Below, one piece after another: positions 1 to 64,000 of a stretch of 64,000 nt of DNA. Origin of the DNA: Amaricoccus sp. GTDB lineage: Bacteria; Pseudomonadota; Alphaproteobacteria; Rhodobacterales; Rhodobacteraceae. Below the pieces are notes generated by a model that worked only from the letters and a program-made list of their open reading frames with translations, had not been told where the DNA came from and searched no databases. A program made the translations under genes and the position numbers. The stretch is from positions 294,955 to 358,954 of the forward strand of contig CBDEVG010000045.1 in the NCBI GenBank assembly GCA_965243535.1. Direction: 5' to 3'. The first letter of the stretch is position 1. Each line of letters begins with the position of its first letter.

Positions 1-98
1 CCGACCGCATCCTGCATATGCGCGACGGACGCCTGATCCAGGAATTCGTCCCCGCCCGCACCACGCTCGCCCATGTCGAGGAGGCGGTCCATGCCTAA
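1..98 (+). CDS. ABC transporter ATP-binding protein, C-terminal fragment (5' end outside window)
   Basis: Frame beginning at nt 3 reads ...DRILHMRDGRLIQEFVPARTTLAHVEEAVHA and ends at TAA 96-98, immediately before and overlapping the start of the first permease (ATGCCTAA). Position upstream of two CUT2-type permeases fits an ATPase subunit. Confidence 0.45.
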   Translation, partial: DRILHMRDGRLIQEFVPARTTLAHVEEAVHA

Positions 99-1116
99 CC
101 CGCTTTCCGCGATCGGCCCGACCGAGCGCTGGCTCTTCGTGGTCATCGCCTGCATCTGCGCCGGCCTCGCCCTGACCACCGACACCTTCTTCACGCTGGT
201 CAACGCCTTCGACCTGCTCAACTCCTCGGCGGTCAACGTCATCTTCGCCTCCGGGCTCCTGGTCGTGCTCGTCGCCGGCGGCATCGACATCTCCTTCGCG
301 GTGGCGGCCTCGGTCGTCCAGTACGTCGCCGTCACCCTGCTGATGAAGATCGGCGGCGGAACCTGGGCGGTCGGCTTCCTCCTCTGCGCCTTCCTCGGCT
401 TCTGCCTCGGGGCGCTGAACGCCACCCTCATCTACCGCTTCCGCCTGATCTCGATCGTCGTGACCATCGCGACCTTCAACCTCTTCTTCGGCCTGCTGAT
501 GTTCTTCACCGGGGGCGTGTCGATCTTCGTCCTGCCGGACTGGCTGTCGCGCCGGGTCATCCTCTTCGAATACGAGACCGCCTCGGGCTGGGCCGAGATC
601 ACCCTGCCGGTCCTCGTCATGGCCGTCGTGGTCCTCGCCACTTGGTTCCTGATGCGCAGGCTCAGCTACGGCCGGCAGCTCTTCGCCATGGGCGACAACG
701 TCGAGGGCGCCCGGCGGCTCGGCGTCAACATCGGAGCCATGCACTACCTCGCGTACGGCTGGCTCGGCGCCTGCGCCGGCGTCGCCGGGCTGATGCAGGC
801 CCACTACGCCCAGGAGGTGGTGCCGAACGCCCTCTACGGCCGGGAGCTCGAGGTGCTCGCCGCCGTGGTCCTGGGCGGCGCGCGCCTGGGCGGCGGGCGC
901 GGCACCCTGCTCGGCGCCATCCTCGGCCTCGCGCTCATCGCCATCACCCAGAACGGCCTGAACCTGCTCGGGGTCTCCCCCTACGCCTTCCGCATGATCG
1001 TGGGCTTCATCATCCTCGTGGCCATCAGCATGTCGAGCGAAAGCCTCTCCTACCTCGCCGAACGCCTGCGCCGCCCCGGCCGCACGCCCCGCCCCGCCGA
1101 TGGAGGCGCGAAATGA
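91..1116 (+). CDS. Sugar ABC transporter permease (CUT2, RbsC/AraH-like)
   Basis: Six-frame ORF 73..1116. The likely start is the second Met (MPNPLS) at 91, overlapping the upstream stop. The product is multi-TM and hydrophobic, with the Gly-rich C-terminal segment (LGGARLGGGRGTLLGAILG) typical of ribose-type permeases. Its stop overlaps the start of the next permease (ATGA at 1113-1116). Confidence 0.85.
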   Translation: MPNPLSAIGPTERWLFVVIACICAGLALTTDTFFTLVNAFDLLNSSAVNVIFASGLLVVLVAGGIDISFAVAASVVQYVAVTLLMKIGGGTWAVGFLLCAFLGFCLGALNATLIYRFRLISIVVTIATFNLFFGLLMFFTGGVSIFVLPDWLSRRVILFEYETASGWAEITLPVLVMAVVVLATWFLMRRLSYGRQLFAMGDNVEGARRLGVNIGAMHYLAYGWLGACAGVAGLMQAHYAQEVVPNALYGRELEVLAAVVLGGARLGGGRGTLLGAILGLALIAITQNGLNLLGVSPYAFRMIVGFIILVAISMSSESLSYLAERLRRPGRTPRPADGGAK

Positions 1117-2129
1117 GAGAGACCCTCGCGCGCATGTTCTCCGGCCGGCCCGCCTCCGGCCGGGCCTCGGTCCCGGCCAGCCGGGAGAACCTCGCCCTCG
1201 TGGCGCTGCTCCTCGCCCTCGTGGCCCTCTTCTCCCTGATCAGCCCGCGCTTCCTCACCGGGGCGACCTTCTCCTCCGTCGCCTACCAGCTGCCGGAACT
1301 GGGGCTGCTCACCCTCGCCATGCTGATCCCGATCCTGTCGGGCGGCCTCAACCTCGCCATCACCTACTCGGCGAACATCGCGGGCCTGGTGCTCGCCTGG
1401 ACGCTGATGTGGGGCGGCGGCGCCGAGGCGGGCCCCCTCGTCCTCCTCCTCGCCATCCTCCTCGCCCTCGCCGCCGGCGCGGCGATCGGCTGGGCGCTCG
1501 GCGCCGTCGTCGCCTACACCGGCGCCCACCCCATCCTCGCCTCGCTGGCGATGATGATCTTCCTGCGGGGCCTCGGCGAATTCCTCACCCGCGGGGGCAG
1601 CATCTCGGGCTTCCCGCCGGAGCTGATCTGGCTCGGCCAGGGCGAGATCCTCGGCGTTCCCGTGCCGCTCGTCATCTTCGGGCTCTGCGCGCTGGGCTGG
1701 GGGGTGATCCTCACCCGCACCCGGCTCGGCTTCTCCATCTACCAGATCGGCTCGAACCTCGAGGCGACGCGCTATTCCGGCGTCAACACCAAGCGGGCGC
1801 TGACCATGGTCTACGTCCTCTCCGGGCTGATGTGCGCCGTGGCCGGCGTGGTGATGGCCTCCCGCTTCAACTCGGTCCGGGTCGGCCATGGCGAGGCCTA
1901 TCTGCTCATCACCGTGCTCGCCTGCTTCCTCGGCCGGGTCGATCCCTTCGGCGGCTTCGGGCGGGTGACGCCGGTGATCCTCGCGCTGGTGATCCTCCAG
2001 GTCATCGGCTCGGGCCTCAACCTCCTCGGGGTCAACCAGCACCTCGCCACCGCCCTCTGGGGCGGCATCCTGATCGCCGTGATGGTGATGCGCTACGTCT
2101 GGGGCTGGCTCGTCACCGGCCTCCGGTGA
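1113..2129 (+). CDS. Sugar ABC transporter permease (CUT2, second membrane subunit)
   Basis: In frame with listed ORF 642..2129. Start ATG at 1113 (MRETLARMF...) sits after a GGAGG at 1103-1107. Product is a hydrophobic multi-TM protein with RbsC-family character (YSGVNTKRALTMVYVLSGLMCAVAG). Confidence 0.85.
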   Translation: MRETLARMFSGRPASGRASVPASRENLALVALLLALVALFSLISPRFLTGATFSSVAYQLPELGLLTLAMLIPILSGGLNLAITYSANIAGLVLAWTLMWGGGAEAGPLVLLLAILLALAAGAAIGWALGAVVAYTGAHPILASLAMMIFLRGLGEFLTRGGSISGFPPELIWLGQGEILGVPVPLVIFGLCALGWGVILTRTRLGFSIYQIGSNLEATRYSGVNTKRALTMVYVLSGLMCAVAGVVMASRFNSVRVGHGEAYLLITVLACFLGRVDPFGGFGRVTPVILALVILQVIGSGLNLLGVNQHLATALWGGILIAVMVMRYVWGWLVTGLR

Positions 2130-2170
2130 CCGCGGACGCCCCTCTCCACCCTATTGAAAGGAAACCTGAA

Positions 2171-3025
2171 ATGAGCGTGAGCGGCTTTGGCGTCCACACC
2201 GCGATGTGGGCCATGGAATGGGACCGCGCGGCGGCGGAATTCGCCATCCCCGAGGCGGTGAAATACGACATCGACTTCCTCGAGATCACCATGCTCGATC
2301 CCGAGGGCCTCGACATCGCCCACACCCGCGGCCTCCTGGAGAAGCATGAGGTCGAATGCGTCGCCTCCCTCGGGATGCCGCTCGACCGGCTGCCCACGAA
2401 CAACCCCGAGGGCGCGCTCGACTTCCTCAGGATGGCGATCGACGTCTCCGACGCCATCGGCGCCAAGGCGCTCAGCGGCGTCATCTACGGCGGGATCGGC
2501 CAGCGCACCGGCAAGCGGCCGACCGAGGCGGAATACGACGCCACCGCCCGCGTGGTCGAGAAGGCCGCGGCCTACGCCCGCTCCAAGGGCATGGGCTACG
2601 GGCTCGAGGCGGTGAACCGCTACGAGAACCACCTCGTCAACTCCGCCGACCAGGCCGTCCGGCTCTGCGAGCGGATCGGGGCGGACAACGTCTTCGTGCA
2701 CCTCGACACCTATCACATGAACATCGAGGAAAAGGGCCTCGCCAACGGCATCCTCCGCGCGCGGGAGCATCTGAAGTACATCCACCTCTCGGCCTCCGAC
2801 CGCGGCACTCCCGGCATGGACACGATCCAGTGGGACGAGGTCTTCGCCGCCCTCGCGGCCATCGAGTTCAAGGGCGGCATGGCGATGGAAAGCTTCATCA
2901 CCGTCCCCCCGCAGATCGCCTCGGCCCTGTCGGTCTGGCGCGACGTCGCCCCCTCCCGCGAGGAGGTGCTGACCGACGGGCTCGACTTCCTCAAGATGAA
3001 GGCGCGCCAGTACGGCCTCATCTGA
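2171..3025 (+). CDS. Ketose 3-epimerase (D-psicose/D-tagatose 3-epimerase family; xylose-isomerase-like TIM barrel)
   Basis: ATG at 2171, in frame with ORF 1100..3025. The segment NRYENHLVNSADQAVRLCERIGADNVFVHLDTYHMNIEE aligns with the metal-binding core of Agrobacterium D-psicose 3-epimerase (NRFENHVLNTAAEGVAFVKDVGKNNVKVMLDTFHMNIEE). Length is 284 aa. Confidence 0.8.
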   Translation: MSVSGFGVHTAMWAMEWDRAAAEFAIPEAVKYDIDFLEITMLDPEGLDIAHTRGLLEKHEVECVASLGMPLDRLPTNNPEGALDFLRMAIDVSDAIGAKALSGVIYGGIGQRTGKRPTEAEYDATARVVEKAAAYARSKGMGYGLEAVNRYENHLVNSADQAVRLCERIGADNVFVHLDTYHMNIEEKGLANGILRAREHLKYIHLSASDRGTPGMDTIQWDEVFAALAAIEFKGGMAMESFITVPPQIASALSVWRDVAPSREEVLTDGLDFLKMKARQYGLI

Positions 3026-3433
3026 GAAACGGGTCATCTGAGAGACGGGCCGGACCCGCGCCGGCAAAGCGCCGGCGCGGGATTTCCGGGCTCCCGGCAG
3101 GAACTCCTGTCCCTCAGCCGATAGCAGCGGACCGGCGCGACGCCCCGGGGCAGGAAAGAACCCCTCGGGTCGACCCCTCCGAACCTTCAGGCGGCCTCTG
3201 AAGCGAGGCCGCGGAGATCCGGTCCGGACTTCCCCGACCGGGGCCTCCCCCGGACCAAAGCACCGGACCGGAGCCTCCCCCGGCCGGCTCCCGCGAAGGA
3301 CGCCCAGCCCTTCGCCCCGACGCATCCCCCCGCGCCCCGGGGTTTTCGGACGGCCGCGGGACCGGCCCGGCCCCCCCTCGGCTGCCCTTTCCCCAGCATC
3401 AGAAAAAACTGGATCGAATCGTCGCCGACTGTT

Positions 3434-3463
3434 AATGACACCGATGTCATGACACCGGTGTCA
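3434..3463. promoter_or_regulatory. Two overlapping palindromic operator-like sites (ATGACACCGATGTCAT / ATGACACCGGTGTCAT) upstream of the LacI-family gene
   Basis: Read directly from the sequence. 3448-3463 is a perfect 16-bp palindrome and 3434-3449 is a 1-mismatch copy. Both sit 25-55 nt upstream of the GTG start at 3488, just before a GGGAGGGGGAG RBS. Confidence 0.5.
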
Positions 3464-3487
3464 TGACTCGGGAGGGGGAGTCCTCGG

Positions 3488-4570
3488 GTGTCGACGATCT
3501 ATGATGTCGCCCGGTCGGCCGGCGTTTCGCCCAAGACGGTGTCGCGGGTGATCAACGGCGACGCGCCGGTCAACGCCCGCACGCGCGCGGCGGTGCTCGC
3601 GGCGATGGGCGACCTCGACTACGTGCCGTCGAGCGCGGCGCGGGCGATGCGCTCCCAGCGCACCGGCCTGGTCGGCCTCGTCACCGGGGCGATCAGCGGC
3701 CGGCCCGCGGGCGGAGCCGCCACCGGCCTGCCGGACCTCCAGATCGTGCAGGGCATCCAGCGCAGCCTCGCGGCCCAGGGGCTGACGCTGCTGATCTCCG
3801 ACACCGGCGGCGACATCGCCGCGGCCCCCCGGCTCTTCCGCACCTTGCAGGAGCACCGGGTCGAGGGGGTCTTCTACGTCGCCTCCCACCACATGCGCAT
3901 CGACCTGCCGGAAATGGCGGGGCCCGGCCCGGGCGGCCCGGCGCCGCTCCTGCTCGTCAACGCCTTCGACGACGCAGGCACCCCTTGCGTGCTCCCCGAC
4001 GACGTCCACGGCCAGGAGACGCTGACCGCGGCGCTGATCGCCGAGGGGCATCGGCGCATCGGCTACCTGACCCTGCCCCCGGCGCTCCGCGCCCAACCTT
4101 TGCGGCTCGAAGGCTACCGCCGGGCGCTCGCGGCGGCGGGGCTCCCCTTCGATCCGGCCCTGGTGGCCGAGGCCGACCGGGACGGCGGCCCGGAGGAACA
4201 GGAGGCGATCGGCGCGGCCATCGACGCCATGATGGCCTCGGCCGAGCCGCCGACCGCGCTCCTCTGCGGCAACGACCGGCTGGCGGTCGCGGTCTACGGG
4301 CTCTTGCGCGCCCGCGGGCTGGCGGTGCCGGAGCGGATGTCGGTCGCGGGCTACGACGACTACCGGATGATCTCCGAGATCCTGCACCCGCCGCTCACCA
4401 CCATGGAGCTTCCCTATCTTCGGATGGGCGAGACGGCGGCGCAGCTGATGATCGGCGCGCTGCGCGGCGATGCGCCGCTCGCGCGCGGAACCCGCATCGA
4501 GGTGCGCGGCGCGCTGCGCTGGCGCGACTCGGTCACGCCGGGCCCGGCGCGGCCGCAAGGCCAACGATAA
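3488..4570 (+). CDS. LacI family transcriptional regulator
   Basis: N-terminal HTH MSTIYDVARSAGVSPKTVSRVINGDAPVNARTRAAVLAAMGDLDYVPSSAARAMR is a classic LacI/GalR DNA-binding domain, followed by a periplasmic-binding-protein-like effector domain. Apparent GTG start. Confidence 0.85.
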   Translation: MSTIYDVARSAGVSPKTVSRVINGDAPVNARTRAAVLAAMGDLDYVPSSAARAMRSQRTGLVGLVTGAISGRPAGGAATGLPDLQIVQGIQRSLAAQGLTLLISDTGGDIAAAPRLFRTLQEHRVEGVFYVASHHMRIDLPEMAGPGPGGPAPLLLVNAFDDAGTPCVLPDDVHGQETLTAALIAEGHRRIGYLTLPPALRAQPLRLEGYRRALAAAGLPFDPALVAEADRDGGPEEQEAIGAAIDAMMASAEPPTALLCGNDRLAVAVYGLLRARGLAVPERMSVAGYDDYRMISEILHPPLTTMELPYLRMGETAAQLMIGALRGDAPLARGTRIEVRGALRWRDSVTPGPARPQGQR

Positions 4571-4590
4571 AACCAGGAGGAAAGACAAGC

Positions 4591-5856
4591 ATGACCAGGA
4601 TCACCGGGGCGCTCGCCGCCCTGCTCGCAGCCAGCTGCCTCTCCGGGGCCGCCTTCGCCCAGACCGAGCTCAGCCTCTGGTACCACGGCGCCGGCAACGA
4701 GGCGGAGCGTAACATCCTCGAAGGCATCGTCGCCGACTTCAACGCCTCGCAGGGCGACTGGAAGGTGGCGATCGAGCAGTTCCCGCAGGTGGGCTACAAC
4801 GACTCCGTCACCGCCGCCGCGCTCTCGGGCAAGCTGCCCGACATCCTGGACGTGGACGGCCCCATCATGCCCAACTGGGCCTGGGCGGGCTATCTCGCGC
4901 CGCTGACGATCGACCCGGCCAAGCTCGAGGGCTTCCTGCCCGGCGTGATCGGCAAGTGGAACGACCAGATCTATTCGGTCGGCTTCTGGGACGCGGCGCT
5001 CGCCATGTTCGCGCGGAAATCGGTGCTGGAGGAGAACGGCATCCGCATTCCGACGCTTGACGCCCCCTGGACCCGGGAGGAGTTCGACGAGATCCTCGCC
5101 ACCCTCAAGGCGACGGGCAAGTACCAGTTTCCGCTCAACATCGGCATGGCCGACAAGGGCGAATGGTATCCCTACGCCTACCTGCCCTTCCTCTGGAGCT
5201 TCGGCGGCGACCTGGTGAACCGCGACGGCTACGCCACCGCCGAGGGCGCGCTGAACGGCGAGGCCGGCATCGAGTGGGGCGAGTGGTTCCAGGGCCTGGT
5301 GACCTCGGGCATGGTCCCGGGCACCTCCCAGTCCCTCGCCGACCACCAGAACGGCTTCTCCGAGGGCAAGTACGCGCTCAACTGGACCGGCAACTGGCTG
5401 GCGCTGTCGAGCCTCGAGAAGTTCGGCGACGACCTCCTCTTCCTTCCCGCCCCCGACTTCGGCCAGGGCCCGAAGATCGGCGCGGCCTCCTGGCAGTTCG
5501 GCGTCTCCGCCAAGAGCCCGCACCAGGACGGCGCGAACGCCTTCATCGAATTCGCGCTCCAGGACAAGTACTTCACCGCCTTCTCCGACGCGATCGGGCT
5601 CATCCCGCCCACCCGCGCCGCGGCGGAGGCCAGCAAGTACTACGCCCCCGGCAAACCGATGGAGGTCTTCTACGACCTCTCCGAGAAGCAGGGCGAGCTC
5701 CGGCCGGTGACGCCGGGCTACGTGGTCGAGAGCAAGATCTTCCAGAAGGCGGCGGCCGACATCGCCGACGGGGCGGATCCGGCGAGCGTGCTCGACGCGG
5801 CCGTCGACGAGATCGACGCGGACATCGCCAACAACAAGGGCTACGGCCACCAGTAA
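4591..5856 (+). CDS. ABC transporter substrate-binding protein (CUT1, family 1 SBP)
   Basis: ATG at 4591 after AGGAGGAAAG. Signal peptide MTRITGALAALLAASCLSGAAFAQ. Product of about 420 aa has sugar-SBP character, and two permease genes follow. Confidence 0.85.
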   Translation: MTRITGALAALLAASCLSGAAFAQTELSLWYHGAGNEAERNILEGIVADFNASQGDWKVAIEQFPQVGYNDSVTAAALSGKLPDILDVDGPIMPNWAWAGYLAPLTIDPAKLEGFLPGVIGKWNDQIYSVGFWDAALAMFARKSVLEENGIRIPTLDAPWTREEFDEILATLKATGKYQFPLNIGMADKGEWYPYAYLPFLWSFGGDLVNRDGYATAEGALNGEAGIEWGEWFQGLVTSGMVPGTSQSLADHQNGFSEGKYALNWTGNWLALSSLEKFGDDLLFLPAPDFGQGPKIGAASWQFGVSAKSPHQDGANAFIEFALQDKYFTAFSDAIGLIPPTRAAAEASKYYAPGKPMEVFYDLSEKQGELRPVTPGYVVESKIFQKAAADIADGADPASVLDAAVDEIDADIANNKGYGHQ

Positions 5857-5937
5857 AGCCTAAGCCCCCCGCGGCGCCGCCGGCCCCTCGGCCCACGGCG
5901 CCGCGCCGTCCCAACGCAACATTCTCGGGAGGAAGGC

Positions 5938-7020
5938 ATGGCCGCATCCGGCTCTCGCCTCTTGTCGTCGAACGGCGCCGGCTGGGGAATGGCCGCGCCC
6001 GCCTTCGGCCTGATCCTGCTGTTCATCATCCTGCCCTTCGTGCTCGCCTTCGGGCTCAGCTTCACCAACCAGCGGCTGTTCTCGCCCAATCCGACCGAAT
6101 GGGTCGGCACGCAGAACTTCCGCCAGCTGCTCGGCGTCGGGGTGCTCACCCTCGAGCCCGAACGCGACGCCGCCGGCGCGATCGAGCGCGACGCGGCCGG
6201 CGAGCCGACCTACCCCCGGCTGCGCGGCTACACCCGCAACAACCCGGACTATCCCCGTCTCCAGGGGATGCAGGAATGGTTCAGCTTCCAGCACGGGGAA
6301 AAGCGCACCTACGTGCTGGCGCGCGACGTGGTGTTCATGAAGGCGCTGCGCAACACCTTCGTCTTCGTGATCTTCGTCGCGCCGCTCCAAGGCGGGCTCG
6401 CGCTCCTGCTCGCGCTCATGGTCAACCAGAAGCTCCGCGGCATCAACGTCTTCCGGGCGGTCTACTTCATGCCCGTGGTCGTCTCGATCGTCGTCGTCTC
6501 GCTGCTCTGGCGCTTCATCTACGCGCCCTCCAACGGGCTTCTGAACAACGTCCTCGCCTGGATGACCTTCGGCGGCTTCCAGCCCGTCGACTGGCTCGGC
6601 AACCCCTCGACCGCGCTTCCCGCCATCATCGCCATGTCGATCTGGCAGGCGGTCGGCTTCCACATGGTCATCTGGCTCGCCGGCCTCCAGACCATCCCGC
6701 CGACCCTCTACGAGGCGGCGAACATCGAGGGCGCGTCCCGCTGGCAGGCGTTCCGCTACGTCACCTGGCCGGGCCTGCGCAACACCGCGGTGCTGGTGCT
6801 CATCGTCATCACCATGCAGGCCTTCGCCCTCTTCGCCCAGATCGACGTGATGACCAAGGGCGGCCCGGTCGACTCCACCCAGACCATGGTCTTCCAGGCG
6901 GTCGAGCGCGGCTACCGCAAGCAGGACATCGCGGCCGGCTCGGTGATCTCGGTCGTGCTCTTCCTGATCGTGCTCTCCATCTCGCTCATCCAGCGCCACC
7001 TCACCCGGGAGAAGACCTGA
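5938..7020 (+). CDS. Sugar ABC transporter permease (MalF/UgpA-like)
   Basis: Six TM segments with an EAA-like loop (EAANIEGASRWQAFRYVTWPGLRN). Start ATG 5938. Confidence 0.85.
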   Translation: MAASGSRLLSSNGAGWGMAAPAFGLILLFIILPFVLAFGLSFTNQRLFSPNPTEWVGTQNFRQLLGVGVLTLEPERDAAGAIERDAAGEPTYPRLRGYTRNNPDYPRLQGMQEWFSFQHGEKRTYVLARDVVFMKALRNTFVFVIFVAPLQGGLALLLALMVNQKLRGINVFRAVYFMPVVVSIVVVSLLWRFIYAPSNGLLNNVLAWMTFGGFQPVDWLGNPSTALPAIIAMSIWQAVGFHMVIWLAGLQTIPPTLYEAANIEGASRWQAFRYVTWPGLRNTAVLVLIVITMQAFALFAQIDVMTKGGPVDSTQTMVFQAVERGYRKQDIAAGSVISVVLFLIVLSISLIQRHLTREKT

Positions 7021-7898
7021 TGGCCGCCGTCGAAGGAAAGAACCAGGGCCTCGACCGCGCTTGGCGCTACGGCCTGCTGCTGATCGGCGCGGCGATCTTC
7101 GTCGGACCGCTGCTCTTCATGGTGATGTCCTCGCTCAAGCCCGACGCCCAGCTCCTCGCCGACACGTCGAGCCTGCGCGCCTTCCTGCCGGTGGGCGACG
7201 TCTCCTTCACGAACTACGTCGGCGCCTTCGCCCGGGCGCCGGTGGCCACCTTCATCTTCAACTCGGTGCTGGTGACCGGGGTGACGGTGGCGCTCTCGCT
7301 CTTCATCTGCTCGATGGCGGCCTTCTCCTTCGTCTTCCTGAACTGGCGGGGGCGCGACGTGGCGCTCGCGGTCATCATCGCGACGCTGATCGTTCCCTTC
7401 GAGACCATCGCCATCCCGATGCTGATCGTGGTGAACAACCTGCCCTGGATCGGGCCCGAGGGGATCAGCGTCGGCTGGCTCAACAGCTACCGGGTGCAGA
7501 TCGTGCCCTTCATCTCGGACGGGCTGACGATCTTCCTCTTCGTGCAGTTCTTCAAGGACCTGCCGCGCGAGCTGATCGAGGCCTGCCGCGTCGAGGGCGC
7601 GTCCTGGTTCCAGATTTACTGGCGGGTGGTCATGCCGCTCTCCGGCCCGGTCATCGCCACCGCGGCGATCCTGAAGTTCCTCTACATGTACAACCAGTAC
7701 CTCTGGCCGCTCATGGTCACCCAGGCCGAAGAATACCGGCCGGTGATGGTCGGGCTCCAGTACTTCTTCCAGCTCAACACCCCCTGGGGCGAGCTGATGG
7801 CGTATCTCTCGGTCATCACCGTGCCCGTGCTCGCCTTCTACCTCGTGCTCCAGCGCGCCTTCATTTCCTCCATCGCTTCCACCGGCGTGAAAGGCTGA
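7020..7898 (+). CDS. Sugar ABC transporter permease (MalG/UgpE-like)
   Basis: ATG at 7020 overlaps the upstream TGA (TGATGG). EAA motif IEACRVEGASWFQIYWRVVMP. In frame with long ORF 5163..7898. Confidence 0.85.
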   Translation: MAAVEGKNQGLDRAWRYGLLLIGAAIFVGPLLFMVMSSLKPDAQLLADTSSLRAFLPVGDVSFTNYVGAFARAPVATFIFNSVLVTGVTVALSLFICSMAAFSFVFLNWRGRDVALAVIIATLIVPFETIAIPMLIVVNNLPWIGPEGISVGWLNSYRVQIVPFISDGLTIFLFVQFFKDLPRELIEACRVEGASWFQIYWRVVMPLSGPVIATAAILKFLYMYNQYLWPLMVTQAEEYRPVMVGLQYFFQLNTPWGELMAYLSVITVPVLAFYLVLQRAFISSIASTGVKG

Positions 7899-7900
7899 TC

Positions 7901-8860
7901 ATGACCATCGCACTCCCCGACAAGTGGATCTGGGACAGCTGGTACGTCCGCGACGGCGACCTCTGGCACGGGTTCTTCCTTCAGGCCGACAAGTCGCTCG
8001 GCGACCCCGACCTGCGCCACTTCAACGTGACCCAAGGGCACGCGACCAGCCGCGACCTCGTGAACTGGGAGCACAAGGGCACGACCTTCGCCCCGGCGCC
8101 CAGCCCCGCCTGGGACGACTACACCACTTGGACGGGTTCGGTGGTCAAGGGCGACGACGGGCTCTGGCACCTCTTCTACACCGGCACCTGCCGGGCCGAG
8201 GAGGGGATGAAGCAGCGGATCGGCCACGCCGTCTCGACCGACCTGCACGCCTGGACGCGGGTCGGCTCGGGCCTCGCGCTCGACATCGACGCGCGCTACG
8301 AGGAATACACCCCCGGCCACTGGCACGACCGCGCCTGCCGCGACCCCTGGGTCATGCGCGATCCCCGGGGCGGCTGGATGATGTTCTTCACCGCCCGCAT
8401 CCCCGGCACGGCGGAGCCGAACGCCGGCGGCGCCGTCGGCTTCGCCACCTCGCCGGACCTGATGACTTGGACGCTCCAGGATCCGGTCTATGCGGGCGGC
8501 GCCTTCGGCCAGCTCGAGGTGCCGCAGGTCTTCGAGATCGACGGCCGCTGGTGCTGCCTCTTCTGCACCGCGCCGGAGCACTACGCCGAGGCCTACCGCG
8601 CGACCTACCCGGGCGCGCCGGTGCGCGGCACGCACTACCTCGTCGCCGACGATCCCCGCGGCCCCTGGGAGGTGGCGCCGGGCGCGTTCCTCGACGGCGA
8701 TCCGGCGGTGAACCGGTATGCGGCGCGCATCGTCATGGCGGACGACGGGATGAAGCTCCTGGGCTTCCTGCACAATCCCGGGGGCGGCGCCTTCGTGGGC
8801 GAAATCTCCGATCCGGCGCCGGTCACGGCGCAGCCGGACGGCCTGCTGAAGCTCGGCTGA
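7901..8860 (+). CDS. Glycoside hydrolase, GH32-like (clan GH-J five-bladed beta-propeller, catalytic domain only)
   Basis: N-terminal WIWDSWYVRDGDLWHGFFLQ resembles the GH32 nucleophile box (WMNDPNG...WHLFYQ). An RDP motif (CRDPWVMRD) and an EVP/EC-like motif (LEVPQVFEI) are also present. Length 319 aa. It sits inside the transporter operon. Confidence 0.55.
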   Translation: MTIALPDKWIWDSWYVRDGDLWHGFFLQADKSLGDPDLRHFNVTQGHATSRDLVNWEHKGTTFAPAPSPAWDDYTTWTGSVVKGDDGLWHLFYTGTCRAEEGMKQRIGHAVSTDLHAWTRVGSGLALDIDARYEEYTPGHWHDRACRDPWVMRDPRGGWMMFFTARIPGTAEPNAGGAVGFATSPDLMTWTLQDPVYAGGAFGQLEVPQVFEIDGRWCCLFCTAPEHYAEAYRATYPGAPVRGTHYLVADDPRGPWEVAPGAFLDGDPAVNRYAARIVMADDGMKLLGFLHNPGGGAFVGEISDPAPVTAQPDGLLKLG

Positions 8861-8880
8861 GGACAAGGGGGGAAGCGACA

Positions 8881-9951
<1,071 letters not shown>

Positions 9952-9958
9952 TCCCGAA

Positions 9959-10002
9959 GGCGCGGCGGCCCGGGCCAGGGAAATCGCCCGGGCCGCCGCG
10001 CC
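9959..10002 (+). terminator. Putative intrinsic terminator hairpin after the ABC ATPase gene
   Basis: Perfect 15-bp inverted repeat GGCGCGGCGGCCCGG (9959-9973) / CCGGGCCGCCGCGCC (9988-10002) with a 14-nt loop, 8 nt after the stop at 9951. No U-tract, which is usual for high-GC genomes. Confidence 0.4.
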
Positions 10003-10239
10003 TCCCGAACCCTGCCCGGGCGGTCGCCCCCCCGGGCGCCGCGCCGCCGGGCCCTGGAGGGTGGGCGCCCGGCCGCCCGGCCCGCCGGGCGTGGGAAAAG
10101 AGGCCGGAGGCGTCGCGCCCGACGCCGCCCGCCGCGCTTCACCCCTTCTCAACCCACCTTTCCATCCGGTTGATGGAAATTTGAATACCAAGCAATATCA
10201 TTGCCTTGACCCCGATAACACGTGTGTTACGGGGCCCCT

Positions 10240-11346
10240 TCAGCCCAGGGGCCCGGTGGAATGCAGGCGGATCTTCAGCCCCCCATGGTCCACGGGCGGC
10301 CCCGGCGGCCCGAAGGGCAGGCCGGCGGCGCGGGCGAGGCCGGCGTCGCTGGTGACGATCCCGACCCGCCAGCCCTTGAACCGCTCCCGCAGGGTCTTGC
10401 CGAGCGCCCCGTAGAGGCCGAAGAGCAGCCGCTGCTCGCCGATCCGCGCCCCATAGGGGGGGTTCGCGATGACGAGGCCCGGCGGTCCCGGCGGCGGCTC
10501 CAGGTCGCTGACCGCCGTCCGGGCGAAGTCGCACCAGTCCGCGACTCCCGCCCGGGCCGCGTTCTCCGTCGCCATCCGCGCCGCGCCCTGGTCCCGGTCC
10601 GACCCCTGGAAGCGCGCCGCCGGGGTCCGCGGCGCCGCGGCCGCCTTCATCGCCGCCCAGGCCTCCGGGTCGAAGCCCGCGAACCCCTCGAAGGCGAAGC
10701 GCCGCCCCCGTCCGGGGGGGAGCCCCGCCGCGATCTCCGCCGCCTCGATGACGAAGGTCCCCGACCCGCACATCGGATCGACCACCGGCTCCGTCCCCCG
10801 GAACCCGCAGCCCCGCAGGAACAGCGCCGCCAGCGTCTCCCGCAGGGGGGCCTTGCCGACCGCGAGCTTGTGGCCCCGCTTGTGCAGCCCCTCCCCAGAG
10901 GTGTCGAGGCTGACCGTGCAGAGGTCGTCCTCGATCCGGACCAGGACCCGCACCCCCTCCGGCGCGATCCGGGCGTCCATCTCCTCCCGCAGCGCCGTCT
11001 CGATCCGCTGCGCCGCCGCGCCCGCGTGATAGATCCGCGACCGCCGGCAAACCGCCTCCACCCGCACGGCCGCGCCCCGGGGCAGGACCTCGGCCCAGGG
11101 AAACTTCCGCGCCCGCTTGTCGAGCTGGGCGAGGTGCATCGCCCGGAACGCCCCCAGCCGGACCAGCGCCCGGGTCGCGCCGCGCAGGGTCAGGTTCGCC
11201 CGCCAGACCTCGGGCCAGCCGCCGGCGGTCTCCACCCCGCCGGGAACCGCCCGCGGCGCGGCGAAGCCCGCCTCCGCCGCCTCGTCGCGCAGCAGGGGCT
11301 CCAGCCCCGGGGGGCAGACGAGGAAAATGTCGCGCGGCTCGGTCAT
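10240..11346 (-). CDS. THUMP-domain class I SAM-dependent RNA methyltransferase (RlmL / COG0116-like)
   Basis: 368 aa with MCGSGTFVIEAA (SAM motif I) and VIANPPYGARIG (N6/N2-MTase motif IV); N-terminal THUMP-like region. Confidence 0.75.
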   Translation of the reverse strand: MTEPRDIFLVCPPGLEPLLRDEAAEAGFAAPRAVPGGVETAGGWPEVWRANLTLRGATRALVRLGAFRAMHLAQLDKRARKFPWAEVLPRGAAVRVEAVCRRSRIYHAGAAAQRIETALREEMDARIAPEGVRVLVRIEDDLCTVSLDTSGEGLHKRGHKLAVGKAPLRETLAALFLRGCGFRGTEPVVDPMCGSGTFVIEAAEIAAGLPPGRGRRFAFEGFAGFDPEAWAAMKAAAAPRTPAARFQGSDRDQGAARMATENAARAGVADWCDFARTAVSDLEPPPGPPGLVIANPPYGARIGEQRLLFGLYGALGKTLRERFKGWRVGIVTSDAGLARAAGLPFGPPGPPVDHGGLKIRLHSTGPLG

Positions 11347-11468
11347 CCGCCCTCCTTATCCGGGCGGGGCCCCCGCGGCGAGAGGCTTGACGGCGGGCCC
11401 GCCCCGGGGCGAGATCCCGAGGCTGACCGGGACAGTCCCCCGCCTCCCCACCCGCCAAGGAGCGCGCC

Positions 11469-11909
11469 ATGGCCCTCTATCTCGAGGATCTGCACGAAGG
11501 CCAGACCTTCGCCAGCCGCGCGGAGGAGGTGACGACCGAGTCGATCAAGGCCTTCGCCGGTCAGTACGACCCCCAGCCCTTCCACCTCGACGAGGCGGCG
11601 GCGGAGGGGACCTTCTTCGGCGGCCTCGCCGCCAGCGGCTGGCAGACGGCCGCGGTCACCATGCGCCTGCTGACCGAGAGCGTCCCCCTCGCGGGCGGCG
11701 TCATCGGCGGCGGCGGGGAAATCCGCTGGCCCCAGGCGACCCGCCCGGGGGACCGGCTGACGGTGGAGAGCCGGGTGGAGAAGGTCGCCGCCTCCCGCTC
11801 CCGCTCCGACCGGGGAATGGTGACCCTGCGCAGCGAGACCCGCAACCAGCGCGGCGAGGTCGTGCAGATCCTGACCGCGACCCTCCTCGCCTTCCGCCGG
11901 CCGGAGTGA
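11469..11909 (+). CDS. MaoC-family (hot-dog fold) dehydratase
   Basis: 146 aa. LEDLHEGQTFASRAEEVTTESIKAFAGQYDPQPFHLDEAAA is a typical MaoC N-terminus. Confidence 0.8.
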   Translation: MALYLEDLHEGQTFASRAEEVTTESIKAFAGQYDPQPFHLDEAAAEGTFFGGLAASGWQTAAVTMRLLTESVPLAGGVIGGGGEIRWPQATRPGDRLTVESRVEKVAASRSRSDRGMVTLRSETRNQRGEVVQILTATLLAFRRPE

Positions 11910-11946
11910 CCTCCCGCCGGACAGAGCTCGAAGTCGGGCCTCAGGA

Positions 11947-12867
11947 TCAAGCCCTCGGGATCTGAGGGTCGGGGTCGGGCTTCAGGCCGCGCCGCCCGCC
12001 ACGGCGAGCGGCTGCGCCTCGTAGCCGAGCGCCCGGCAGATCTCGAAGCTCAGGTCGGGGTTGTTGAGGGGTGTAAACGTGCAGATGCTCCACCCCCTCG
12101 GCGATCAGCTCGCGCCACTGGTCGGCCGCCACCTCCACCGACAGGGCCCAGGCCGCCGCGTCGTCGGTCGCCTTGCCGAAGGCCTCGTGCAGCCGCTCGG
12201 GCACCCGCGCCTGGCAGCGCGCGGCGAAGTTCACCATGCGGGAGAACTTCTCGATCGGCAGCACCCCCGGCAGGATCGGGGCGGAGATGCCCGCCGCCGC
12301 GCAGGCGTCGCGGAACCGCAGGAAATCCCCGTTGTCGAAGAAGAACTGGGTGATCGCGTTCGAGGCGCCCGCGTCGATCTTGCGCTTGAGGTTGTCGATG
12401 TCCGCGGCGAGGCTCGCCGCCTCCGGATGCTTCTCGGGATAGGCCGCCACCGAGATCTCGAACTCGCCCGCCGCCAGCGCCGCCACCAGCTCCGCGGCCG
12501 AGCGGAAGCCTTCGGGATGGGGCTCGAACCGCGTCGCGCCCTGGGGCGGGTCGCCGCGCAGCGCCACGATCCGCCGGGCGCCCATCCGCCCGTAGCCCCG
12601 GGCCACCGCCAGGGTTTCCTCGCGGGTGGCGCCGACGCAGGTCAAGTGGCCCGCGACGTTCAGGTGCGCCCGCTCGATGATCGCCTGGATCGCCGCCGCC
12701 GTGCGGTCCCGGGTCGCCCCGCCCGCGCCGTAGGTGACGGAGACGAAGCGCGGCGCGAGGGGCGCGAGCCGCTCCACCGAGCGCCACAGCCGCAGGCCGC
12801 CTTCCGGCGTGCCGGGGGGAAAGAATTCGAAGGACAGACCCGGCAGGGCCTTGGACGTCGTGGTCAT
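11947..12867 (-). CDS. metF: 5,10-methylenetetrahydrofolate reductase MetF (apparent +1 frameshift near 3' end; see findings)
   Basis: Start ATG at 12867 (MTTTSKALPGLSFEFFPPGT...). Body matches MetF (NVAGHLTCVGATREE, AYPEKHPEA, ITQFFFD). The true C-terminus HFYTLNNPDLSFEICRALGYEAQPLAVAGGAA* lies in a different frame ending at 11982. As sequenced, the reading frame instead runs to 11947. Confidence 0.8.
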   Translation of the reverse strand: MTTTSKALPGLSFEFFPPGTPEGGLRLWRSVERLAPLAPRFVSVTYGAGGATRDRTAAAIQAIIERAHLNVAGHLTCVGATREETLAVARGYGRMGARRIVALRGDPPQGATRFEPHPEGFRSAAELVAALAAGEFEISVAAYPEKHPEAASLAADIDNLKRKIDAGASNAITQFFFDNGDFLRFRDACAAAGISAPILPGVLPIEKFSRMVNFAARCQARVPERLHEAFGKATDDAAAWALSVEVAADQWRELIAEGVEHLHVYTPQQPRPELRDLPGARLRGAAARRGGRRGLKPDPDPQIPRA

Positions 12868-12975
12868 GCGCACCGGTCCGAACCGACAATGAATGTTGCG
12901 CGACGTCATTACCTCTGGCCAGCGGCCCGGGCAACGGCTAACTGGCGAGGGTCCGTCCGAGCGAAGGGGGTTCCC

Positions 12976-13278
12976 ATGCCCGAGGTCCGCATCCTGTACT
13001 GGCGCGACATTCCCGCCCAGGTCATCGTCGGCGAGGGCCGCGCGGCCGCCAAGGCCCGGCTCTCCCACCGCTTCGAGGAAGCGATCGACGCCTGCGTCCT
13101 GCGCGGCCGCGACGCCGAGGCCTATCGCGCCGAATGGCGCCCGGGCGAGGCCTATGTGGTGGACGGCGACGCCGTCGAGATCGCGGCGGTCGAGGTCGAG
13201 CGCATCGAGTTCGCCTTTCCCGCCGAAGCCGTCCGCGCCCTCGTCGCTAACGAGGGCTGGGCCGAACCCCGCGCCTGA
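12976..13278 (+). CDS. Small conserved protein, probably PF13769-like ('virulence factor' family often adjacent to metF in alphaproteobacteria)
   Basis: ATG 12976 after GAAGGGGG. 100 aa, MPEVRILYWRDIPAQVIVGEGRAAAKARLSHRFEEAIDACVLRGRDAEAYRAEWRPGEAYVVDGD... Divergent from metF. Family assignment is from memory. Confidence 0.45.
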   Translation: MPEVRILYWRDIPAQVIVGEGRAAAKARLSHRFEEAIDACVLRGRDAEAYRAEWRPGEAYVVDGDAVEIAAVEVERIEFAFPAEAVRALVANEGWAEPRA

Positions 13279-13447
13279 GAGGCCATCCGAAACTTCGGAC
13301 GGGTCGACCCGACGGATCTTTTCCCGGAACGTCGATCCTTCCCGCCCATATCCCGATATTGACGGAAAGGCTCTCCTGCCGGATTCCCGAAACGCCCGCG
13401 TCGGCTCTCCGTCGCCGCATGTCCAGACAGTCTCTGAGGCCCGCCCG

Positions 13448-14100
13448 ATGCCCCGCTTCGCCCTGCTCTTCGACCTCGACGGCACGCTGATCGAAAGCGA
13501 CCACCTGCACCACGCCGCCTTTTCCCGGGTGATGGAGGAAATCGGTCTGCCGCCTCTGGGCTGGGAGGCCTATCGCACCGGCATCATGGGCAAGCCGAAC
13601 CTCCAGATCGCCCGGGACTGGTTTCCCGACCGCCCCGACGCGCTCGCCCTGGTCGACCGCAAGGAGGCGCTGTTCCGCGAGGCGCTCGCCGCCTCGGTCG
13701 CCCCGGTGGCGGGGCTTGCGCCCCTGCTCGACTGGGCGGAGGCCGCGGGCGCGGGGCTCGCCGTGGTGACCAACGCCCCCCGGGCCAACGCCGAGGCGAT
13801 GCTAGCGGCGGGCGGCCTCGCGGCGCGGCTGACCGAACTGGTGATCGGCGAGGAATGCGTCCGCTCCAAGCCCGACCCCCTGCCCTACCAGGAAGCGATG
13901 CGCCGGCTCGGCGTCACGCCCTCGCTCAGCTTCGCCTTCGAGGATTCCCCCTCCGGCCTGCGCGCCGCCCGCGCCTCGGGCGCCCATGTCTTCGGCCTGA
14001 CGAGCAGCCTGACCCCGGAAGAATTGCGGCAGGCGGGGGCCCACGAGGCCATCGCCGATTTCGCCGACCCCGCCCTCTGGACCGCGCTCGATGCGCTCCA
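13448..14100 (+). CDS. HAD-superfamily hydrolase (beta-phosphoglucomutase/CbbY-like); 3' end not defined by a stop codon
   Basis: MPRFALLFDLDGTLIESDHLHH (motif I DxDGT), VVTNAPRANAEA (motif II), SKPDPLPY and FEDSPSGLRAARASGAHVFGL (motifs III/IV). The protein-like sequence ends near ...FADPALWTALDAL (about 14095), but the frame stays open to 16567 through unrelated sequence. Confidence 0.65.
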
Positions 14101-16498
14101 CCTCGACCTCGGTCTCGCGCACGAGCTCCACGCGGAAGCGACGTACGCCGAGGCCCATCGCGCGTGGCACCTGCGACGCGGCGGACTGCGCATGCGCATG
14201 GAACACGGTGTTGCGACAGCCCACGTCGGCCTCGACGGGATGCTCCATGCCCGCGCGATCCTGGAGACCCACCACGTGCTTCTCGCACGGTCGACCACAC
14301 GTCTTGTGATCGCGCCCCTCCGACAGCAGCGCCGCGATCACGCAGTGCTCCATGTGGAAGAGCGGCATCGGGTGGTGCACCACGAGCTCGGCCCACGGAC
14401 CGAACGGCGAGTCGAGCAGCGCGAGCAGCTGCGTCGCGTCGAGATCGAACGAGGGCACGAACGCGTCGAGCCCCGCATCGAGGATCTCGCGCGCGCTGAT
14501 CCTGTTCGTCACGTTCAGCGAGAAATCGCCCACGAAACAAGGCGATCCAGAGGATCGTCCGGCGCGCGCACGGCCGACCTCGCGCAGGTGCCCGAGGCCT
14601 CGCACGAGCACCGCATCGGGCGCGAGCGAGTCGAGGTAGCCCTGGATCTTCTCTTCGCCCGGCTTGCGAATGCGCGGAGGGGCGACGCCCACGAACCTCG
14701 CGCCCTCGCTCCGCAGCGCGCGCACGGCCTGACCGGTGCCCGTGAGCTCGAGGAAGTCGAGGTAGACACCATCGGCACCTGCGGCGATCGCGGCGCGCGC
14801 CTGCGCGAGGTTGCGACAGAGCACGAAGAGGCCGCCCGAGGGTGCGTCGCGCTCGGGCGGCCGCGCCCGATCCACGAGCGCGCTCGCGGTGATGGACGAG
14901 GTCGCGATCGAACGCGACGCGGCCTTCGTGAGCGCGTCCGTCAGCGCGCGTCGCGCGCGGTGGAGAGACGAGACCGGCAGGAAGCGATCCTCGGGCAGAT
15001 CGATCGTCAGCGAGTCGAGCACGAACGTCGTCTCGCCGAGGCGCTCCATCGACTCGCGGATCGTCGTATCCGGCGTGGGCAGCTTCTTCGCGCGATCGAC
15101 GACCGCGTCGCCCACCACCTCGGCCACCAGGCCCCGCCGGCTCTCTGCGCGCAGCGTGAACGGCGCACCGGTCTCGCCAGAGATCGTGATGGCGATCGGC
15201 TCGCGGTGCGGATCGCGATCGAGCCGAGTGATCACGGCCTTCTCGAGCGAAGGGTCATCGTTCTTGAACACGCGACGTCCCACGAGCGACGCGTCGGGCG
15301 TGCGATCGGGGCCGAGCCAGACGCGCACCACGCTGCCCTCGCCGGCATGCTCGACGTCGCGCGCACCCCGCTCGCCACGCGCGCGCGTCTCCACGTTCCA
15401 CACGCGACCACCGAGCTCGCCCTCGCCGCCCAACGCGCCCTCGACGAGCAGACCATCGCCGCGCGCGACGCGCGTCTCGGTGTGCTCGATCACGATCATC
15501 GCGCGGCGCGCGTCGTGCTCGATCGCAGCGACGCGACCGACCACGAGGCCGCGGTGATCGCAGCCGCGCGCCTCGACCAGGCGCTGGTGATCGATGCCCG
15601 CGAGGAAGCCGGGCCCCGAGCCGCGCGAGTAGGTCTGGAGAGCCTCGGCTCGCAGCGCGCCGAGGGCGTCGTCGTCCATGCCGTCGATCGCGGCGCGGTA
15701 GAGGCGCGTGGTGCTCGCGACGTACGCCGGGCCTTTGAGGCGACCTTCGATCTTGAGCGAGCTGACGCCGACGTCGGCGAGCTCGGGCACCAGCGCGCTC
15801 GCCTCGAGATCCTCGGGCGACAGCAGGTACGCACGATCGTCGAGCGGGCGCCTCTCCCCATCGACGACGAGCGTGTACGGCAAGCGACAGGCCTGCGCGC
15901 ACGCGCCGCGGTTGGCGCTGCGGCCACCGATCGCCTCGCTCGTGAGGCACTGCCCGGAGTACGCGATGCAGAGCGCGCCGTGCACGAACACCTCGAGCTC
16001 CATGCCGCCTTCGCGCTCGCACGCACGCTGGATGGCCGTGATCTCGGTCAGACCCAGCTCGCGCGCGAGCACCACCCGCGAGACGCCGCGGTCCTTGGCG
16101 AAGAGCACGCTCTCGGCGTCGGTGCACGTCATCTGCGTCGAGGCGTGCAAGCGCAGCTCGGGCGCGATCGCGCGCGCCATCGCGAGCACGCCGAGATCCT
16201 GCACGATCACAGCGTCCACCCCTGCGCGCGCGCAAGCGCGGATCGCGGACTCCATCGCGCCGAGCTCGTGATCGAACACGAGCGTGTTGAGCGTGACGTA
16301 GCCCTTCACGCCGCGGGCATGGAGCGAGGCGAGGATCTCCGCGAGGCCCGCTTCGTCGAAGTTCGCGGCCCGTGCGCGCGCGTTGAAATGCGCGAGGCCG
16401 AAGTACACGGCGTCGGCGCCTGCGCGCATCGCGGCCTCGAGCGCCGCACGATCACCAGCGGGCGCGAGGACTTCGGGGCGCGTGCGGAGAGACTTCAT
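13802..16498 (-). CDS. Peptidase U32 family protein (collagenase-like; YhbU/YdcP family); last ~100 codons probably not genuine
   Basis: Start 16498 MKSLRTRPEVLAPAGDRAALEAAMRAGADAVYFGL... Conserved U32 core (ELEVFVHGALCIAYSGQCLTSEAIGGRSANRGACAQACRLPY) and C-terminal Cys module (HPMPLFHMEHCVIAALLSEGRDHKTCGRPCE). After ...VELVRETEVEVERIERG (about 14100) the frame runs antisense through the HAD gene to a stop at 13802. Confidence 0.7.
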   Translation of the reverse strand: MKSLRTRPEVLAPAGDRAALEAAMRAGADAVYFGLAHFNARARAANFDEAGLAEILASLHARGVKGYVTLNTLVFDHELGAMESAIRACARAGVDAVIVQDLGVLAMARAIAPELRLHASTQMTCTDAESVLFAKDRGVSRVVLARELGLTEITAIQRACEREGGMELEVFVHGALCIAYSGQCLTSEAIGGRSANRGACAQACRLPYTLVVDGERRPLDDRAYLLSPEDLEASALVPELADVGVSSLKIEGRLKGPAYVASTTRLYRAAIDGMDDDALGALRAEALQTYSRGSGPGFLAGIDHQRLVEARGCDHRGLVVGRVAAIEHDARRAMIVIEHTETRVARGDGLLVEGALGGEGELGGRVWNVETRARGERGARDVEHAGEGSVVRVWLGPDRTPDASLVGRRVFKNDDPSLEKAVITRLDRDPHREPIAITISGETGAPFTLRAESRRGLVAEVVGDAVVDRAKKLPTPDTTIRESMERLGETTFVLDSLTIDLPEDRFLPVSSLHRARRALTDALTKAASRSIATSSITASALVDRARPPERDAPSGGLFVLCRNLAQARAAIAAGADGVYLDFLELTGTGQAVRALRSEGARFVGVAPPRIRKPGEEKIQGYLDSLAPDAVLVRGLGHLREVGRARAGRSSGSPCFVGDFSLNVTNRISAREILDAGLDAFVPSFDLDATQLLALLDSPFGPWAELVVHHPMPLFHMEHCVIAALLSEGRDHKTCGRPCEKHVVGLQDRAGMEHPVEADVGCRNTVFHAHAQSAASQVPRAMGLGVRRFRVELVRETEVEVERIERGPEGGVGEIGDGLVGPRLPQFFRGQAARQAEDMGARGAGGAQAGGGILEGEAERGRDAEPAHRFLVGQGVGLGADAFLADHQFGQPRREAARR

Positions 16499-16523
16499 GG
16501 GGGCGGCGGGTCTACGGCGCGGC

Positions 16524-17453
16524 TCAGCCCGACGCCATCCCGGCGACCGTTCCGTCTTTGCGCTTGAGAGGGCGCAGATCGATGCGGCAGGTGGTCCCGC
16601 CGTGCTTGGGGATCGTCTTGGTGAGCTGGTAGCGAAGGCCGAACACCGACGAGATGCCGGCCTGGAACTGTCCGAAGATCCCGCAGTGCATCATCGACCA
16701 GCCCGGTGAGGTGAACCACGGGCAGGCCGTGCCCTCGATCATGCCGGTGTTCGCCGCGGCGTCGGCCTCGTGCCAGTGGTGCGGGTTCACGCGGAACACG
16801 TACTCGCTCATGCGCAGCACCTCGATCGCGCTCTCGGGGCGATCGGGCAGCGAGAACGTCGCCTTGGCGCGCTCGGCGCTCGCGCGACCGCCCTCGAAGC
16901 AGATCTGACCGAGCGCGGCGTTCGCGCCGACCGGCACGGCGCGCGGCAGCGTCTGCGTGAGCGCGATCAGGATCTCACCGAGGTGCGTCGTCACCTCGTG
17001 CCAGCGATCGATCACGGGCACGTCACGCAAGAGGCGCCACTCGAGCGCGAGGTGATCGCGCCGACGCGTGGGCGGCGCACCCGAGAGCCCACGGAACGGC
17101 CACGCACGACGCTTCGGATCACGCGCCACCATCGAGAGCGCACCGAGCACGGACGCCGCTCGTGCTTCATCCCCCGCGAGGCGCGGATGTCGCTCGACGA
17201 GTCGATCCCATCGCTTGCGGTACCCGATCGCCGCGGCCTTCGCGATCTCGTCCTCCGCTCGCTCGCGCGATCCGAGCACCGGCGTGAGCCCCTTGCGCAG
17301 CATCGCGTACCACGCGTGCATCCCGTCGGCGGCGAGCGTCCAGAGCAGCCACGGAGGCAGCTGCTCACGTCGATAGGCCTCGCGAACCACCCGCTCGAGC
17401 ATCGCGCGAGGATACCAGCGACTCGCGTCGAGGGCGTGGTAGCCCTCGGCCAT
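16524..17453 (-). CDS. Conserved hypothetical protein (about 309 aa)
   Basis: Protein-like part of ORF 16524..17951 begins at Met-167 (MAEGYHALDASRWYPRAMLERVVREAY...). The upstream serine-rich part is antisense junk. No family recognised (HHWHEADAAANTGMIEGTACPWF). Confidence 0.45.
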   Translation of the reverse strand: MAEGYHALDASRWYPRAMLERVVREAYRREQLPPWLLWTLAADGMHAWYAMLRKGLTPVLGSRERAEDEIAKAAAIGYRKRWDRLVERHPRLAGDEARAASVLGALSMVARDPKRRAWPFRGLSGAPPTRRRDHLALEWRLLRDVPVIDRWHEVTTHLGEILIALTQTLPRAVPVGANAALGQICFEGGRASAERAKATFSLPDRPESAIEVLRMSEYVFRVNPHHWHEADAAANTGMIEGTACPWFTSPGWSMMHCGIFGQFQAGISSVFGLRYQLTKTIPKHGGTTCRIDLRPLKRKDGTVAGMASG

Positions 17454-17733
17454 GTCCGCACCGACCGCCGATGAGCAGCTCGCTTCGTTGCGCGACGAGA
17501 TCGACACGATCGATCGCGTGCTGCTCGAGACGCTGGCGCGCCGACGCGGCGTCGTGTCGCGCATGCGCGACGCCAAGGCCGCCTTCGCCCTCCCCCGCAT
17601 CGATGCCGCGCGCGAGAGCGCCGTCCGCGGTCGCTGGCTGTCCGTCGCGCGAGAGAGGGAGCTGCCCGACGCACTCGCGCTCGCGCTGCTCGAGCTCGTG
17701 CTCGCCGACAGCCGAGCCCTCGTCGCGCGCTGA
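17452..17733 (+). CDS. Chorismate mutase-like protein (AroQ class)
   Basis: 93 aa. LASLRDEIDTIDRVLLETLARRRGVVSRMRDAKAAFALPRIDAARE matches the AroQ helix-1/2 pattern. Confidence 0.55.
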   Translation: MSAPTADEQLASLRDEIDTIDRVLLETLARRRGVVSRMRDAKAAFALPRIDAARESAVRGRWLSVARERELPDALALALLELVLADSRALVAR

Positions 17734-17763
17734 ACGAACGCAGGCGCTGCTATCGTACGCGCC

Positions 17764-18234
17764 ATGGCCCCCGCACCGTTCCGCACGGCGATGGACTCCG
17801 CGATCGCGAGCCAGACGCTCCAGAATTCCGAGGACCGCACGCACGCCGCGGCCGCGCACCTGCTCGGCGCCTTCGTGGGACTGATCACCGCAGGCGTCCT
17901 CTTCCCCGTGGCCGCGCCGACGCTCGTGCTCGTGATCAACTCGAGCCGCAACCCCTTCGTGCTCTTCCACGTGAACCAGGCTGCGTGGTTCCAGGCGCTG
18001 CTCAGCTCGATCCAGATCGTCGCGACGATCGTCTTCTTCGTCCTCTACTTCGTGACGTGCGGCGTGGGCGTGATCCTGCTCGTGCCGTTCATCCCGCTCT
18101 TCCTCGTCGGCTGGGCGCTCTCGGTGCTCTACCCCGCGTACATCGCGTACCAGGCGTACCAAGGTCAGTGGGCGCTCTACCCGTACCTCGGCAGCTGGGT
18201 GCTCGATCAGGAGTCGCCGCTCGTCGCCGATTGA
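17764..18234 (+). CDS. Small membrane protein, DUF4870-like
   Basis: 156 aa with 3-4 TM segments; AAAAHLLGAFVGLITAGVLFPV...HVNQAAWFQALLS pattern resembles the DUF4870/TM2 family. Confidence 0.5.
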   Translation: MAPAPFRTAMDSAIASQTLQNSEDRTHAAAAHLLGAFVGLITAGVLFPVAAPTLVLVINSSRNPFVLFHVNQAAWFQALLSSIQIVATIVFFVLYFVTCGVGVILLVPFIPLFLVGWALSVLYPAYIAYQAYQGQWALYPYLGSWVLDQESPLVAD

Positions 18235-18245
18235 TCACGCGAGGA

Positions 18246-18881
18246 TCAACAGCCGTCGTCGTTCAGACCGTCGCAGTCGTCGTCGACACCGTTGCCGCAG
18301 ATCTCGGCCACGTCGCACGTCGAGACCGTGCACAGACCGCCCGAGCAGATCTGGCCTGCTGCGCAGTCGCCGTCCGTCGCGCACGCCATGCCACAGCGCT
18401 GGCCGCTCTGCGTGCGATCGTCGGGAGCGCAGTCGATCACGTCGGGGGAGCCGTCGACATCACGGTCGCTGCCTCCGGGTGCGCCCACCACGGTGCCGCC
18501 CTCGAGGCGCACGGCGATCTCGAACGTGTCGGCCGTGTCGCTCAGGCCCTCGAGGAAGAGCGTGTCGATGGTGGCGCCCGGCAGCGTCGCGCCGAACGAG
18601 CCGTCAGCCGCCGTGTAGATCGCGACGCTCGCGCTCGACATCGGCGCCGAGGGATTCGTCACGCGCAGGGCGCGACCGCCCGGTCGCACCGCGCCCGCGC
18701 GGCCCGAGAGCCGCACCTCGCTCGCGCTCGCCTGCACCAGGCTCATGCGCGCCACGTCGAGCGAAGGCGGATCCGGGATCGGCGTCGCCAGACACGCCGA
18801 GAGACCCCACGAGACGACCAGCGCCGTGAGCGAGCGCCGAAGGACGCGGGAGACGGAGCGGTCGTTCGTGGGTCGGTGCAT
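18246..18881 (-). CDS. Cys-rich lipoprotein with MopE-type putative metal-binding motif (CxNGVDDDCDG)
   Basis: Signal/lipobox LVVSWGLSAC. The C-terminus carries CGNGVDDDCDGLNDDGC and other Cys pairs. Paralogous to the next gene. Confidence 0.6.
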   Translation of the reverse strand: MHRPTNDRSVSRVLRRSLTALVVSWGLSACLATPIPDPPSLDVARMSLVQASASEVRLSGRAGAVRPGGRALRVTNPSAPMSSASVAIYTAADGSFGATLPGATIDTLFLEGLSDTADTFEIAVRLEGGTVVGAPGGSDRDVDGSPDVIDCAPDDRTQSGQRCGMACATDGDCAAGQICSGGLCTVSTCDVAEICGNGVDDDCDGLNDDGC

Positions 18882-18933
18882 CGAGGCCTCTCAGGCTGAC
18901 AGATCACGCGGGATCAGAGGAGCTGCGTCGGGG

Positions 18934-19752
18934 TCATGCGGCCGTGCACAGGCCCGACACGCACACCTGACCCGCGGCGCAGTCGGCATCGGTCGCGCAC
19001 GCGTCCTCGCAGCCGTCGTCGACGAGGCCGTCGCAGTCGTCGTCGACGGCGTTGCCGCACACCTCGGCGCCGCACATCGGATCGCCGGAGCACACACCCG
19101 ACACGCACACCTGACCCGCGGCGCAGTCGTCGTCCGCGCTGCAGACGAGGCCACGGCCTTCGCAACGTCCGCCGACGCACGCGCTGCCCGCGCCGCAGTC
19201 GGCATCGGTCGCGCACTCGAGCTCGGAGGTCACGCACGCGCCCATCGCGCACACCTGTCCCGCCGCGCAGTCCGCGTCGAGCGTGCACTCGCTCGTGCAG
19301 TCTTCGTCGACCACACCGTCGCAGTCGTCGTCGACGCCGTTGCTGCACGCCTCGGCGCTCGGCTCACAGCCGCTCGAAGCGCGACATGCGCCCGCATCGC
19401 AGCGCGAGCCGGCGGGGCAGTCCGCATCGGCCGCGCACGCGAGCGAGCCAGGAAGGTCCGCGCACGCGCCCGCGACGCAGAGCCGCATCGGCCCGCACGC
19501 GCTGTCGGTCTCGCAGGCCTCGCCGCGTCCCGCCCAGCACGAGCCATCGACGCACACGGCCTCGCTCGGACAGTCGGCGTCCGACGCACACGCCGCGAGG
19601 CACCGGTCCTCGACGCAGCTCGCGCCCGCCGCGCAGAGCTCGTCTTCGGTGCACGCCGTGACCGCGTAGCTCGATCGACCGAGAGGCTCGGCCTGACATG
19701 CAGCGAGCGAGGCGAGGGATGCAGCGGCGAAGAGCACGTGACCGAGACGCAT
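18934..19752 (-). CDS. Cys-rich repeat lipoprotein (multiple DADCPAG..C modules plus two MopE-type CxNxVDDDCDG motifs)
   Basis: Start MRLGHVLFAAASLASLAACQ (lipobox). 272 aa with about 40 Cys in repeated modules. The DNA-level repeats encoding the DDDCDG motif are also seen at 18250-18305 and 19320-19357. Confidence 0.6.
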   Translation of the reverse strand: MRLGHVLFAAASLASLAACQAEPLGRSSYAVTACTEDELCAAGASCVEDRCLAACASDADCPSEAVCVDGSCWAGRGEACETDSACGPMRLCVAGACADLPGSLACAADADCPAGSRCDAGACRASSGCEPSAEACSNGVDDDCDGVVDEDCTSECTLDADCAAGQVCAMGACVTSELECATDADCGAGSACVGGRCEGRGLVCSADDDCAAGQVCVSGVCSGDPMCGAEVCGNAVDDDCDGLVDDGCEDACATDADCAAGQVCVSGLCTAA

Positions 19753-19865
19753 GAGGAACCTCCGAGAAGGGGATGCGCTCCTTCCGCAAGCAGGGTGCCA
19801 GCGAGGCCACGCGATGAATCAGCGCGATCCTCGACATTCATGGGCGTCTAACTGTCTCGCGACAT

Positions 19866-21182
19866 TTGTTATTGTCTCACTGCGACATGGCCCACGGCGC
19901 CCGGATCGACCGCTATGCGATGCACACCGTGCTCGGGCCCGACGTAGGGCGCGCGAGCGATCGGCTCGGCGGCCCCGACGTCATCGTGAAGCGCGCGAAG
20001 GAGGGCCCGGCGCGCGACGCGCTCGAGCGCGAGGTGAGGCTCGCGATCGATCTCGAAGGACACGCCGCCGCGCGTGCCGTTCACGCGGTCGCGTCGCACG
20101 AAGACGGATCGCTCACGGTCGTGCTCGAGGACGTGATCGGCCGACCGCTCGACCTCGTGTCGCCTGCGCCGCGCGAAGCACACCGACTCGCGGTCGAGCT
20201 CCTGCGCGCGTTGCTCTCTCTCCACGACCGCGGTCTCGTGCACGGCGACCTCAAGCCTGCGCACGTGCTCGTCGACGAGGACGGTGCGATCCGCCTGCTC
20301 GACCTCGGCCTCGTGACGCCCCTGGGCGCGCCGGCACGCGGCGGCACGCACGGCTTCCTCGCCCCCGAGCTCCTCCTCGGCGCGGCGACGAGCGCGCAGA
20401 CGGAGCTCCACGCGTTCGGCCGCACGCTCGTGGCGGCCAGCATGCGAGGGCTCGACGCTGGGCTCGACCGGCTGATCGATGCGTGCGTCGCGATCGATGC
20501 ACGCGAACGACCGCCTTCGATCGAAGCCGCGCTCGCGATGCTCGACGCGCTGCCCCGTCACCGTTCGGTCTCGCGAGACGATCCGCTCGCGAGCGTGCTC
20601 GTCGAGATCGATCGTGCGCTCGAGGCGGACGACGGACGCACCCTGACGATCGCGCTCGCACGCGGCGGAGGTCGCACGCACCTCACGCGCACGGCCGTCC
20701 ATCGCTCCTCGGCGCGGCCCGCGCGATCACTCGTGGCGGTCGGAGGCGGAGCGTTGGTGGGCGGGCTCGTCGCCGCAGCACCGCTCTTCGAGACACCGCA
20801 CACCGAGGATCGCGAGCGTCTCGTCGAGCGCACGCTCTCACGCGCGATCGACGCTGGCGTTCGCTGGCTCGTCGACGGAGGGGGACGACGCGAGCCCCGA
20901 CCTCCGCGCCGATCTCGTGACAGCGGCGCGCGCATCGTTCGCTCTCGGCCGAGGCCTCCTCGTGATCGTCGGTGTCGACGACGCCCTCCACCGCGCGCTC
21001 GCGGACGTGAGCCCCTCGCTCGCGACGCTCAGCGTGCCCGAGATCGACGACGCCGAGCTTCATCGCGCGCTCGAAGGCGCCGACGTCGCGCTCGACGCGA
21101 GCGGGCGCGCCGAGCTCCTCGCGCGGACCGAGCGACGACGAGGCGTGGTGCACCGCGCGATCCGGAGGCTGGCGCGAGGTGA
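19866..21182 (+). CDS. Ser/Thr protein kinase domain ORF (probably the N-terminal part of a frameshifted STK/sigma-54 activator fusion)
   Basis: Hanks kinase motifs HGDLKPAHVLV (subdomain VIb), DLGL (VII) and GTHGFLAPE (VIII). Protein-like sequence runs to about 20882, and the remaining ORF tail is poly-Arg junk. An alternative start is MAHGARIDRY at 19887. Confidence 0.7.
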   Translation: MLLSHCDMAHGARIDRYAMHTVLGPDVGRASDRLGGPDVIVKRAKEGPARDALEREVRLAIDLEGHAAARAVHAVASHEDGSLTVVLEDVIGRPLDLVSPAPREAHRLAVELLRALLSLHDRGLVHGDLKPAHVLVDEDGAIRLLDLGLVTPLGAPARGGTHGFLAPELLLGAATSAQTELHAFGRTLVAASMRGLDAGLDRLIDACVAIDARERPPSIEAALAMLDALPRHRSVSRDDPLASVLVEIDRALEADDGRTLTIALARGGGRTHLTRTAVHRSSARPARSLVAVGGGALVGGLVAAAPLFETPHTEDRERLVERTLSRAIDAGVRWLVDGGGRREPRPPRRSRDSGARIVRSRPRPPRDRRCRRRPPPRARGREPLARDAQRARDRRRRASSRARRRRRRARRERARRAPRADRATTRRGAPRDPEAGAR

Positions 21183-24100
21183 CGTCTCGCTCGAGGTCGC
21201 GATCGCACGGGCGGTCGGGATCGTGGCGGTGGCGGAGCCCGATCCCTCCGTGCGACGCGAGCGGGCGCGCGCCGCGCGAGCGAACGACGCGCCGCGTGCC
21301 GCCCTCGTCGCCCTCGACACCGACGACGACGACGAGGCGCTCCGCCTCTCTTCCTGGGCCCACGCACGAACGGGCGCGGTCGCGCAGGCGATCGTGTTCC
21401 TCGATCGCATCCCCGCATCGCATCGTTCGGCGACCGATCGAGCCCAGCGCGCGCGATGGCTCGAGCGCGTGGGCAGGCTGGAGGAGGCCTTCGACGAGGC
21501 GGCGGCGCTGCTCGATCACACCGATCTGCCGCCCGAGACCCACACGATCGCGATCCTCGCCGCGGCCACGAGCGCGCACCGCCGCGGTCGTCTCGAGGAC
21601 GCGCGAGCAATCCTCGAGCGGGTGCCACCGACGCTCGACGCGATCGCCCGCTGCCGCCTCGACACCGTCGCGAGCGACGTGGCGCTGGCACGCGGCGATC
21701 ATGCCGAAGCGAGACGTCTCGCGTTGCAAGCGCTTGCGCGTGGAGAGGCGCTCGGCGATCGAAGTCTGCTCGCGCTCGTCGAAGCGCGCCTCGGTGCGAT
21801 CTCTGGTCTGGGTGGCGATGCCGGACGCGCGCTCGATCACCACGAGCGCGCGCTCGCTCACGCAGAGGCGGCGGGTGAGCTCAGCGCGCTCCCGCCCTAC
21901 CTCGGCAACGTCGCGAGCGCGCACCACTTGCTCGGTCACGTGGATCTCGCGATCGCGACCTACGAGCGCGCCGCAGGGCTCGCCGAGCGTCTGGGACGTT
22001 CTTCCTCGCTCGCGACGACGCTCGTGAACCTCGCCGGCCTGCACCAGCTCTTGCGCGCCGACGAAGAAGCGAACGCGCTGCTCGATCGCGCCGCAGACGT
22101 GGCGCGAGGCGTCGGCGCCGAGCTCGTCGTCGTGCAGTCGGTGCTCATCCGCGCGGAGCTCGCACGCGATCGAGGCGCCACGAGCCTCGCGAGGCGTGAG
22201 GCGACGCGAGCGCGCGACGCCTTCGAGGCCGCGGGGGCCGCGCGGCAGGCGCTCGAGGCCTCGGTGCTGCTCGCGGAGCTCGACGCGAGGGAGGGGCGAG
22301 CGAGCGACGCGATCGAGCGTGGCGCCACCGAGGAGCTCGAGAGCGCAGGACTCGACGCGCGCGCGGCGCTGGTCCGTGCAGAGCTCGCGTGGCACGCACG
22401 ACGAACGAGCGAAGCGTGCACGCTCGCCGAAGACGCCGCGGATCGCGCGCGCCGCGCACGACAGCCCGAGCAGGAGCTTCGCGCCTCGGCGTTCCTGGCT
22501 CGCGCACACGCGTCACTCGGCACGGGAGCCGCGGACGTCCACGCGAGCTCGTTCCGTCGTCGACTGGGCGACCTCGCGGCACGCACGCCACCGGGCCTCC
22601 GCGAGCGCTTCGTCCGTCGATGGACCGAGGCCGCGGGGCTCGACGACGTCGCGCACACCACCACGCGATCCGCGCGAGCCGCTGCGTCCCACGAAGGCTT
22701 GGGCCTCGCGGGCCACCGGCTCGTGTCGCTCGTACGGCGCACGCTCCTCGAGGCCGACGAAGCGCGGCTCCTCGAGGCCGCGCTCGACGAAGCGATCACC
22801 GCCTCCGGGGCCGAGCGAGGGTTCCTCCTGCTCGCGCGCGATGGAAAGCGTGCGGAGATCGCCGTCGCGCGCAACCTCGATCGCGACACGATCAAGCGAC
22901 CGCGCTTCCGCATGAGCCGATCGGTGGCCGATCGCGTGCTCGCGACGAACGAGCCTCTCGTGACGGCGAGCGCCACCGAGGATCCCGAGCTCGCGGGATC
23001 GCGTTCGATCCTCGATCTCGGCCTGCGATCGATCGTGTGCGTGCCCGTGCGTTCGCCCTCGGGCGTGGTGGGCGCGCTCTACCTCGATCACCGCTTCGAG
23101 CGCGGTCGCTTCGACACCGAGGTGTCCGAGATCGCGCAGGCGTTCGCGGACGTCGTCGGCCTCGCGCTCGAGAACACACGCCTGCATCGCGCGAACGAGG
23201 CGCGCCTGCACGAGGCCGAGGCGCTGCGCGCGGCGGCCGAGGAACGAGCGAGCGCCCACCTGCTCGACGCCGATCGCATGGCCGCGCTGTTGGCGAGCCG
23301 GAGCGTCGATCGCGCCGACGCACCAGGAGGCATCGTCGGACAGACGCCGGCGATCCGCGCAGCGATCGAGCTCGTGCGCAAGGTCGCCCGCTCCGACCTC
23401 GCGATCTGCATCGAGGGCGAGTCCGGCACGGGCAAGGAGCTCTTTGCGCGCCTCGCCCACGACGAGAGCCCGCGCCGCTCGGGCCCCTTCCTCGCGATCA
23501 ACTGCGGCGCCTTGCCCGAGGCACTGCTCGAGAGTGAGCTGTTCGGTCACGTGCGCGGTGCGTTCACCGGCGCGACACGCGATCACGAAGGACTTCTGCG
23601 GAGCGCGCACGGCGGCACGATCTTCCTCGACGAGGTCGGCGAGATGCCGTCCTCGATGCAGGTGCGCCTGCTGCGCGCGCTACAAGAGCGCGAGGTCCGG
23701 CCGGTCGGCGGGCGCGGCACGATCACCATCGACGTGCGCGTCGTCAGCGCCACCCACCGAAGTCTCGCGGACGAGATCGAGCGAGGGACCTTTCGCCGTG
23801 ACCTCTACTTCCGCCTCGCGGGCGTGACGGTCTCCTTGCCGCCGCTCCGCGAGCGCAGCGCGGACGTGCCTCTGCTCGCGACGGCAATCCTCGACCGCGT
23901 CGGTGGTCCCGGACGCAGGCTCTCGCGTCGTGCCCTCGCACGACTCCTCGCGCACCCGTTTCCCGGCAACGTGCGCGAGCTCGAGCAAGCCTTGCGTCGC
24001 GCCTGCGCGGTCGCGCAGTCCGACGTGCTCGAGCCCGACGACCTCGGGCTCGCGACGCCAGGCGAGCGCGTCGCGCGCGTGCAGCGCGTGGAGCTCACCT

Positions 24101-24258
24101 CGGGTCGCGTCGAGCGCGCTCTCTCGGACGCCGGAGGCAATCGCACGGTCGCGGCACGCGCGCTCGGCGTGAGCCGCGCCACGCTTCATCGCTTTCTCCT
24201 CCTCCAACCGCCGAGGGAGCCCGGTCGCCGCGGCAGGCCCTCACGCGGAGGACGCTAG
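20917..24258 (+). CDS. Sigma-54-dependent transcriptional activator with TPR-like repeats and GAF domain (frame is open upstream of the listed ATG back to the kinase frameshift point)
   Basis: Sigma-54 interaction domain: GESGTGKELFARLAH (Walker A), GAFTGA (GHVRGAFTGA) and DEVGEMPSSMQVRLLRAL. GAF-like segment LGLRSIVCVPVRSPSGVVGALYLD. C-terminal Fis-type HTH TVAARALGVSRATLHRFL. Long TPR/Ala-rich region at the N-terminus. Confidence 0.8.
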   Translation: MTAARASFALGRGLLVIVGVDDALHRALADVSPSLATLSVPEIDDAELHRALEGADVALDASGRAELLARTERRRGVVHRAIRRLARGDVSLEVAIARAVGIVAVAEPDPSVRRERARAARANDAPRAALVALDTDDDDEALRLSSWAHARTGAVAQAIVFLDRIPASHRSATDRAQRARWLERVGRLEEAFDEAAALLDHTDLPPETHTIAILAAATSAHRRGRLEDARAILERVPPTLDAIARCRLDTVASDVALARGDHAEARRLALQALARGEALGDRSLLALVEARLGAISGLGGDAGRALDHHERALAHAEAAGELSALPPYLGNVASAHHLLGHVDLAIATYERAAGLAERLGRSSSLATTLVNLAGLHQLLRADEEANALLDRAADVARGVGAELVVVQSVLIRAELARDRGATSLARREATRARDAFEAAGAARQALEASVLLAELDAREGRASDAIERGATEELESAGLDARAALVRAELAWHARRTSEACTLAEDAADRARRARQPEQELRASAFLARAHASLGTGAADVHASSFRRRLGDLAARTPPGLRERFVRRWTEAAGLDDVAHTTTRSARAAASHEGLGLAGHRLVSLVRRTLLEADEARLLEAALDEAITASGAERGFLLLARDGKRAEIAVARNLDRDTIKRPRFRMSRSVADRVLATNEPLVTASATEDPELAGSRSILDLGLRSIVCVPVRSPSGVVGALYLDHRFERGRFDTEVSEIAQAFADVVGLALENTRLHRANEARLHEAEALRAAAEERASAHLLDADRMAALLASRSVDRADAPGGIVGQTPAIRAAIELVRKVARSDLAICIEGESGTGKELFARLAHDESPRRSGPFLAINCGALPEALLESELFGHVRGAFTGATRDHEGLLRSAHGGTIFLDEVGEMPSSMQVRLLRALQEREVRPVGGRGTITIDVRVVSATHRSLADEIERGTFRRDLYFRLAGVTVSLPPLRERSADVPLLATAILDRVGGPGRRLSRRALARLLAHPFPGNVRELEQALRRACAVAQSDVLEPDDLGLATPGERVARVQRVELTSGRVERALSDAGGNRTVAARALGVSRATLHRFLLLQPPREPGRRGRPSRGGR

Positions 24259-25496
24259 AAGATCGTGCCGTCGGTGCGCGCGAGGATGGGCGGCGTTCCA
24301 TCACTGCGATGCTCGCGCGCGGCCTCGCGACCCGCGGCCCACGTGCCGCCTTCGATCACGCACGCGGCCGGCATCACCTCTCCCTCGACGCCGAGCGTCT
24401 CGCGCAGGCCCTGACCGACGCGCGCGAGCAGCGCGAGCGAGAGCGCGCGCCACTCGACGATCGGCTCGCTGCCCACGTCGTGCACGATCGATCGCAGGTC
24501 CGCCGAGACCGGGACGAGCACGCCATCGTCCACGAAGAGCCCACACGTGCGGTACTCGGTCATGCCCGGCAGCTCCGCGACGTCGTCGACGAAGACACCC
24601 GCCTCCTCGAGCACCGAGATCAGCGAGTACGTCATCCACTGTGAGAACGTGTGGAACGGTACGAGCCCCGCGCTCGGTCCCGCGCCGCCCGCCCGTGGGT
24701 GCGGCCACACGTCGCCGACGCTCACACCCATCACGGTGTGACGGCTAGGCCAGATCGGCGAGAAGGCCTCGAGGATCATCGAGAGCATGCGGCGTGCGGG
24801 GATCGCACGGCCGCGCTCGGTGCGACTCGCGCGCGACTTCATGGCATCGAAGAGGCATCCCAGCCGCGGCGCATCGTCGCCGAAGAAGTGAGAGGCCGCG
24901 CGCATCGCCGATCCGAGCTGGCTCAGGAGCTCCGTGCGACCAGCGAGGCCCTCCATCGGGTTGTCCGCTCGCACGTCGAGCGCGCGCGCGAAGCGCAAGG
25001 GATCGAGCGCGTCGAGCGCGTCGGCGTCGGCGCGCAGGGGCTGCTTCGGATCGTTGGAGAACAGGCCATCGACGTAGGCGTGAAAGCTCGCCAGCGCGAG
25101 GCCCTCCGTGCGACCGAGCCCGATGCCGGTCGCGCGCTCGAGGTAGCGCCACTTCGGTCCTGCGCCCGCGCCTAGAAGGATCGAGATGATCGCGATCTCG
25201 AAGAGGACACGCGCACGCTCGTCGGGGTCGCCGGCGAGCGCGGCGCGGATCGCCGCGAGTCGGTCGTGACCGCCGAGCCGCAGACGATCCAACCGGCTCG
25301 GCCACGGCACGCGTAGATCCGGGTAGCGCTGGCGCGTGATGCGCGCGACACGATCGATCACGCGCGGCATCGCGTCGAGCTGCACGCGGAAGTGCGCCAG
25401 CGAGCCCTCGAGCCCCGCCGTCAGCACCGACTCCGCGCGCTGGCGCACGGCATGCGGTGAGCGGAGGAACGCGATCGGGCTCTGCGCGTCCTGCAT
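24255..25496 (-). CDS. Conserved hypothetical protein (possibly DUF1688/URC4-like)
   Basis: Coherent 413-aa protein from MQDAQSPIAFLRSPHAVRQR... Family assignment is from memory only (…FHTFSQWMTYSLISVLEEAG). Confidence 0.45.
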   Translation of the reverse strand: MQDAQSPIAFLRSPHAVRQRAESVLTAGLEGSLAHFRVQLDAMPRVIDRVARITRQRYPDLRVPWPSRLDRLRLGGHDRLAAIRAALAGDPDERARVLFEIAIISILLGAGAGPKWRYLERATGIGLGRTEGLALASFHAYVDGLFSNDPKQPLRADADALDALDPLRFARALDVRADNPMEGLAGRTELLSQLGSAMRAASHFFGDDAPRLGCLFDAMKSRASRTERGRAIPARRMLSMILEAFSPIWPSRHTVMGVSVGDVWPHPRAGGAGPSAGLVPFHTFSQWMTYSLISVLEEAGVFVDDVAELPGMTEYRTCGLFVDDGVLVPVSADLRSIVHDVGSEPIVEWRALSLALLARVGQGLRETLGVEGEVMPAACVIEGGTWAAGREAAREHRSDGTPPILARTDGTIF

Positions 25497-25652
25497 GCTC
25501 GGGCGTGTGGAGTCGTGGCCGATGCGACCATGGTGCACGATCGCGCCGTCGCTCGACCACCCTGCCTTGACGCAGCGCGTCGGTCGGAGAATCCCGCGGC
25601 GCTTCGTTGGTCGTGTGACGGGAACGTGTCAAGATCGTGTCTGCCCCGCGCC

Positions 25653-27404
25653 ATGAGCTCGTCCACCGCCAAGCGAAAGAAGTCGAGCGACGAGGATCGA
25701 CTGATCGCGAGCACGCGTCGACTCTCGCTCGAGCCAGCGCCCGATCCGCGTCGCGAAGCCAAGCCCGCTGACGAGACGGAAGAGTCGGACGTCGAGGACG
25801 ACGCGGGCGGCTGGGCGCCGGATCGTCAGAGCGACTGGGGCTCGCTGCTCGCGGACCTCTCGCGTCCCGACGAGAACACGACGCTGCGTGTGCACGACCG
25901 CACGCACCTCGAGTTCCTCCTCGACTACGACCTCCGCGCGGACGCTCGCGCCGAGACATTCGAGTGGGAGGCGTACTTCTTCGCGCCCGAGAGCCTGCGC
26001 CTCACGAGCCGCACCTACGACAAGCAGGACCTCTACTCCGACCTCCAGTCGTACGTGCGCTTCGCCGTACCGGAGACGCCGTTCAGCGAGCTCTGCGGTG
26101 CACCGCTCGATCGCGTCCGCGCCGCGTTCGCGAAGAAGGACCCGACCTCGATCCTCTGCGAGCTCCGGTTCTACGCGTGCGTCGTGCGCGCCGCAGGCGT
26201 CGAGGCGCGGCGGTCGATCCTCGCGGGCCTCGAGGTCGCGACGCCCTCGATGGTGCCTCCGCCGCCCGGCTCGGGTCCGCGCGAGATCGCGCCGTCACGG
26301 CGAGCGATCGCGCTCGCCGCCGCCGATCGCATGATCGCGGACGTCGCCACGATCGCGAGCTCGATGCGCACGGCGCTCGAGCCCGCGCGCACGATGACCG
26401 ATCCGGTGCTCACGGCCGCGAGCTGGACCGACGAGGACGTCTCGCGTCTCCTCGAGACGTTGATGGCCAACCTCGCGTTCGGCCTGCGCGACGCGCGTGC
26501 ACCGGAAGGCCTGATCGCGAAGGCCGAGGCCGCCGCCGTCGCGGAGGCGCGCTACCGCGATGCGCACGGGCTCGATGGCATCGGTCACGTGGGCATGCCC
26601 TCGCGCCAGGCCGAGCACCTCGAGTTCCGCCGTCACGTGCTCAAGCGCTTCACCTCGTCGGTGCTGTGGCTCGAGCCCGAGGTGAAGGCCGCCTCGACCT
26701 GGGTGCTCCACTTCTTCTATGCGATCGCCGCGAGCGTCGCGATGGCGTTCGCCGTGGCCGCGGCGCTGTGGGGACCCGCGGGCATGAGCGTGGGGCCCAC
26801 GGGCTTCCTCGGCACGGACTTCTTCAAGTGGGCGGTGGTCGCGATCCTCGCGTACGCCGCGAAGGACCGCATCAAGGCGCTGCTCCAGACGATCTTCACG
26901 AACGTCGTGGCCCGTCACTTCCCGGATCGCAGCTGGCGCATCCGCGACGCGAGCAAGAAGCACGAGCTCGCCAGCATGGAAGAGCAATCCGGCTTCATCC
27001 CGTTCGAGGAGCTGCCGCCGGAGGTGCTCGAGGTCCGTCGCGCGACGCGCGTGTCGGCGCTCGAAGAAGAGGCGCGCCCCGAGACGGTCCTCTATCACAA
27101 GAAGACCGTGGTCGTGGATCGCTCGCTCGTGCGCAAGGTGGAGCCTCGCTACGACGCCATCACCGAGGTCTACCGCTTCGATCTCCGCCGCTGGCTCGCG
27201 CACACAGACGATCCCAAGCGTCAGTTCGCGTTCGCCGATCCACGCGAGGGCGTGGTCGCACGCGCCTCGGCGCCGCGCGTCTACAACCTCGGGATCGTCT
27301 ATCGCCTCAAGCGCGCGGGCGATCCGAGCGACACCGGCCGATGGCACCGCGTGCGCGTCGTCGTCACGCGCAAGGGCATCCGCCGCATCGAAGCGATCAG
27401 CTAG
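25653..27404 (+). CDS. Hypothetical protein with central TM segments (583 aa)
   Basis: ATG 25653 (MSSSTAKRKKSSDED...). Coherent non-repetitive sequence with hydrophobic segments STWVLHFFYAIAASVAMAFAVAAALWGPA and FFKWAVVAILAYAA. No family recognised. Confidence 0.5.
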   Translation: MSSSTAKRKKSSDEDRLIASTRRLSLEPAPDPRREAKPADETEESDVEDDAGGWAPDRQSDWGSLLADLSRPDENTTLRVHDRTHLEFLLDYDLRADARAETFEWEAYFFAPESLRLTSRTYDKQDLYSDLQSYVRFAVPETPFSELCGAPLDRVRAAFAKKDPTSILCELRFYACVVRAAGVEARRSILAGLEVATPSMVPPPPGSGPREIAPSRRAIALAAADRMIADVATIASSMRTALEPARTMTDPVLTAASWTDEDVSRLLETLMANLAFGLRDARAPEGLIAKAEAAAVAEARYRDAHGLDGIGHVGMPSRQAEHLEFRRHVLKRFTSSVLWLEPEVKAASTWVLHFFYAIAASVAMAFAVAAALWGPAGMSVGPTGFLGTDFFKWAVVAILAYAAKDRIKALLQTIFTNVVARHFPDRSWRIRDASKKHELASMEEQSGFIPFEELPPEVLEVRRATRVSALEEEARPETVLYHKKTVVVDRSLVRKVEPRYDAITEVYRFDLRRWLAHTDDPKRQFAFADPREGVVARASAPRVYNLGIVYRLKRAGDPSDTGRWHRVRVVVTRKGIRRIEAIS

Positions 27405-28572
27405 CGCGCACGACGAGACCGTCCGTGCCGCGGGCCAGCACGCCGACGCCACCCTCGCCTCGCTCGATCACCGAGGTGCGCCACGCGATGGCGCGACCGT
27501 CGTCGATGCCGAGCCGCAGCGCCCACGCGGTGCCGAACACGACCTCACGCGGATCGGCGAATCCCTCCGCATCGAACGTGCACGCGTGCGAGCCACGCGC
27601 GACGGGCCCGAGCGGCCAGCCCACGCACGTCGAGGTGAGGCCGAGCCCACGCCGCCGCACCGCGCTCCATGCGATCTCCGCGATCTCGCTACCGAGCACC
27701 CGACCTCGCTTCGCGCGCTCGTCGATCGCGCGAGCGATCTCGTCCTCGGACGCGGCCACCACCGTCGCGAGGCTCGCGTGCGCCGCGCTCTCGCTGCCGA
27801 CGAAGAGATCGATCGAGCTCGGCACCAACACGCGCGAGACGCTGCCGCGCCGCATGGCCCACAGATCCAGGCGTGCGCTCGATCCGGGCACGATCGCGCC
27901 ACCGTCGCGCTCCGAAGCACGCTGCGCGCGCGCGAGCTGATCGATCGCGAAGCCCGACTCGTCCGCGAGCACGAGCATGCGCGCGGCCGCCTCGGACTCG
28001 ATGCGTGTCCAGAGCTCCTGCCACGTCGCGAACGTGCTCGACGCGAGCGTGCGCCCGAGCGCTGCGCGGAGCGCCGCGAGATCCGCGATCACGTGCCCCA
28101 CCTCGTCCCGCTCCGCCTCGCCGAGCGGTCCCGCGAAGCGGTTCACGAGCTCGAGCGAGCTCCTCACCAGCGTGTCACGGCCTCGCAAGAGAGACAGCGT
28201 CGCTTCGTCGACGATCGCGAGGTCCGCGATCTGCGCGAACGGTGCTTGCTCGACGAGCACCGTACCCTCGCGCGGCACGTGCGCCTCGAGCGTCGCGCGG
28301 AGCTCGATCGCCGTGCGGTAGCGCGCGCGCTCGCCCGGGAGATCGGGTAACCCCGTCGCGTCGTCGTCGTGCACGATCGCCACGGGCAGCCCTTCCGCGG
28401 GGATCCAATAGAAGAAGCGACGCTCGGTCCCGCACGCGCGGAGGCCGAGCAGACGCGCCGCCACCAGGCTCCGACCGCGCAGGTCGTAGATCAGCCACCC
28501 ACGCGCGCGCTCGGCCACCAGCGCGAGCTGGATGGGACCGAGCAGCGTGTGGATCGAAGGCTCGACGCTCAC
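27397..28572 (-). CDS. Hypothetical protein, translationally coupled downstream of plsC-like gene
   Basis: GTG start at 28572 overlaps the TGA of the acyltransferase (GTGA overlap). 391 aa, VSVEPSIHTLLGPIQLALVAERARGWLIYDLRG... Vaguely creatinase/prolidase-N-like but without metal motifs. Confidence 0.4.
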   Translation of the reverse strand: MSVEPSIHTLLGPIQLALVAERARGWLIYDLRGRSLVAARLLGLRACGTERRFFYWIPAEGLPVAIVHDDDATGLPDLPGERARYRTAIELRATLEAHVPREGTVLVEQAPFAQIADLAIVDEATLSLLRGRDTLVRSSLELVNRFAGPLGEAERDEVGHVIADLAALRAALGRTLASSTFATWQELWTRIESEAAARMLVLADESGFAIDQLARAQRASERDGGAIVPGSSARLDLWAMRRGSVSRVLVPSSIDLFVGSESAAHASLATVVAASEDEIARAIDERAKRGRVLGSEIAEIAWSAVRRRGLGLTSTCVGWPLGPVARGSHACTFDAEGFADPREVVFGTAWALRLGIDDGRAIAWRTSVIERGEGGVGVLARGTDGLVVRAS

Positions 28573-29291
28573 ACGCCCTTCTCCGCCTCGGCCGCGGCGC
28601 GCGATCGATCGACGAGCTCTTGAACCTTGCGACGCACCTGCTCTTCGTCCTTCACGACGGTGTCGGCGGGGATCGGCTCGCCGATCGAGATCCACGCGCG
28701 GTTCGAGGGTCGCGAGAGGAAGCCGCGCGCGTGGGCGCCGAGGGACTGCCCCGTGAACTCGTGGCCCGACGGGTACGCGATGCCCACGGGGACGATCTCC
28801 ACGTCGAGGCCCTTGGCCGCGAGGAACGCCCCGCGCTGGAACGCGCGCACCTCGTCGCCACCGTGCGTCGTGCCCTCGGGGAACACGATCACCGTGCGCT
28901 TCTCCTCGAGGTAGCGCTTCATCGTGCGGATCGCGTTCGCACCCGATCGACGATCGTCTCGATCGACGAAGATCGTGCCGACCATCTCCGCCGCCATGCC
29001 CACGACGGGCGCCGTGCGCGTCTTGTGGTTCGCGAGGAAGTGGCCACCGAAGAGGATGTCCAGCGGGATGATGTCGAGCGGCGTCCGGTGGTTCGAGACG
29101 ATCAGCCGCGCCTTCGTCGGCTCGCTCACCGCCCCGCCGACCACGCGGAAGTCGACGCCGAGGATTCGACGCGCACCGCGTGCCCAGAAGCGCAGACCCT
29201 TCGCGTGCGTGCCCTCGGGCGGCGTGCCCTTGATGCGATGAATCGTCACGACCCAATAGGTCCACGTCGTGATCACGAACATGCGCCACAT
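28569..29291 (-). CDS. 1-acyl-sn-glycerol-3-phosphate acyltransferase (PlsC/LPLAT family)
   Basis: N-terminal TM MWRMFVITTWTYWVV; acyltransferase motif I VSNHRTPLDIIP (NHxxxxD) and motif III VIVFPEGTT. 240 aa. Confidence 0.75.
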   Translation of the reverse strand: MWRMFVITTWTYWVVTIHRIKGTPPEGTHAKGLRFWARGARRILGVDFRVVGGAVSEPTKARLIVSNHRTPLDIIPLDILFGGHFLANHKTRTAPVVGMAAEMVGTIFVDRDDRRSGANAIRTMKRYLEEKRTVIVFPEGTTHGGDEVRAFQRGAFLAAKGLDVEIVPVGIAYPSGHEFTGQSLGAHARGFLSRPSNRAWISIGEPIPADTVVKDEEQVRRKVQELVDRSRAAAEAEKGV

Positions 29292-29449
29292 GCGGCGCAG
29301 CGTGCCGACGAGGCCGTAGGACACCTCCGACTTCGAGGTTGCGACGACTTCGATCGACGCAGTCGGCGCCGTCTCCGCGGGACGTTCAGCTTCGGCCTGT
29401 TCGCTCACGCGACCGGATCTGCCCTGTTTCGAGGCGGAGGTCGAGACCC

Positions 29450-29923
29450 TCAGCGCTTCGCGAGCGCACGGATCTCGGCCGCGAGCACCTCGACGTCGAA
29501 CGGCTTCTCGATGATGCGATCGAACACCGGATCGGTCTGGGGCGAGCCGGACACGCACATCGCCTTCAGACCCGGACGCACACGTCGCGCGTGCTCGACG
29601 AGCTCGCGACCGGTTCCGTCCGGCAGGTAGTGATCCGTCACCAGCACGTCGAGCTCGCCGGCCACCACGGCCGCGAGCCCCTCGGACAGCGAGCCCGCAC
29701 CGCGCACGTCGATGCCCTCGTACGCGAGCGCCGAGACGACGAGACGACGAAGCGGCGCGAGATCCTCGACGAACACGACCCTCACGCGCGCCCTCTGCGC
29801 GTCGTCGTGGTTCGGAGAGCCGGGCACCCCGGCCTTGTCGTCGTCGTCGGGTTCCACCCTCGTTCGTGCGAACGGTAGCCGGGACCGAGGAGGCAGGCCA
29901 AGGCCGACGAACGAGACCGTCAC
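29450..29923 (-). CDS. Response regulator receiver-domain protein (stand-alone CheY-like)
   Basis: VRVVFVEDLAPLRRLVVSALAYEGIDVRGAGSLSEGLAAV...LDVLVTDHYLPDGTGRELV with conserved D/D/T/K positions. The true start is probably the GTG at 29785 (VRVV...); the listed N-terminal 45 aa are low complexity. Confidence 0.6.
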   Translation of the reverse strand: MTVSFVGLGLPPRSRLPFARTRVEPDDDDKAGVPGSPNHDDAQRARVRVVFVEDLAPLRRLVVSALAYEGIDVRGAGSLSEGLAAVVAGELDVLVTDHYLPDGTGRELVEHARRVRPGLKAMCVSGSPQTDPVFDRIIEKPFDVEVLAAEIRALAKR

Positions 29924-29970
29924 CGATCGGAATCGAACGGTGAGCGACGGCGTCTGGCAGACTGCACCCC

Positions 29971-30735
29971 GTGGACGAGCTGCTCGCCATCCTGTTCTCG
30001 ATGCCCACGCTGCCGTGGACGTGCCTCGTCCTCGCGTCGGTCGTGTACTGGCTGACCGTCATCCTCGGCGCGCTCGACATCGAGGTGCTGGGCGGCGCGG
30101 AGGGCAAGGTGGCAGACGTCGGGCACGCGCACGACCTCGGCGACGTGGGCCACGCGCACGACGTCGGCCACGCGAGCGAAGGCCACGACCTCGCCGAGGG
30201 CGCGGCGGCGAAGGAGGGCGTGCTCTCGTCGCTGCTCTCCGCGCTCAAGCTTCGCAGCGTGCCGGTCACCGTCTCCCTCTCCTTCCTCGGCCTCTTCGGC
30301 TGGATCGTGAGCTACGTGCTCGCGAAGAACGCCGCCCCGCTGCTGCCGCTGCCCACGCTCGCGACCGAGATGCTCGTGTTCGTCGTCACGGCCGCCACCA
30401 GCCTCTTCCTGACGAGCGCGGCCGTTCGCCCGCTCGCACCGCTCTTCGCGAGGAAGCAGGGCACCAAGCACGTGGACCTCGTGGGCAAGGTCGTCCGCAT
30501 CACGACTGGCCGCGTCGACGGCAAGTTCGGCGAGGGTCACCTCGACGACGGAGCCGCGGGCCTCCAGCTCCAGGTCCGCTGCGCCGATCCGGACGCGCTC
30601 GCGCGTGACGACGAGGCTCTGATCCTCGGCTGGGACGCGAAGTCCGAGAGCTTCGAGGTCGAGCCGATGAGCGCCATCGACGAGAACGCCCACAAACGCA
30701 AGGGATCTGCGAAGGCCTCGGGAAAGCGGAGCTGA
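29971..30735 (+). CDS. NfeD/YqiJ-like inner-membrane protein (3 TM + C-terminal OB-fold beta domain) with His-rich loop
   Basis: TM helices LPWTCLVLASVVYWLTVILGAL, SLSFLGLFGWIVSYVLA and LATEMLVFVVTAATSLFL. C-terminal VDLVGKVVRITTGRVDGKFGEGHLDDGAAGLQLQVRC resembles the NfeD OB-fold. It sits directly upstream of a flotillin gene, as in yqiJ-yqiK / yuaF-floT. His-rich HAHDLGDVGHAHDVGH loop. Alternative ATG start at 30001. Confidence 0.55.
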   Translation: MDELLAILFSMPTLPWTCLVLASVVYWLTVILGALDIEVLGGAEGKVADVGHAHDLGDVGHAHDVGHASEGHDLAEGAAAKEGVLSSLLSALKLRSVPVTVSLSFLGLFGWIVSYVLAKNAAPLLPLPTLATEMLVFVVTAATSLFLTSAAVRPLAPLFARKQGTKHVDLVGKVVRITTGRVDGKFGEGHLDDGAAGLQLQVRCADPDALARDDEALILGWDAKSESFEVEPMSAIDENAHKRKGSAKASGKRS

Positions 30736-30899
30736 CCCATCGGTTCCTTCCCAGGCCCTTCACAGCCCCGAGGGAATGTCGAGGGTCCTCGCTCGTTTTC
30801 GGCTCGTCACGGAGGAGAGAGCGGCGGTGACAACACCGCGCGGGTCTGATTGGATCCGCGCCGCTCGTCGCCTCGTTCACACGAGGCAGAGGGAGGATC

Positions 30900-33101
30900 A
30901 TGTCGTCGAACCAGCTGATGATCGTGGGCGTCGTTCTAGCCGCGGTGGTGCTCGTCCTGGGCTTCTTCGCGATGCTCGCCCGCTTCTACCGCCTCGTCGA
31001 TCAAGGTCGCGCGCTGATCAAGACGGGCGTCGGCCTCGGCGGCGGCGAGCCGCACGTGACGTTCACGGGCTTCACGGTCTGGCCGATCATCAACCGCGCC
31101 GAGCTCATGGACATCTCGGTGAAGACGGTCGAGATCGATCGCCGCGGCAAGGACGGCCTGATCTGCGCGGACAACATCCGTGCTGACATCAAGGTCACGT
31201 TCTTCGTGCGCGTGAACAAGACAGTGGAGGACGTGCTCAAGGTCGCGCAGTCGATCGGCGCCGCGCGCGCCTCCGACCCGAAGACCGTCGAGCACCTCTT
31301 CACGGCGAAGTTCTCCGAGGCGCTCAAGACCGTCGGAAAGCAGCTCGAGTTCGAGGACCTCTACAAGAAGCGCGAGACGTTCCGCGATCAGATCAAGGAG
31401 GTCATCGGACGCGACCTCAACGGCTTCGTCCTCGACGACGTCGCGATCGACTATCTCGAGCAGACGCCGCTCGAGCTCATGGACGCGCAGAACATCCTCG
31501 ATGCGCAGGGCATCAAGAAGATCACCGACATCACGACCGTGCAGAACGTGATGACGAACGAGCTCCGCCAGAAGGAGCGCATGGACATCGGCAGCCAGAC
31601 GCTGAAGGGCGACGAGGCGATGTTCGCGTTCAACCAGCGCCGCGCCGAGGCCGAGGCCAAGACGAACAAGGAGATCGCCTCGACGCAGGCGCGCGAGCAG
31701 CAAGAGGCGCAGCGCATCTCCGACGAAGAGTCCAAGAAGACGCAGGTCCTGCGCGCGAAGTACGAGGAAGAGATCCTCGTCGCCCAGCAGAACAAGGAGC
31801 GCGGCGCCGCGATCGCGCAGAAGGGTCGCGAGCGCGAGATCGCCGTCGAGACCGAGCGTGTCGAGAAGGCCCGCGCCCTCGAGCAGATCGTGCGCGAGCG
31901 CGAGGTCACGCTGGGCACGATCGCCAAGGAGAAGGAAGTCGAGGTCCAGAAGAAGGACATCGCCGACGTCGTCCGAGGCCGCATCGCGGTCGAGAAGACG
32001 GTCGCGGAGGAAGAAGAGCGCATCAAGGATCTCCGCCTCATCGCGGAGGCCAAGCGCCAGAAGGAAGCCGTCGTCATCACGGCGAGCGCGTCGGCCGAAG
32101 AGGCCGCGGTGAAGCTCGTGAAGAAGGCCGAGGCGGACGAGACCATCGCGCGCCACGAAGCCAAGAAGCGCATCACGATCGCGGACGCGGATCTCGAGAC
32201 CGCCGACAAGAGCGCGCGCGCCAAGATGCGCGTCGCCGAGGGCGTCCAGGCCGAGCACGCGGCGGCGGGCCTCGCCGAGGTGCGCGTGCGCGAGGCGCAG
32301 GCTGTGGCGATCGAGAAGCAGGGCCTCGCCGAGGCGCTCGTCATCGAGAGGAAGATGACGGCCGAGGCGACGGGACTCGAGAACAAGGGCATGGCCGAGG
32401 CCAAGGTCCTCGAGAAGCGCGGCGATGCTCAGGGCAAGGCGGGCCTCGCCGAGGCGGCCGTCCTGCGCGAGCGCACGAACATCGAGGTCGGCGGTGAGGA
32501 GGCCAAGGGCATGGCGCTGGCGCGTGTCCGCGAGGCCGAGGCGCTCGCCATCTCCAAGCGCGGCGAGGCCGAGGCCGGCGCGATCCAGCAGAAGCTCGAG
32601 GCCGAGGCCGCAGGCCTCGCGCAGAAGGCCAACGCGATGAAGGCGCTCGACGGCGTGGGCCGCGAGCACGAGGAGTTCCGCCTCCGCCTCGACAAGGAGA
32701 AGGCGGTGGAGCTCGCGGCGATCGACGTGAAGAAGGAGATCGCGAAGTCTCAGGCGGAGGTCATGGCCACCGCGATGGGCAACGCGAAGATCCAGATCGT
32801 CGGCGGCGACGGGCAGTTCTTCGAGCGCTTCGCCAACGCCCTCACGATGGGCCAGGCGATCGACGCGACGGTCGACAACAGCCAGACCGTCCAGACGGTG
32901 CTGTCGGAGTACCTCCAGAAGAACCGCAGCCTCCCCGAGGACCTCACCGAGATCCTCAAGAATCCCAAGCTCGACACCGAAGCGCTGAAGAACCTCAGCG
33001 TGAGCGCCTTCCTCACGAAGCTCTCTGCGGAGTCCGGCGACGCGAGCACCAAGAGCCGCCTCGAGGCGCTCTTGACGCAAGCCAAGAAGCTCGGACTCTG
33101 A
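30900..33101 (+). CDS. Flotillin-family SPFH/band-7 protein (YqiK/FloT-like)
   Basis: N-terminal TM, SPFH domain (YRLVDQGRALIKTG...VKTVEIDRRGKDGLICADNIRADIKVTFFVRV), then a long E/A/K-rich coiled coil and a flotillin-type C-terminus. 733 aa. Start has a strong RBS GAGGGAGGATCATG. Confidence 0.85.
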   Translation: MSSNQLMIVGVVLAAVVLVLGFFAMLARFYRLVDQGRALIKTGVGLGGGEPHVTFTGFTVWPIINRAELMDISVKTVEIDRRGKDGLICADNIRADIKVTFFVRVNKTVEDVLKVAQSIGAARASDPKTVEHLFTAKFSEALKTVGKQLEFEDLYKKRETFRDQIKEVIGRDLNGFVLDDVAIDYLEQTPLELMDAQNILDAQGIKKITDITTVQNVMTNELRQKERMDIGSQTLKGDEAMFAFNQRRAEAEAKTNKEIASTQAREQQEAQRISDEESKKTQVLRAKYEEEILVAQQNKERGAAIAQKGREREIAVETERVEKARALEQIVREREVTLGTIAKEKEVEVQKKDIADVVRGRIAVEKTVAEEEERIKDLRLIAEAKRQKEAVVITASASAEEAAVKLVKKAEADETIARHEAKKRITIADADLETADKSARAKMRVAEGVQAEHAAAGLAEVRVREAQAVAIEKQGLAEALVIERKMTAEATGLENKGMAEAKVLEKRGDAQGKAGLAEAAVLRERTNIEVGGEEAKGMALARVREAEALAISKRGEAEAGAIQQKLEAEAAGLAQKANAMKALDGVGREHEEFRLRLDKEKAVELAAIDVKKEIAKSQAEVMATAMGNAKIQIVGGDGQFFERFANALTMGQAIDATVDNSQTVQTVLSEYLQKNRSLPEDLTEILKNPKLDTEALKNLSVSAFLTKLSAESGDASTKSRLEALLTQAKKLGL

Positions 33102-33304
33102 GTCTCCCGCGTCCTCACTGCCCTCCGCCGCGTCTCCTCTGCGACTCGAAGCCCACGTGGCGCGAGCGGAGGGACGCGGGGGTGGGGGGTCCAGGGCCGA
33201 GTTCCGCAGGCCGAAGGGCGAGGATGTCCGAGGCATCGGACCCCCCTCCCCCGTGGCCCGACCCAGCACGCTCGAGGCGTCTCTGCACGAGACCGAGGTC
33301 GTAA

Positions 33305-36300
33305 GTGGCTGAGCAGATCGATCAGGGCAATTACGAGATCCTCCGGCGCCGTCTCGACGAGCAGGCCAAAGCCCTCGCCGAGCGGACCGGACAGCTCGAT
33401 GACGCCCGCAAGAAGACGTTCGGCGGCTCCGAGCTCGCGGTGGTCGCGAACGAGCGGGTCCGCACCGAGAACAACTGCGTTCCTCGAGACCTCGTGTCGT
33501 TCCGAGGCACGCTGGTCATGGGCTACAAGGTCTTCCTCGGCCTGCGCGCGGAGACTCAAGTCCACGACGTGCTCTCGCTCCACCGCTCGGTGAAGGGCGA
33601 GGACGGCAGCTGGGATCTCTCCGAGCTCCCCCGCGACACCATCCCCGGGTTCTTGAACGATCCGCGCTTCCTCAAGGAGTTCACGGATCTCTTCAAGTAC
33701 TACCGAGAGACCAAGCTCCTCCAGCTCCGCGTGGAGAGCGATCGCATCCTCGCGATCTTCCAGACGGGCGCCACGCTCGGTGACCAGCGCGTGCTCCGCT
33801 GGAGCGTCGATGCCGCGGGCAACGTCGCCTACCTCGACGAGCGTGGTGATCGCGACCACGTCTTTCCGACCCCCTTCGACTTCGAGTGGAGGGCCGTCGG
33901 CCGCGAGCAGCAACGCACGGGACGACATCCCCACCTCTCGATCGAAGACGAGCTCTTCGTGGAGACCATCCACGGCGATCTGACCATCAAGATCGAGGAC
34001 AACACCGAGACCGGACAAGGCATCTACTCGGAGCAGGTCGAGGACCCGAATCAGGCGCTCGACGACGCAGAGATCAAGTACGCAGTCGTCGGCGGCTTGA
34101 TCCTCCTCTCGATGAAGCCTTATCGCGAGACCAAGACTCGCTACCTGGTCTTCAACCGCCGCACCAAGGAAGTGCAGCGCATCGACGCGATCGGGCAGAG
34201 CTGCCGCCAGCTGCCCGAGGACCACGGCATCGTGTTTCCCGGCGGCTACTACCTCGATGTCGGCGAAGGAAAGGTCTTCGATCATCAGGTCGAGGGGCTC
34301 GAGCTGTTCAAGGTCATCAAGTCGCCGAACGGCGAAGACGTGCTCTTCGTCTACCACCGTCGCGATCAGGGCCTCTACCAGCTGCTCTCGTACAACCTGA
34401 TCCGCAAGGAGGTCGCGACGCCGATCGTCTGTCACGGCATGTCGCTCTTCGCCGATGGAACGCTGGTCGTGTTCCGCTCGGCGTCCGAAGAGCCCTCTCG
34501 CATCCATCCGGTGCAGATCTGGCGAACGCCCTATACCTCGGCGGAGCACGCTGCTCAGGCGCAGACCGACGGCTCGTTCCTCTCGAAGATCGGCAATGCC
34601 GAGCTCGTGCGCGGCATCTCGGACAGCTACTCGATCGCGAAGATGGCCCAGAAGGCCGAGCTCGTTCGCTCGACCTACGAAGAGATCGTCAAGAACTCGG
34701 AGCGTGTCTCGGACGCGTACCACTGGGTCGGGCACGTCGAGGCGTTCCAGCTGAAGAGCGCCATCTTCGAGGTGAAGAAGACCGCCGAGCTCGTGATCGA
34801 CGAGCTCGAGAAGGTCCTCGCGATGAAGAAGCGCGCGGCGGACGCGCTCGATCAGGCCAAGAGATCGCGCGACGAGCTCGTCCGCAAGACGCGCCCCGAG
34901 GACATGCGCTCGGTGGACGACTTCATGGGCGCGCTCACCTCGCTCCGCGGTCAGCGTGGTCAGCTCGTGAGCTTGCGCGAGATCCGCTACGTCGATCTCG
35001 CGGCGATCGACGCGCTCGAGAAAGCCACCATCGCCGATCAGGAGAAGGTCTCCACAGCTTGTGTGGTCTTCTTGTCGGGCGACGACGCGCTCGTGCCGGT
35101 CTCGAGCAAGCTCGACGAGATCGATCACAGCATCGCCAAGGTCGAGAAGACCGTGGACGCGCGCCCGCTCGGTGAGGAGCTCGAGCGCGTCGGCAGCGGG
35201 CTCACGGTGCTGTCCGAGGTCGTCGGTGGCCTCGAGGTGGACGATCCCGTCCAGCGCGCGAAGATCCTCGAGAACATCGGCGACGTCTTCGCCAAACAGA
35301 ACCGCGTGCGCGCCGTGCTCGAAGCGCGTCGTAGGGAGCTCGCGGCGATCGAGGGGCGCGCGTCCTTCGGCGCCCAGATGAAGCTGCTCGGTCAGAGCGT
35401 GAGCAGCTCGCTCGCGGTCGCCGACAGCCCCGAGAAGTGCGACGCGGAGCTCGCGCGGCTCCTCGTCTCGCTCGAAGAGATCGAGGCGAAGTTCGGCGAG
35501 CTCGACGAGTTCGTGCTCGAGCTCACCAAGAAGCGCGAGGAGATCACCGACGCGCTCGGCGCCAAGAAGCAGCAGCTCCTCGAAGAGCGGCAGAAGCGCG
35601 CGCAGTCCCTCATGTCGGCGGCCGAGCGCATCCTCGAAGGCGTCGGTCGTCGGTCACGCACGTTCAAGACCGAGGACGAGCTCAACGCCTACTTCGCGTC
35701 CGACGCGATGGTCGCCAAGCTTCGCCAGATCGCGGAGCAGCTGCGCGGCATCGGCGACTCGGTGCGCTCCGACGAGGTCGACGGCAAGGGCAAGGCCGCG
35801 CGCAGTCAGGCCCTGCGCGCGCTGCGCGACAAGCTCGATCTCTTCGAGGAGGGCGACAGCGTCGTCCGCCTCGGGCGTCACAAGTTCTCGGTCAACAACC
35901 AGCCGCTCGAGCTCACGATCGTACCGCGCACGATCGGCGACGAGTCGGAGACGACGCTCGCGCTGCACCTCACCGGCACCGACTTCTTCGAGACGATCGA
36001 CGATCCGGCGCTGCGCGCCGCCAAGCCCTACTGGACGCAGGCGCTGGTGAGCGAGACGAGCGACGTCTACCGCGGCGAGTACCTCGCGGGCTCGATGCTC
36101 TTCGATGTCGAGGAGGGCAAGAGCGGCCTCACGATCCCGAAGCTCACCGAGGCGCTGCGAGAGGACGCTGCGTTTCTCGATCTCGTGCGCGGCTACGCGC
36201 AGCCCCGCTACGACGAAGGCTACGACCGCGGCGTCCACGACGCGGACGCGGCGAAGATCCTCGCGCAGGTCCTCACGCTGCGCGCCTCCGCGGGTCTTCT

Positions 36301-38644
36301 GCGCTTCGCGACGACGCCACGCGCGATCGCGTGTGCATTCTGGGCGTTCGGATTCGCTCCGGCAGGTGCGAGCTCCCAGACGGGGCTCCTCGACGCGTCG
36401 CTCAAGACGTCCCTCCAGCGGCGCGCCGCGAGCCTCGGTCGCGTCCGCGCCACGACGTCCGACGGGTCGGGTCTCTCTCAGCTCGCGGACGAGCTCGCTG
36501 TCGCGATCGAGAAGAACGCGAAGGCGCTCGAGATCGATGCCGACTCCTCCGACGCGCGTGTCGCCGCTGCGTATCTCGTCGAAGAGCTCAGCAAGGAGTC
36601 GGTGCGATTCGCCACGAGCGCGTCGGCCGAGCAGCTCGCCGAGGCCTTGAGGGCGCACCTCGACGTGTCGGGCGCCCGACGTTCCTTCGACGACGACCTC
36701 CGAGCGCTCGAGGGAGAGCCGCGCGCGCGCCTCGCGCTCGTGCGCGCTTGGATGCGAGGCGTCGCGCAGCGATCGCCCGAGCTGTCGCACGCCGAGCTCG
36801 AGGCCAGCGTGCTCGTCGCGACGGACCGCAAGCTCGACCGCGAGGTGGTTCACGCGCTCGTTCAGGCCGACGTGCGAGATCTGTTCGGTCAGCACCCGCG
36901 CATCACCGACCGCAAGCTCACGCTCCGCCTCGACGAGCTGCTCTCGCGTCTGTTCGCCTATCGCACGCACCACGTGCCGGGCTTCCGCGCGTACCGCGAG
37001 CTGCGTCACACGATCCTCGAGCGCGAGCGGAAGCGCCTGCGGCTCGACGAGCTCAAGGCGAAGCCGATGGCGTCGTTCGTGCGCAATCGGCTGGTCGATC
37101 AGGTCTACCTGCCGATGGTGGGCGACAACCTGAGCAAGCAGCTCGGCGCGCTCGGCGAGGGCAAGCGCACCGACACGATGGGTCTCCTCTTGCTCGTCTC
37201 GCCGCCCGGCTACGGCAAGACGACACTCATGGAGTACGTGGCCAATCGGCTCGGCCTCGTGTTCGTGAAGGTCAATGGCCCATCCCTCGGGCACGAGGTG
37301 CGCTCGGTCGATCCTGCGCAGGCGCCCAACGCGACGTCGCGCCAAGAGGTGGAGAAGATCAACCTCGCCCTCGAGATGGGCAACAACGTGATGCTCTATC
37401 TCGACGACATCCAGCACACGAGCTCGGAGCTGCTCCAGCAATTCATCTCGATGTGCGACGCACAGCGCCGGATGGAGGGCATCTGGAACGGAAAGACGCG
37501 CACGTACGATCTGCGCGGCAAGAAGTTCTGCGTCGTGATGGCTGGCAATCCGTACACCGAGACGGGCGAGAAGTTCCGGATCCCCGACATGCTCGCGAAC
37601 CGCGCCGACACGTACAACCTCGGTGAGGTGCTCGAGGGCAAGCTCGAGGCGTTCGCGCTCAGCTACGTCGAGAACTGCCTCACCTCGAATTCCGTGCTCT
37701 CCCCCCTCGCGACGCGGAGCAGCAAGGACGTCGACAAGATCCTTCGCATCGCCATGGGCGAGCAGATCGCGACGACGGAGCTCGAGCACGGCTACTCGGG
37801 CGCAGAGCTGTCCGAGATGACGACGGTGCTGCAGAAGCTCTTCCGCGTGCGCGACGTGCTGTTGAAGGTCAACGCCGAGTACATCCTGAGCGCCAGTCAG
37901 GAAGACGCCTATCGCACCGAGCCGCCCTTCAAGCTGCAGGGCAGCTATCGCAACATGACGAAGATGGCGGGCAAGGTCGTCGCCGCGATGAACGACGACG
38001 AGCTCGAGCGCCTGATCGACGATCACTACCGTGGCGAGTCGCAGACGCTGACCGTCGGCGGCGAGCAGAACCTCCTCAAGCTCGCAGAGCTCCGGAACCG
38101 CATGAGCGACACCCAGCGCACGCGCTGGGCCGAAATCAAGACGGAGTTCAAGCGCCGAAAGACCATGGGCTCGGGCGACGACGACCCGGTCGCGCGCGTG
38201 ACTGGCACCTTGAGCGTGCTCGGGCAGAACCTCGACGAGATCCGGGTCGCGCTCGGGCACGCCGTCTCACGCGCCGACATCGCCGAGAAGGATCGAAAGG
38301 ACATGATCGTCGCGCTCGCGGAGACTGCGAAGCTGCAAGGCGAGATCACGCGGGCGGCGCTGACGGACGGTCGCGACAAGAACCCACCCCCGTGGCTCGC
38401 GGACGGGCTCGCCGAGCTCAACCGCTCGCTGACCGGCCTCGGCAAGCCCGAGGTCAACATCACCGTCGAGCCCCCGGCCGGCTACGCCGAGATGCTCTCG
38501 CACCAAGTGGCGCTCACCGAGCAGACACTCGTTCCGCTCGTGCAGAGCGCCGCGAAGAACCTCGAAGACGCCCATTCGCTCCACGAGCACATGATCCAGC
38601 TGCTCGATCTCTTGAAGAAGATCGATCTCCGTCTCAGGGGCTGA
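33305..38644 (+). CDS. Giant (1779 aa) protein with a single MoxR/AAA_5-type AAA+ ATPase domain near the C-terminus; N-terminal beta-rich (propeller-like) and coiled-coil regions; function unknown
   Basis: GTG start after GAGG. AAA+ motifs LLLVSPPGYGKTTLMEYVA (Walker A), VMLYLDDIQH (Walker B), CVVMAGNPYTETGEKFRIPDMLANRADTYNL (sensor-1 / NP..G..LP...nR pattern typical of MoxR/midasin-type AAA_5). About 1150 aa precede the ATPase, with beta-strand-like repeats in aa 80-420 followed by a coiled coil. No family recognised by eye. Confidence 0.8.
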   Translation: MAEQIDQGNYEILRRRLDEQAKALAERTGQLDDARKKTFGGSELAVVANERVRTENNCVPRDLVSFRGTLVMGYKVFLGLRAETQVHDVLSLHRSVKGEDGSWDLSELPRDTIPGFLNDPRFLKEFTDLFKYYRETKLLQLRVESDRILAIFQTGATLGDQRVLRWSVDAAGNVAYLDERGDRDHVFPTPFDFEWRAVGREQQRTGRHPHLSIEDELFVETIHGDLTIKIEDNTETGQGIYSEQVEDPNQALDDAEIKYAVVGGLILLSMKPYRETKTRYLVFNRRTKEVQRIDAIGQSCRQLPEDHGIVFPGGYYLDVGEGKVFDHQVEGLELFKVIKSPNGEDVLFVYHRRDQGLYQLLSYNLIRKEVATPIVCHGMSLFADGTLVVFRSASEEPSRIHPVQIWRTPYTSAEHAAQAQTDGSFLSKIGNAELVRGISDSYSIAKMAQKAELVRSTYEEIVKNSERVSDAYHWVGHVEAFQLKSAIFEVKKTAELVIDELEKVLAMKKRAADALDQAKRSRDELVRKTRPEDMRSVDDFMGALTSLRGQRGQLVSLREIRYVDLAAIDALEKATIADQEKVSTACVVFLSGDDALVPVSSKLDEIDHSIAKVEKTVDARPLGEELERVGSGLTVLSEVVGGLEVDDPVQRAKILENIGDVFAKQNRVRAVLEARRRELAAIEGRASFGAQMKLLGQSVSSSLAVADSPEKCDAELARLLVSLEEIEAKFGELDEFVLELTKKREEITDALGAKKQQLLEERQKRAQSLMSAAERILEGVGRRSRTFKTEDELNAYFASDAMVAKLRQIAEQLRGIGDSVRSDEVDGKGKAARSQALRALRDKLDLFEEGDSVVRLGRHKFSVNNQPLELTIVPRTIGDESETTLALHLTGTDFFETIDDPALRAAKPYWTQALVSETSDVYRGEYLAGSMLFDVEEGKSGLTIPKLTEALREDAAFLDLVRGYAQPRYDEGYDRGVHDADAAKILAQVLTLRASAGLLRFATTPRAIACAFWAFGFAPAGASSQTGLLDASLKTSLQRRAASLGRVRATTSDGSGLSQLADELAVAIEKNAKALEIDADSSDARVAAAYLVEELSKESVRFATSASAEQLAEALRAHLDVSGARRSFDDDLRALEGEPRARLALVRAWMRGVAQRSPELSHAELEASVLVATDRKLDREVVHALVQADVRDLFGQHPRITDRKLTLRLDELLSRLFAYRTHHVPGFRAYRELRHTILERERKRLRLDELKAKPMASFVRNRLVDQVYLPMVGDNLSKQLGALGEGKRTDTMGLLLLVSPPGYGKTTLMEYVANRLGLVFVKVNGPSLGHEVRSVDPAQAPNATSRQEVEKINLALEMGNNVMLYLDDIQHTSSELLQQFISMCDAQRRMEGIWNGKTRTYDLRGKKFCVVMAGNPYTETGEKFRIPDMLANRADTYNLGEVLEGKLEAFALSYVENCLTSNSVLSPLATRSSKDVDKILRIAMGEQIATTELEHGYSGAELSEMTTVLQKLFRVRDVLLKVNAEYILSASQEDAYRTEPPFKLQGSYRNMTKMAGKVVAAMNDDELERLIDDHYRGESQTLTVGGEQNLLKLAELRNRMSDTQRTRWAEIKTEFKRRKTMGSGDDDPVARVTGTLSVLGQNLDEIRVALGHAVSRADIAEKDRKDMIVALAETAKLQGEITRAALTDGRDKNPPPWLADGLAELNRSLTGLGKPEVNITVEPPAGYAEMLSHQVALTEQTLVPLVQSAAKNLEDAHSLHEHMIQLLDLLKKIDLRLRG

Positions 38645-38651
38645 TCTCCCG

Positions 38652-39170
38652 ATGCGAACACTGGCATTCTCGCTCGCGCTCTGGTCGGTCACCGCGTCCG
38701 TCGCGCGCGCCGATGCGATCACGCCATTCGAAGGAGACTGCCCTCCTGGGCTCGTCGTCGAGATCTCTGGGCATGCCGAGGTCTGCGCGCCGCGTGCGTG
38801 CTCGACAGACGTGCAGTGCGGAGCGCGCGCAGCGTGTCGCGAGATCGGCGAGTGCTGGGCTCCGCGCGAGGTGAGCCCGAGCGGCGGCCGGATCTTCGAC
38901 GACATGGTGATGCGCGACGTGCCGATCGGCCTGTGCGGCGCGGGCGGCTCATGCGCCGAGGGCAGGTGCGCGACGCGACGACAGTGCGAGCCGACCCTCG
39001 CAACCGACGCGTGGGACCCCGCTGCGCGCCGATGGACGGCAGAGCCCTACCACGCACCGCTCCTGAGCTGTGCTGCCTCCGTGCATCGCCACCCGTTCCC
39101 GCTCCCGCTCCTCGCGATCATTGGCGCGCTGCTCGGCACCGCATGGCGTCATCGCTCTCGCCACGGGTGA
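38652..39170 (+). CDS. Secreted Cys-rich protein with C-terminal TM plus basic tail (MYXO-CTERM-like sorting signal)
   Basis: Starts 8 nt after the giant gene. Signal peptide MRTLAFSLALWSVTASVARA, 12 Cys, C-terminal ...LSCAASVHRHPFPLPLLAIIGALLGTAWRHRSRHG resembling MYXO-CTERM (Cys, then hydrophobic helix, then Arg-rich tail). Confidence 0.5.
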   Translation: MRTLAFSLALWSVTASVARADAITPFEGDCPPGLVVEISGHAEVCAPRACSTDVQCGARAACREIGECWAPREVSPSGGRIFDDMVMRDVPIGLCGAGGSCAEGRCATRRQCEPTLATDAWDPAARRWTAEPYHAPLLSCAASVHRHPFPLPLLAIIGALLGTAWRHRSRHG

Positions 39171-39193
39171 GCCAGCTCGGGAGTCTCTCGCGC

Positions 39194-39406
39194 ATGCGGA
39201 TGGTGCCGTCGTGCGGGTCGCGTCGCTGGGTGTCGGGCCTCGCCCTCGCCGACGTCTCGGTCTATGGCGCCGTCCCCGTCGATCGGGACACGCGCTACCG
39301 CGTGAGCGCGACCACGCGCCGCGAAGGGCGCATCGAGCCGTTCGAGGTCGTGCGCACGTCGCGCAACGCGCTCATCATGATGGGCCGTGAGCTCGTCCCC
39401 GACTGA
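39194..39406 (+). CDS. Small hypothetical ORF (70 aa)
   Basis: MRMVPSCGSRRWVSGLALADVSVYGAVPVDRDTRYRVSATTRREGRIEPFEVVRTSRNALIMMGRELVPD; only support is position and absence of a better frame. Confidence 0.2.
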   Translation: MRMVPSCGSRRWVSGLALADVSVYGAVPVDRDTRYRVSATTRREGRIEPFEVVRTSRNALIMMGRELVPD

Positions 39407-39431
39407 TGGGTCCTGCGCGCGACCGACGCCG

Positions 39432-40388
39432 TCAGTCTCCTCTCGGGCGCTTGCGCGCCGTCTCGGGGCCGAGCTCGGCGAGGACGATGTCGCGGAACGC
39501 GCGGACTTTTGCCGGCACGAAGGCGCTCGCCGCGTGGAGCAGCGCGAGCGGCACGGTGATGTCGATCTCGTAGCCAGGCAGCACCCGCACGAGGCGGCCG
39601 GCGGTGACGTCGCGATCGCCCACCAGACGAGGCATTCCCGCGATCGCGCCGCCGTGCGCCACGAGCTCGCGCACGAAGGCGCCGTCGCCGATCAGCGTGG
39701 GCTCGAGCGTCACGCGCGTGACCGTGGCCCCGTGACGGATCGGGAGCTCGAGTGGACGCGGCATGTTCGTGTACGCCGCGATGCGGTGCAGCCTCAGATC
39801 CTCGGGTCGCTTCGGTGTGCCGTGCTGATGCAGGTACGACGCGCTCGCGTACAGACCGACCCGCAGGTCGCGGAGCCTGACGACACGGAGGCTCGAGTCG
39901 CGCAGCACGCCGACACGCAGCGCGCAGTCGATGTGCTGCGCGTCGAGATCGAGGCGCGCGTCGCTCGCGAGCACCTCGATGCGCACCTCGGGGTGGCGAT
40001 CGACGAAACGTGCGCACAGCTCGGGCACCAATCCCACGCCGAGGTCCGACGGTGCGGTGATGCGCAGCAGGCCGCGTGGCACGTCGCGCGCACCGACCAG
40101 CGCGCGGGCCGCGTCGTCGAAGGCCTCGACGGCCTGACCCGCGCTCGCGCGGTAGGCGCGCCCTTCGTCGGTCGGCACCACACGCCTCGGTGAGCGGCGG
40201 AGCAAAGAGACACCGAGCGCCGCTTCGAGCCGGGCGAGGCGACGGCTCACCGCGCCTTTGGTCTCACCGAGCACGTTCGCCGCGCCCGTCACCGAGCCGA
40301 GATCGACGACCGCGCAGAACGCACGGACGTCGGGAAGCGTGATCGACTCCGTCGCGATGGTTTCCGTTTCAGCAACCTCGTGTCGCAT
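39432..40388 (-). CDS. LysR family transcriptional regulator
   Basis: HTH LPDVRAFCAVVDLGSVTGAANVLGETKGAVSRRLARLEAALGVSLLRR, then a LysR substrate-binding domain. Likely start MRHEV at 40388. Divergent from a DoxX gene. Confidence 0.8.
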   Translation of the reverse strand: MRHEVAETETIATESITLPDVRAFCAVVDLGSVTGAANVLGETKGAVSRRLARLEAALGVSLLRRSPRRVVPTDEGRAYRASAGQAVEAFDDAARALVGARDVPRGLLRITAPSDLGVGLVPELCARFVDRHPEVRIEVLASDARLDLDAQHIDCALRVGVLRDSSLRVVRLRDLRVGLYASASYLHQHGTPKRPEDLRLHRIAAYTNMPRPLELPIRHGATVTRVTLEPTLIGDGAFVRELVAHGGAIAGMPRLVGDRDVTAGRLVRVLPGYEIDITVPLALLHAASAFVPAKVRAFRDIVLAELGPETARKRPRGD

Positions 40389-40454
40389 GGCGCGAGTCTT
40401 GTAAGCAATGCGGTGGAACGCCATAGCTCACTCAGACATTTCGCCGAGGAAATC

Positions 40455-40895
40455 ATGACGAACACCGCGACCGCCCACGTTTCCGCCACGTCAACGTCGA
40501 CCGCGCCTCGAGGCCTCTCGATCGCCCTCTGGGTGGTTCAAGCCCTGCTCGCGTTCGCGTTCGTGGGCTCGGGCTTGATGAAGCTGACCACCCCGCACGA
40601 AGCGCTCGTCGCGCAGATGCCCTGGGTTGCAGACGCGCCCTCGTTCCTGCCGCTGTTCATCGGCGCGGCGGAGGTGCTCGGCGCGCTCGGCCTCATCCTC
40701 CCGTCGATCACGCGCATCCAGCCCAAGCTCACGCCGCTCGCGGCCGCAGGCCTCGCGACGGTGATGGTGCTCGCGGCCGCGACACACGTGATGTACGGCG
40801 AATTCTTCATGCTGCTGCCGAACACCGTGCTCGGTGGCCTGGCCGCCTTCGTCGCTTGGGGACGCTTCGGCCCCGCGGCGATCACGGCGCGGTGA
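40455..40895 (+). CDS. DoxX-family membrane protein
   Basis: Four TM segments with DoxX pattern (LSIALWVVQALLAFAFVGSGLMKL...LPLFIGAAEVLGALGLILP). Confidence 0.7.
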   Translation: MTNTATAHVSATSTSTAPRGLSIALWVVQALLAFAFVGSGLMKLTTPHEALVAQMPWVADAPSFLPLFIGAAEVLGALGLILPSITRIQPKLTPLAAAGLATVMVLAAATHVMYGEFFMLLPNTVLGGLAAFVAWGRFGPAAITAR

Positions 40896-40899
40896 CGGG

Positions 40900-41865
40900 T
40901 TAGAATCCCCAGACGATCGACAGGAACGCCGTCGTGGTGAGCCCGAGCCACGCGAAGCGGCGTAGGTCGCTGGGGGCTCGCAGGAGTCCAACGAGCGAGA
41001 CGAGCGAGACGACCACGGCGATGCTCGCGAGCGGGAGCCCCCCACCGAGGTCGAGCCGCGCGAAGATGCGCGAGAGCGGGTCGTCATCGAGGCGCTGCCC
41101 TTCGGCGGAGAGGGGCACGACGTAGTCACCGTGGTCGTAGGCCGAGACGAGCCTGGCTCGACCCCGCTCCATCGTCACCTGGCTGAAGATCCCGAGCGGC
41201 GCACGCACGAGCTCATGCTCCTCGTCTCGCGTGATCGTCACCCCGACGGCGAAGAGAGCAGCGTCCTCGAGGTCGACCCGGTACCCGAGCGACTCCGTGG
41301 CATGCGGTGGGATGGGCCGCGTGCGATCGACGCGCCACATCGGCGCGGAGACGAGCATCGACACGAGGAGCGGCCCGGTGATGGCGAGGATCGTGACGCA
41401 CGGCATCGTCCAGACGCGCGTCGCAGCGTAGGCGCTCGTCCACCACCATCGTCGAGTCCGCACGAGCACGCCGCTCATGGCGCCCAACGCGAGGGGCAGC
41501 GCCAGGACTGCAGGATCGCCGAACACGAGGATCAGCAGGCACGGTGCGCCGAACGCCGCCCCGACGAGCCATCCTCGCCCGACCCACGCGATGACTCCTG
41601 CGCGACTCCATCGCTCGATGGACCGACTGAGGCTCGAGACGGGGCTCTCGTGCGCAGAATGAACGAGCGTCAGCCACGGAAGGAGGAGTGGACCGAGGAG
41701 CACGGCGAGCAACCAGGCGCTGACACCGAGCGTCGCGTGGTCCACGACTCCGGCGAGGTCGATCGCCCAGAGCCACGCGCCGGACGCGACCGCGATGAAC
41801 GGCGCCAGCTGCGGCTGCCAGATGCCATCTCGCTCGACACGCGCCGGGTGGTTGTCGGGTGTCAT
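40900..41865 (-). CDS. Integral membrane protein (hypothetical); last gene of the KASIII-to-GNAT operon
   Basis: 321 aa, multiple TM helices. Its start lies 7 nt downstream of the FemAB-like gene stop. Confidence 0.5.
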   Translation of the reverse strand: MTPDNHPARVERDGIWQPQLAPFIAVASGAWLWAIDLAGVVDHATLGVSAWLLAVLLGPLLLPWLTLVHSAHESPVSSLSRSIERWSRAGVIAWVGRGWLVGAAFGAPCLLILVFGDPAVLALPLALGAMSGVLVRTRRWWWTSAYAATRVWTMPCVTILAITGPLLVSMLVSAPMWRVDRTRPIPPHATESLGYRVDLEDAALFAVGVTITRDEEHELVRAPLGIFSQVTMERGRARLVSAYDHGDYVVPLSAEGQRLDDDPLSRIFARLDLGGGLPLASIAVVVSLVSLVGLLRAPSDLRRFAWLGLTTTAFLSIVWGF

Positions 41866-41872
41866 GGGTCGT

Positions 41873-43027
41873 TCAGAGGTCGAAGTGCTCGATGAGGGGC
41901 GCGCCGAGGTGATCCATCAGGGCGCCGAGCGCGCGCCAGGGGGCTCGGCGGTGGCGCGGTAGATGGCGATCGAACACGGCGAGGTGCTCGAGCTCGGGCA
42001 CTGCGCCGCGGTTCTGCTTGAAGTCGCTCACCCCCGCGCTGTCGTGGACGAGCACGCCACGCGCGAGCGCATCCGCGGACGAGAGCGCAGCGAGCATGCG
42101 GTAGAGACCGCGCTCCTGCGGGAGGCGCGTGTCGTAGCCGAGGATGGGCACGTAGTAGAGACCGTGACGCACCCACGCGGCGAAGGCACCGTCGAGCGAT
42201 CCCTCGCGCGAGACGAGCGCGCGGCCTTCGAGGAAGCCGCAGCGGATCGTGTGGATGACGTAGGCGCGCGTGAGCTGCGGGTTGTGGCGCGACCACTTCT
42301 CCACGTAGAGCAGATCATAGAGGTCGCGCACGCGAGAGAGGCCGTCGTCATCGAGCTCGCGCAGATCGACCACACGGTAGCTGCCCTCGGTCAGTGCACG
42401 ATCGAGGAGACGTTGGTCCTTGCGACCGTCACGGTGACCGAGCGCGTCTCTGGGATCCTGGAAGAGCACACGTCGACTGAACACGAAGCGGGCGCCGAAG
42501 GCCTCGAGCGCATCGCGCAGCTGACCGCTCGAGCGTCGGTCGACACCACGCACGACGATGGCGTGATCGGGGAACCGCTCACGAAGCGCGGCGATCAGCA
42601 CGTCCCACGCGTCGTCGAAGAGGAGCGCGTGGAGCGTGGTCGAAGTGAGCCAGTTGTCGACGTAGACGACGCGATCGAAGCGCGCGCGGCGGAACGCGCG
42701 ACCGAGGCCGGCGACGACGCGTCGCAGCGGTCGCTCGATCGAGGGTGCCTCGAGCTTCTCGATCTCCTCGGCGCCGTAGGTGATGTAGTGCGTGTACGGC
42801 GAGACGATGTAGCTCTGGCCCTCGCGCTCGCGCGAGACGGTGAACGGCACCACGACGCCGTCGACGATCGCGATGCCCAGCTCCGCGTCGAGGTTCGGCG
42901 CCGCGAACGTCGGACCGTGGGTGAGCAGCGGAGCGAAGTACGCGTGCGCGGCGCGCCCTTCGTCGGTCTCGGGCCAGGGCACTTGCGAGGGTGCGCACGC
43001 CGTGTGGAGCGAGACCCGGTGCGTCAC
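41873..43027 (-). CDS. FemAB/GNAT-fold (Acetyltransf_6-like) acyl- or aminoacyl-transferase
   Basis: Protein-like part of long ORF 41873..45025. The proposed GTG start at 43027 overlaps the TGA of the upstream gene (GTGA). Sequence YVDNWLTSTTLHALLFDDAWD...LYDLLYVEKWSRHNPQLTRAYVIHTIRCGFLEGRALVSREGSLDGAFAAWVRHGLYYVPILGYD resembles FemAB-related / BioF2-like N-acyltransferases. Confidence 0.45.
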   Translation of the reverse strand: MTHRVSLHTACAPSQVPWPETDEGRAAHAYFAPLLTHGPTFAAPNLDAELGIAIVDGVVVPFTVSREREGQSYIVSPYTHYITYGAEEIEKLEAPSIERPLRRVVAGLGRAFRRARFDRVVYVDNWLTSTTLHALLFDDAWDVLIAALRERFPDHAIVVRGVDRRSSGQLRDALEAFGARFVFSRRVLFQDPRDALGHRDGRKDQRLLDRALTEGSYRVVDLRELDDDGLSRVRDLYDLLYVEKWSRHNPQLTRAYVIHTIRCGFLEGRALVSREGSLDGAFAAWVRHGLYYVPILGYDTRLPQERGLYRMLAALSSADALARGVLVHDSAGVSDFKQNRGAVPELEHLAVFDRHLPRHRRAPWRALGALMDHLGAPLIEHFDL

Positions 43028-44340
43028 GCGCCGGCCTCGGGGCCGAGGGCACAGACGATGCGCCGCAGCTTCTTCATGGGGTCGCGCGCGGGCGAGCCGA
43101 GACGATCGATCGTCACGCGTACGCCGCGAGAGGCGAAGAGCGCGACGAGCGCCGACGCCGCCCGGTCCCACGCGTCGGTCGGATCGACGTGGAGCGAGAT
43201 GCGGTCGATCGCTGTCTGCAGCACGCGGTAGTCGGTGATGCGCGCGTCGGCGAGCATCACCGCGCGGCGCGCGAAGTCGGGGAACAGTGGCGCGCTGTGG
43301 TCGTGGGTCTGGAGGAGATCGTCGGCGCGGCCCTCGATGCGATCGAGCCCGACGGTCACCAGGCCGCAGGGGCACGGTGAGCGGCGCGGCACCAGCACGT
43401 CGTCGAGTCGGTAGCGTACGATCGGCTGCGAGCGCCTCCGGAAGTCCGTGACGATCGGGTGGAACGCGCCTTCGTGCGAGCCGCACACCGGCTCGCGCTC
43501 GATGACCGCGACGTCCTCCGCCAGGTGCACGGTACCGAACGCACAGCTCGCGCCGAGGAAGCCCTCGGTGGCTTGGTAGATCTGGTGGACCGTGACGCCG
43601 AAGCCGCGACGGATCACGCCCTCGTCGATCGGATCGAGCACCTCGGCCACGGACACCACGATGCGCGGCGCGATCTCGAGCTCGCCGCGCACGCGGGCCT
43701 CGGCGAGCAGACGAAGCATCGAGGGCGGCGCGATCAGGATCGTCGGGCGCTGATCGCGGAGCGCCGCGACGTGCGCGTCGAAGGGGATCGCGAGATCGAA
43801 GAAGCGGAACGCGATGCGGCGGCTGCCCACGCTCTCGTAGAGGTTCGAGCTCGCGCGGAGGAAGAACGCGACACGCTCGGGCGGAAACCCCGGGATCCCC
43901 GTGGTGAGCACGCGCGCGATCGCCGAGCCGGCCCACTCCGCGCGCTCGTCGGTGGAGGCGACGAAGAGACCGCGGTTTCCCGACGTGCCGCTCGAGAGGC
44001 CCACCGTGTAGCCACGCAGCATCGGGGAGAAGTCGCGATCGCGCTCGGCACGCAGCGCGACCTCGAGCGCCTCGTCGCGCCGAACGCGCACGGTCACGAC
44101 ATCGTCCCAGCGCGCCATCATCTGGGCCTTGTTCGTGATCGGGAGCTCGCGCCAGCGCGTGCTCGAGCGGCCCTCGAAGCGCTCCGCGAGGTGGCTGGAT
44201 CGCGACCGAGCCCACTCGAGGAAGCGCACGACCTTGCGCTCCTGCCAGACCTCGAGCGAAGCGCGCGTCGGAAACACCGTGGGCTCGATGCGCGCGCGCA
44301 GGAACGAGCGCACGAGGATGCGGCGGTCGACGTCGCTCAC
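43024..44340 (-). CDS. Adenylate-forming enzyme, PaaK / coenzyme-F390-synthetase-related family
   Basis: GTG start at 44340 overlapping the upstream TGA. Motif GYTVGLSSGTSGNRGLFVAS (P-loop of the ANL/PaaK superfamily), QIYQATEG (A5-like) and a C-terminal domain. About 438 aa. Confidence 0.65.
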   Translation of the reverse strand: MSDVDRRILVRSFLRARIEPTVFPTRASLEVWQERKVVRFLEWARSRSSHLAERFEGRSSTRWRELPITNKAQMMARWDDVVTVRVRRDEALEVALRAERDRDFSPMLRGYTVGLSSGTSGNRGLFVASTDERAEWAGSAIARVLTTGIPGFPPERVAFFLRASSNLYESVGSRRIAFRFFDLAIPFDAHVAALRDQRPTILIAPPSMLRLLAEARVRGELEIAPRIVVSVAEVLDPIDEGVIRRGFGVTVHQIYQATEGFLGASCAFGTVHLAEDVAVIEREPVCGSHEGAFHPIVTDFRRRSQPIVRYRLDDVLVPRRSPCPCGLVTVGLDRIEGRADDLLQTHDHSAPLFPDFARRAVMLADARITDYRVLQTAIDRISLHVDPTDAWDRAASALVALFASRGVRVTIDRLGSPARDPMKKLRRIVCALGPEAGA

Positions 44341-45239
44341 ACGATCGCCCGGGCGTCGCTCGATGGGGCGACCGTCGGGCCGACGTGCGCCGAGGGGATG
44401 CGCAGTCGTCGGACCGCTTCGCAGTGCGCAGGCACGATGCGGATGGAGGGCGTGCGCTCCGCGAGATCGGCGATGCGACCGAGCGTGGTGCCGTAGAGGC
44501 CGTAGCTCGAGAAGAGCGCGCGCGTGATCGGGTGCGGGAGTTGGCGACGGCGCACGCTCTCGGTCGTCCAGCACGCGTCGGCGACGAGGAAGTCGAGCGA
44601 GCCGTCCGCTGCGCGCAGGAACGCGCCGAGCTGTCCCTCGACGTGACCCGGCAGCTCGACCAGCAAGATCGAGCCATCGCCGAAGAGATCGACACCGTAG
44701 TGGAACGGCGCGCACTCGGGCGGCAGGCGGACGGCCTCGGACTCGAGGCGCGGCACGAGCGCGCGCGAATCGAGATCCGCGGGCAAGAGCGCGCGGAGGA
44801 AGCCCGCCGCCGTGCCTCGGATGCGACCGAGCGGCAGAAACGAGCGGAGCGCGCGCTCGAGGTAGACGAGCCGCGCACGAGGGAAGTCGCAGAGCCCTGC
44901 CACGTGGTCGGCGTGGAAGTGCGAGACGATGACGTGCGTGATGTCGCTCGCGCGGATGCCGCGTGCCTCGAGCTGCGCGAGCGCGGTGCGCGCGGGATCG
45001 ATCGTGATGGGCGTGACCCACGCATAGAACCGCTCGGGAAATGGGCGCGTCGCGTGGAGGAAGCGCGGCGAGTAGCCGGTGTCGAACAAGATCGGTCCGC
45101 GCGTGGGGTGATGGATGAGCGCGACGATCGCGGGAAAGCGCAGCGGTGCGAAGCGTCGGTTCTGGAGCACCACGTGCTCCGGGTGCATGCAGTGGCCCAC
45201 CTCGAGCAGCTCGAGTCGGACGCTCGCCTGGTTCGTCAT
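44337..45239 (-). CDS. Metallo-beta-lactamase-fold hydrolase
   Basis: HxHxDH motif VIVSHFHADHVAGL. Start ATG at 45239 overlaps the upstream stop (ATGA). 300 aa. Confidence 0.75.
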   Translation of the reverse strand: MTNQASVRLELLEVGHCMHPEHVVLQNRRFAPLRFPAIVALIHHPTRGPILFDTGYSPRFLHATRPFPERFYAWVTPITIDPARTALAQLEARGIRASDITHVIVSHFHADHVAGLCDFPRARLVYLERALRSFLPLGRIRGTAAGFLRALLPADLDSRALVPRLESEAVRLPPECAPFHYGVDLFGDGSILLVELPGHVEGQLGAFLRAADGSLDFLVADACWTTESVRRRQLPHPITRALFSSYGLYGTTLGRIADLAERTPSIRIVPAHCEAVRRLRIPSAHVGPTVAPSSDARAIV

Positions 45240-46252
45240 GCGGATCCTTTCGGGGGCGGGCGCAGATCGAGCGACGCCAGATACCGTGCGAGACCTTCCT
45301 CGAGCGCCACGCACGGCGCGTAGCCGAGGTCGCGGCGGGCGGCGGTGAGGTCGAGCGTCATCGTGCGCGCGAGCAGGCCGAGCGTGTACCGCGTGATGCG
45401 CGGCTCGATCGAAGGAAGGAGCGTGCGGTGGAGCGCCTCGAGCACACCCGCGACGACGAGCGCACGGTCCGCGCTCACGTGGCGCGTGGGTCTCGCGAGG
45501 CCGAGGCCATCGGCGAGCGCCGCGATCACCTCGCCGATCGGTCGCGGGTCGCCGCTCGTCACGTGGTAGGTGCCACCGATCGCACGATCGGAGGAGAGCG
45601 CACGCACGAGCGCCTGCACCGCGTCGTCGATGAAGGTGAGATCGACGAGCGAGCGTCCGCCGTCGAGCAGCGGGAATTGCCCGCGGCGCAGAGCCTCCAC
45701 GACGCGCGGCAAGATCGTGGTGTCGCCCGGTCCGTAGAGCGCGCGGGGCCGCAGGATGACGGTCGCGAGGCCTCGTGCGTGGGCGCGCGTGACGACGCGC
45801 TCGGCCTCGAGCTTGGTGCGCGCGTAGTCGTTCACCATCACCCCCGGCAGCGGATCGCTCTCGCGGATGCCCTCACGCGCGCGGAAGTCGAAGTACACGG
45901 CGGGCGTCGAGACGTGGACCAAGCGCGCGACGTGGAAGCGCTCACACGCATGGACGACGTTCTCGGTCGCGCGAACGTTCGCGCGATCGAAGGCACGCGG
46001 ATCGCCCCACGGGCTCGAGAGCGCAGCCGAGTGAACCACGGCGAGCGCGCCGCGGATCACGCGATCCGTCTCCGTCGGCATCGCGAGATCGGCGGGCTCG
46101 AAGCGCGCGCCCGTCTCGCGTGCGAGCGCGGCGCCGCGACGACGGTCCCGGCCGGTCGCGATCACGGAACGCCCCTCTGCGCGGAGACGACGCACGAGCG
46201 CGCCGCCGAGGAAGCCCGTCGCGCCGGTCACGACGATCGGCAGATCCGTCAC
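45236..46252 (-). CDS. NAD-dependent epimerase/dehydratase (extended SDR) family protein
   Basis: Rossmann motif IVVTGATGFLGGALVRRL, catalytic YARTK (YxxxK). GTG start at 46252 overlaps the upstream TGA. Confidence 0.75.
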   Translation of the reverse strand: MTDLPIVVTGATGFLGGALVRRLRAEGRSVIATGRDRRRGAALARETGARFEPADLAMPTETDRVIRGALAVVHSAALSSPWGDPRAFDRANVRATENVVHACERFHVARLVHVSTPAVYFDFRAREGIRESDPLPGVMVNDYARTKLEAERVVTRAHARGLATVILRPRALYGPGDTTILPRVVEALRRGQFPLLDGGRSLVDLTFIDDAVQALVRALSSDRAIGGTYHVTSGDPRPIGEVIAALADGLGLARPTRHVSADRALVVAGVLEALHRTLLPSIEPRITRYTLGLLARTMTLDLTAARRDLGYAPCVALEEGLARYLASLDLRPPPKGSA

Positions 46253-47424
46253 GAGCTCACCTCCGGCGCACCCGGATCGTGCGGACCGTTCCACTCGATG
46301 TCGAGCGTCGAGGCCGCGAGCGGCGAGCATCGATGAACGATCGCGCGACGCAGGAGCTCGCCTGCAGTGGCGATCTGCACGAGCGTCGCCGCGGGATCGT
46401 GGCGATCCCACGCGACGTCACGCGACGCGCTCAGCGTGGACACGAACGAGGCACCGAGCTGCCGCGGGCCGTAGAGCCACATCGGGAGCGCCAGCATCGC
46501 AGAGGCCGTGGCTCGCGGTCTCGCGAGCGGTGCGTGCGGATCGACGTAGGCGCGCGGCAGGCTCGGATCGCCGCGGAAGAGGTGCGCGCCGCTGGTCGCG
46601 CGCGGGTTGCACTCGATCGCGAGGATGCCGCGGCCCGGAACGTCGAAGAGGTCGAACGCGACCTGCCCCGTGAAGCGCTCGCGTGCGACGAACGCCGCGA
46701 CCCACGCCTCGACGCGCGGGTCGAGCAAGGGACGGAACAAGATCGCGGAGCCCTCGCCGCTGCGCGGGCCGGCGGTGACCTCGAGCGCATACGCCGAGTG
46801 CAGCGTGAGACGTCCCTCGTGCGCGATCGAGAACGTCGCGATCGGCGTGCCGCGCAGGCGCTCCTGCACGACCCACGCGCGCGTCTCGCTGACGTCGTCG
46901 ACGCGAGCCAGATCGCGCGGCGACACGACGGCGTTCGACGCGAAGCGCGAGAACGCCGGCTTGAGCACCACCTCGGGGCCGCGCTCGCGCACGATCCGCG
47001 CGAGCAGGCCGCGATCGGTGACGCGCTCGGTCGCCGGAGCGTCGAGGCCCGCGGCGAGCGTGCGCTTCGCGAAGGCGTGCTTGTCGTGGAGCGGCGTGAG
47101 CGCCTCGATCGACATCGCGAAGACACGCGTCTGCGGCGCGAGCACGTCGAGGCGTCGCGCGACGTGAAACGTCTCTTCGCACGTGGGCACGAGGAGCTCG
47201 ATCGACTCGCGGCGGATCACGTCGCGCAGCCCTTCGGCGAACGCGCGTGCGTCGCGATCGCGACGCGGCGCGGGCACCCGGTAGGAGCGCCGCACCGCGC
47301 GCGAGCCGCGCAAGAGGTGCGCACGGAACGACTCGGCGACGAAGACCTCGTGACCGCTGGCGTGGAACGCACGCGCGAGCTCGAGCGTGACCGGCGCGCG
47401 CGCGCCCGTGAGGAGGACTCGCAT
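46249..47424 (-). CDS. ATP-grasp domain protein
   Basis: MRVLLTGARAPVTLELARAFHASGHEVFVAES (pre-ATP-grasp), VVLKPAFSRFASN and LAIECNPRATSGAH (ATP-grasp core). 391 aa. Confidence 0.65.
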   Translation of the reverse strand: MRVLLTGARAPVTLELARAFHASGHEVFVAESFRAHLLRGSRAVRRSYRVPAPRRDRDARAFAEGLRDVIRRESIELLVPTCEETFHVARRLDVLAPQTRVFAMSIEALTPLHDKHAFAKRTLAAGLDAPATERVTDRGLLARIVRERGPEVVLKPAFSRFASNAVVSPRDLARVDDVSETRAWVVQERLRGTPIATFSIAHEGRLTLHSAYALEVTAGPRSGEGSAILFRPLLDPRVEAWVAAFVARERFTGQVAFDLFDVPGRGILAIECNPRATSGAHLFRGDPSLPRAYVDPHAPLARPRATASAMLALPMWLYGPRQLGASFVSTLSASRDVAWDRHDPAATLVQIATAGELLRRAIVHRCSPLAASTLDIEWNGPHDPGAPEVSS

Positions 47425-47443
47425 GTGCTCAGCGCCTCATCGC

Positions 47444-48445
47444 TCAGAACCGAAGCACCATCGCGCCGAGCGAGAGACCCGCGCCCGTCCCGCAGAGGAG
47501 CGTGAGGTCGCCGCGACGAAGTCGGCCGCTCTCGATCGCCTCGTAGAGCGTCGCGGGGATCGATGCGGCCACACAGTTGCCGAGGCGATCGATCGTGCGG
47601 ACCACACGCGACTCGTCGAGCCCGAAGAGCGGCAACATGGCGAGCCCGGCGTGACTCGCTTGGTGAGGGATCACGACCGCGTCGCGGAGCGACACAGCCT
47701 CGGGGAGTGCGCGTGAGAGCACGTCGAGGAACGGACGCCCGCGCCCGAGCACGCGACGCAAGAGCTTCGGTCCCTCCATGTGGAACACGTTCTGCGAGGC
47801 GCGGGTGAGCTCGTCGTTGGGGTGGACGCGTGTCCCGCCGCCTTCGATCGCTGCGAGGTCCGCGTCGTCGCCGAAGGTGCCGAAGCGGGCGGCGAGGATC
47901 TGCGAGCTCGTGCGCTCCGCGGGCACGAGCACCGCGGCCGCGGCGGCATCACCGAAGAGCGCGGCGCTCTCGCGATCGCGCCAGTCGATGCCCGCGGAGC
48001 CGACGTCGCTCGAGACGATCAGCGCGCGTCGGCAGCGCCCGGTCGCGATCGACTGCGACACGAGATCGAGCGCGGCGAGGAACGAGAGACACGTGGCGTG
48101 CACGGACATCGACGCGATGCCGCTCTTGCCGAGGCCGAGCGCGCGCTGGATCAGCGCGCCGCCATCGGGGATCGACTGCTCGGCCGTGCCGGACGCGTTC
48201 ACGATCAGATCGAGGGACTCGGCGCGGACCTCGGCCTTCTCCAGCGCCTCGCGCGCGGCGTTTGCTCCCATCAGGCTCGCGGTCTCGTCTCCGCTGCGGT
48301 CCGCGTAGCGACGCTCGTGGACGCCGGTCGCACGCGCGAGCTCGTCGGCGTCGACGCCGAGGCGCGCGGCAACTTCGTGCGTCGTGACGATCCGTCGAGG
48401 GAGGTAGCGGCCGACGCCTGCGATGCGAACGGCGCTGCCGCTCAT
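47444..48445 (-). CDS. 3-oxoacyl-ACP synthase III (KAS III / FabH-like)
   Basis: Start MSGSAVRIAGVGRYLPRRIVTTHEVAARLG, active-site region GIASMSVHATCLSFLAALDLV (Cys), HQASHAGL (His) and GNCVAASIP (Asn). 333 aa. Confidence 0.8.
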   Translation of the reverse strand: MSGSAVRIAGVGRYLPRRIVTTHEVAARLGVDADELARATGVHERRYADRSGDETASLMGANAAREALEKAEVRAESLDLIVNASGTAEQSIPDGGALIQRALGLGKSGIASMSVHATCLSFLAALDLVSQSIATGRCRRALIVSSDVGSAGIDWRDRESAALFGDAAAAAVLVPAERTSSQILAARFGTFGDDADLAAIEGGGTRVHPNDELTRASQNVFHMEGPKLLRRVLGRGRPFLDVLSRALPEAVSLRDAVVIPHQASHAGLAMLPLFGLDESRVVRTIDRLGNCVAASIPATLYEAIESGRLRRGDLTLLCGTGAGLSLGAMVLRF

Positions 48446-48469
48446 GGTGGCCGGACGGTAGCATGCGGC

Positions 48470-49435
48470 GTGACCACGCCCGCCCCTCCGAGGCGCGACG
48501 ACTCGAGCCTCCCCGTCCGCGTGCGCGGCCTCGTGAAGCGCTACGGCGACCGCAACGTCGTCGACGGAATCGACCTCGACGTGGTGCACGGCGAGACCGT
48601 GGGCCTGCTCGGCCCCAACGGCGCCGGCAAGACGACGACGCTCGAGATGGTCCAAGGGCTCACGACGCCGACTGCTGGGAGTGTGAGAGTTCTCGGTCTC
48701 GAGCAGCCGCGTGATCGCGAGTCGGTGGCGGCGCGCATCGGCGTCGCGCTGCAGGAGACGAGCCTGCCCGACAAGCTCACGGCGCTGGAGACGATCACGC
48801 TGTTCCGATCGTTCTACGCGCGCGGGCCCGACGAGGCGGCGCTCCTTCGCGACATGCACCTCGAGGCGCACGCGAGCACGCTCGTGCGCGCGCTCTCCGG
48901 CGGCGAGCGACAACGCCTGGCGCTCGCGTGCGCGCTCGCAGGCGACCCCGAGCTCGTGATCCTCGACGAGCCCACGACGGGCCTCGATCCCGAGGCACGA
49001 CACCGCCTCTGGGATCGCATCGAAGCCCTCGCCGACGCGGGCACCACGGTGCTCCTCACCACGCACTTCATGGACGAGGCGACGCGGCTCTGCGATCGCA
49101 TCGTCGTGATCGATCGCGGACGCATCATCGCGGAGGGCACGCCCGAGGCGCTCGTCGCGGCACACGTCGGATCGCACGTCGTCGAGCTCGAGCTCACACG
49201 CGGCGCGCTGTCGGTCGAGCACGCGCAGGCGATCGAGGGAGTGCGCGTCGCGCGCCTCGTGGGGCGCACGCTCCGCCTCGGCACCGATCGCGCGGACGAC
49301 GTGCTCGGGCGTGCGCGCGCGCTCGCGACCTCGAAGGACGTCGCGCTCGGTCGGGTCGCGATCACCCCCGCGACGCTCGAGGACGTCTTCCTCGTGCTCG
49401 CGGGCCGCGGCCTCGGAGAGGGCGAGCCACGATGA
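48470..49435 (+). CDS. ABC transporter ATP-binding protein (ABC-2/DrrA-like exporter)
   Basis: Walker A GPNGAGKTTTL, signature LSGGERQRLALACAL, Walker B LVILDEPTTGLD. GTG start (alternative GTG near 48509). Divergent from the KAS III operon. Confidence 0.8.
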   Translation: MTTPAPPRRDDSSLPVRVRGLVKRYGDRNVVDGIDLDVVHGETVGLLGPNGAGKTTTLEMVQGLTTPTAGSVRVLGLEQPRDRESVAARIGVALQETSLPDKLTALETITLFRSFYARGPDEAALLRDMHLEAHASTLVRALSGGERQRLALACALAGDPELVILDEPTTGLDPEARHRLWDRIEALADAGTTVLLTTHFMDEATRLCDRIVVIDRGRIIAEGTPEALVAAHVGSHVVELELTRGALSVEHAQAIEGVRVARLVGRTLRLGTDRADDVLGRARALATSKDVALGRVAITPATLEDVFLVLAGRGLGEGEPR

Positions 49436-50454
49436 TGCGTCACCCGCTCGTGCAGCTGCTCCTCGTCCGCCTGCGCACCTTTCAGCGCGAGCCCGAGGCG
49501 CTGTTCTGGACGTTCGGCTTTCCGCTCGTGCTGACGCTCGTGCTCGGCATCGCGTTCCGTCCCGTCGAGGGCGAGCCGATCCCGATCGTGGTGATCGAGG
49601 GGCCCGACGCAGACGAGATCACCGCACGGCTCGAGCGCGACGAGGATCTCGCGATCAGGCGCGCGACGGATGCGAGCGAGGCGCGACGCCTGTTCGTCCG
49701 GGGCAGCGCGCTCGCGATCGTGGAGGGATCCACGGAACGCCCCGTTCTTCATACCGATCCGACTCGCCCCGAGTCTCGGCTGGCGCACGCGCGGGTCGAA
49801 CGCGCCCTGATCGATGCGCCGCTCGCGATCGAGGACGCGCCGATGCGCGAGCCGGGTACGCGATACGTCGACTTCGTGGTGCCGGGGCTCGTGGGCATGA
49901 ACGTGATGACGGTGTGCCTCTGGGGCATCGGATGGAACGTCGTCGAGTCGCGATCGAAGAAGCTCCTGCGCCGCCTCGCGGTCACGCCGATGAAGAGACG
50001 CCACTACCTCGGCGCGTTCCTCCTCGCGCACGTGGTGCTGGTGCTCGTGACGCTCGCGGTGGTGCTGGGCTTCGCGTGGGCGAGCTTCGGCGTCGGCGTC
50101 GAGGGGCGCGCCATCGACTACGTCGTCATCGTCGTGCTCGGCTGTCTGGCGTTCTCCGCGATGGGCGTGCTCCTCGCGAGCCGCACCGACAACGTCGAGG
50201 TGCTCTCGGGCATGGTGAACGCAGCGTCGCTCCTCCAGCTCGTGGCGAGCGGCGTCTTCTTCTCCACGTCGCGCTTCCCCGAGTGGGCGCTCGTGGTGCT
50301 GCGGGGCCTGCCGCTCACGGCGCTCGTCGACGCGCTCCGAGCGATCGCGCTCGAGGGACGCGGGCTGACGGAGCTGCCCGTGGAGGTCGCGGTGCTCACG
50401 GCGTGGACCGTCCTGGCCGGTGCGATCGGGGTACGGATCTTCCGCTGGAGCTGA
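49432..50454 (+). CDS. ABC-2 type transporter permease
   Basis: ATG overlaps the ATPase stop (ATGATG). Six TM segments and an ABC-2 family profile. Confidence 0.75.
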   Translation: MMRHPLVQLLLVRLRTFQREPEALFWTFGFPLVLTLVLGIAFRPVEGEPIPIVVIEGPDADEITARLERDEDLAIRRATDASEARRLFVRGSALAIVEGSTERPVLHTDPTRPESRLAHARVERALIDAPLAIEDAPMREPGTRYVDFVVPGLVGMNVMTVCLWGIGWNVVESRSKKLLRRLAVTPMKRRHYLGAFLLAHVVLVLVTLAVVLGFAWASFGVGVEGRAIDYVVIVVLGCLAFSAMGVLLASRTDNVEVLSGMVNAASLLQLVASGVFFSTSRFPEWALVVLRGLPLTALVDALRAIALEGRGLTELPVEVAVLTAWTVLAGAIGVRIFRWS

Positions 50455-50508
50455 CCGGTCGACGACCTCGGGATCGACGCTCTCGTGCTCGGTGGTAGAC
50501 CCGCGCGC

Positions 50509-51297
50509 ATGCGTCGGACGGTTCACGTTCATCGCCTCGGCACGGTCGGCTACGGTGAGGCGCACACGCTGCAGAAGCGCCTGCAGGAGGCGCGCGCACG
50601 CAAGCTCGTGCCCGACACGCTGCTCCTGCTCGAGCATCCGCCGGTGATCACGCTCGGTCGCGGCGCGAAGGAGCAGAACCTGCGTTTTCCTCGCAGCTCG
50701 CTCGTCGCGCGCGGCATCGAGGTGCACGAGACGGGGCGCGGCGGCGACGTCACGTACCACGGCCCCGGACAGCTCGTGGGGTACCCGATCCTCGATCTCT
50801 CTCCCGATCGACAGGACGTGCGCCGCTACGTGAAGGACCTCGAGGAGTCGATGATCCGCCTGGTCGCGCGCTGGGGTCTGACCGCGACGCGCATCGAGGG
50901 GATGAACGGCACGTGGCTCACCGATGGCGAGCTCGGTGATCGCAAGATCGGCGCGATCGGCGTGCGCCTCTCGCGCTGGGTCACGATGCACGGCTTCGCG
51001 ATCAACGTCTCGACGTTGCTCTCGCATTTCTCGTTGATCGTGCCGTGCGGGATCGTGGACAAGGGCGTGACCTCGCTCGAGCTCGAGCTCGGCCGCGCGA
51101 TCCCGATCGACGAGGTCATCGCCGCGTACCTCCCGATCTTCGGCGACCTCTTCGACGCCGATCTCGTCGAAGTGCACGGCGATCCGCTCGCGGCGCTGAG
51201 CCCCGACGCGCTCGCCGAGATCGACGACGTGCTCGGAGCAGCCGCGAAGAACGAGGCCGAGCGCGCGGCGGAGCGTGCGGCCGAGCTCCGCACGTGA
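50509..51297 (+). CDS. lipB: Octanoyltransferase LipB
   Basis: LLLLEHPPVITLGRGAK, HETGRGGDVTYHGPGQLVGYPILDL and KIGAIGVRLSRWVTMHGFAINV are conserved LipB motifs. Confidence 0.8.
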   Translation: MRRTVHVHRLGTVGYGEAHTLQKRLQEARARKLVPDTLLLLEHPPVITLGRGAKEQNLRFPRSSLVARGIEVHETGRGGDVTYHGPGQLVGYPILDLSPDRQDVRRYVKDLEESMIRLVARWGLTATRIEGMNGTWLTDGELGDRKIGAIGVRLSRWVTMHGFAINVSTLLSHFSLIVPCGIVDKGVTSLELELGRAIPIDEVIAAYLPIFGDLFDADLVEVHGDPLAALSPDALAEIDDVLGAAAKNEAERAAERAAELRT

Positions 51298-51307
51298 GCG
51301 AGGGCCC

Positions 51308-52213
51308 GTGAGCGAGACGCCGCGCTCGAGCGCCGCGACCGGCACGGCGCTCGTCGTGTTCTCGGCCGTGATGTGGGGCACGTGGAGCCTGTGGTTCCGT
51401 CCGACGGAGCTCTCGGGACGAACGACCGCGCCGTTCGTGTTCGCGTGCATGGCGCTGAGCTCGGTGCCGCTGATCCTCCGCGAGCGCGCCGCGCGAACGA
51501 CCCCGATCGTCTGGGATCGCCGCGTGATCGCGATGCTCGCGGCGTACACGATCTTCGATGCGCTGAACGCCGCGACCTTCTTCCACGCGATGACGATCAC
51601 CACCGTCGCTGTCGCGGTCCTCACGCACGACCTCGCCCCGGTGCTCGTCGCCTTGCTCGCGCCACGCGTCGACGGCGTGCGCGTGCCGGGCGCAGGTCCA
51701 GCCGCGCTGCTCGCGCTCGCGGGCGTCACGCTCTTGCTCGAGCCTTGGCGCGAAGGCGCGCTCGGCGGCGACGTGCTGCTCGGCGCGGGGCTCGGGCTCA
51801 CCAGCGCCTTCGCCTACGCAGGCAACGTGTTCCTCGGTCGCAAGCTCACGATCGCGATCGGGCCTGCGACGACGCTCGGCGTGCACGCGCTCGGCGCGCT
51901 CCTGCTCTTGCTCCCGCTCGCGGGCTCCGAGCTCTTCGCCATCGAGGGACGAGACCTCCCGTACCTGCTCTTCGCGGGGCTCGTGCCGGGCGCGCTCGCA
52001 GGCCTCGCGTTCTTGCGCGGCGCGGCCGCGATCGGCAGCGCGCGCGCCGCGATCCTCGCGTTCGTCGAGCCCGTGATCGCGTGCCTCGTGGGCTGGCTCG
52101 CGTTCGGTGAGCGCTTGTCGCCGTGGGCGATCGTGGGTGGAGCGCTGGTGCTCGTCGCAGGCGCGATCGTGTCGCGTGGGCCTCGCGCCGAGGCACTCGT
52201 GCACGAAGCGTGA
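51308..52213 (+). CDS. EamA/DMT-family transporter
   Basis: Ten predicted TM helices in two EamA-like halves. Probable GTG start at 51308 just after the lipB stop. Confidence 0.6.
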   Translation: MSETPRSSAATGTALVVFSAVMWGTWSLWFRPTELSGRTTAPFVFACMALSSVPLILRERAARTTPIVWDRRVIAMLAAYTIFDALNAATFFHAMTITTVAVAVLTHDLAPVLVALLAPRVDGVRVPGAGPAALLALAGVTLLLEPWREGALGGDVLLGAGLGLTSAFAYAGNVFLGRKLTIAIGPATTLGVHALGALLLLLPLAGSELFAIEGRDLPYLLFAGLVPGALAGLAFLRGAAAIGSARAAILAFVEPVIACLVGWLAFGERLSPWAIVGGALVLVAGAIVSRGPRAEALVHEA

Positions 52214-52288
52214 GTTCCCTCGCCGGTCCCTCGTGCGCATGCGGATCGGCGCTAGCGAGGGCTCGGTCGCGTGCCATTCTCGCGAACC

Positions 52289-53605
52289 ATGAGCAGCACG
52301 CCCGTCGATCTCTCGTCGTTCGTTCGTCCTCACGACTCGACCAGTCCGCGCGTGTCCGCGATGGCCGGCAAGATCGTCGGCTCCGAGATCCTGAAGATCG
52401 CGGGAGAGATTCGCGCCCTCGTCGCGAAGGGTCAGCCTGTCTGCAACCTCACGGTGGGCGACTTCGACCCGAAGCAGTTCTCGATCCCCGAGTCGCTGCG
52501 CCAGCACATCGTCGCCGCGTACGACGCGCACGAGACGAACTACCCGCCCTCGAACGGGATGCCGCAGCTGCGCGACGCGGTGCAGCGGTTCTACCAGCGC
52601 GAGCTCGGCCTCTCGTATCCGCTCGACTCGATCCTCATCGCGTCGGGCGCGCGCCCGGTCATCTACGGCATCTACCGCGCGGTCGTCGATCCGGGAGACA
52701 CGGTCGTCTATCCGGTGCCGAGCTGGAACAACAACCACTACGTCACCATGACGGGCAGCAAGAGCGTGACGGTGCAGTGCGGCCCCGAGACGCGTTTCCT
52801 CCCCACGCGCGAGATGATCGAGAAGGCGCTGCCGGGGGCGCGGCTCGTGTGCCTCAACACGCCGCTCAACCCCACGGGCACAGCGATGGCGCGCGACATG
52901 GTGCTCGGCGTGTCCGAGGCGATCGTGCGCGAGAACGAGCAGCGTCGTTCGCGCGGCGAGAAGCCCGTCTATCTCATGTACGACCAGATCTACTGGATGC
53001 TCACGGCCGCGGGGACCGAGCACGTCTCGCCGCCGCAGCTCGTGCCGGAGATGGCGCGCTACACGATCTTCGTGGACGGAATCTCGAAGGCGTTCGCGGC
53101 CACGGGTGTGCGTGTGGGCTGGGCGATCGGACCGACGGACGTCATCGATCGCATGAGCGCCATCCTCGGTCACGTCGGCGCGTGGGCACCACGCGCGGAG
53201 CAGATCGCGACGGCGAAGATGCTCGAGGAGCCGGGCGCGTGTCGCGCGTACGTCGACACGCTGAAGTCCGGCATCGTCGGTCGCTTGAGCGCCCTCCACG
53301 AGGGCTTCCAAGCGCTCAAGGGGCAAGGGCTCCCCGTCGACTCGCTCTCACCCGAGGGCGCGATCTACCTCACGGTCCAGCTCGCACCGTTCGGCAAGAA
53401 GACGCCCGCGGGGCAGACGCTCACGACGAACGAAGAGGTGCGTCGCTACGTGCTCGATGCCGCGGGCATCGGCATCGTGCCGTTCCAGGCGTTCGGCTAT
53501 CCCGGCGACACCGGATGGTTCCGGCTCAGCGTGGGCGCGGTCTCGATGCGGGAGATCCAGGACGCGCTGCCGCGACTCGGTGAGGCGCTGCGCGCGCTGG
53601 CCTGA
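52289..53605 (+). CDS. Pyridoxal-phosphate-dependent aminotransferase (class I/II, AspAT-like)
   Basis: NLTVGDFDP, PLNPTG, and PLP-lysine in FVDGISKAFAATGVRVGW. 438 aa. Confidence 0.8.
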   Translation: MSSTPVDLSSFVRPHDSTSPRVSAMAGKIVGSEILKIAGEIRALVAKGQPVCNLTVGDFDPKQFSIPESLRQHIVAAYDAHETNYPPSNGMPQLRDAVQRFYQRELGLSYPLDSILIASGARPVIYGIYRAVVDPGDTVVYPVPSWNNNHYVTMTGSKSVTVQCGPETRFLPTREMIEKALPGARLVCLNTPLNPTGTAMARDMVLGVSEAIVRENEQRRSRGEKPVYLMYDQIYWMLTAAGTEHVSPPQLVPEMARYTIFVDGISKAFAATGVRVGWAIGPTDVIDRMSAILGHVGAWAPRAEQIATAKMLEEPGACRAYVDTLKSGIVGRLSALHEGFQALKGQGLPVDSLSPEGAIYLTVQLAPFGKKTPAGQTLTTNEEVRRYVLDAAGIGIVPFQAFGYPGDTGWFRLSVGAVSMREIQDALPRLGEALRALA

Positions 53606-53657
53606 TCGGCATCCGCTCGATCGAGGCAGCGCGCGCCCTCGAGCCGCTCGCGCGGTC

Positions 53658-54116
53658 TCACATGCAGGTGTCGGGGACTTCTCGCGCGATGGGATCGAGC
53701 GAGCGGATGTGAGCGACGATGTTGCACACCTCGGTACCGTTCATCCCTGCGATGCGGAAGCGCGTCATCGACGTGCAGAGCCGATCGCCCGCCTCGTCCT
53801 CGCCATCGAGGATCGCGCTGGTGATCTGCTGATCACTCCAGCCGCCCAGGTTCGTGGAGGTGAGGTTCGGCCCCGGGGTGCCCGTCGTCGCGCCGCCGAG
53901 ATCGGCGGCGTGGCAGCTGGCGCACGCGCGCATGCCCACCGCCACGCGACCCGCGGCCGCGTCACCGCTCGAACAGTCCGCAGGGGCAGCGGCATCGACG
54001 GGCGCCGCCGCGTCGGGATTGCCGCCAGGCCCACACGCACCTGCGAGCGCCGCCATCGAGAAGAAGACACCGACTCCGACCGCGCGCGCGAAGAGAGAAC
54101 CCGACTGTGTCGTCAT
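53658..54116 (-). CDS. c-type cytochrome lipoprotein
   Basis: Signal/lipobox FFSMAALAGAC; single heme-binding CASCH motif. Confidence 0.6.
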   Translation of the reverse strand: MTTQSGSLFARAVGVGVFFSMAALAGACGPGGNPDAAAPVDAAAPADCSSGDAAAGRVAVGMRACASCHAADLGGATTGTPGPNLTSTNLGGWSDQQITSAILDGEDEAGDRLCTSMTRFRIAGMNGTEVCNIVAHIRSLDPIAREVPDTCM

Positions 54117-54198
54117 GAGCCCTCTTGTAACAGAGGGCCCGAGTGACGTCCGCAATCACGCGCGTCCTCCTCGCGAGCGGACGTACTAGGCTCCGCGT

Positions 54199-55002
54199 GT
54201 GCCGCGTCCTCCGCGTGATCGTGATCGCTCCGCCCCCTCGCCCGTGCGCTCGACGTTCGACTCGAGCGAGCCCTCCGAGATCGTGTTCGGCCTCCGCGCC
54301 TGCCTCGCGATCCTCGCGACGCGGCCCACCTCGATCCGCGAGGTCTTCGTGTCGCACGATCAACGCGACGCCGCGCGCGCGCTCCTCGCGCACGCACGCG
54401 CGAACGCGCGGGAGCTGCCCGACCGTGAGCTCGAGCGGCTCGCGGAGACGGCGCACCACGAGGGCGTCGTGGTGCGCACGACGCCTCGGAAGTGGACGAG
54501 CGGCAAAGAGCTACGCGCGCTCTTCGAGAACCGCAGCAAGAGCCCCGTCGGCATCGCCCTCGATCGCGTGCGCAATCCCTACAACATCGGCGCGATCCTC
54601 CGCACCGCTGCGTTCTTCGGCGTCGACGTCGCGATCCTCGGCGCGCCCGCGCCTCATCCCGCGCTGCCTCCGGACGCAGCTCGCGTGGCAGAAGGTGGCG
54701 CCGAGCAGCTCGCGCTCGCGCGCACGACCGACCTCGCCGAGACGCTCGCGCAGCTGCGCAAGGTGGGTGTGCACGTCTACGGGGCAGAGAACGACGGCGC
54801 ACACGACCTCACACGCTTCAGCATCGCGCGCCCCTGCGTGCTCGTCGTGGGGCACGAGCGCGAGGGCATCTCGCCCCGTGTGAAGGAGCAGTGCGAGGCG
54901 ATGGTCGCCATCCGCGGCACCGGCACGATCCAGTCGCTCAACGTCTCGATCGCGACGAGCCTCTTGCTGCACGAGCTCGTGAGAGATCGCCCTCGAACGT
55001 GA
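54199..55002 (+). CDS. TrmH/SpoU-family RNA 2'-O-methyltransferase (RlmB-like)
   Basis: SPOUT motifs VGIALDRVRNPYNIGAILRTAAFFGV, VVGHEREGIS and SLNVSIATSLLLHEL. GTG start. Confidence 0.75.
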   Translation: MPRPPRDRDRSAPSPVRSTFDSSEPSEIVFGLRACLAILATRPTSIREVFVSHDQRDAARALLAHARANARELPDRELERLAETAHHEGVVVRTTPRKWTSGKELRALFENRSKSPVGIALDRVRNPYNIGAILRTAAFFGVDVAILGAPAPHPALPPDAARVAEGGAEQLALARTTDLAETLAQLRKVGVHVYGAENDGAHDLTRFSIARPCVLVVGHEREGISPRVKEQCEAMVAIRGTGTIQSLNVSIATSLLLHELVRDRPRT

Positions 55003-55008
55003 GCGACG

Positions 55009-55728
55009 TCAGCGGCCGAACGAGCTCGTCAGCGAGACGTCGCGGAGCGTGACGCGGCTGACGTTCGACAGGTTGCCCTCGGCGTCGACGAACGCGAGGT
55101 CCAGATCGGTGCCTGGGGTGGGCGGCGTGTAGCCGGGCAGCGGACCGCGACAGCGACCCGGGAAGAGGAGGAAACGCGTTCGATCCGTGCCGACGGGCAT
55201 GAAGAACGAGGAGCTCCCCGAAGCGTCTTGCCACCGCGCGACGAGACCGACTGCGTCGGGAGGCGCGGCCGCGCCGAGCACGATCGTGGGCGCGAAGAAG
55301 CCCGTGCCGACCATCTGTCGATCGATCGACGGCCCCGTCGGCGCGGTCGTGATCGGCGTGGCCGCCGTGAAGCCATGCGCGTGCTCGAACGTGCCGCGAG
55401 CGCCGGCCGTGGTGATCTCGTAGGCGCCCGTCACCGCGGGGATCGTCATCGCGTAGAGGTTGGGCGCGAGCTCGCGGAGCCTCCCCTGCGAGGTGCACCG
55501 GCGCGTGCAGCCCGTGGTCTGCCGCAGGGCGAGCACGCTCGGCGTAGCCCCCCTGAGTAAGTCACTTTCGGAGATCGCCGGCCGGCGCTGGAGCAGCACG
55601 ATGCCGTGCTCTGCGCGCGGGTTGAGCACGACGAGCTGATCACCAGGCGACATGCGGCAGCGTGCGCGCGAGGCGCTCGGGATCGCGAGCGCGAGCACAG
55701 TGAGCACGAGAAGCGCGAAGCGTTGCAT
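55009..55728 (-). CDS. Secreted hypothetical protein
   Basis: Signal peptide MQRFALLVLTVLALAIPSASRA. 239 aa, no family recognised. Confidence 0.4.
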   Translation of the reverse strand: MQRFALLVLTVLALAIPSASRARCRMSPGDQLVVLNPRAEHGIVLLQRRPAISESDLLRGATPSVLALRQTTGCTRRCTSQGRLRELAPNLYAMTIPAVTGAYEITTAGARGTFEHAHGFTAATPITTAPTGPSIDRQMVGTGFFAPTIVLGAAAPPDAVGLVARWQDASGSSSFFMPVGTDRTRFLLFPGRCRGPLPGYTPPTPGTDLDLAFVDAEGNLSNVSRVTLRDVSLTSSFGR

Positions 55729-55781
55729 GCGAGCTTCGACGTCGAGGGCTGGACGACCTTGGCTCTCCACGTGCACCCGCT

Positions 55782-56732
55782 TCAGCAGCCGGCGCCCGCC
55801 CGCTCGCAGCCGTTGCTCGCGCGACCGTCGCAGTCGAGCCAGCCTTCGTCGCAGCGAGTGATCCGACATGCGCCCGTAGCGCACGACGCCGTGGCGTGGC
55901 TCGGGGCGCACGCGACGTTGCAGTCACCGCAGTGCGTCGAGGTGTTCGTCGGCTGCTCGCAGCCAGGCGCTCCGTCGCAATTGGCGAGCCCGACGGCGCA
56001 GCCCGTCGGCGAGCAGGATCCGCTCGCGCACGTGGCAGCACCGCCCGCGACCGTGCAGGGCACGCCACACGCAGCGCAGTCTGCCGTCGTGCGCAGGCTG
56101 GTCTCGCAGCCGTTGGAGGCGAGGCCATCACAGTCGCCGACGTCGGCACGAAGACAGGCGACGACCTGGCAGGTGCCCGTCGAGCAGTCGCCGATCGCGC
56201 TCGACGGCGCACAGAACACGCCGCATCCACCACAGTCGCTGTTCGTGGCGAGCAGTGTCTCGCAACCATTCGCTGGCAGGCCGTCACAGTCCCCGCGCCG
56301 AGGCGGACACGTTGGGGCATCCGTGGTCAGCGCTGCGTCGTCGGGCTCACGCGCATCACGGGTTTCGGCATCGACGGCCGCGCCCGCGTCGTCCGCCTCG
56401 ATCGAGCCCGCGTCGATCGAGCCCGCGTCGATCGAGCCCGCGTCGATCGAGCCCGTGTCGATCGAGCCCGTGTCGAACCGTGACGGATCGAGGAAGGCGT
56501 CCGTCTCCGACCCATCGACGAGCGACGTCAGCGCATCGAGGTCGGTCGCATCCGGGAGGGCGACGTCTGCGCGCGCGTCCTGGACGAAGGTCGACGCATC
56601 GAGCGACCGCGCATCGCCGAGGTCGGGCGCGGCGTCGGGCGCATCGACGTTGGGGCATCCCGGCGCGAGTGCGAGCGCGAGCGTGGTGACGATCACAAGA
56701 GGGCGGTGGTCGCGGCGCATGGGTCCTCGCAT
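55782..56732 (-). CDS. Cys-rich repeat lipoprotein (four GDCDG..NGCE..C..CG..C modules) with (T/A)GSID pentapeptide run
   Basis: Lipobox LALAPGC. Modules GDCDGLPANGCETLLATNSDCGGCGVFC, GDCDGLASNGCETSLRTTADCAACGVPC, ANCDGAPGCEQPTNTSTHCGDCNVAC and LDCDGRASNGCE. The pentapeptide run is encoded by the 15-bp tandem DNA repeat. Confidence 0.6.
   Translation of the reverse strand: MRGPMRRDHRPLVIVTTLALALAPGCPNVDAPDAAPDLGDARSLDASTFVQDARADVALPDATDLDALTSLVDGSETDAFLDPSRFDTGSIDTGSIDAGSIDAGSIDAGSIEADDAGAAVDAETRDAREPDDAALTTDAPTCPPRRGDCDGLPANGCETLLATNSDCGGCGVFCAPSSAIGDCSTGTCQVVACLRADVGDCDGLASNGCETSLRTTADCAACGVPCTVAGGAATCASGSCSPTGCAVGLANCDGAPGCEQPTNTSTHCGDCNVACAPSHATASCATGACRITRCDEGWLDCDGRASNGCERAGAGC
56391..56470. 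repeat. 15-bp tandem repeat (GATCGAGCCCGCGTC x5, last two copies with G->T) inside the Cys-rich lipoprotein gene
   Basis: Read directly: cgatcgagcccgcgtcgatcgagcccgcgtcgatcgagcccgcgtcgatcgagcccgtgtcgatcgagcccgtgtcg. Encodes DTGSIDTGSIDAGSIDAGSIDAGSIE on the minus strand. Confidence 0.85.
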
Positions 56733-56733
56733 G

Positions 56734-57780
56734 TCAGAGCCGCATGAGGGCGGCGCCCCAGTTGAGGCCGGCGCCGAGCGCGAGGAAGCAGATCAGGTGG
56801 CCTTCCTTGAGGCGGCCGTCGCGGCGCATCTCGTCGACGAGGATCGGGATCGTGCCCGCCGACGTGTTGCCGTAGTTGGCGATGTTCGACGGCACCTTCG
56901 CCTCGGGCACGCCGAGCGACTGGCGCACCGAGGCGTTGATTCGATCGTTGGCCTGGTGGGCGACGAACCAGTCGATCTGATCGAGCGTCACGCCGGCTTT
57001 CTCGCACACCTCGCGCACGGCCTTCGGCAAGAGCGTCACCGCGCTCTTGAAGAGGTCCTTGCCCTTCATCGTGGGCACGTGCGAGTCCGCGACGGCGTCC
57101 CAGTAGTGACGCTTCGTGAACATGCCGCCGGGCACCCAGATCTGATCGGCGACGCGCCCATCGGAGTGGTTCGCCGCCGCGAGGAAGCCGTGACCTGCGT
57201 GCGGGCTCTTGCGCACCACGAGCGCGCCCGCGCCATCGCCGAAGAGCACGGCGGTGCCGCGGTGCTTCGTGGCGAACTCGTACTCCTCCGGCGTGACCTC
57301 GCGATCGCTCGTGCCGAGCAGAACGTCCCACGCGTACGGCATGAAGCCGGCGTGGGCCTCTGCGCCGACGATCATCACGGTGCGCGCAGCACCGGAACCG
57401 ATGAGGCCGTCCGCGAGCTGCATGCTGAAGGGCATCGCCGCGCACTGCTGCCGGATGTCCAGCGCGGGCACGCCGGGGATGCCGAGCTTGGCGCCGAAGA
57501 GCGCGCCCGAGCCGGGGAACACGTGCTCGGGCGTCATCGTCGCGAAGATGATGTAGTCGATCTCCGCTCGATCGACGCTCGCCGACTCGAGCGCCTGCAG
57601 CGCGGCCGGCACAGCGAGGTCGGACACGCCCTGGCCTTCTTCGACGTAGTGCCGCTGCGCGATGCCGGAGCGCGGACGGATCCACTCGTCGTTCGTGTCC
57701 ATCACCTTCGAGAGCTGGTCGTTCGTGACTGGGGTGCCCGGGAAGAAGCGCCCCGAGCCGATGATCGTCGTGCCCGGCAT
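56734..57780 (-). CDS. fabH: 3-oxoacyl-ACP synthase III (FabH)
   Basis: Start MPGTTIIGSGRFFPGTPVTNDQLSK. FabH motifs AHQANDRI and GNTSAGTIP, and C-terminal FLALGAGLNWGAALMRL. 348 aa. Confidence 0.8.
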   Translation of the reverse strand: MPGTTIIGSGRFFPGTPVTNDQLSKVMDTNDEWIRPRSGIAQRHYVEEGQGVSDLAVPAALQALESASVDRAEIDYIIFATMTPEHVFPGSGALFGAKLGIPGVPALDIRQQCAAMPFSMQLADGLIGSGAARTVMIVGAEAHAGFMPYAWDVLLGTSDREVTPEEYEFATKHRGTAVLFGDGAGALVVRKSPHAGHGFLAAANHSDGRVADQIWVPGGMFTKRHYWDAVADSHVPTMKGKDLFKSAVTLLPKAVREVCEKAGVTLDQIDWFVAHQANDRINASVRQSLGVPEAKVPSNIANYGNTSAGTIPILVDEMRRDGRLKEGHLICFLALGAGLNWGAALMRL

Positions 57781-57979
57781 GGGGGCGACGCATACCACGC
57801 AGCACGCACGCCACACACGAGGCGTCCCGGCTTCGCCGTTCTTCACGCGGACTTCAGGGTTCGCAGAAGAAATGACCGGCGTTCGTCGTACGTTCCAAGC
57901 CGCACGCGGTAGTCTCGGTCTGCGCGGCAGAGGTCGCGTACGAAGTGCGACGCGCCTCCCACCCAAGAGAGCCACGACC

Positions 57980-58873
57980 ATGAGCGACACGTTGAGCTTC
58001 GGGGACTTCGTCGAGAAGCAGCGCAGTGGCGGCTACGGGCGCGCGGACGACGCGCGCTACGCCTACTCCGCGGACCTCGCGATGCTGCGCGGGTTCTCGC
58101 GCGTGCGGCCCGTCGAGATCGCGGCGGCCACCGTGGTGCGCATGAACAAGGAGTTCCTGCGCGGGACGCTGCTCGGGTCGACCGTGAAGGTCACCGAGAG
58201 GCAGTTCCCATCGCTCTACAAGCTCGTCGCGAAGTGTGCAGCGACGCTTCAGGTGCCGGTGCCACAGGTGTACGTCGCCAACAGTCCGGTGATGAACGCT
58301 TTCACGTTCGGCACCGAGGACGACTCGTTCATCGTGCTGCACTCGGCGCTCGTCGACGCGTTCTCGGAGAAGGAGCTCCTCTTCGTGATCGGCCACGAGA
58401 CGGGCCACATCCAGAACAAGCACGTCGTCTACAGCACCGCGCTCGTGCTCTTGCAGCGGATGGCCGAGATGTTCGTCGGACCGCTCATCCTGCCGGCGGT
58501 CGTCGCGCTGAACGCGTGGTACCGCCGCGCGGAGATCACGTGTGATCGTGCGGGCCTGCTCTGCTCGCAGGATCTCGACTCGGCCTCGCGCTCGTTCATC
58601 AAGCTCGCCGTCGGCAGCAAGCGCCTCTCGGACGAGGTCGACATGACCGAGTTCCTCGCGCAGCACGACGAAGGGCAGGGCTCGATGGGTCGCTACATGG
58701 AGGCCTTCTCGAGCCACCCGTACTTGCCGAAGCGCATCAAGGCCCTGCAGGCCTTTGCGGAGAGCGAGCTCTACCGAACCGCGATCGGGCAGAGCGGCGG
58801 AAGCACGATCGAGCAGGTCGACGAGAAGACCAGCGCGATCATCAGCATGGATGGAAAGGAATCTGCGACATGA
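57980..58873 (+). CDS. M48-family zinc metallopeptidase (HtpX/Ste24-like)
   Basis: HEXXH in FVIGHETGHIQNKH. 297 aa. Its stop overlaps the start of the dynamin-like gene (ATGA). Confidence 0.75.
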   Translation: MSDTLSFGDFVEKQRSGGYGRADDARYAYSADLAMLRGFSRVRPVEIAAATVVRMNKEFLRGTLLGSTVKVTERQFPSLYKLVAKCAATLQVPVPQVYVANSPVMNAFTFGTEDDSFIVLHSALVDAFSEKELLFVIGHETGHIQNKHVVYSTALVLLQRMAEMFVGPLILPAVVALNAWYRRAEITCDRAGLLCSQDLDSASRSFIKLAVGSKRLSDEVDMTEFLAQHDEGQGSMGRYMEAFSSHPYLPKRIKALQAFAESELYRTAIGQSGGSTIEQVDEKTSAIISMDGKESAT

Positions 58874-60684
58874 CGGATGCTCCCGAGTCTCATCGCCTGG
58901 GCGCGGCGGACTATCAAGCCAAGCGCGGCAAGGTGCTCGACATGCTGCGAGAGGTCGCGATCCTCTCCGAGGACACCGGCGCCGCGACGTTGGCGAAGAA
59001 GCTTCGTGACGATCGCATTCCGCGCCTCGAGGAAGAGAAGTTCCACCTCGTGGTCCTCGGTGAGTTCAACCACGGCAAGACGACGTTCGTGAACGCGCTG
59101 CTCGGCGCGCCCGTGCTGCCGATGGGTGTCACGCCGACGACCGCCGTGATCCACCAGGTCGTACACGGCGTGCGCGGCGCGAAGGCGATCATGGAGAGCG
59201 GCGAGTCGAAGATCGTGCCGTTCGACGAGGTCGGTAGCTACGTGGTGGGCGGCAGCGCGACGACCGATGCCGTGCGCTACCTCGAGGTCCACTACCCCAG
59301 CGCCCTCTTGAACATGGGCAGCGGCGAGGCCGCGGGTGGCGGCGTGGTGCTCGTCGACACGCCTGGCGTGAACGATCTCAACTCGACGCGCGCCGAGATC
59401 ACGTACAGCTACGTGCCCAAGGCCGACGCGATCCTCTTCCTCCTCGATGCGGGCCAGATCCTGAAGGAGAGCGAGCGCACCTTCCTCGCGAACAAGCTGC
59501 TCAGCCAGTCGCGCGACAAGGTGCTCTTCGTCATCAACAAGATCGATCTCCTCGACGAGGACGAGAAGCAGCAGGCGCTCTCGTACGCCAAGACCCAGCT
59601 CGCGAAGCTCGTCGTCGAGCCGCGCGTGTACGCGGTGAGCGCGGAGAAGGCGCTCGCCGGCGAGCGCGAGGCGTCGGGCCTCGGCGCGCTCGAGCGCGAC
59701 CTCGTGAAGTTCCTCGAGGAGGATCGCGGTCGCGTGCTGCTCGACAACGCGCTCGACGAGGGCCTGCGCACCGCCGTCACGCTCCGCCGGGGCATGGACG
59801 TGCAGAAGCAGGCGCTCTTGCTCGATCACGGCGAGCTCGAGAAGCGCCTCGCGACGCTCGAGCAAGATCTCTCGAGCACGCGCGACTCGCACGCGCGGCG
59901 GGAGCAGAAGATCCGCGAGTCGCTCGCGGGCATCAAGGCGCTCGTACGCAAGGAGTGCGAGGAGTTCGGCAAGCGTTTCTCGGCGTCGCTGCCCGCCGAG
60001 ATCGAGTCGAGCAAGGCGGATGACCTCAAGCGGTACCTGCCGAACTTCATGGAGGAGCGGTTCCGCAACTTCGCCGATCGTCAGGGCCTCGAGCTCGCCA
60101 AGCGCCTCGAGCGCGTGGCCGAAGAGGCGATCGCGTTCGTGAGCGAAGAGGCGCGGGCGAAGGGCGAGAAGATCGCAGAGGCCTTCCCCGGCGCACCGAA
60201 GGTGGACCTCCAGGTCTCGACGCTCGCGTACGACGTGGGCGTGATCGCGCTCGGCGCGTTCGGCCTCACGGTGATGGCGGTGTCGAACATCTTCGTCGGC
60301 GGCGCGATGGCGCTCGCGGCGCCGGTGCTCGCGTACGTGTTCCGCGAGCGCGCGGATCGGGACCTCAAGAAGCGCGCGATGGAAGAAGCGCCGCAGGCCG
60401 TGGAGAAGGCCGCCGGTGATCTCGCGACGGCCTTCGAGCAGCAGATCGACGAGTTCGGCGACAAGCTCGTCGACTTCGTGAAGAACGCGAGCGAGGAGCT
60501 CACGCAGTCGATGGCCGAGGTCGTTCGGCACGCCAAGGTCGCGCAGCAGCGCGGTGAGGGCGAGGTCGGCCGCGTGCGCGAGGAGACGGGCATGGCCCTC
60601 TCGCGGCTGGGCATCGTCGAGCAGGAGATGGGCGCGCTGCGCACGTCGCTCTGGGCCAACGGCTCGGGCGCAGCGCCCAACTGA
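58870..60684 (+). CDS. Bacterial dynamin-like GTPase (BDLP/DynA-LeoA family)
   Basis: G1 GEFNHGKTTFVNALLG, G3 DTPG, G4 NKID. Long helical stalk, and a hydrophobic paddle-like segment VGVIALGAFGLTVMAVSNIFVGGAMALAAPVLAYVF. 604 aa. Confidence 0.8.
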   Translation: MTDAPESHRLGAADYQAKRGKVLDMLREVAILSEDTGAATLAKKLRDDRIPRLEEEKFHLVVLGEFNHGKTTFVNALLGAPVLPMGVTPTTAVIHQVVHGVRGAKAIMESGESKIVPFDEVGSYVVGGSATTDAVRYLEVHYPSALLNMGSGEAAGGGVVLVDTPGVNDLNSTRAEITYSYVPKADAILFLLDAGQILKESERTFLANKLLSQSRDKVLFVINKIDLLDEDEKQQALSYAKTQLAKLVVEPRVYAVSAEKALAGEREASGLGALERDLVKFLEEDRGRVLLDNALDEGLRTAVTLRRGMDVQKQALLLDHGELEKRLATLEQDLSSTRDSHARREQKIRESLAGIKALVRKECEEFGKRFSASLPAEIESSKADDLKRYLPNFMEERFRNFADRQGLELAKRLERVAEEAIAFVSEEARAKGEKIAEAFPGAPKVDLQVSTLAYDVGVIALGAFGLTVMAVSNIFVGGAMALAAPVLAYVFRERADRDLKKRAMEEAPQAVEKAAGDLATAFEQQIDEFGDKLVDFVKNASEELTQSMAEVVRHAKVAQQRGEGEVGRVREETGMALSRLGIVEQEMGALRTSLWANGSGAAPN

Positions 60685-60753
60685 TCGACTCGCGCACACC
60701 AACGTTCGAACGCCGCGCGGAGCGATCCACGCGGCGTTCGTGCTCCGTCTCGT

Positions 60754-62613
60754 TCAGCGTGTCTCGAGGTAGGCGACGAGCGCGGCGCGCTCGCGCTCCG
60801 TGACCTCGACTGCGTGACGATCGAGCGCGTCCTCGAGGTCCAGCGCGCGGCCATCGGTGAGGTACGGCGCGCGGGCGGCGATGCCCGCCAGCGGCGGCGT
60901 GAGCGCGGTACCCGTCGCGATCTCGTGGAGCTGACGATCGGTCCCGAGCTCGCCCGCGTGACAGCTCGCGCACGCCTCGCGCGCGAAGAGGGCTTCACCT
61001 TCGGCGACGAGCTCGGGCGTCGCGCTGATGCCGCGCGGCGTGGCCGGCATCGCCGCGAGCCAGCGCTCGAGGGCGTCGGTGCGCGCGTCGTCGAGCGGCG
61101 GGGCGTCCATCTGCGGCTCGAGCCCGCGGAGCAGAGCCTCGAAGCTCGGGACGTTGCCTGCACGGTGGTAGGGCGGAAGGCCCACCACGCCCTCGAGCGT
61201 CTGCGTGCGGATCGAGCCCGTAGCCATGAAGGTCCACACGTGACCGTCGTCACCGCCGCCGGGATGACAGGTCGCGCACGCGATCGTGCCACCGAGATCC
61301 ATGTGGAAGAGCTGGTGGCCCGTGTCCGCGACCGGCTCGCCGCCGAGCGCGATCACCTCGCGGCGATCATCTTCGCCGATCACGAGCGTGGAGGGCTCGC
61401 GCGTCTGGACCACCATCGTCTCGCCCGCGAACGCGACCGAGACGACCTGCCCGGGGAAACGACGGCGCTCTTCGCCGGGCAGGCACTCCGTTCGATTGCG
61501 AGGGCTGCGCATCACGTCCCCGACGACCGCGGAGATCACCTGCGGGCCCGCGCTGTAGCGACCTCCCGGATCGCCCGCGAGCGCGACGGCGACACGACCG
61601 CTCGAGGACACCGCGAGATCGACCGGCGTCACGCCGCGACGCAGCGGCATGCCTGCAGCCAACGCCGCACCGTCGGCGCTCAGCACGGACACGCTCACGT
61701 GCGCGACGGCGTTGTCGCAGGGGTCCTGCCACGTGACGAAGCCATCCGACGTGGGCCGCGACGAGTAGCTGTACGTCGAGGCCGGCGCGCGCACGACGGA
61801 CTCCGGACCCACACGCGCGCGCTGATGGAGCACCAGCGCGCCCGACGGCAGACCGACGAGGCGCACCGCCGTGTTCGCCTCGTAGGTCTGCTCGAGCTCG
61901 GGGCTCGCGGGCGAGCTGAGCTGCGAGGGTGGCAACGTCCGAGGCTCGCCGACGGTTCCATCTGCGAGCACGCGCACCGTCTCGGCGCTGCGGAAGCGCG
62001 AGACCAGGAGCGCGCCGTCCACGACCGACACGTCTCGCAGATCGCCGCCGACGTACACGCTGCGGTCGCGAGCCCGCGCAGGGCCGAGGGTGACGAGCGT
62101 TCCGTCGGCGCACGCGACGTGGAGGCGATCGCCTTCGGCCTCGTAGGCCAGACCGCGCGGCGCATCGCAGACCTCGCGTCGTGCGATCTCGGTCATCGTG
62201 TCGGGATCGATCTCGATCACGAGACCCGCGCGACGCGCGAGCGCGTGCACGTGACCCGAGCTGTCTTCCACCATGCGCCCGAGCTCGAGGTGCGAGCCGT
62301 CCGACGGACGCGTGAGGCGCAGCTCGCGTGTCGCTCCGCTCGCGAGCTCGACCCGCACGACGCGATCCCGATCGGGATCGCCGGCGATCACGTGCGCGCG
62401 ATCGGCGAGGACGAGCAGCGTGCCTCCGTGGATCGCAGGCGGCGCATCCGCGAGCGTCACGACGTCCTCCGCGAGCCAGCCGTCGTCGCGGTTGAAGCCA
62501 CACCCAGGAGCGAGGCCTGTCAGCGCGGACAGACAGGAGAGGACGGTGACCGCGTGCTCACGACTTCGCATGCGGCATGCGACGCGCGGCCCGGAGGATC
62601 GATTCATGTGCAT
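60754..62613 (-). CDS. Lipoprotein with N-terminal beta-propeller-like region and C-terminal di-heme cytochrome c peroxidase (CCP/MauG)-like domain
   Basis: Likely start MHMNRSS... with lipobox LTGLAPGC. Two heme motifs CATCH and CASCH, and a CCP-like C-terminus PYLTDGRALDLEDALDRH. Confidence 0.6.
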   Translation of the reverse strand: MHMNRSSGPRVACRMRSREHAVTVLSCLSALTGLAPGCGFNRDDGWLAEDVVTLADAPPAIHGGTLLVLADRAHVIAGDPDRDRVVRVELASGATRELRLTRPSDGSHLELGRMVEDSSGHVHALARRAGLVIEIDPDTMTEIARREVCDAPRGLAYEAEGDRLHVACADGTLVTLGPARARDRSVYVGGDLRDVSVVDGALLVSRFRSAETVRVLADGTVGEPRTLPPSQLSSPASPELEQTYEANTAVRLVGLPSGALVLHQRARVGPESVVRAPASTYSYSSRPTSDGFVTWQDPCDNAVAHVSVSVLSADGAALAAGMPLRRGVTPVDLAVSSSGRVAVALAGDPGGRYSAGPQVISAVVGDVMRSPRNRTECLPGEERRRFPGQVVSVAFAGETMVVQTREPSTLVIGEDDRREVIALGGEPVADTGHQLFHMDLGGTIACATCHPGGGDDGHVWTFMATGSIRTQTLEGVVGLPPYHRAGNVPSFEALLRGLEPQMDAPPLDDARTDALERWLAAMPATPRGISATPELVAEGEALFAREACASCHAGELGTDRQLHEIATGTALTPPLAGIAARAPYLTDGRALDLEDALDRHAVEVTERERAALVAYLETR

Positions 62614-62636
62614 CGCAAGTCTCCGCGAGCTCGGGT

Positions 62637-63680
62637 TCAAGGTCGGACGTGGAGGCCGAGACCGACGTGCGGTCCGGCGTAGGTCGTGGCCTCGCAGACG
62701 AGGCCGAAGCGGCACACGGGCTGGTACGAGACGGCCGATCCGCCTGCGAGCAAGGCGAGGCCGACACCGCGGCGCACGGCGCCTTCGGGCCACCACACGA
62801 CGCCGATCTCGCCGAGGGACACGCCCGACATGCCGTAGAACGCGCGCGCCAGGATCTCCACCGAGTCGATCGGCAAGGACGCGAACGCATCGAGGTTGAA
62901 GTCGATCTCGTCGTCGTTGGGGAAGGCCACGAGCACGCTCGCGCCTGCGTGGAAGTCATCGACCGCGCCGAAGGTCAGGCGCATCGCGAGCGCGGCGGCC
63001 TCGCGTTGCTGCACGCCTTCCGCGCGCCGCGAGAGCGTCGTCGCGCCGCCACCGATGCCGAACGACACGAAGCCGATGTCGTAGCCGACGGTGAGCTGCA
63101 CAGCGCCCGCGAGCAGCCCACCGCCGATGCCGCCTGCCAGGCCCATCGGCGCGCCGTCGAGCCGGAACACGAGACCCCCGAGCTCGTCGAAGCGCGCGGC
63201 CACCCACGCGTCGGCCACCAGACCTTGCCCGTCGGGGCCGATCATCGCGCGGGCGTGGAAGCCGAAGTCCCAGTCCACCGGCGGGATGGGCACCTCTTGA
63301 TCATCGACGCGCCACACGACGCGCCCGCCGCACGAGCCGCCGGAATAGCAGCCGAGTGCGAGGTGGTGCGTGCCCGTGCGCGTCGCGCGGAACGAGATGC
63401 GTGAGCCCAGGCCGCCGCACGCGTCGTCGCTGTACGCGACGTCAGCCCCATCCGGATCACGGAGGCGGAGCGTGGTGTCGAAGTCGTGTCGCGCGCCGCT
63501 CATGCCGCACGTGCCGGCTGCGATCCACTCGCCCGCGCGCAGCTCGATGGGGATGAGCGTGTCGGCCACGTGCTCGGCGGAGCCCGACCGTGACTCGCTC
63601 TCGGCGAGCACGCGTGCGCTGCTCGACGCGATCGCGAACGCGACGAAGGCGAGGACACGGACGGCGACCCGCGGGCGCAC
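62637..63680 (-). CDS. Secreted hypothetical protein (Gly-rich, possible beta-barrel)
   Basis: Protein-like part starts near VRPRVAVRVLAFVAFAIASSSARVLA (GTG, signal peptide). The listed N-terminal 68 aa are Arg-rich junk. No family recognised. Confidence 0.35.
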   Translation of the reverse strand: MRPRVAVRVLAFVAFAIASSSARVLAESESRSGSAEHVADTLIPIELRAGEWIAAGTCGMSGARHDFDTTLRLRDPDGADVAYSDDACGGLGSRISFRATRTGTHHLALGCYSGGSCGGRVVWRVDDQEVPIPPVDWDFGFHARAMIGPDGQGLVADAWVAARFDELGGLVFRLDGAPMGLAGGIGGGLLAGAVQLTVGYDIGFVSFGIGGGATTLSRRAEGVQQREAAALAMRLTFGAVDDFHAGASVLVAFPNDDEIDFNLDAFASLPIDSVEILARAFYGMSGVSLGEIGVVWWPEGAVRRGVGLALLAGGSAVSYQPVCRFGLVCEATTYAGPHVGLGLHVRP

Positions 63681-63733
63681 GTCGAGGAGATGACACGCAG
63701 CCTCGCGCGGCGCGAGCGCGCGCGCGTGAGTGT

Positions 63734-64000
63734 TCAGTAAGGAACTGTGAAGGACGTGCCGGCGTAGCACCCCTGGAAGGTCGTCTCCGCGAGACCGGTG
63801 AGACCGCGGATCGCGGCGATCGTGCGCCGGATGTCGCTGCCGCCGGTGTTGTGCTCGGGCTCCCACCCGAAGCCGAAGTCGCACGCGTCGATCACCTCGG
63901 GCGTGACGCCCGCAGGCAGGCCCGTGACGATCGACGCGATGCCGCCGGGGAAGTCGCTGACGAGCACGCGCTCGATCGTCGCGCCCGGCTCGATCGTGAG
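63734..64000 (-). CDS. Hypothetical protein, C-terminal fragment (start beyond window end)
   Basis: Minus-strand frame open to the window edge, ending ...GCYAGTSFTVPY* at 63734. No family recognised. Confidence 0.3.
   Translation of the reverse strand, partial: LTIEPGATIERVLVSDFPGGIASIVTGLPAGVTPEVIDACDFGFGWEPEHNTGGSDIRRTIAAIRGLTGLAETTFQGCYAGTSFTVPY

Follow-up and report, generated by a model that had tools for sequence, protein, structure and literature searches.

Seven tightly packed genes lie on the minus strand at positions 40900-48445 of the window (the whole 64,000-nucleotide stretch of Amaricoccus sp. DNA analysed), and the locus raises the question of whether they form one pathway and what that pathway would make.

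Operon structure and the divergent exporter

All coordinates were confirmed (Table 1). Each of the seven genes had one stop codon and a GC3 of 0.85-0.92, and the start codons were backed by homologue alignments spanning the full length. Four junctions, read on the minus strand, were 4-nt start/stop overlaps (GTGA at 46249-46252, ATGA at 45236-45239, GTGA at 44337-44340 and GTGA at 43024-43027); the remaining gaps were 19 nt (KAS III/ATP-grasp) and 7 nt (GNAT-like transferase/membrane protein), confirming the junctions of the original prediction. No terminator-like sites were found within the operon, versus 1.8 expected from shuffled sequence. By themselves, four-base overlaps between genes are a frequent feature of GC-rich operons; the packing is considered above chance because both the gene order and the overlapping junctions recur elsewhere.

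Table 1. Features of the operon and the adjoining exporter, with the evidence for each assignment
Feature	Coordinates	Strand	Basis
KAS III, CorB/MxnB subfamily; operon's first gene; four-gene core	47444-48445	-	Pfam, PDB relatives
ATP-grasp ligase, PRK06849-like; decorating module	46249-47424	-	NF005315 (below cut-off), fold
Extended SDR, 3-beta-HSD/NAD-epimerase type, OleD closest curated family; core	45236-46252	-	Pfam, NF042422
MBL-fold hydrolase, closest to lactonases; core	44337-45239	-	Pfam Lactamase_B
PaaK-like ANL, TIGR02304 'F390 synthetase-related protein'; core and cassette marker	43024-44340	-	TIGR02304
Tandem-GNAT transferase, Fem/MprF fold; decorating module	41873-43027	-	Fold
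Orphan membrane protein; outside conserved cassette	40900-41865	-	No family match
Divergent intergenic region, 24 nt	48446-48469	.	Between KAS III and ABC ATPase genes
ABC transporter ATPase, NodI/DrrA-like	48470-49435	+	Pfam ABC_tran
ABC-2 permease, DrrB/NodJ type	49432-50454	+	Pfam ABC2_membrane_3, ABC2_membrane

The enzyme classes first proposed for the operon all held: KAS III, SDR, MBL and ANL in Pfam or curated-family profiles, and ATP-grasp by fold. The view that this is not a PKS/NRPS cluster was borne out, and the broad description as a small-molecule or surface-decoration pathway was reasonable. The unit itself had been drawn too wide. What is conserved, across many bacterial phyla, is a set of six genes with a four-gene core (KAS III, SDR, MBL and TIGR02304 ANL), and the seventh gene, for the membrane protein, is not in it. 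The flanking LysR and DoxX genes are not supported as part of the system; they form their own divergent pair in a separate block, with DoxX converging on the operon end.

The membrane protein (about 5-6 predicted hydrophobic segments) had no family match in domain/profile searches, and only 6 relatives were found among 1.84 billion representative proteins. A homologue was absent from locus L005; at the related locus L007 a Memo/radical-SAM block separated the homologue from the GNAT gene, and it adjoined DoxX and LysR genes. The protein is a lineage-restricted orphan outside the conserved cassette, and is probably co-transcribed here across the 7-nt gap.

The divergent exporter was confirmed as a NodI/DrrA-like ABC-2 system. 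An intergenic stretch of 24 nt, GGTGGCCGGACGGTAGCATGCGGC at 48446-48469, separates the start of its ATPase gene from the KAS III ATG; the spacing was identical at L005. No sigma-70-like site was found in this 24-nt region. An alternative ATPase start, a GTG near 48521, would give a gap of about 75 nt. The ATPase scored 246 bits against NodI and 240 bits against drrA TIGR01188 (under the 312 cut-off). Its gene overlaps that of the permease by ATGA at 49432-49435, and the permease, with about 6 predicted hydrophobic segments, matched drrB weakly (51.7 bits). ATPase orthologues 76-80% identical were divergent from the cassette at L005, L007 and L008, and permease orthologues were found only at L005 and L007. 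The ABC-2 pair was next to the cassette only in Sandaracinaceae. Export is favoured by exporters near the cassette in other taxa: an ABC exporter within the cluster in Nostocales, EamA in Brevibacillus, and ABC-2 systems in Nonomuraea and an actinobacterial MAG.

Distribution and modularity of the cassette

Relatives of the cassette were present in at least 591 species genomes in an ANL-based scan, and a related island was carried by 674 of 5,426 E. coli genomes (about 12%). The spread was patchy, and some copies were plasmid-borne. At the 68 loci having enough flanking DNA for synteny counts, KAS was present at 65, SDR at 64, MBL at 64, ATP-grasp at 57 and GNAT at 45. All six genes occurred together at 38 of these loci and were colinear in 37 of the 38. 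Overlapping junctions were also seen in Bacillus, E. coli, Rhizobium, Paraburkholderia and Ketogulonicigenium. In E. coli, Ketogulonicigenium, Rhizobium and Paraburkholderia the four-gene core occurred either by itself or next to different partner genes; conversely, the ATP-grasp and GNAT pair was found without the core in Nonomuraea. A family 21 glycosyltransferase (HpnI-like) took the place of ATP-grasp at 5 loci, and the E. coli add-ons were PAP2_3, FA_hydroxylase and FA_desaturase. Some sources label PAP2_3 an inositol phosphorylceramide synthase.

Core enzymes and the decorating module

The KAS III matched Pfam ACP_syn_III and ACP_syn_III_C and scored 293.9 bits against NF005541/PRK07204, under the 402 cut-off. 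Its best solved relatives over the full length were CorB (4yuc, 262 bits) and MxnB (4v2p, 248 bits), versus at most 153 bits for ordinary FabH structures; PqsD (3h76) was also among its PDB relatives (E 1.6e-24, 90 bits). The Cys (ATCLSF), His (IPHQ) and Asn (GNC) motifs aligned with CorB, showing an intact catalytic triad. Such a triad could equally perform decarboxylative condensation with a malonyl thioester. I92 (a position hand-counted from the alignment) aligned with V94 of CorB/MxnB in the published numbering, which corresponds to the catalytic Glu in PpyS and OleA (PMC4578411). The operon enzyme thus matches CorB and MxnB, the stand-alone ketosynthases of corallopyronin and myxopyronin, in its Cys-His-Asn triad and in a hydrophobic residue at the V94 position. 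However, those enzymes belong to trans-AT PKS/NRPS clusters, where they fuse two carrier-protein-bound beta-keto chains head to head into an alpha-pyrone, whereas the operon has no PKS or carrier protein and its partner enzymes differ. A separate FabH at 56734-58032 cleared the FabH subfamily cut-off; therefore the operon KAS III is not the housekeeping enzyme.

The SDR matched Pfam Epimerase and 3Beta_HSD and contained the motifs GATGFLGG and YARTK. It scored 226.6 bits against NF042422 (OleD) over the full length, under the 580 cut-off, and the next unrelated family was HpnA at 121 bits. OleD was matched by all 10 of 10 diverse SDR orthologues, with the best E-value of any family. The MBL hydrolase matched Pfam Lactamase_B. 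In 9-10 of 10 orthologues the closest families were 4-pyridoxolactonase and the AHL lactonases AttM, AiiA and AhlS; none of these matches reached its cut-off, the lactonase-family score being 71 versus a cut-off of 390, or weaker. The best PDB match was the GcL lactonase; no thioesterase or glyoxalase II families were among the family matches. The putative metal ligands H107, H109, D111 and H112 (HxHxDH motif), H199 and D221 were invariant, as was H272. The ANL enzyme, likened at the outset to F390-synthetase-related proteins, passed TIGR02304 (409.6 bits versus a cut-off of 251.9). Its P-loop LSSGTSGNRG, YQATEG motif and C-terminal K424 were invariant in 12/12 diverse homologues, and its solved relatives AjiA1, PaaK and NatL2 were distant (each at most 38 bits).

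For the decorating module, the ATP-grasp protein scored 294 bits against NF005315, under the 406 cut-off. Its AF2 model (pLDDT 93.5) retrieved only ATP-grasp ligases in Foldseek (2pn1, CPS, PylC, RizA and PurK; TM 0.5-0.6), and K155, E271, N273 and R275 were invariant across 37 homologues; the enzyme is probably a carboxylate-amine ligase. The GNAT-like transferase has a fold of the Fem/MprF (aminoacyl-tRNA-dependent) type, a likeness that does not prove tRNA dependence. It had no sequence-level match to any solved member of this type, the comparators being FemX, FemA, MprF/L-PGS and Sbb17/Sba18. The original prediction had pointed to TIGR03019 and PF13480. Neither matched the operon protein; TIGR03019 matched 0 of 27 family members, and PF13480 matched 10 of 27 homologues.

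Proposed product and alternatives

What the data show is the gene structure, the assignment of the proteins to families and folds, the intactness of the catalytic motifs, and the conserved synteny and modularity; every substrate, the step order, tRNA dependence and export in the route below are inferred. We tentatively read the operon as a copy of a widespread, horizontally mobile, two-module cassette that may make an aminoacylated lipid-like scaffold. An Ole-like route would give a branched hydroxy-acid or lactone lipid, followed by aminoacylation and export. In module 1, the four-gene core whose roles would parallel OleABCD one for one, the CorB/MxnB-type KAS III would catalyse head-to-head joining of two acyl or beta-ketoacyl thioesters. 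As the operon has no carrier-protein gene, these would be drawn from CoA or fatty-acid-synthase pools. The SDR would then reduce the 3-keto group to a hydroxyl, the ANL enzyme would adenylate the carboxylate for lactone or ester closure or hand the acid on, and the MBL enzyme would open or process a lactone or thioester. In module 2, the ATP-grasp ligase and the Fem/MprF-fold transferase would attach at least one amino acid; the acceptor for the transferase would be a scaffold hydroxyl or amine, and its donor probably aminoacyl-tRNA. The divergent NodIJ/DrrAB-like ABC-2 pump would export the product in this lineage. The functional hints all come from nearest-family similarity under curated cut-offs (OleD, 226 versus 580), and no paper describing a cassette product was found in the open-access literature.

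OleABCD, LstABCD (lipstatin) and NltABCD (nocardiolactone) share four enzyme roles with the present operon, likewise encoded together in a tight operon: a condensing enzyme of thiolase fold, a 3-beta-HSD-type NAD(P)H reductase, an ATP-dependent adenylating enzyme and a lactone hydrolase. However, family-level homology is confined to the reductase, and all scores fall under curated cut-offs. The condensing enzyme here is a FabH/CorB-type KAS III and no OleA orthologue, a PaaK-like (TIGR02304) enzyme takes the adenylating role of OleC, and the hydrolase has an MBL fold, whereas OleB has an alpha/beta-hydrolase fold. This makes the Ole parallel an analogy only. The operon further adds the ATP-grasp and Fem-like module, unlike OleABCD.

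ANL, KAS III and MBL enzymes together are the alkylquinolone biosynthesis set (PqsA, PqsD and the thioesterase PqsE), and a linear route of this kind is possible but rather unlikely. The ANL enzyme would activate an aryl or alkyl acid, KAS III would add one malonyl unit by decarboxylative condensation, the SDR would reduce the beta-keto group, and an MBL thioesterase would free the beta-hydroxy acid, to which ATP-grasp and GNAT enzymes would attach amino acids; the small diffusible acid or peptide conjugate would be exported as a signal or antibiotic. The presence of PqsD among the KAS III relatives, the activation of aryl acids by PaaK, AjiA1 and NatL2, the triad suited to decarboxylative condensation and a Rieske oxygenase accompanying the cassette in four distant taxa are consistent with this. 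However, the KAS III is distant from PqsD and far closer to CorB/MxnB (262 bits versus 90, and at most 153 for FabH), the SDR is nearest OleD and not a FabG-type ketoacyl reductase, the MBL enzyme is lactonase-like and not PqsE-like, and anthranilate genes are lacking. The GT21, PAP2_3, lipid hydroxylase and desaturase add-ons also suggest a lipid.

An alpha-pyrone or lactone signal is improbable. Here KAS III alone would, like CorB, MxnB and PpyS, make a dialkyl-pyrone that the other enzymes tailor or the MBL lactonase turns over, in keeping with the resemblance of the MBL enzyme to quorum-quenching lactonases. The closest characterised relatives, CorB and MxnB, do form alpha-pyrones (PMC5506619, PMC5724707), and I92 is hydrophobic rather than the catalytic Glu of PpyS/OleA. 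However, no LuxR/PluR-type receptor gene adjoined the cassette in the window or the inspected loci, and the cluster has no source of beta-ketoacyl carrier-protein substrates. PpyS-type synthases are usually alone; the four tightly coupled extra enzymes therefore favour a longer pathway.

Surface or exopolysaccharide decoration tied to PEP-CTERM/exosortase FemAB-like and acyl-ligase genes, as first suggested, is very unlikely. The Fem-type fold fits it, and the E. coli MBL orthologue falls in a UniRef cluster named 'GumP-like'. In Xanthomonas, the xanthan operon is followed downstream by gumO (3-oxoacyl-ACP synthase III) and gumP (metal-dependent hydrolase) (PMC2585010, PMC5554336); the likeness of gumO, chd2 and gumP to the core rests on published annotations, and no role in xanthan synthesis was demonstrated for gumO or gumP (PMC2585010). 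Against it, TIGR03019 had no match in the family, and no exosortase-type domain or polysaccharide gene was found among the neighbours examined. Flanking genes, among them regulators, exporters and peptidases, were mutually unrelated at most of 80 loci; a GH18 hydrolase and a glycosyltransferase were the only glycan-active enzymes seen. Chance adjacency of ordinary housekeeping fatty-acid or cell-wall genes, although each class has such members (FabH, epimerases, Ddl-type ATP-grasp ligases, Fem transferases), is hardly credible given the separate FabH, the patchy and partly plasmid-borne spread (12% of E. coli genomes), and the order and overlapping junctions kept across phyla.

For the aminoacylated lipid-like scaffold, the add-ons to the core are interchangeable: ATP-grasp with the Fem/MprF-fold transferase, GT21, or PAP2 with lipid hydroxylase and desaturase. 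Relatives of these add-ons decorate lipids, and the alternatives would point toward a lipid product. For the operon studied here, the most likely product would be a hydroxy-lipid or lactone bearing an amino acid.

Gene organization around the operon

The window had a G+C content of about 70%, and its top protein matches came from Sandaracinaceae, a family of myxobacteria, with metagenome-assembled genomes at 98-100% identity. The seven minus-strand open reading frames of the operon were clean on translation (GC3 0.85-0.92), and the start codons of all of them were backed by full-length homologue alignments. The four 4-nt overlaps claimed in the original prediction were confirmed (GTGA at 46249-46252, ATGA at 45236-45239, GTGA at 44337-44340 and GTGA at 43024-43027), as were the gaps of 19 nt behind the KAS III gene and 7 nt ahead of the last gene. 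The ATG of the KAS III gene lay 24 nt from the start of the divergent ABC ATPase gene, which was joined to the ABC-2 permease gene by an ATGA overlap at 49432-49435. No terminator-like or sigma-70-like sites were found in the operon by a promoter and terminator scan, and an Rfam scan of seven low-GC loci found no riboswitch 5' of the cassette (the six genes from KAS III to GNAT-like). PKS, NRPS and ACP domains were absent in the operon and its neighbours, in agreement with the claim that this was not a canonical PKS/NRPS cluster. A graspetide or other RiPP cluster was rejected, as a precursor-peptide gene was absent beside the ATP-grasp gene; there was no room for such an open reading frame because the intra-operon gaps were 0, 7 and 19 nt, with 24 nt upstream.

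Pfam ABC_tran ATPase and ABC-2 permease domains were present in the divergent pair, which scored under both curated cut-offs (drrA, 240 vs 312; drrB, 51.7 vs 223). An orthologous pair stood beside the cassette only in Sandaracinaceae; other exporters adjoined it in other taxa, and in Nostocales a fused ABC exporter was inserted within the cluster. The LysR and DoxX genes, noted as flanking the operon, formed a divergent pair of their own, with DoxX convergent on the operon end. In two related Sandaracinaceae loci, L005 and L007, a Memo/radical-SAM block directly followed the GNAT gene (AMMECR1 was confirmed in L005 only), and in L007 this block was followed by a membrane-protein homologue, DoxX and LysR. 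The block was missing at the matching position of the window, and the orphan membrane gene therefore sat 7 nt behind the GNAT-like gene. Compared with L005 and L007, this gene order implies a putative local deletion or rearrangement at the 3' end. The orphan membrane gene is probably co-transcribed here; its product had 6 matches in 1.84 billion representatives, showing that it is not a conserved component and that the proposed seven-gene unit did not hold.

Genes for LipB (octanoyltransferase, over its cut-off), an EamA transporter and a class I/II aminotransferase lay behind the ABC-2 genes. L005 had all three of these neighbours and L007 had LipB; they probably represent lineage synteny, not pathway members. 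Elsewhere in the window, a 756-aa protein without a significant Pfam match was encoded ahead of a 1779-aa protein with DUF3686 ("ATPase involved in DNA repair"), DUF7902 and an AAA domain. The lower G+C content of this stretch (0.65-0.68, against 0.70-0.75 around it) could mean that it was acquired as an island or is a defence-like system. Genes for a bacterial dynamin-family GTPase and a DUF1688 protein were apparently unrelated to the operon.

Positions and strands of the features in the window and in homologous loci (L-numbers) used for comparison
Feature	Sequence	Positions	Strand
KAS III	Window	47444-48445	-
ATP-grasp	Window	46249-47424	-
SDR	Window	45236-46252	-
MBL	Window	44337-45239	-
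ANL	Window	43024-44340	-
GNAT-like	Window	41873-43027	-
Orphan membrane protein	Window	40900-41865	-
ABC ATPase	Window	48470-49435	+
ABC-2 permease	Window	49432-50454	+
LipB, EamA transporter, aminotransferase	Window	50485-53605	+
Second KAS III (432 aa)	Window	56734-58032	-
Dynamin-family GTPase (712 aa)	Window	58546-60684	+
756-aa and 1779-aa proteins	Window	30831-38644	+
DUF1688 protein	Window	24255-25628	-
Memo/radical-SAM block	L005	12704-15206	
Memo/radical-SAM block	L007	11593-14137	
Rieske oxygenase with six-gene cassette	L001	4910-7840	
Rieske oxygenase with six-gene cassette	L010		
Rieske oxygenase with six-gene cassette	L081	6144-7124	
Rieske oxygenase with six-gene cassette	L091	9315-10304	
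CRISPR-DR28 match	L001	7118-7141	
E. coli island	L088 (NZ_CP141085.1)	5149-12030	
Adjacent MBL and ANL genes	L089	6088-8212	

Distribution and modular composition of the cassette

When the ANL-family alignment was scanned against one genome per species, relatives were found in at least 591 genomes. The 80 best loci were from Paenibacillus, Brevibacillus, Bacillus/Metabacillus, Nostocales, Chlamydiae, Legionellales, Bdellovibrionales, Rhodothermales, Flavivirga, Anaerolineae and Victivallaceae. Searching plasmid records at the protein level extended the range to Proteobacteria. Gene presence was counted by tblastn at the 68 loci whose flanking DNA was long enough. KAS III was present in 65 of them, SDR and MBL in 64 each, ATP-grasp in 57 and GNAT in 45. 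All six genes occurred at 38 of the 68 loci, and 37 of those 38 had the window's order. A Bacillus mycoides plasmid carried the identical six-gene order. Paraburkholderia had the four core genes (KAS III, SDR, MBL and ANL) followed by ATP-grasp and GNAT, Rhizobium had the core followed by GNAT, a Rieske protein and ATP-grasp, and Ketogulonicigenium had the core only. A GT21 glycosyltransferase (ceramide-glucosyltransferase/HpnI type) took the place of ATP-grasp at five loci, and the ATP-grasp and GNAT pair occurred without the core in Nonomuraea. Overlapping junctions were present in every annotated copy of the cassette. The distribution therefore indicates an invariant four-gene core with interchangeable add-on modules, the commonest being the ATP-grasp and GNAT pair of the window.

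A Rieske (VanA_C-type) oxygenase accompanied the six-gene cassette at four loci from distant taxa (two in Nostocales, one each in Flavivirga and Rhizobium), and this gene content suggests an optional oxygenation step. The ABC exporter gene of L001, one of these loci, also matched the Rfam family CRISPR-DR28 (36.8 bits, E 0.011), almost certainly by chance. On the megaplasmid of Pseudomonas sp. Leaf58 (L089), MBL and ANL were adjacent without KAS III, and SDR-like and ATP-grasp-like genes lay kilobases off, perhaps because the cassette has degenerated or been rearranged there.

Of 5,426 complete E. coli genomes, 674 carried a related, apparently uncharacterised island, situated between narI and purU. 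The copy examined had seven genes, namely the core (KAS III, SDR, MBL and a TIGR02304 ANL) and, after it, genes for a PAP2_3 phosphatase or transferase, a FA_hydroxylase-family protein and a FA_desaturase. The PAP2_3 protein is CFT073 c1693, named inositol phosphorylceramide synthase in some sources. The record holding this copy is labelled a plasmid and bears the chromosomal genes narGHJI, purU, rssAB and galU; it is perhaps a piece of the chromosome that was misassigned. The UniRef cluster containing the E. coli MBL orthologue was named "GumP-like", and this name is the one lead, pointing to putative orthologues in Xanthomonas. There, gumO (KAS III) and gumP (metal hydrolase) are found downstream of the xanthan operon, and no role in making xanthan has been demonstrated for either gene (PMC2585010, PMC5554336).

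Predicted functions of the cassette proteins

The operon KAS III had the FabH fold and fell in the CorB/MxnB subfamily, with full-length matches of 262.6 bits to CorB and 247.9 bits to MxnB, compared with 153 bits or less for ordinary FabH structures. CorB and MxnB are the stand-alone ketosynthases of the corallopyronin and myxopyronin pathways, where they join two chains head to head. The Cys-His-Asn triad was kept (ATCLSF, IPHQ and GNC aligned with CorB), and I92 aligned with V94 of CorB/MxnB, giving a non-acidic residue at this position. No OleA structure was present among 38 PDB matches (E up to 1e-20). Unlike CorB and MxnB, the enzyme had no PKS setting in the operon or its neighbours to provide two beta-keto chains bound to carrier proteins. 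The ketosynthases of the nocuolin (NocG) and malleicyprol papers belong to other clades. A second KAS III gene in the window matched the FabH subfamily NF006829 (316 bits vs a cut-off of 249) and is probably the housekeeping FabH; with this separate, genuine FabH in the window, a housekeeping role for the operon KAS III was rejected. The second protein matched NF006829 in two stretches and has an N-terminal extension, an insertion or a true start further downstream.

The SDR was an extended SDR whose highest-scoring curated family was OleD (NF042422; 226.6 bits over the full length, far under the cut-off of 580), against 121 bits for the next unrelated family. OleD also had the best E-value of any family in 10 of 10 SDR orthologues from distant taxa. 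The MBL was a lactonase-like hydrolase nearest to AttM, AiiA, AhlS and pyridoxolactonase. Its six putative metal ligands were invariant, as was H272. The ANL was PaaK-like and matched TIGR02304, as predicted, at 409.6 bits (cut-off 251.9; model positions 5-425 of 430). Its P-loop LSSGTSGNRG, the motif YQATEG and the C-terminal catalytic K424 were invariant across 12 homologues of 43-73% identity. The name "F390 synthetase-related" appears to reflect homology only; the host is a myxobacterium, and F390 synthetase performs F420 adenylylation in a methanogen. The true coenzyme F390 synthetase has a curated family of its own.

The ATP-grasp model (pLDDT 93.5) returned only ATP-grasp enzymes among the 50 best Foldseek matches listed, including PylC, RizA, CPS and PurK. 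None of the Pfam ATP-grasp models matched the protein over threshold. K155, E271 and N273, the conserved Lys/Glu/Asn nucleotide and Mg ligands, were invariant, and the modelled protein is probably a ligase of the carboxylate-amine type. The GNAT-like protein had a tandem-GNAT fold nearest to Fem/MprF structures (pLDDT 93.7); the protein had no family match of its own, and a sequence search of the PDB with its family found none, so that fold comparison alone was informative. The expected match to PF13480 (Acetyltransf_6) was not obtained for the window protein (E up to 1); this family was matched by 10 of 27 homologues, with a best E of 2.5e-8. The model points to a Fem/MprF-fold transferase, with aminoacyl-tRNA as a proposed donor.

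Proposed pathway and significance

The core would make a lipid-like scaffold, carrying a free hydroxyl plus either a carboxyl or a lactone, via head-to-head condensation and reduction. One or more amino acids would be attached to this scaffold by the window's ATP-grasp ligase and Fem/MprF-fold transferase, with export through the NodIJ/DrrAB-like pump. A rival is a linear route of the Pqs kind: the ANL would activate an acid, the KAS would carry out malonyl extension, the SDR would reduce the product and the MBL would act as a thioesterase. A pyrone-signal route is another. The lipid-like scaffold is favoured because the KAS III was nearest to head-to-head enzymes, because the MBL was nearest to lactonases, and because all three add-ons are nearest to lipid-decorating systems (aminoacylation of the MprF/Fem type, glycosylation by GT21, and PAP2_3 together with a lipid hydroxylase and desaturase). 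The PEP-CTERM/exosortase and EPS link of the original prediction failed its tests, since none of 27 GNAT-like family members matched TIGR03019 (PEP-CTERM FemAB; E up to 0.1) and exosortase-type domains were absent in the scanned neighbours.

The core resembles OleABCD one for one in its predicted roles (condensing enzyme, OleD-like reductase, ATP-dependent adenylating enzyme and lactone-type hydrolase). Probable family-level homology was confined to the reductase: the KAS is of the FabH/CorB type, not an OleA-type thiolase, the ANL is TIGR02304/PaaK-like, not OleC, and the hydrolase has the MBL fold, not that of the OleB alpha/beta-hydrolase. Speculatively, and with a low probability in our judgement, the core may be a non-orthologous counterpart of OleABCD making a two-tailed 2-alkyl-3-hydroxy acid or beta-lactone lipid with lineage-specific, interchangeable head-group caps. 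These would be aminoacyl from aminoacyl-tRNA (the window, most Firmicutes and cyanobacteria), a sugar via GT21, or a phospho-head group via a PAP2/IPC-synthase-like enzyme (extraintestinal E. coli).

The earlier interpretation thus stood for the enzyme classes and the non-PKS/NRPS character, and fell for the seven-gene unit, the PEP-CTERM link and the membership of LysR and DoxX. We found no study of the cassette in open-access full text, where leads were limited to the CorB, MxnB and PpyS papers and the remarks on gumO and gumP; TIGR02304, PRK07204 and PRK06849 are names only in annotation databases. The operon itself is ordinary, and the window alone is a modest find: one more copy, slightly rearranged at its 3' end and joined by an exporter specific to the lineage. 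The cassette to which it belongs is a sizeable knowledge gap, being widespread and functionally uncharacterised, with chemistry of known kinds. It is tightly coupled in hundreds of species (Myxococcota, Firmicutes, Cyanobacteria, Chlamydiae, Proteobacteria and others), is sometimes plasmid-borne, and has a related island in about one-eighth of complete E. coli genomes; no assigned product was found for the cassette. The E. coli and Bacillus versions make the cassette experimentally tractable. If the proposed lipids or lactones with exchangeable head groups prove real, they would form a new class of envelope or secreted lipids spread widely across bacterial phylogeny, of relevance to the biology of the envelope, to interaction with hosts and to the discovery of natural products.
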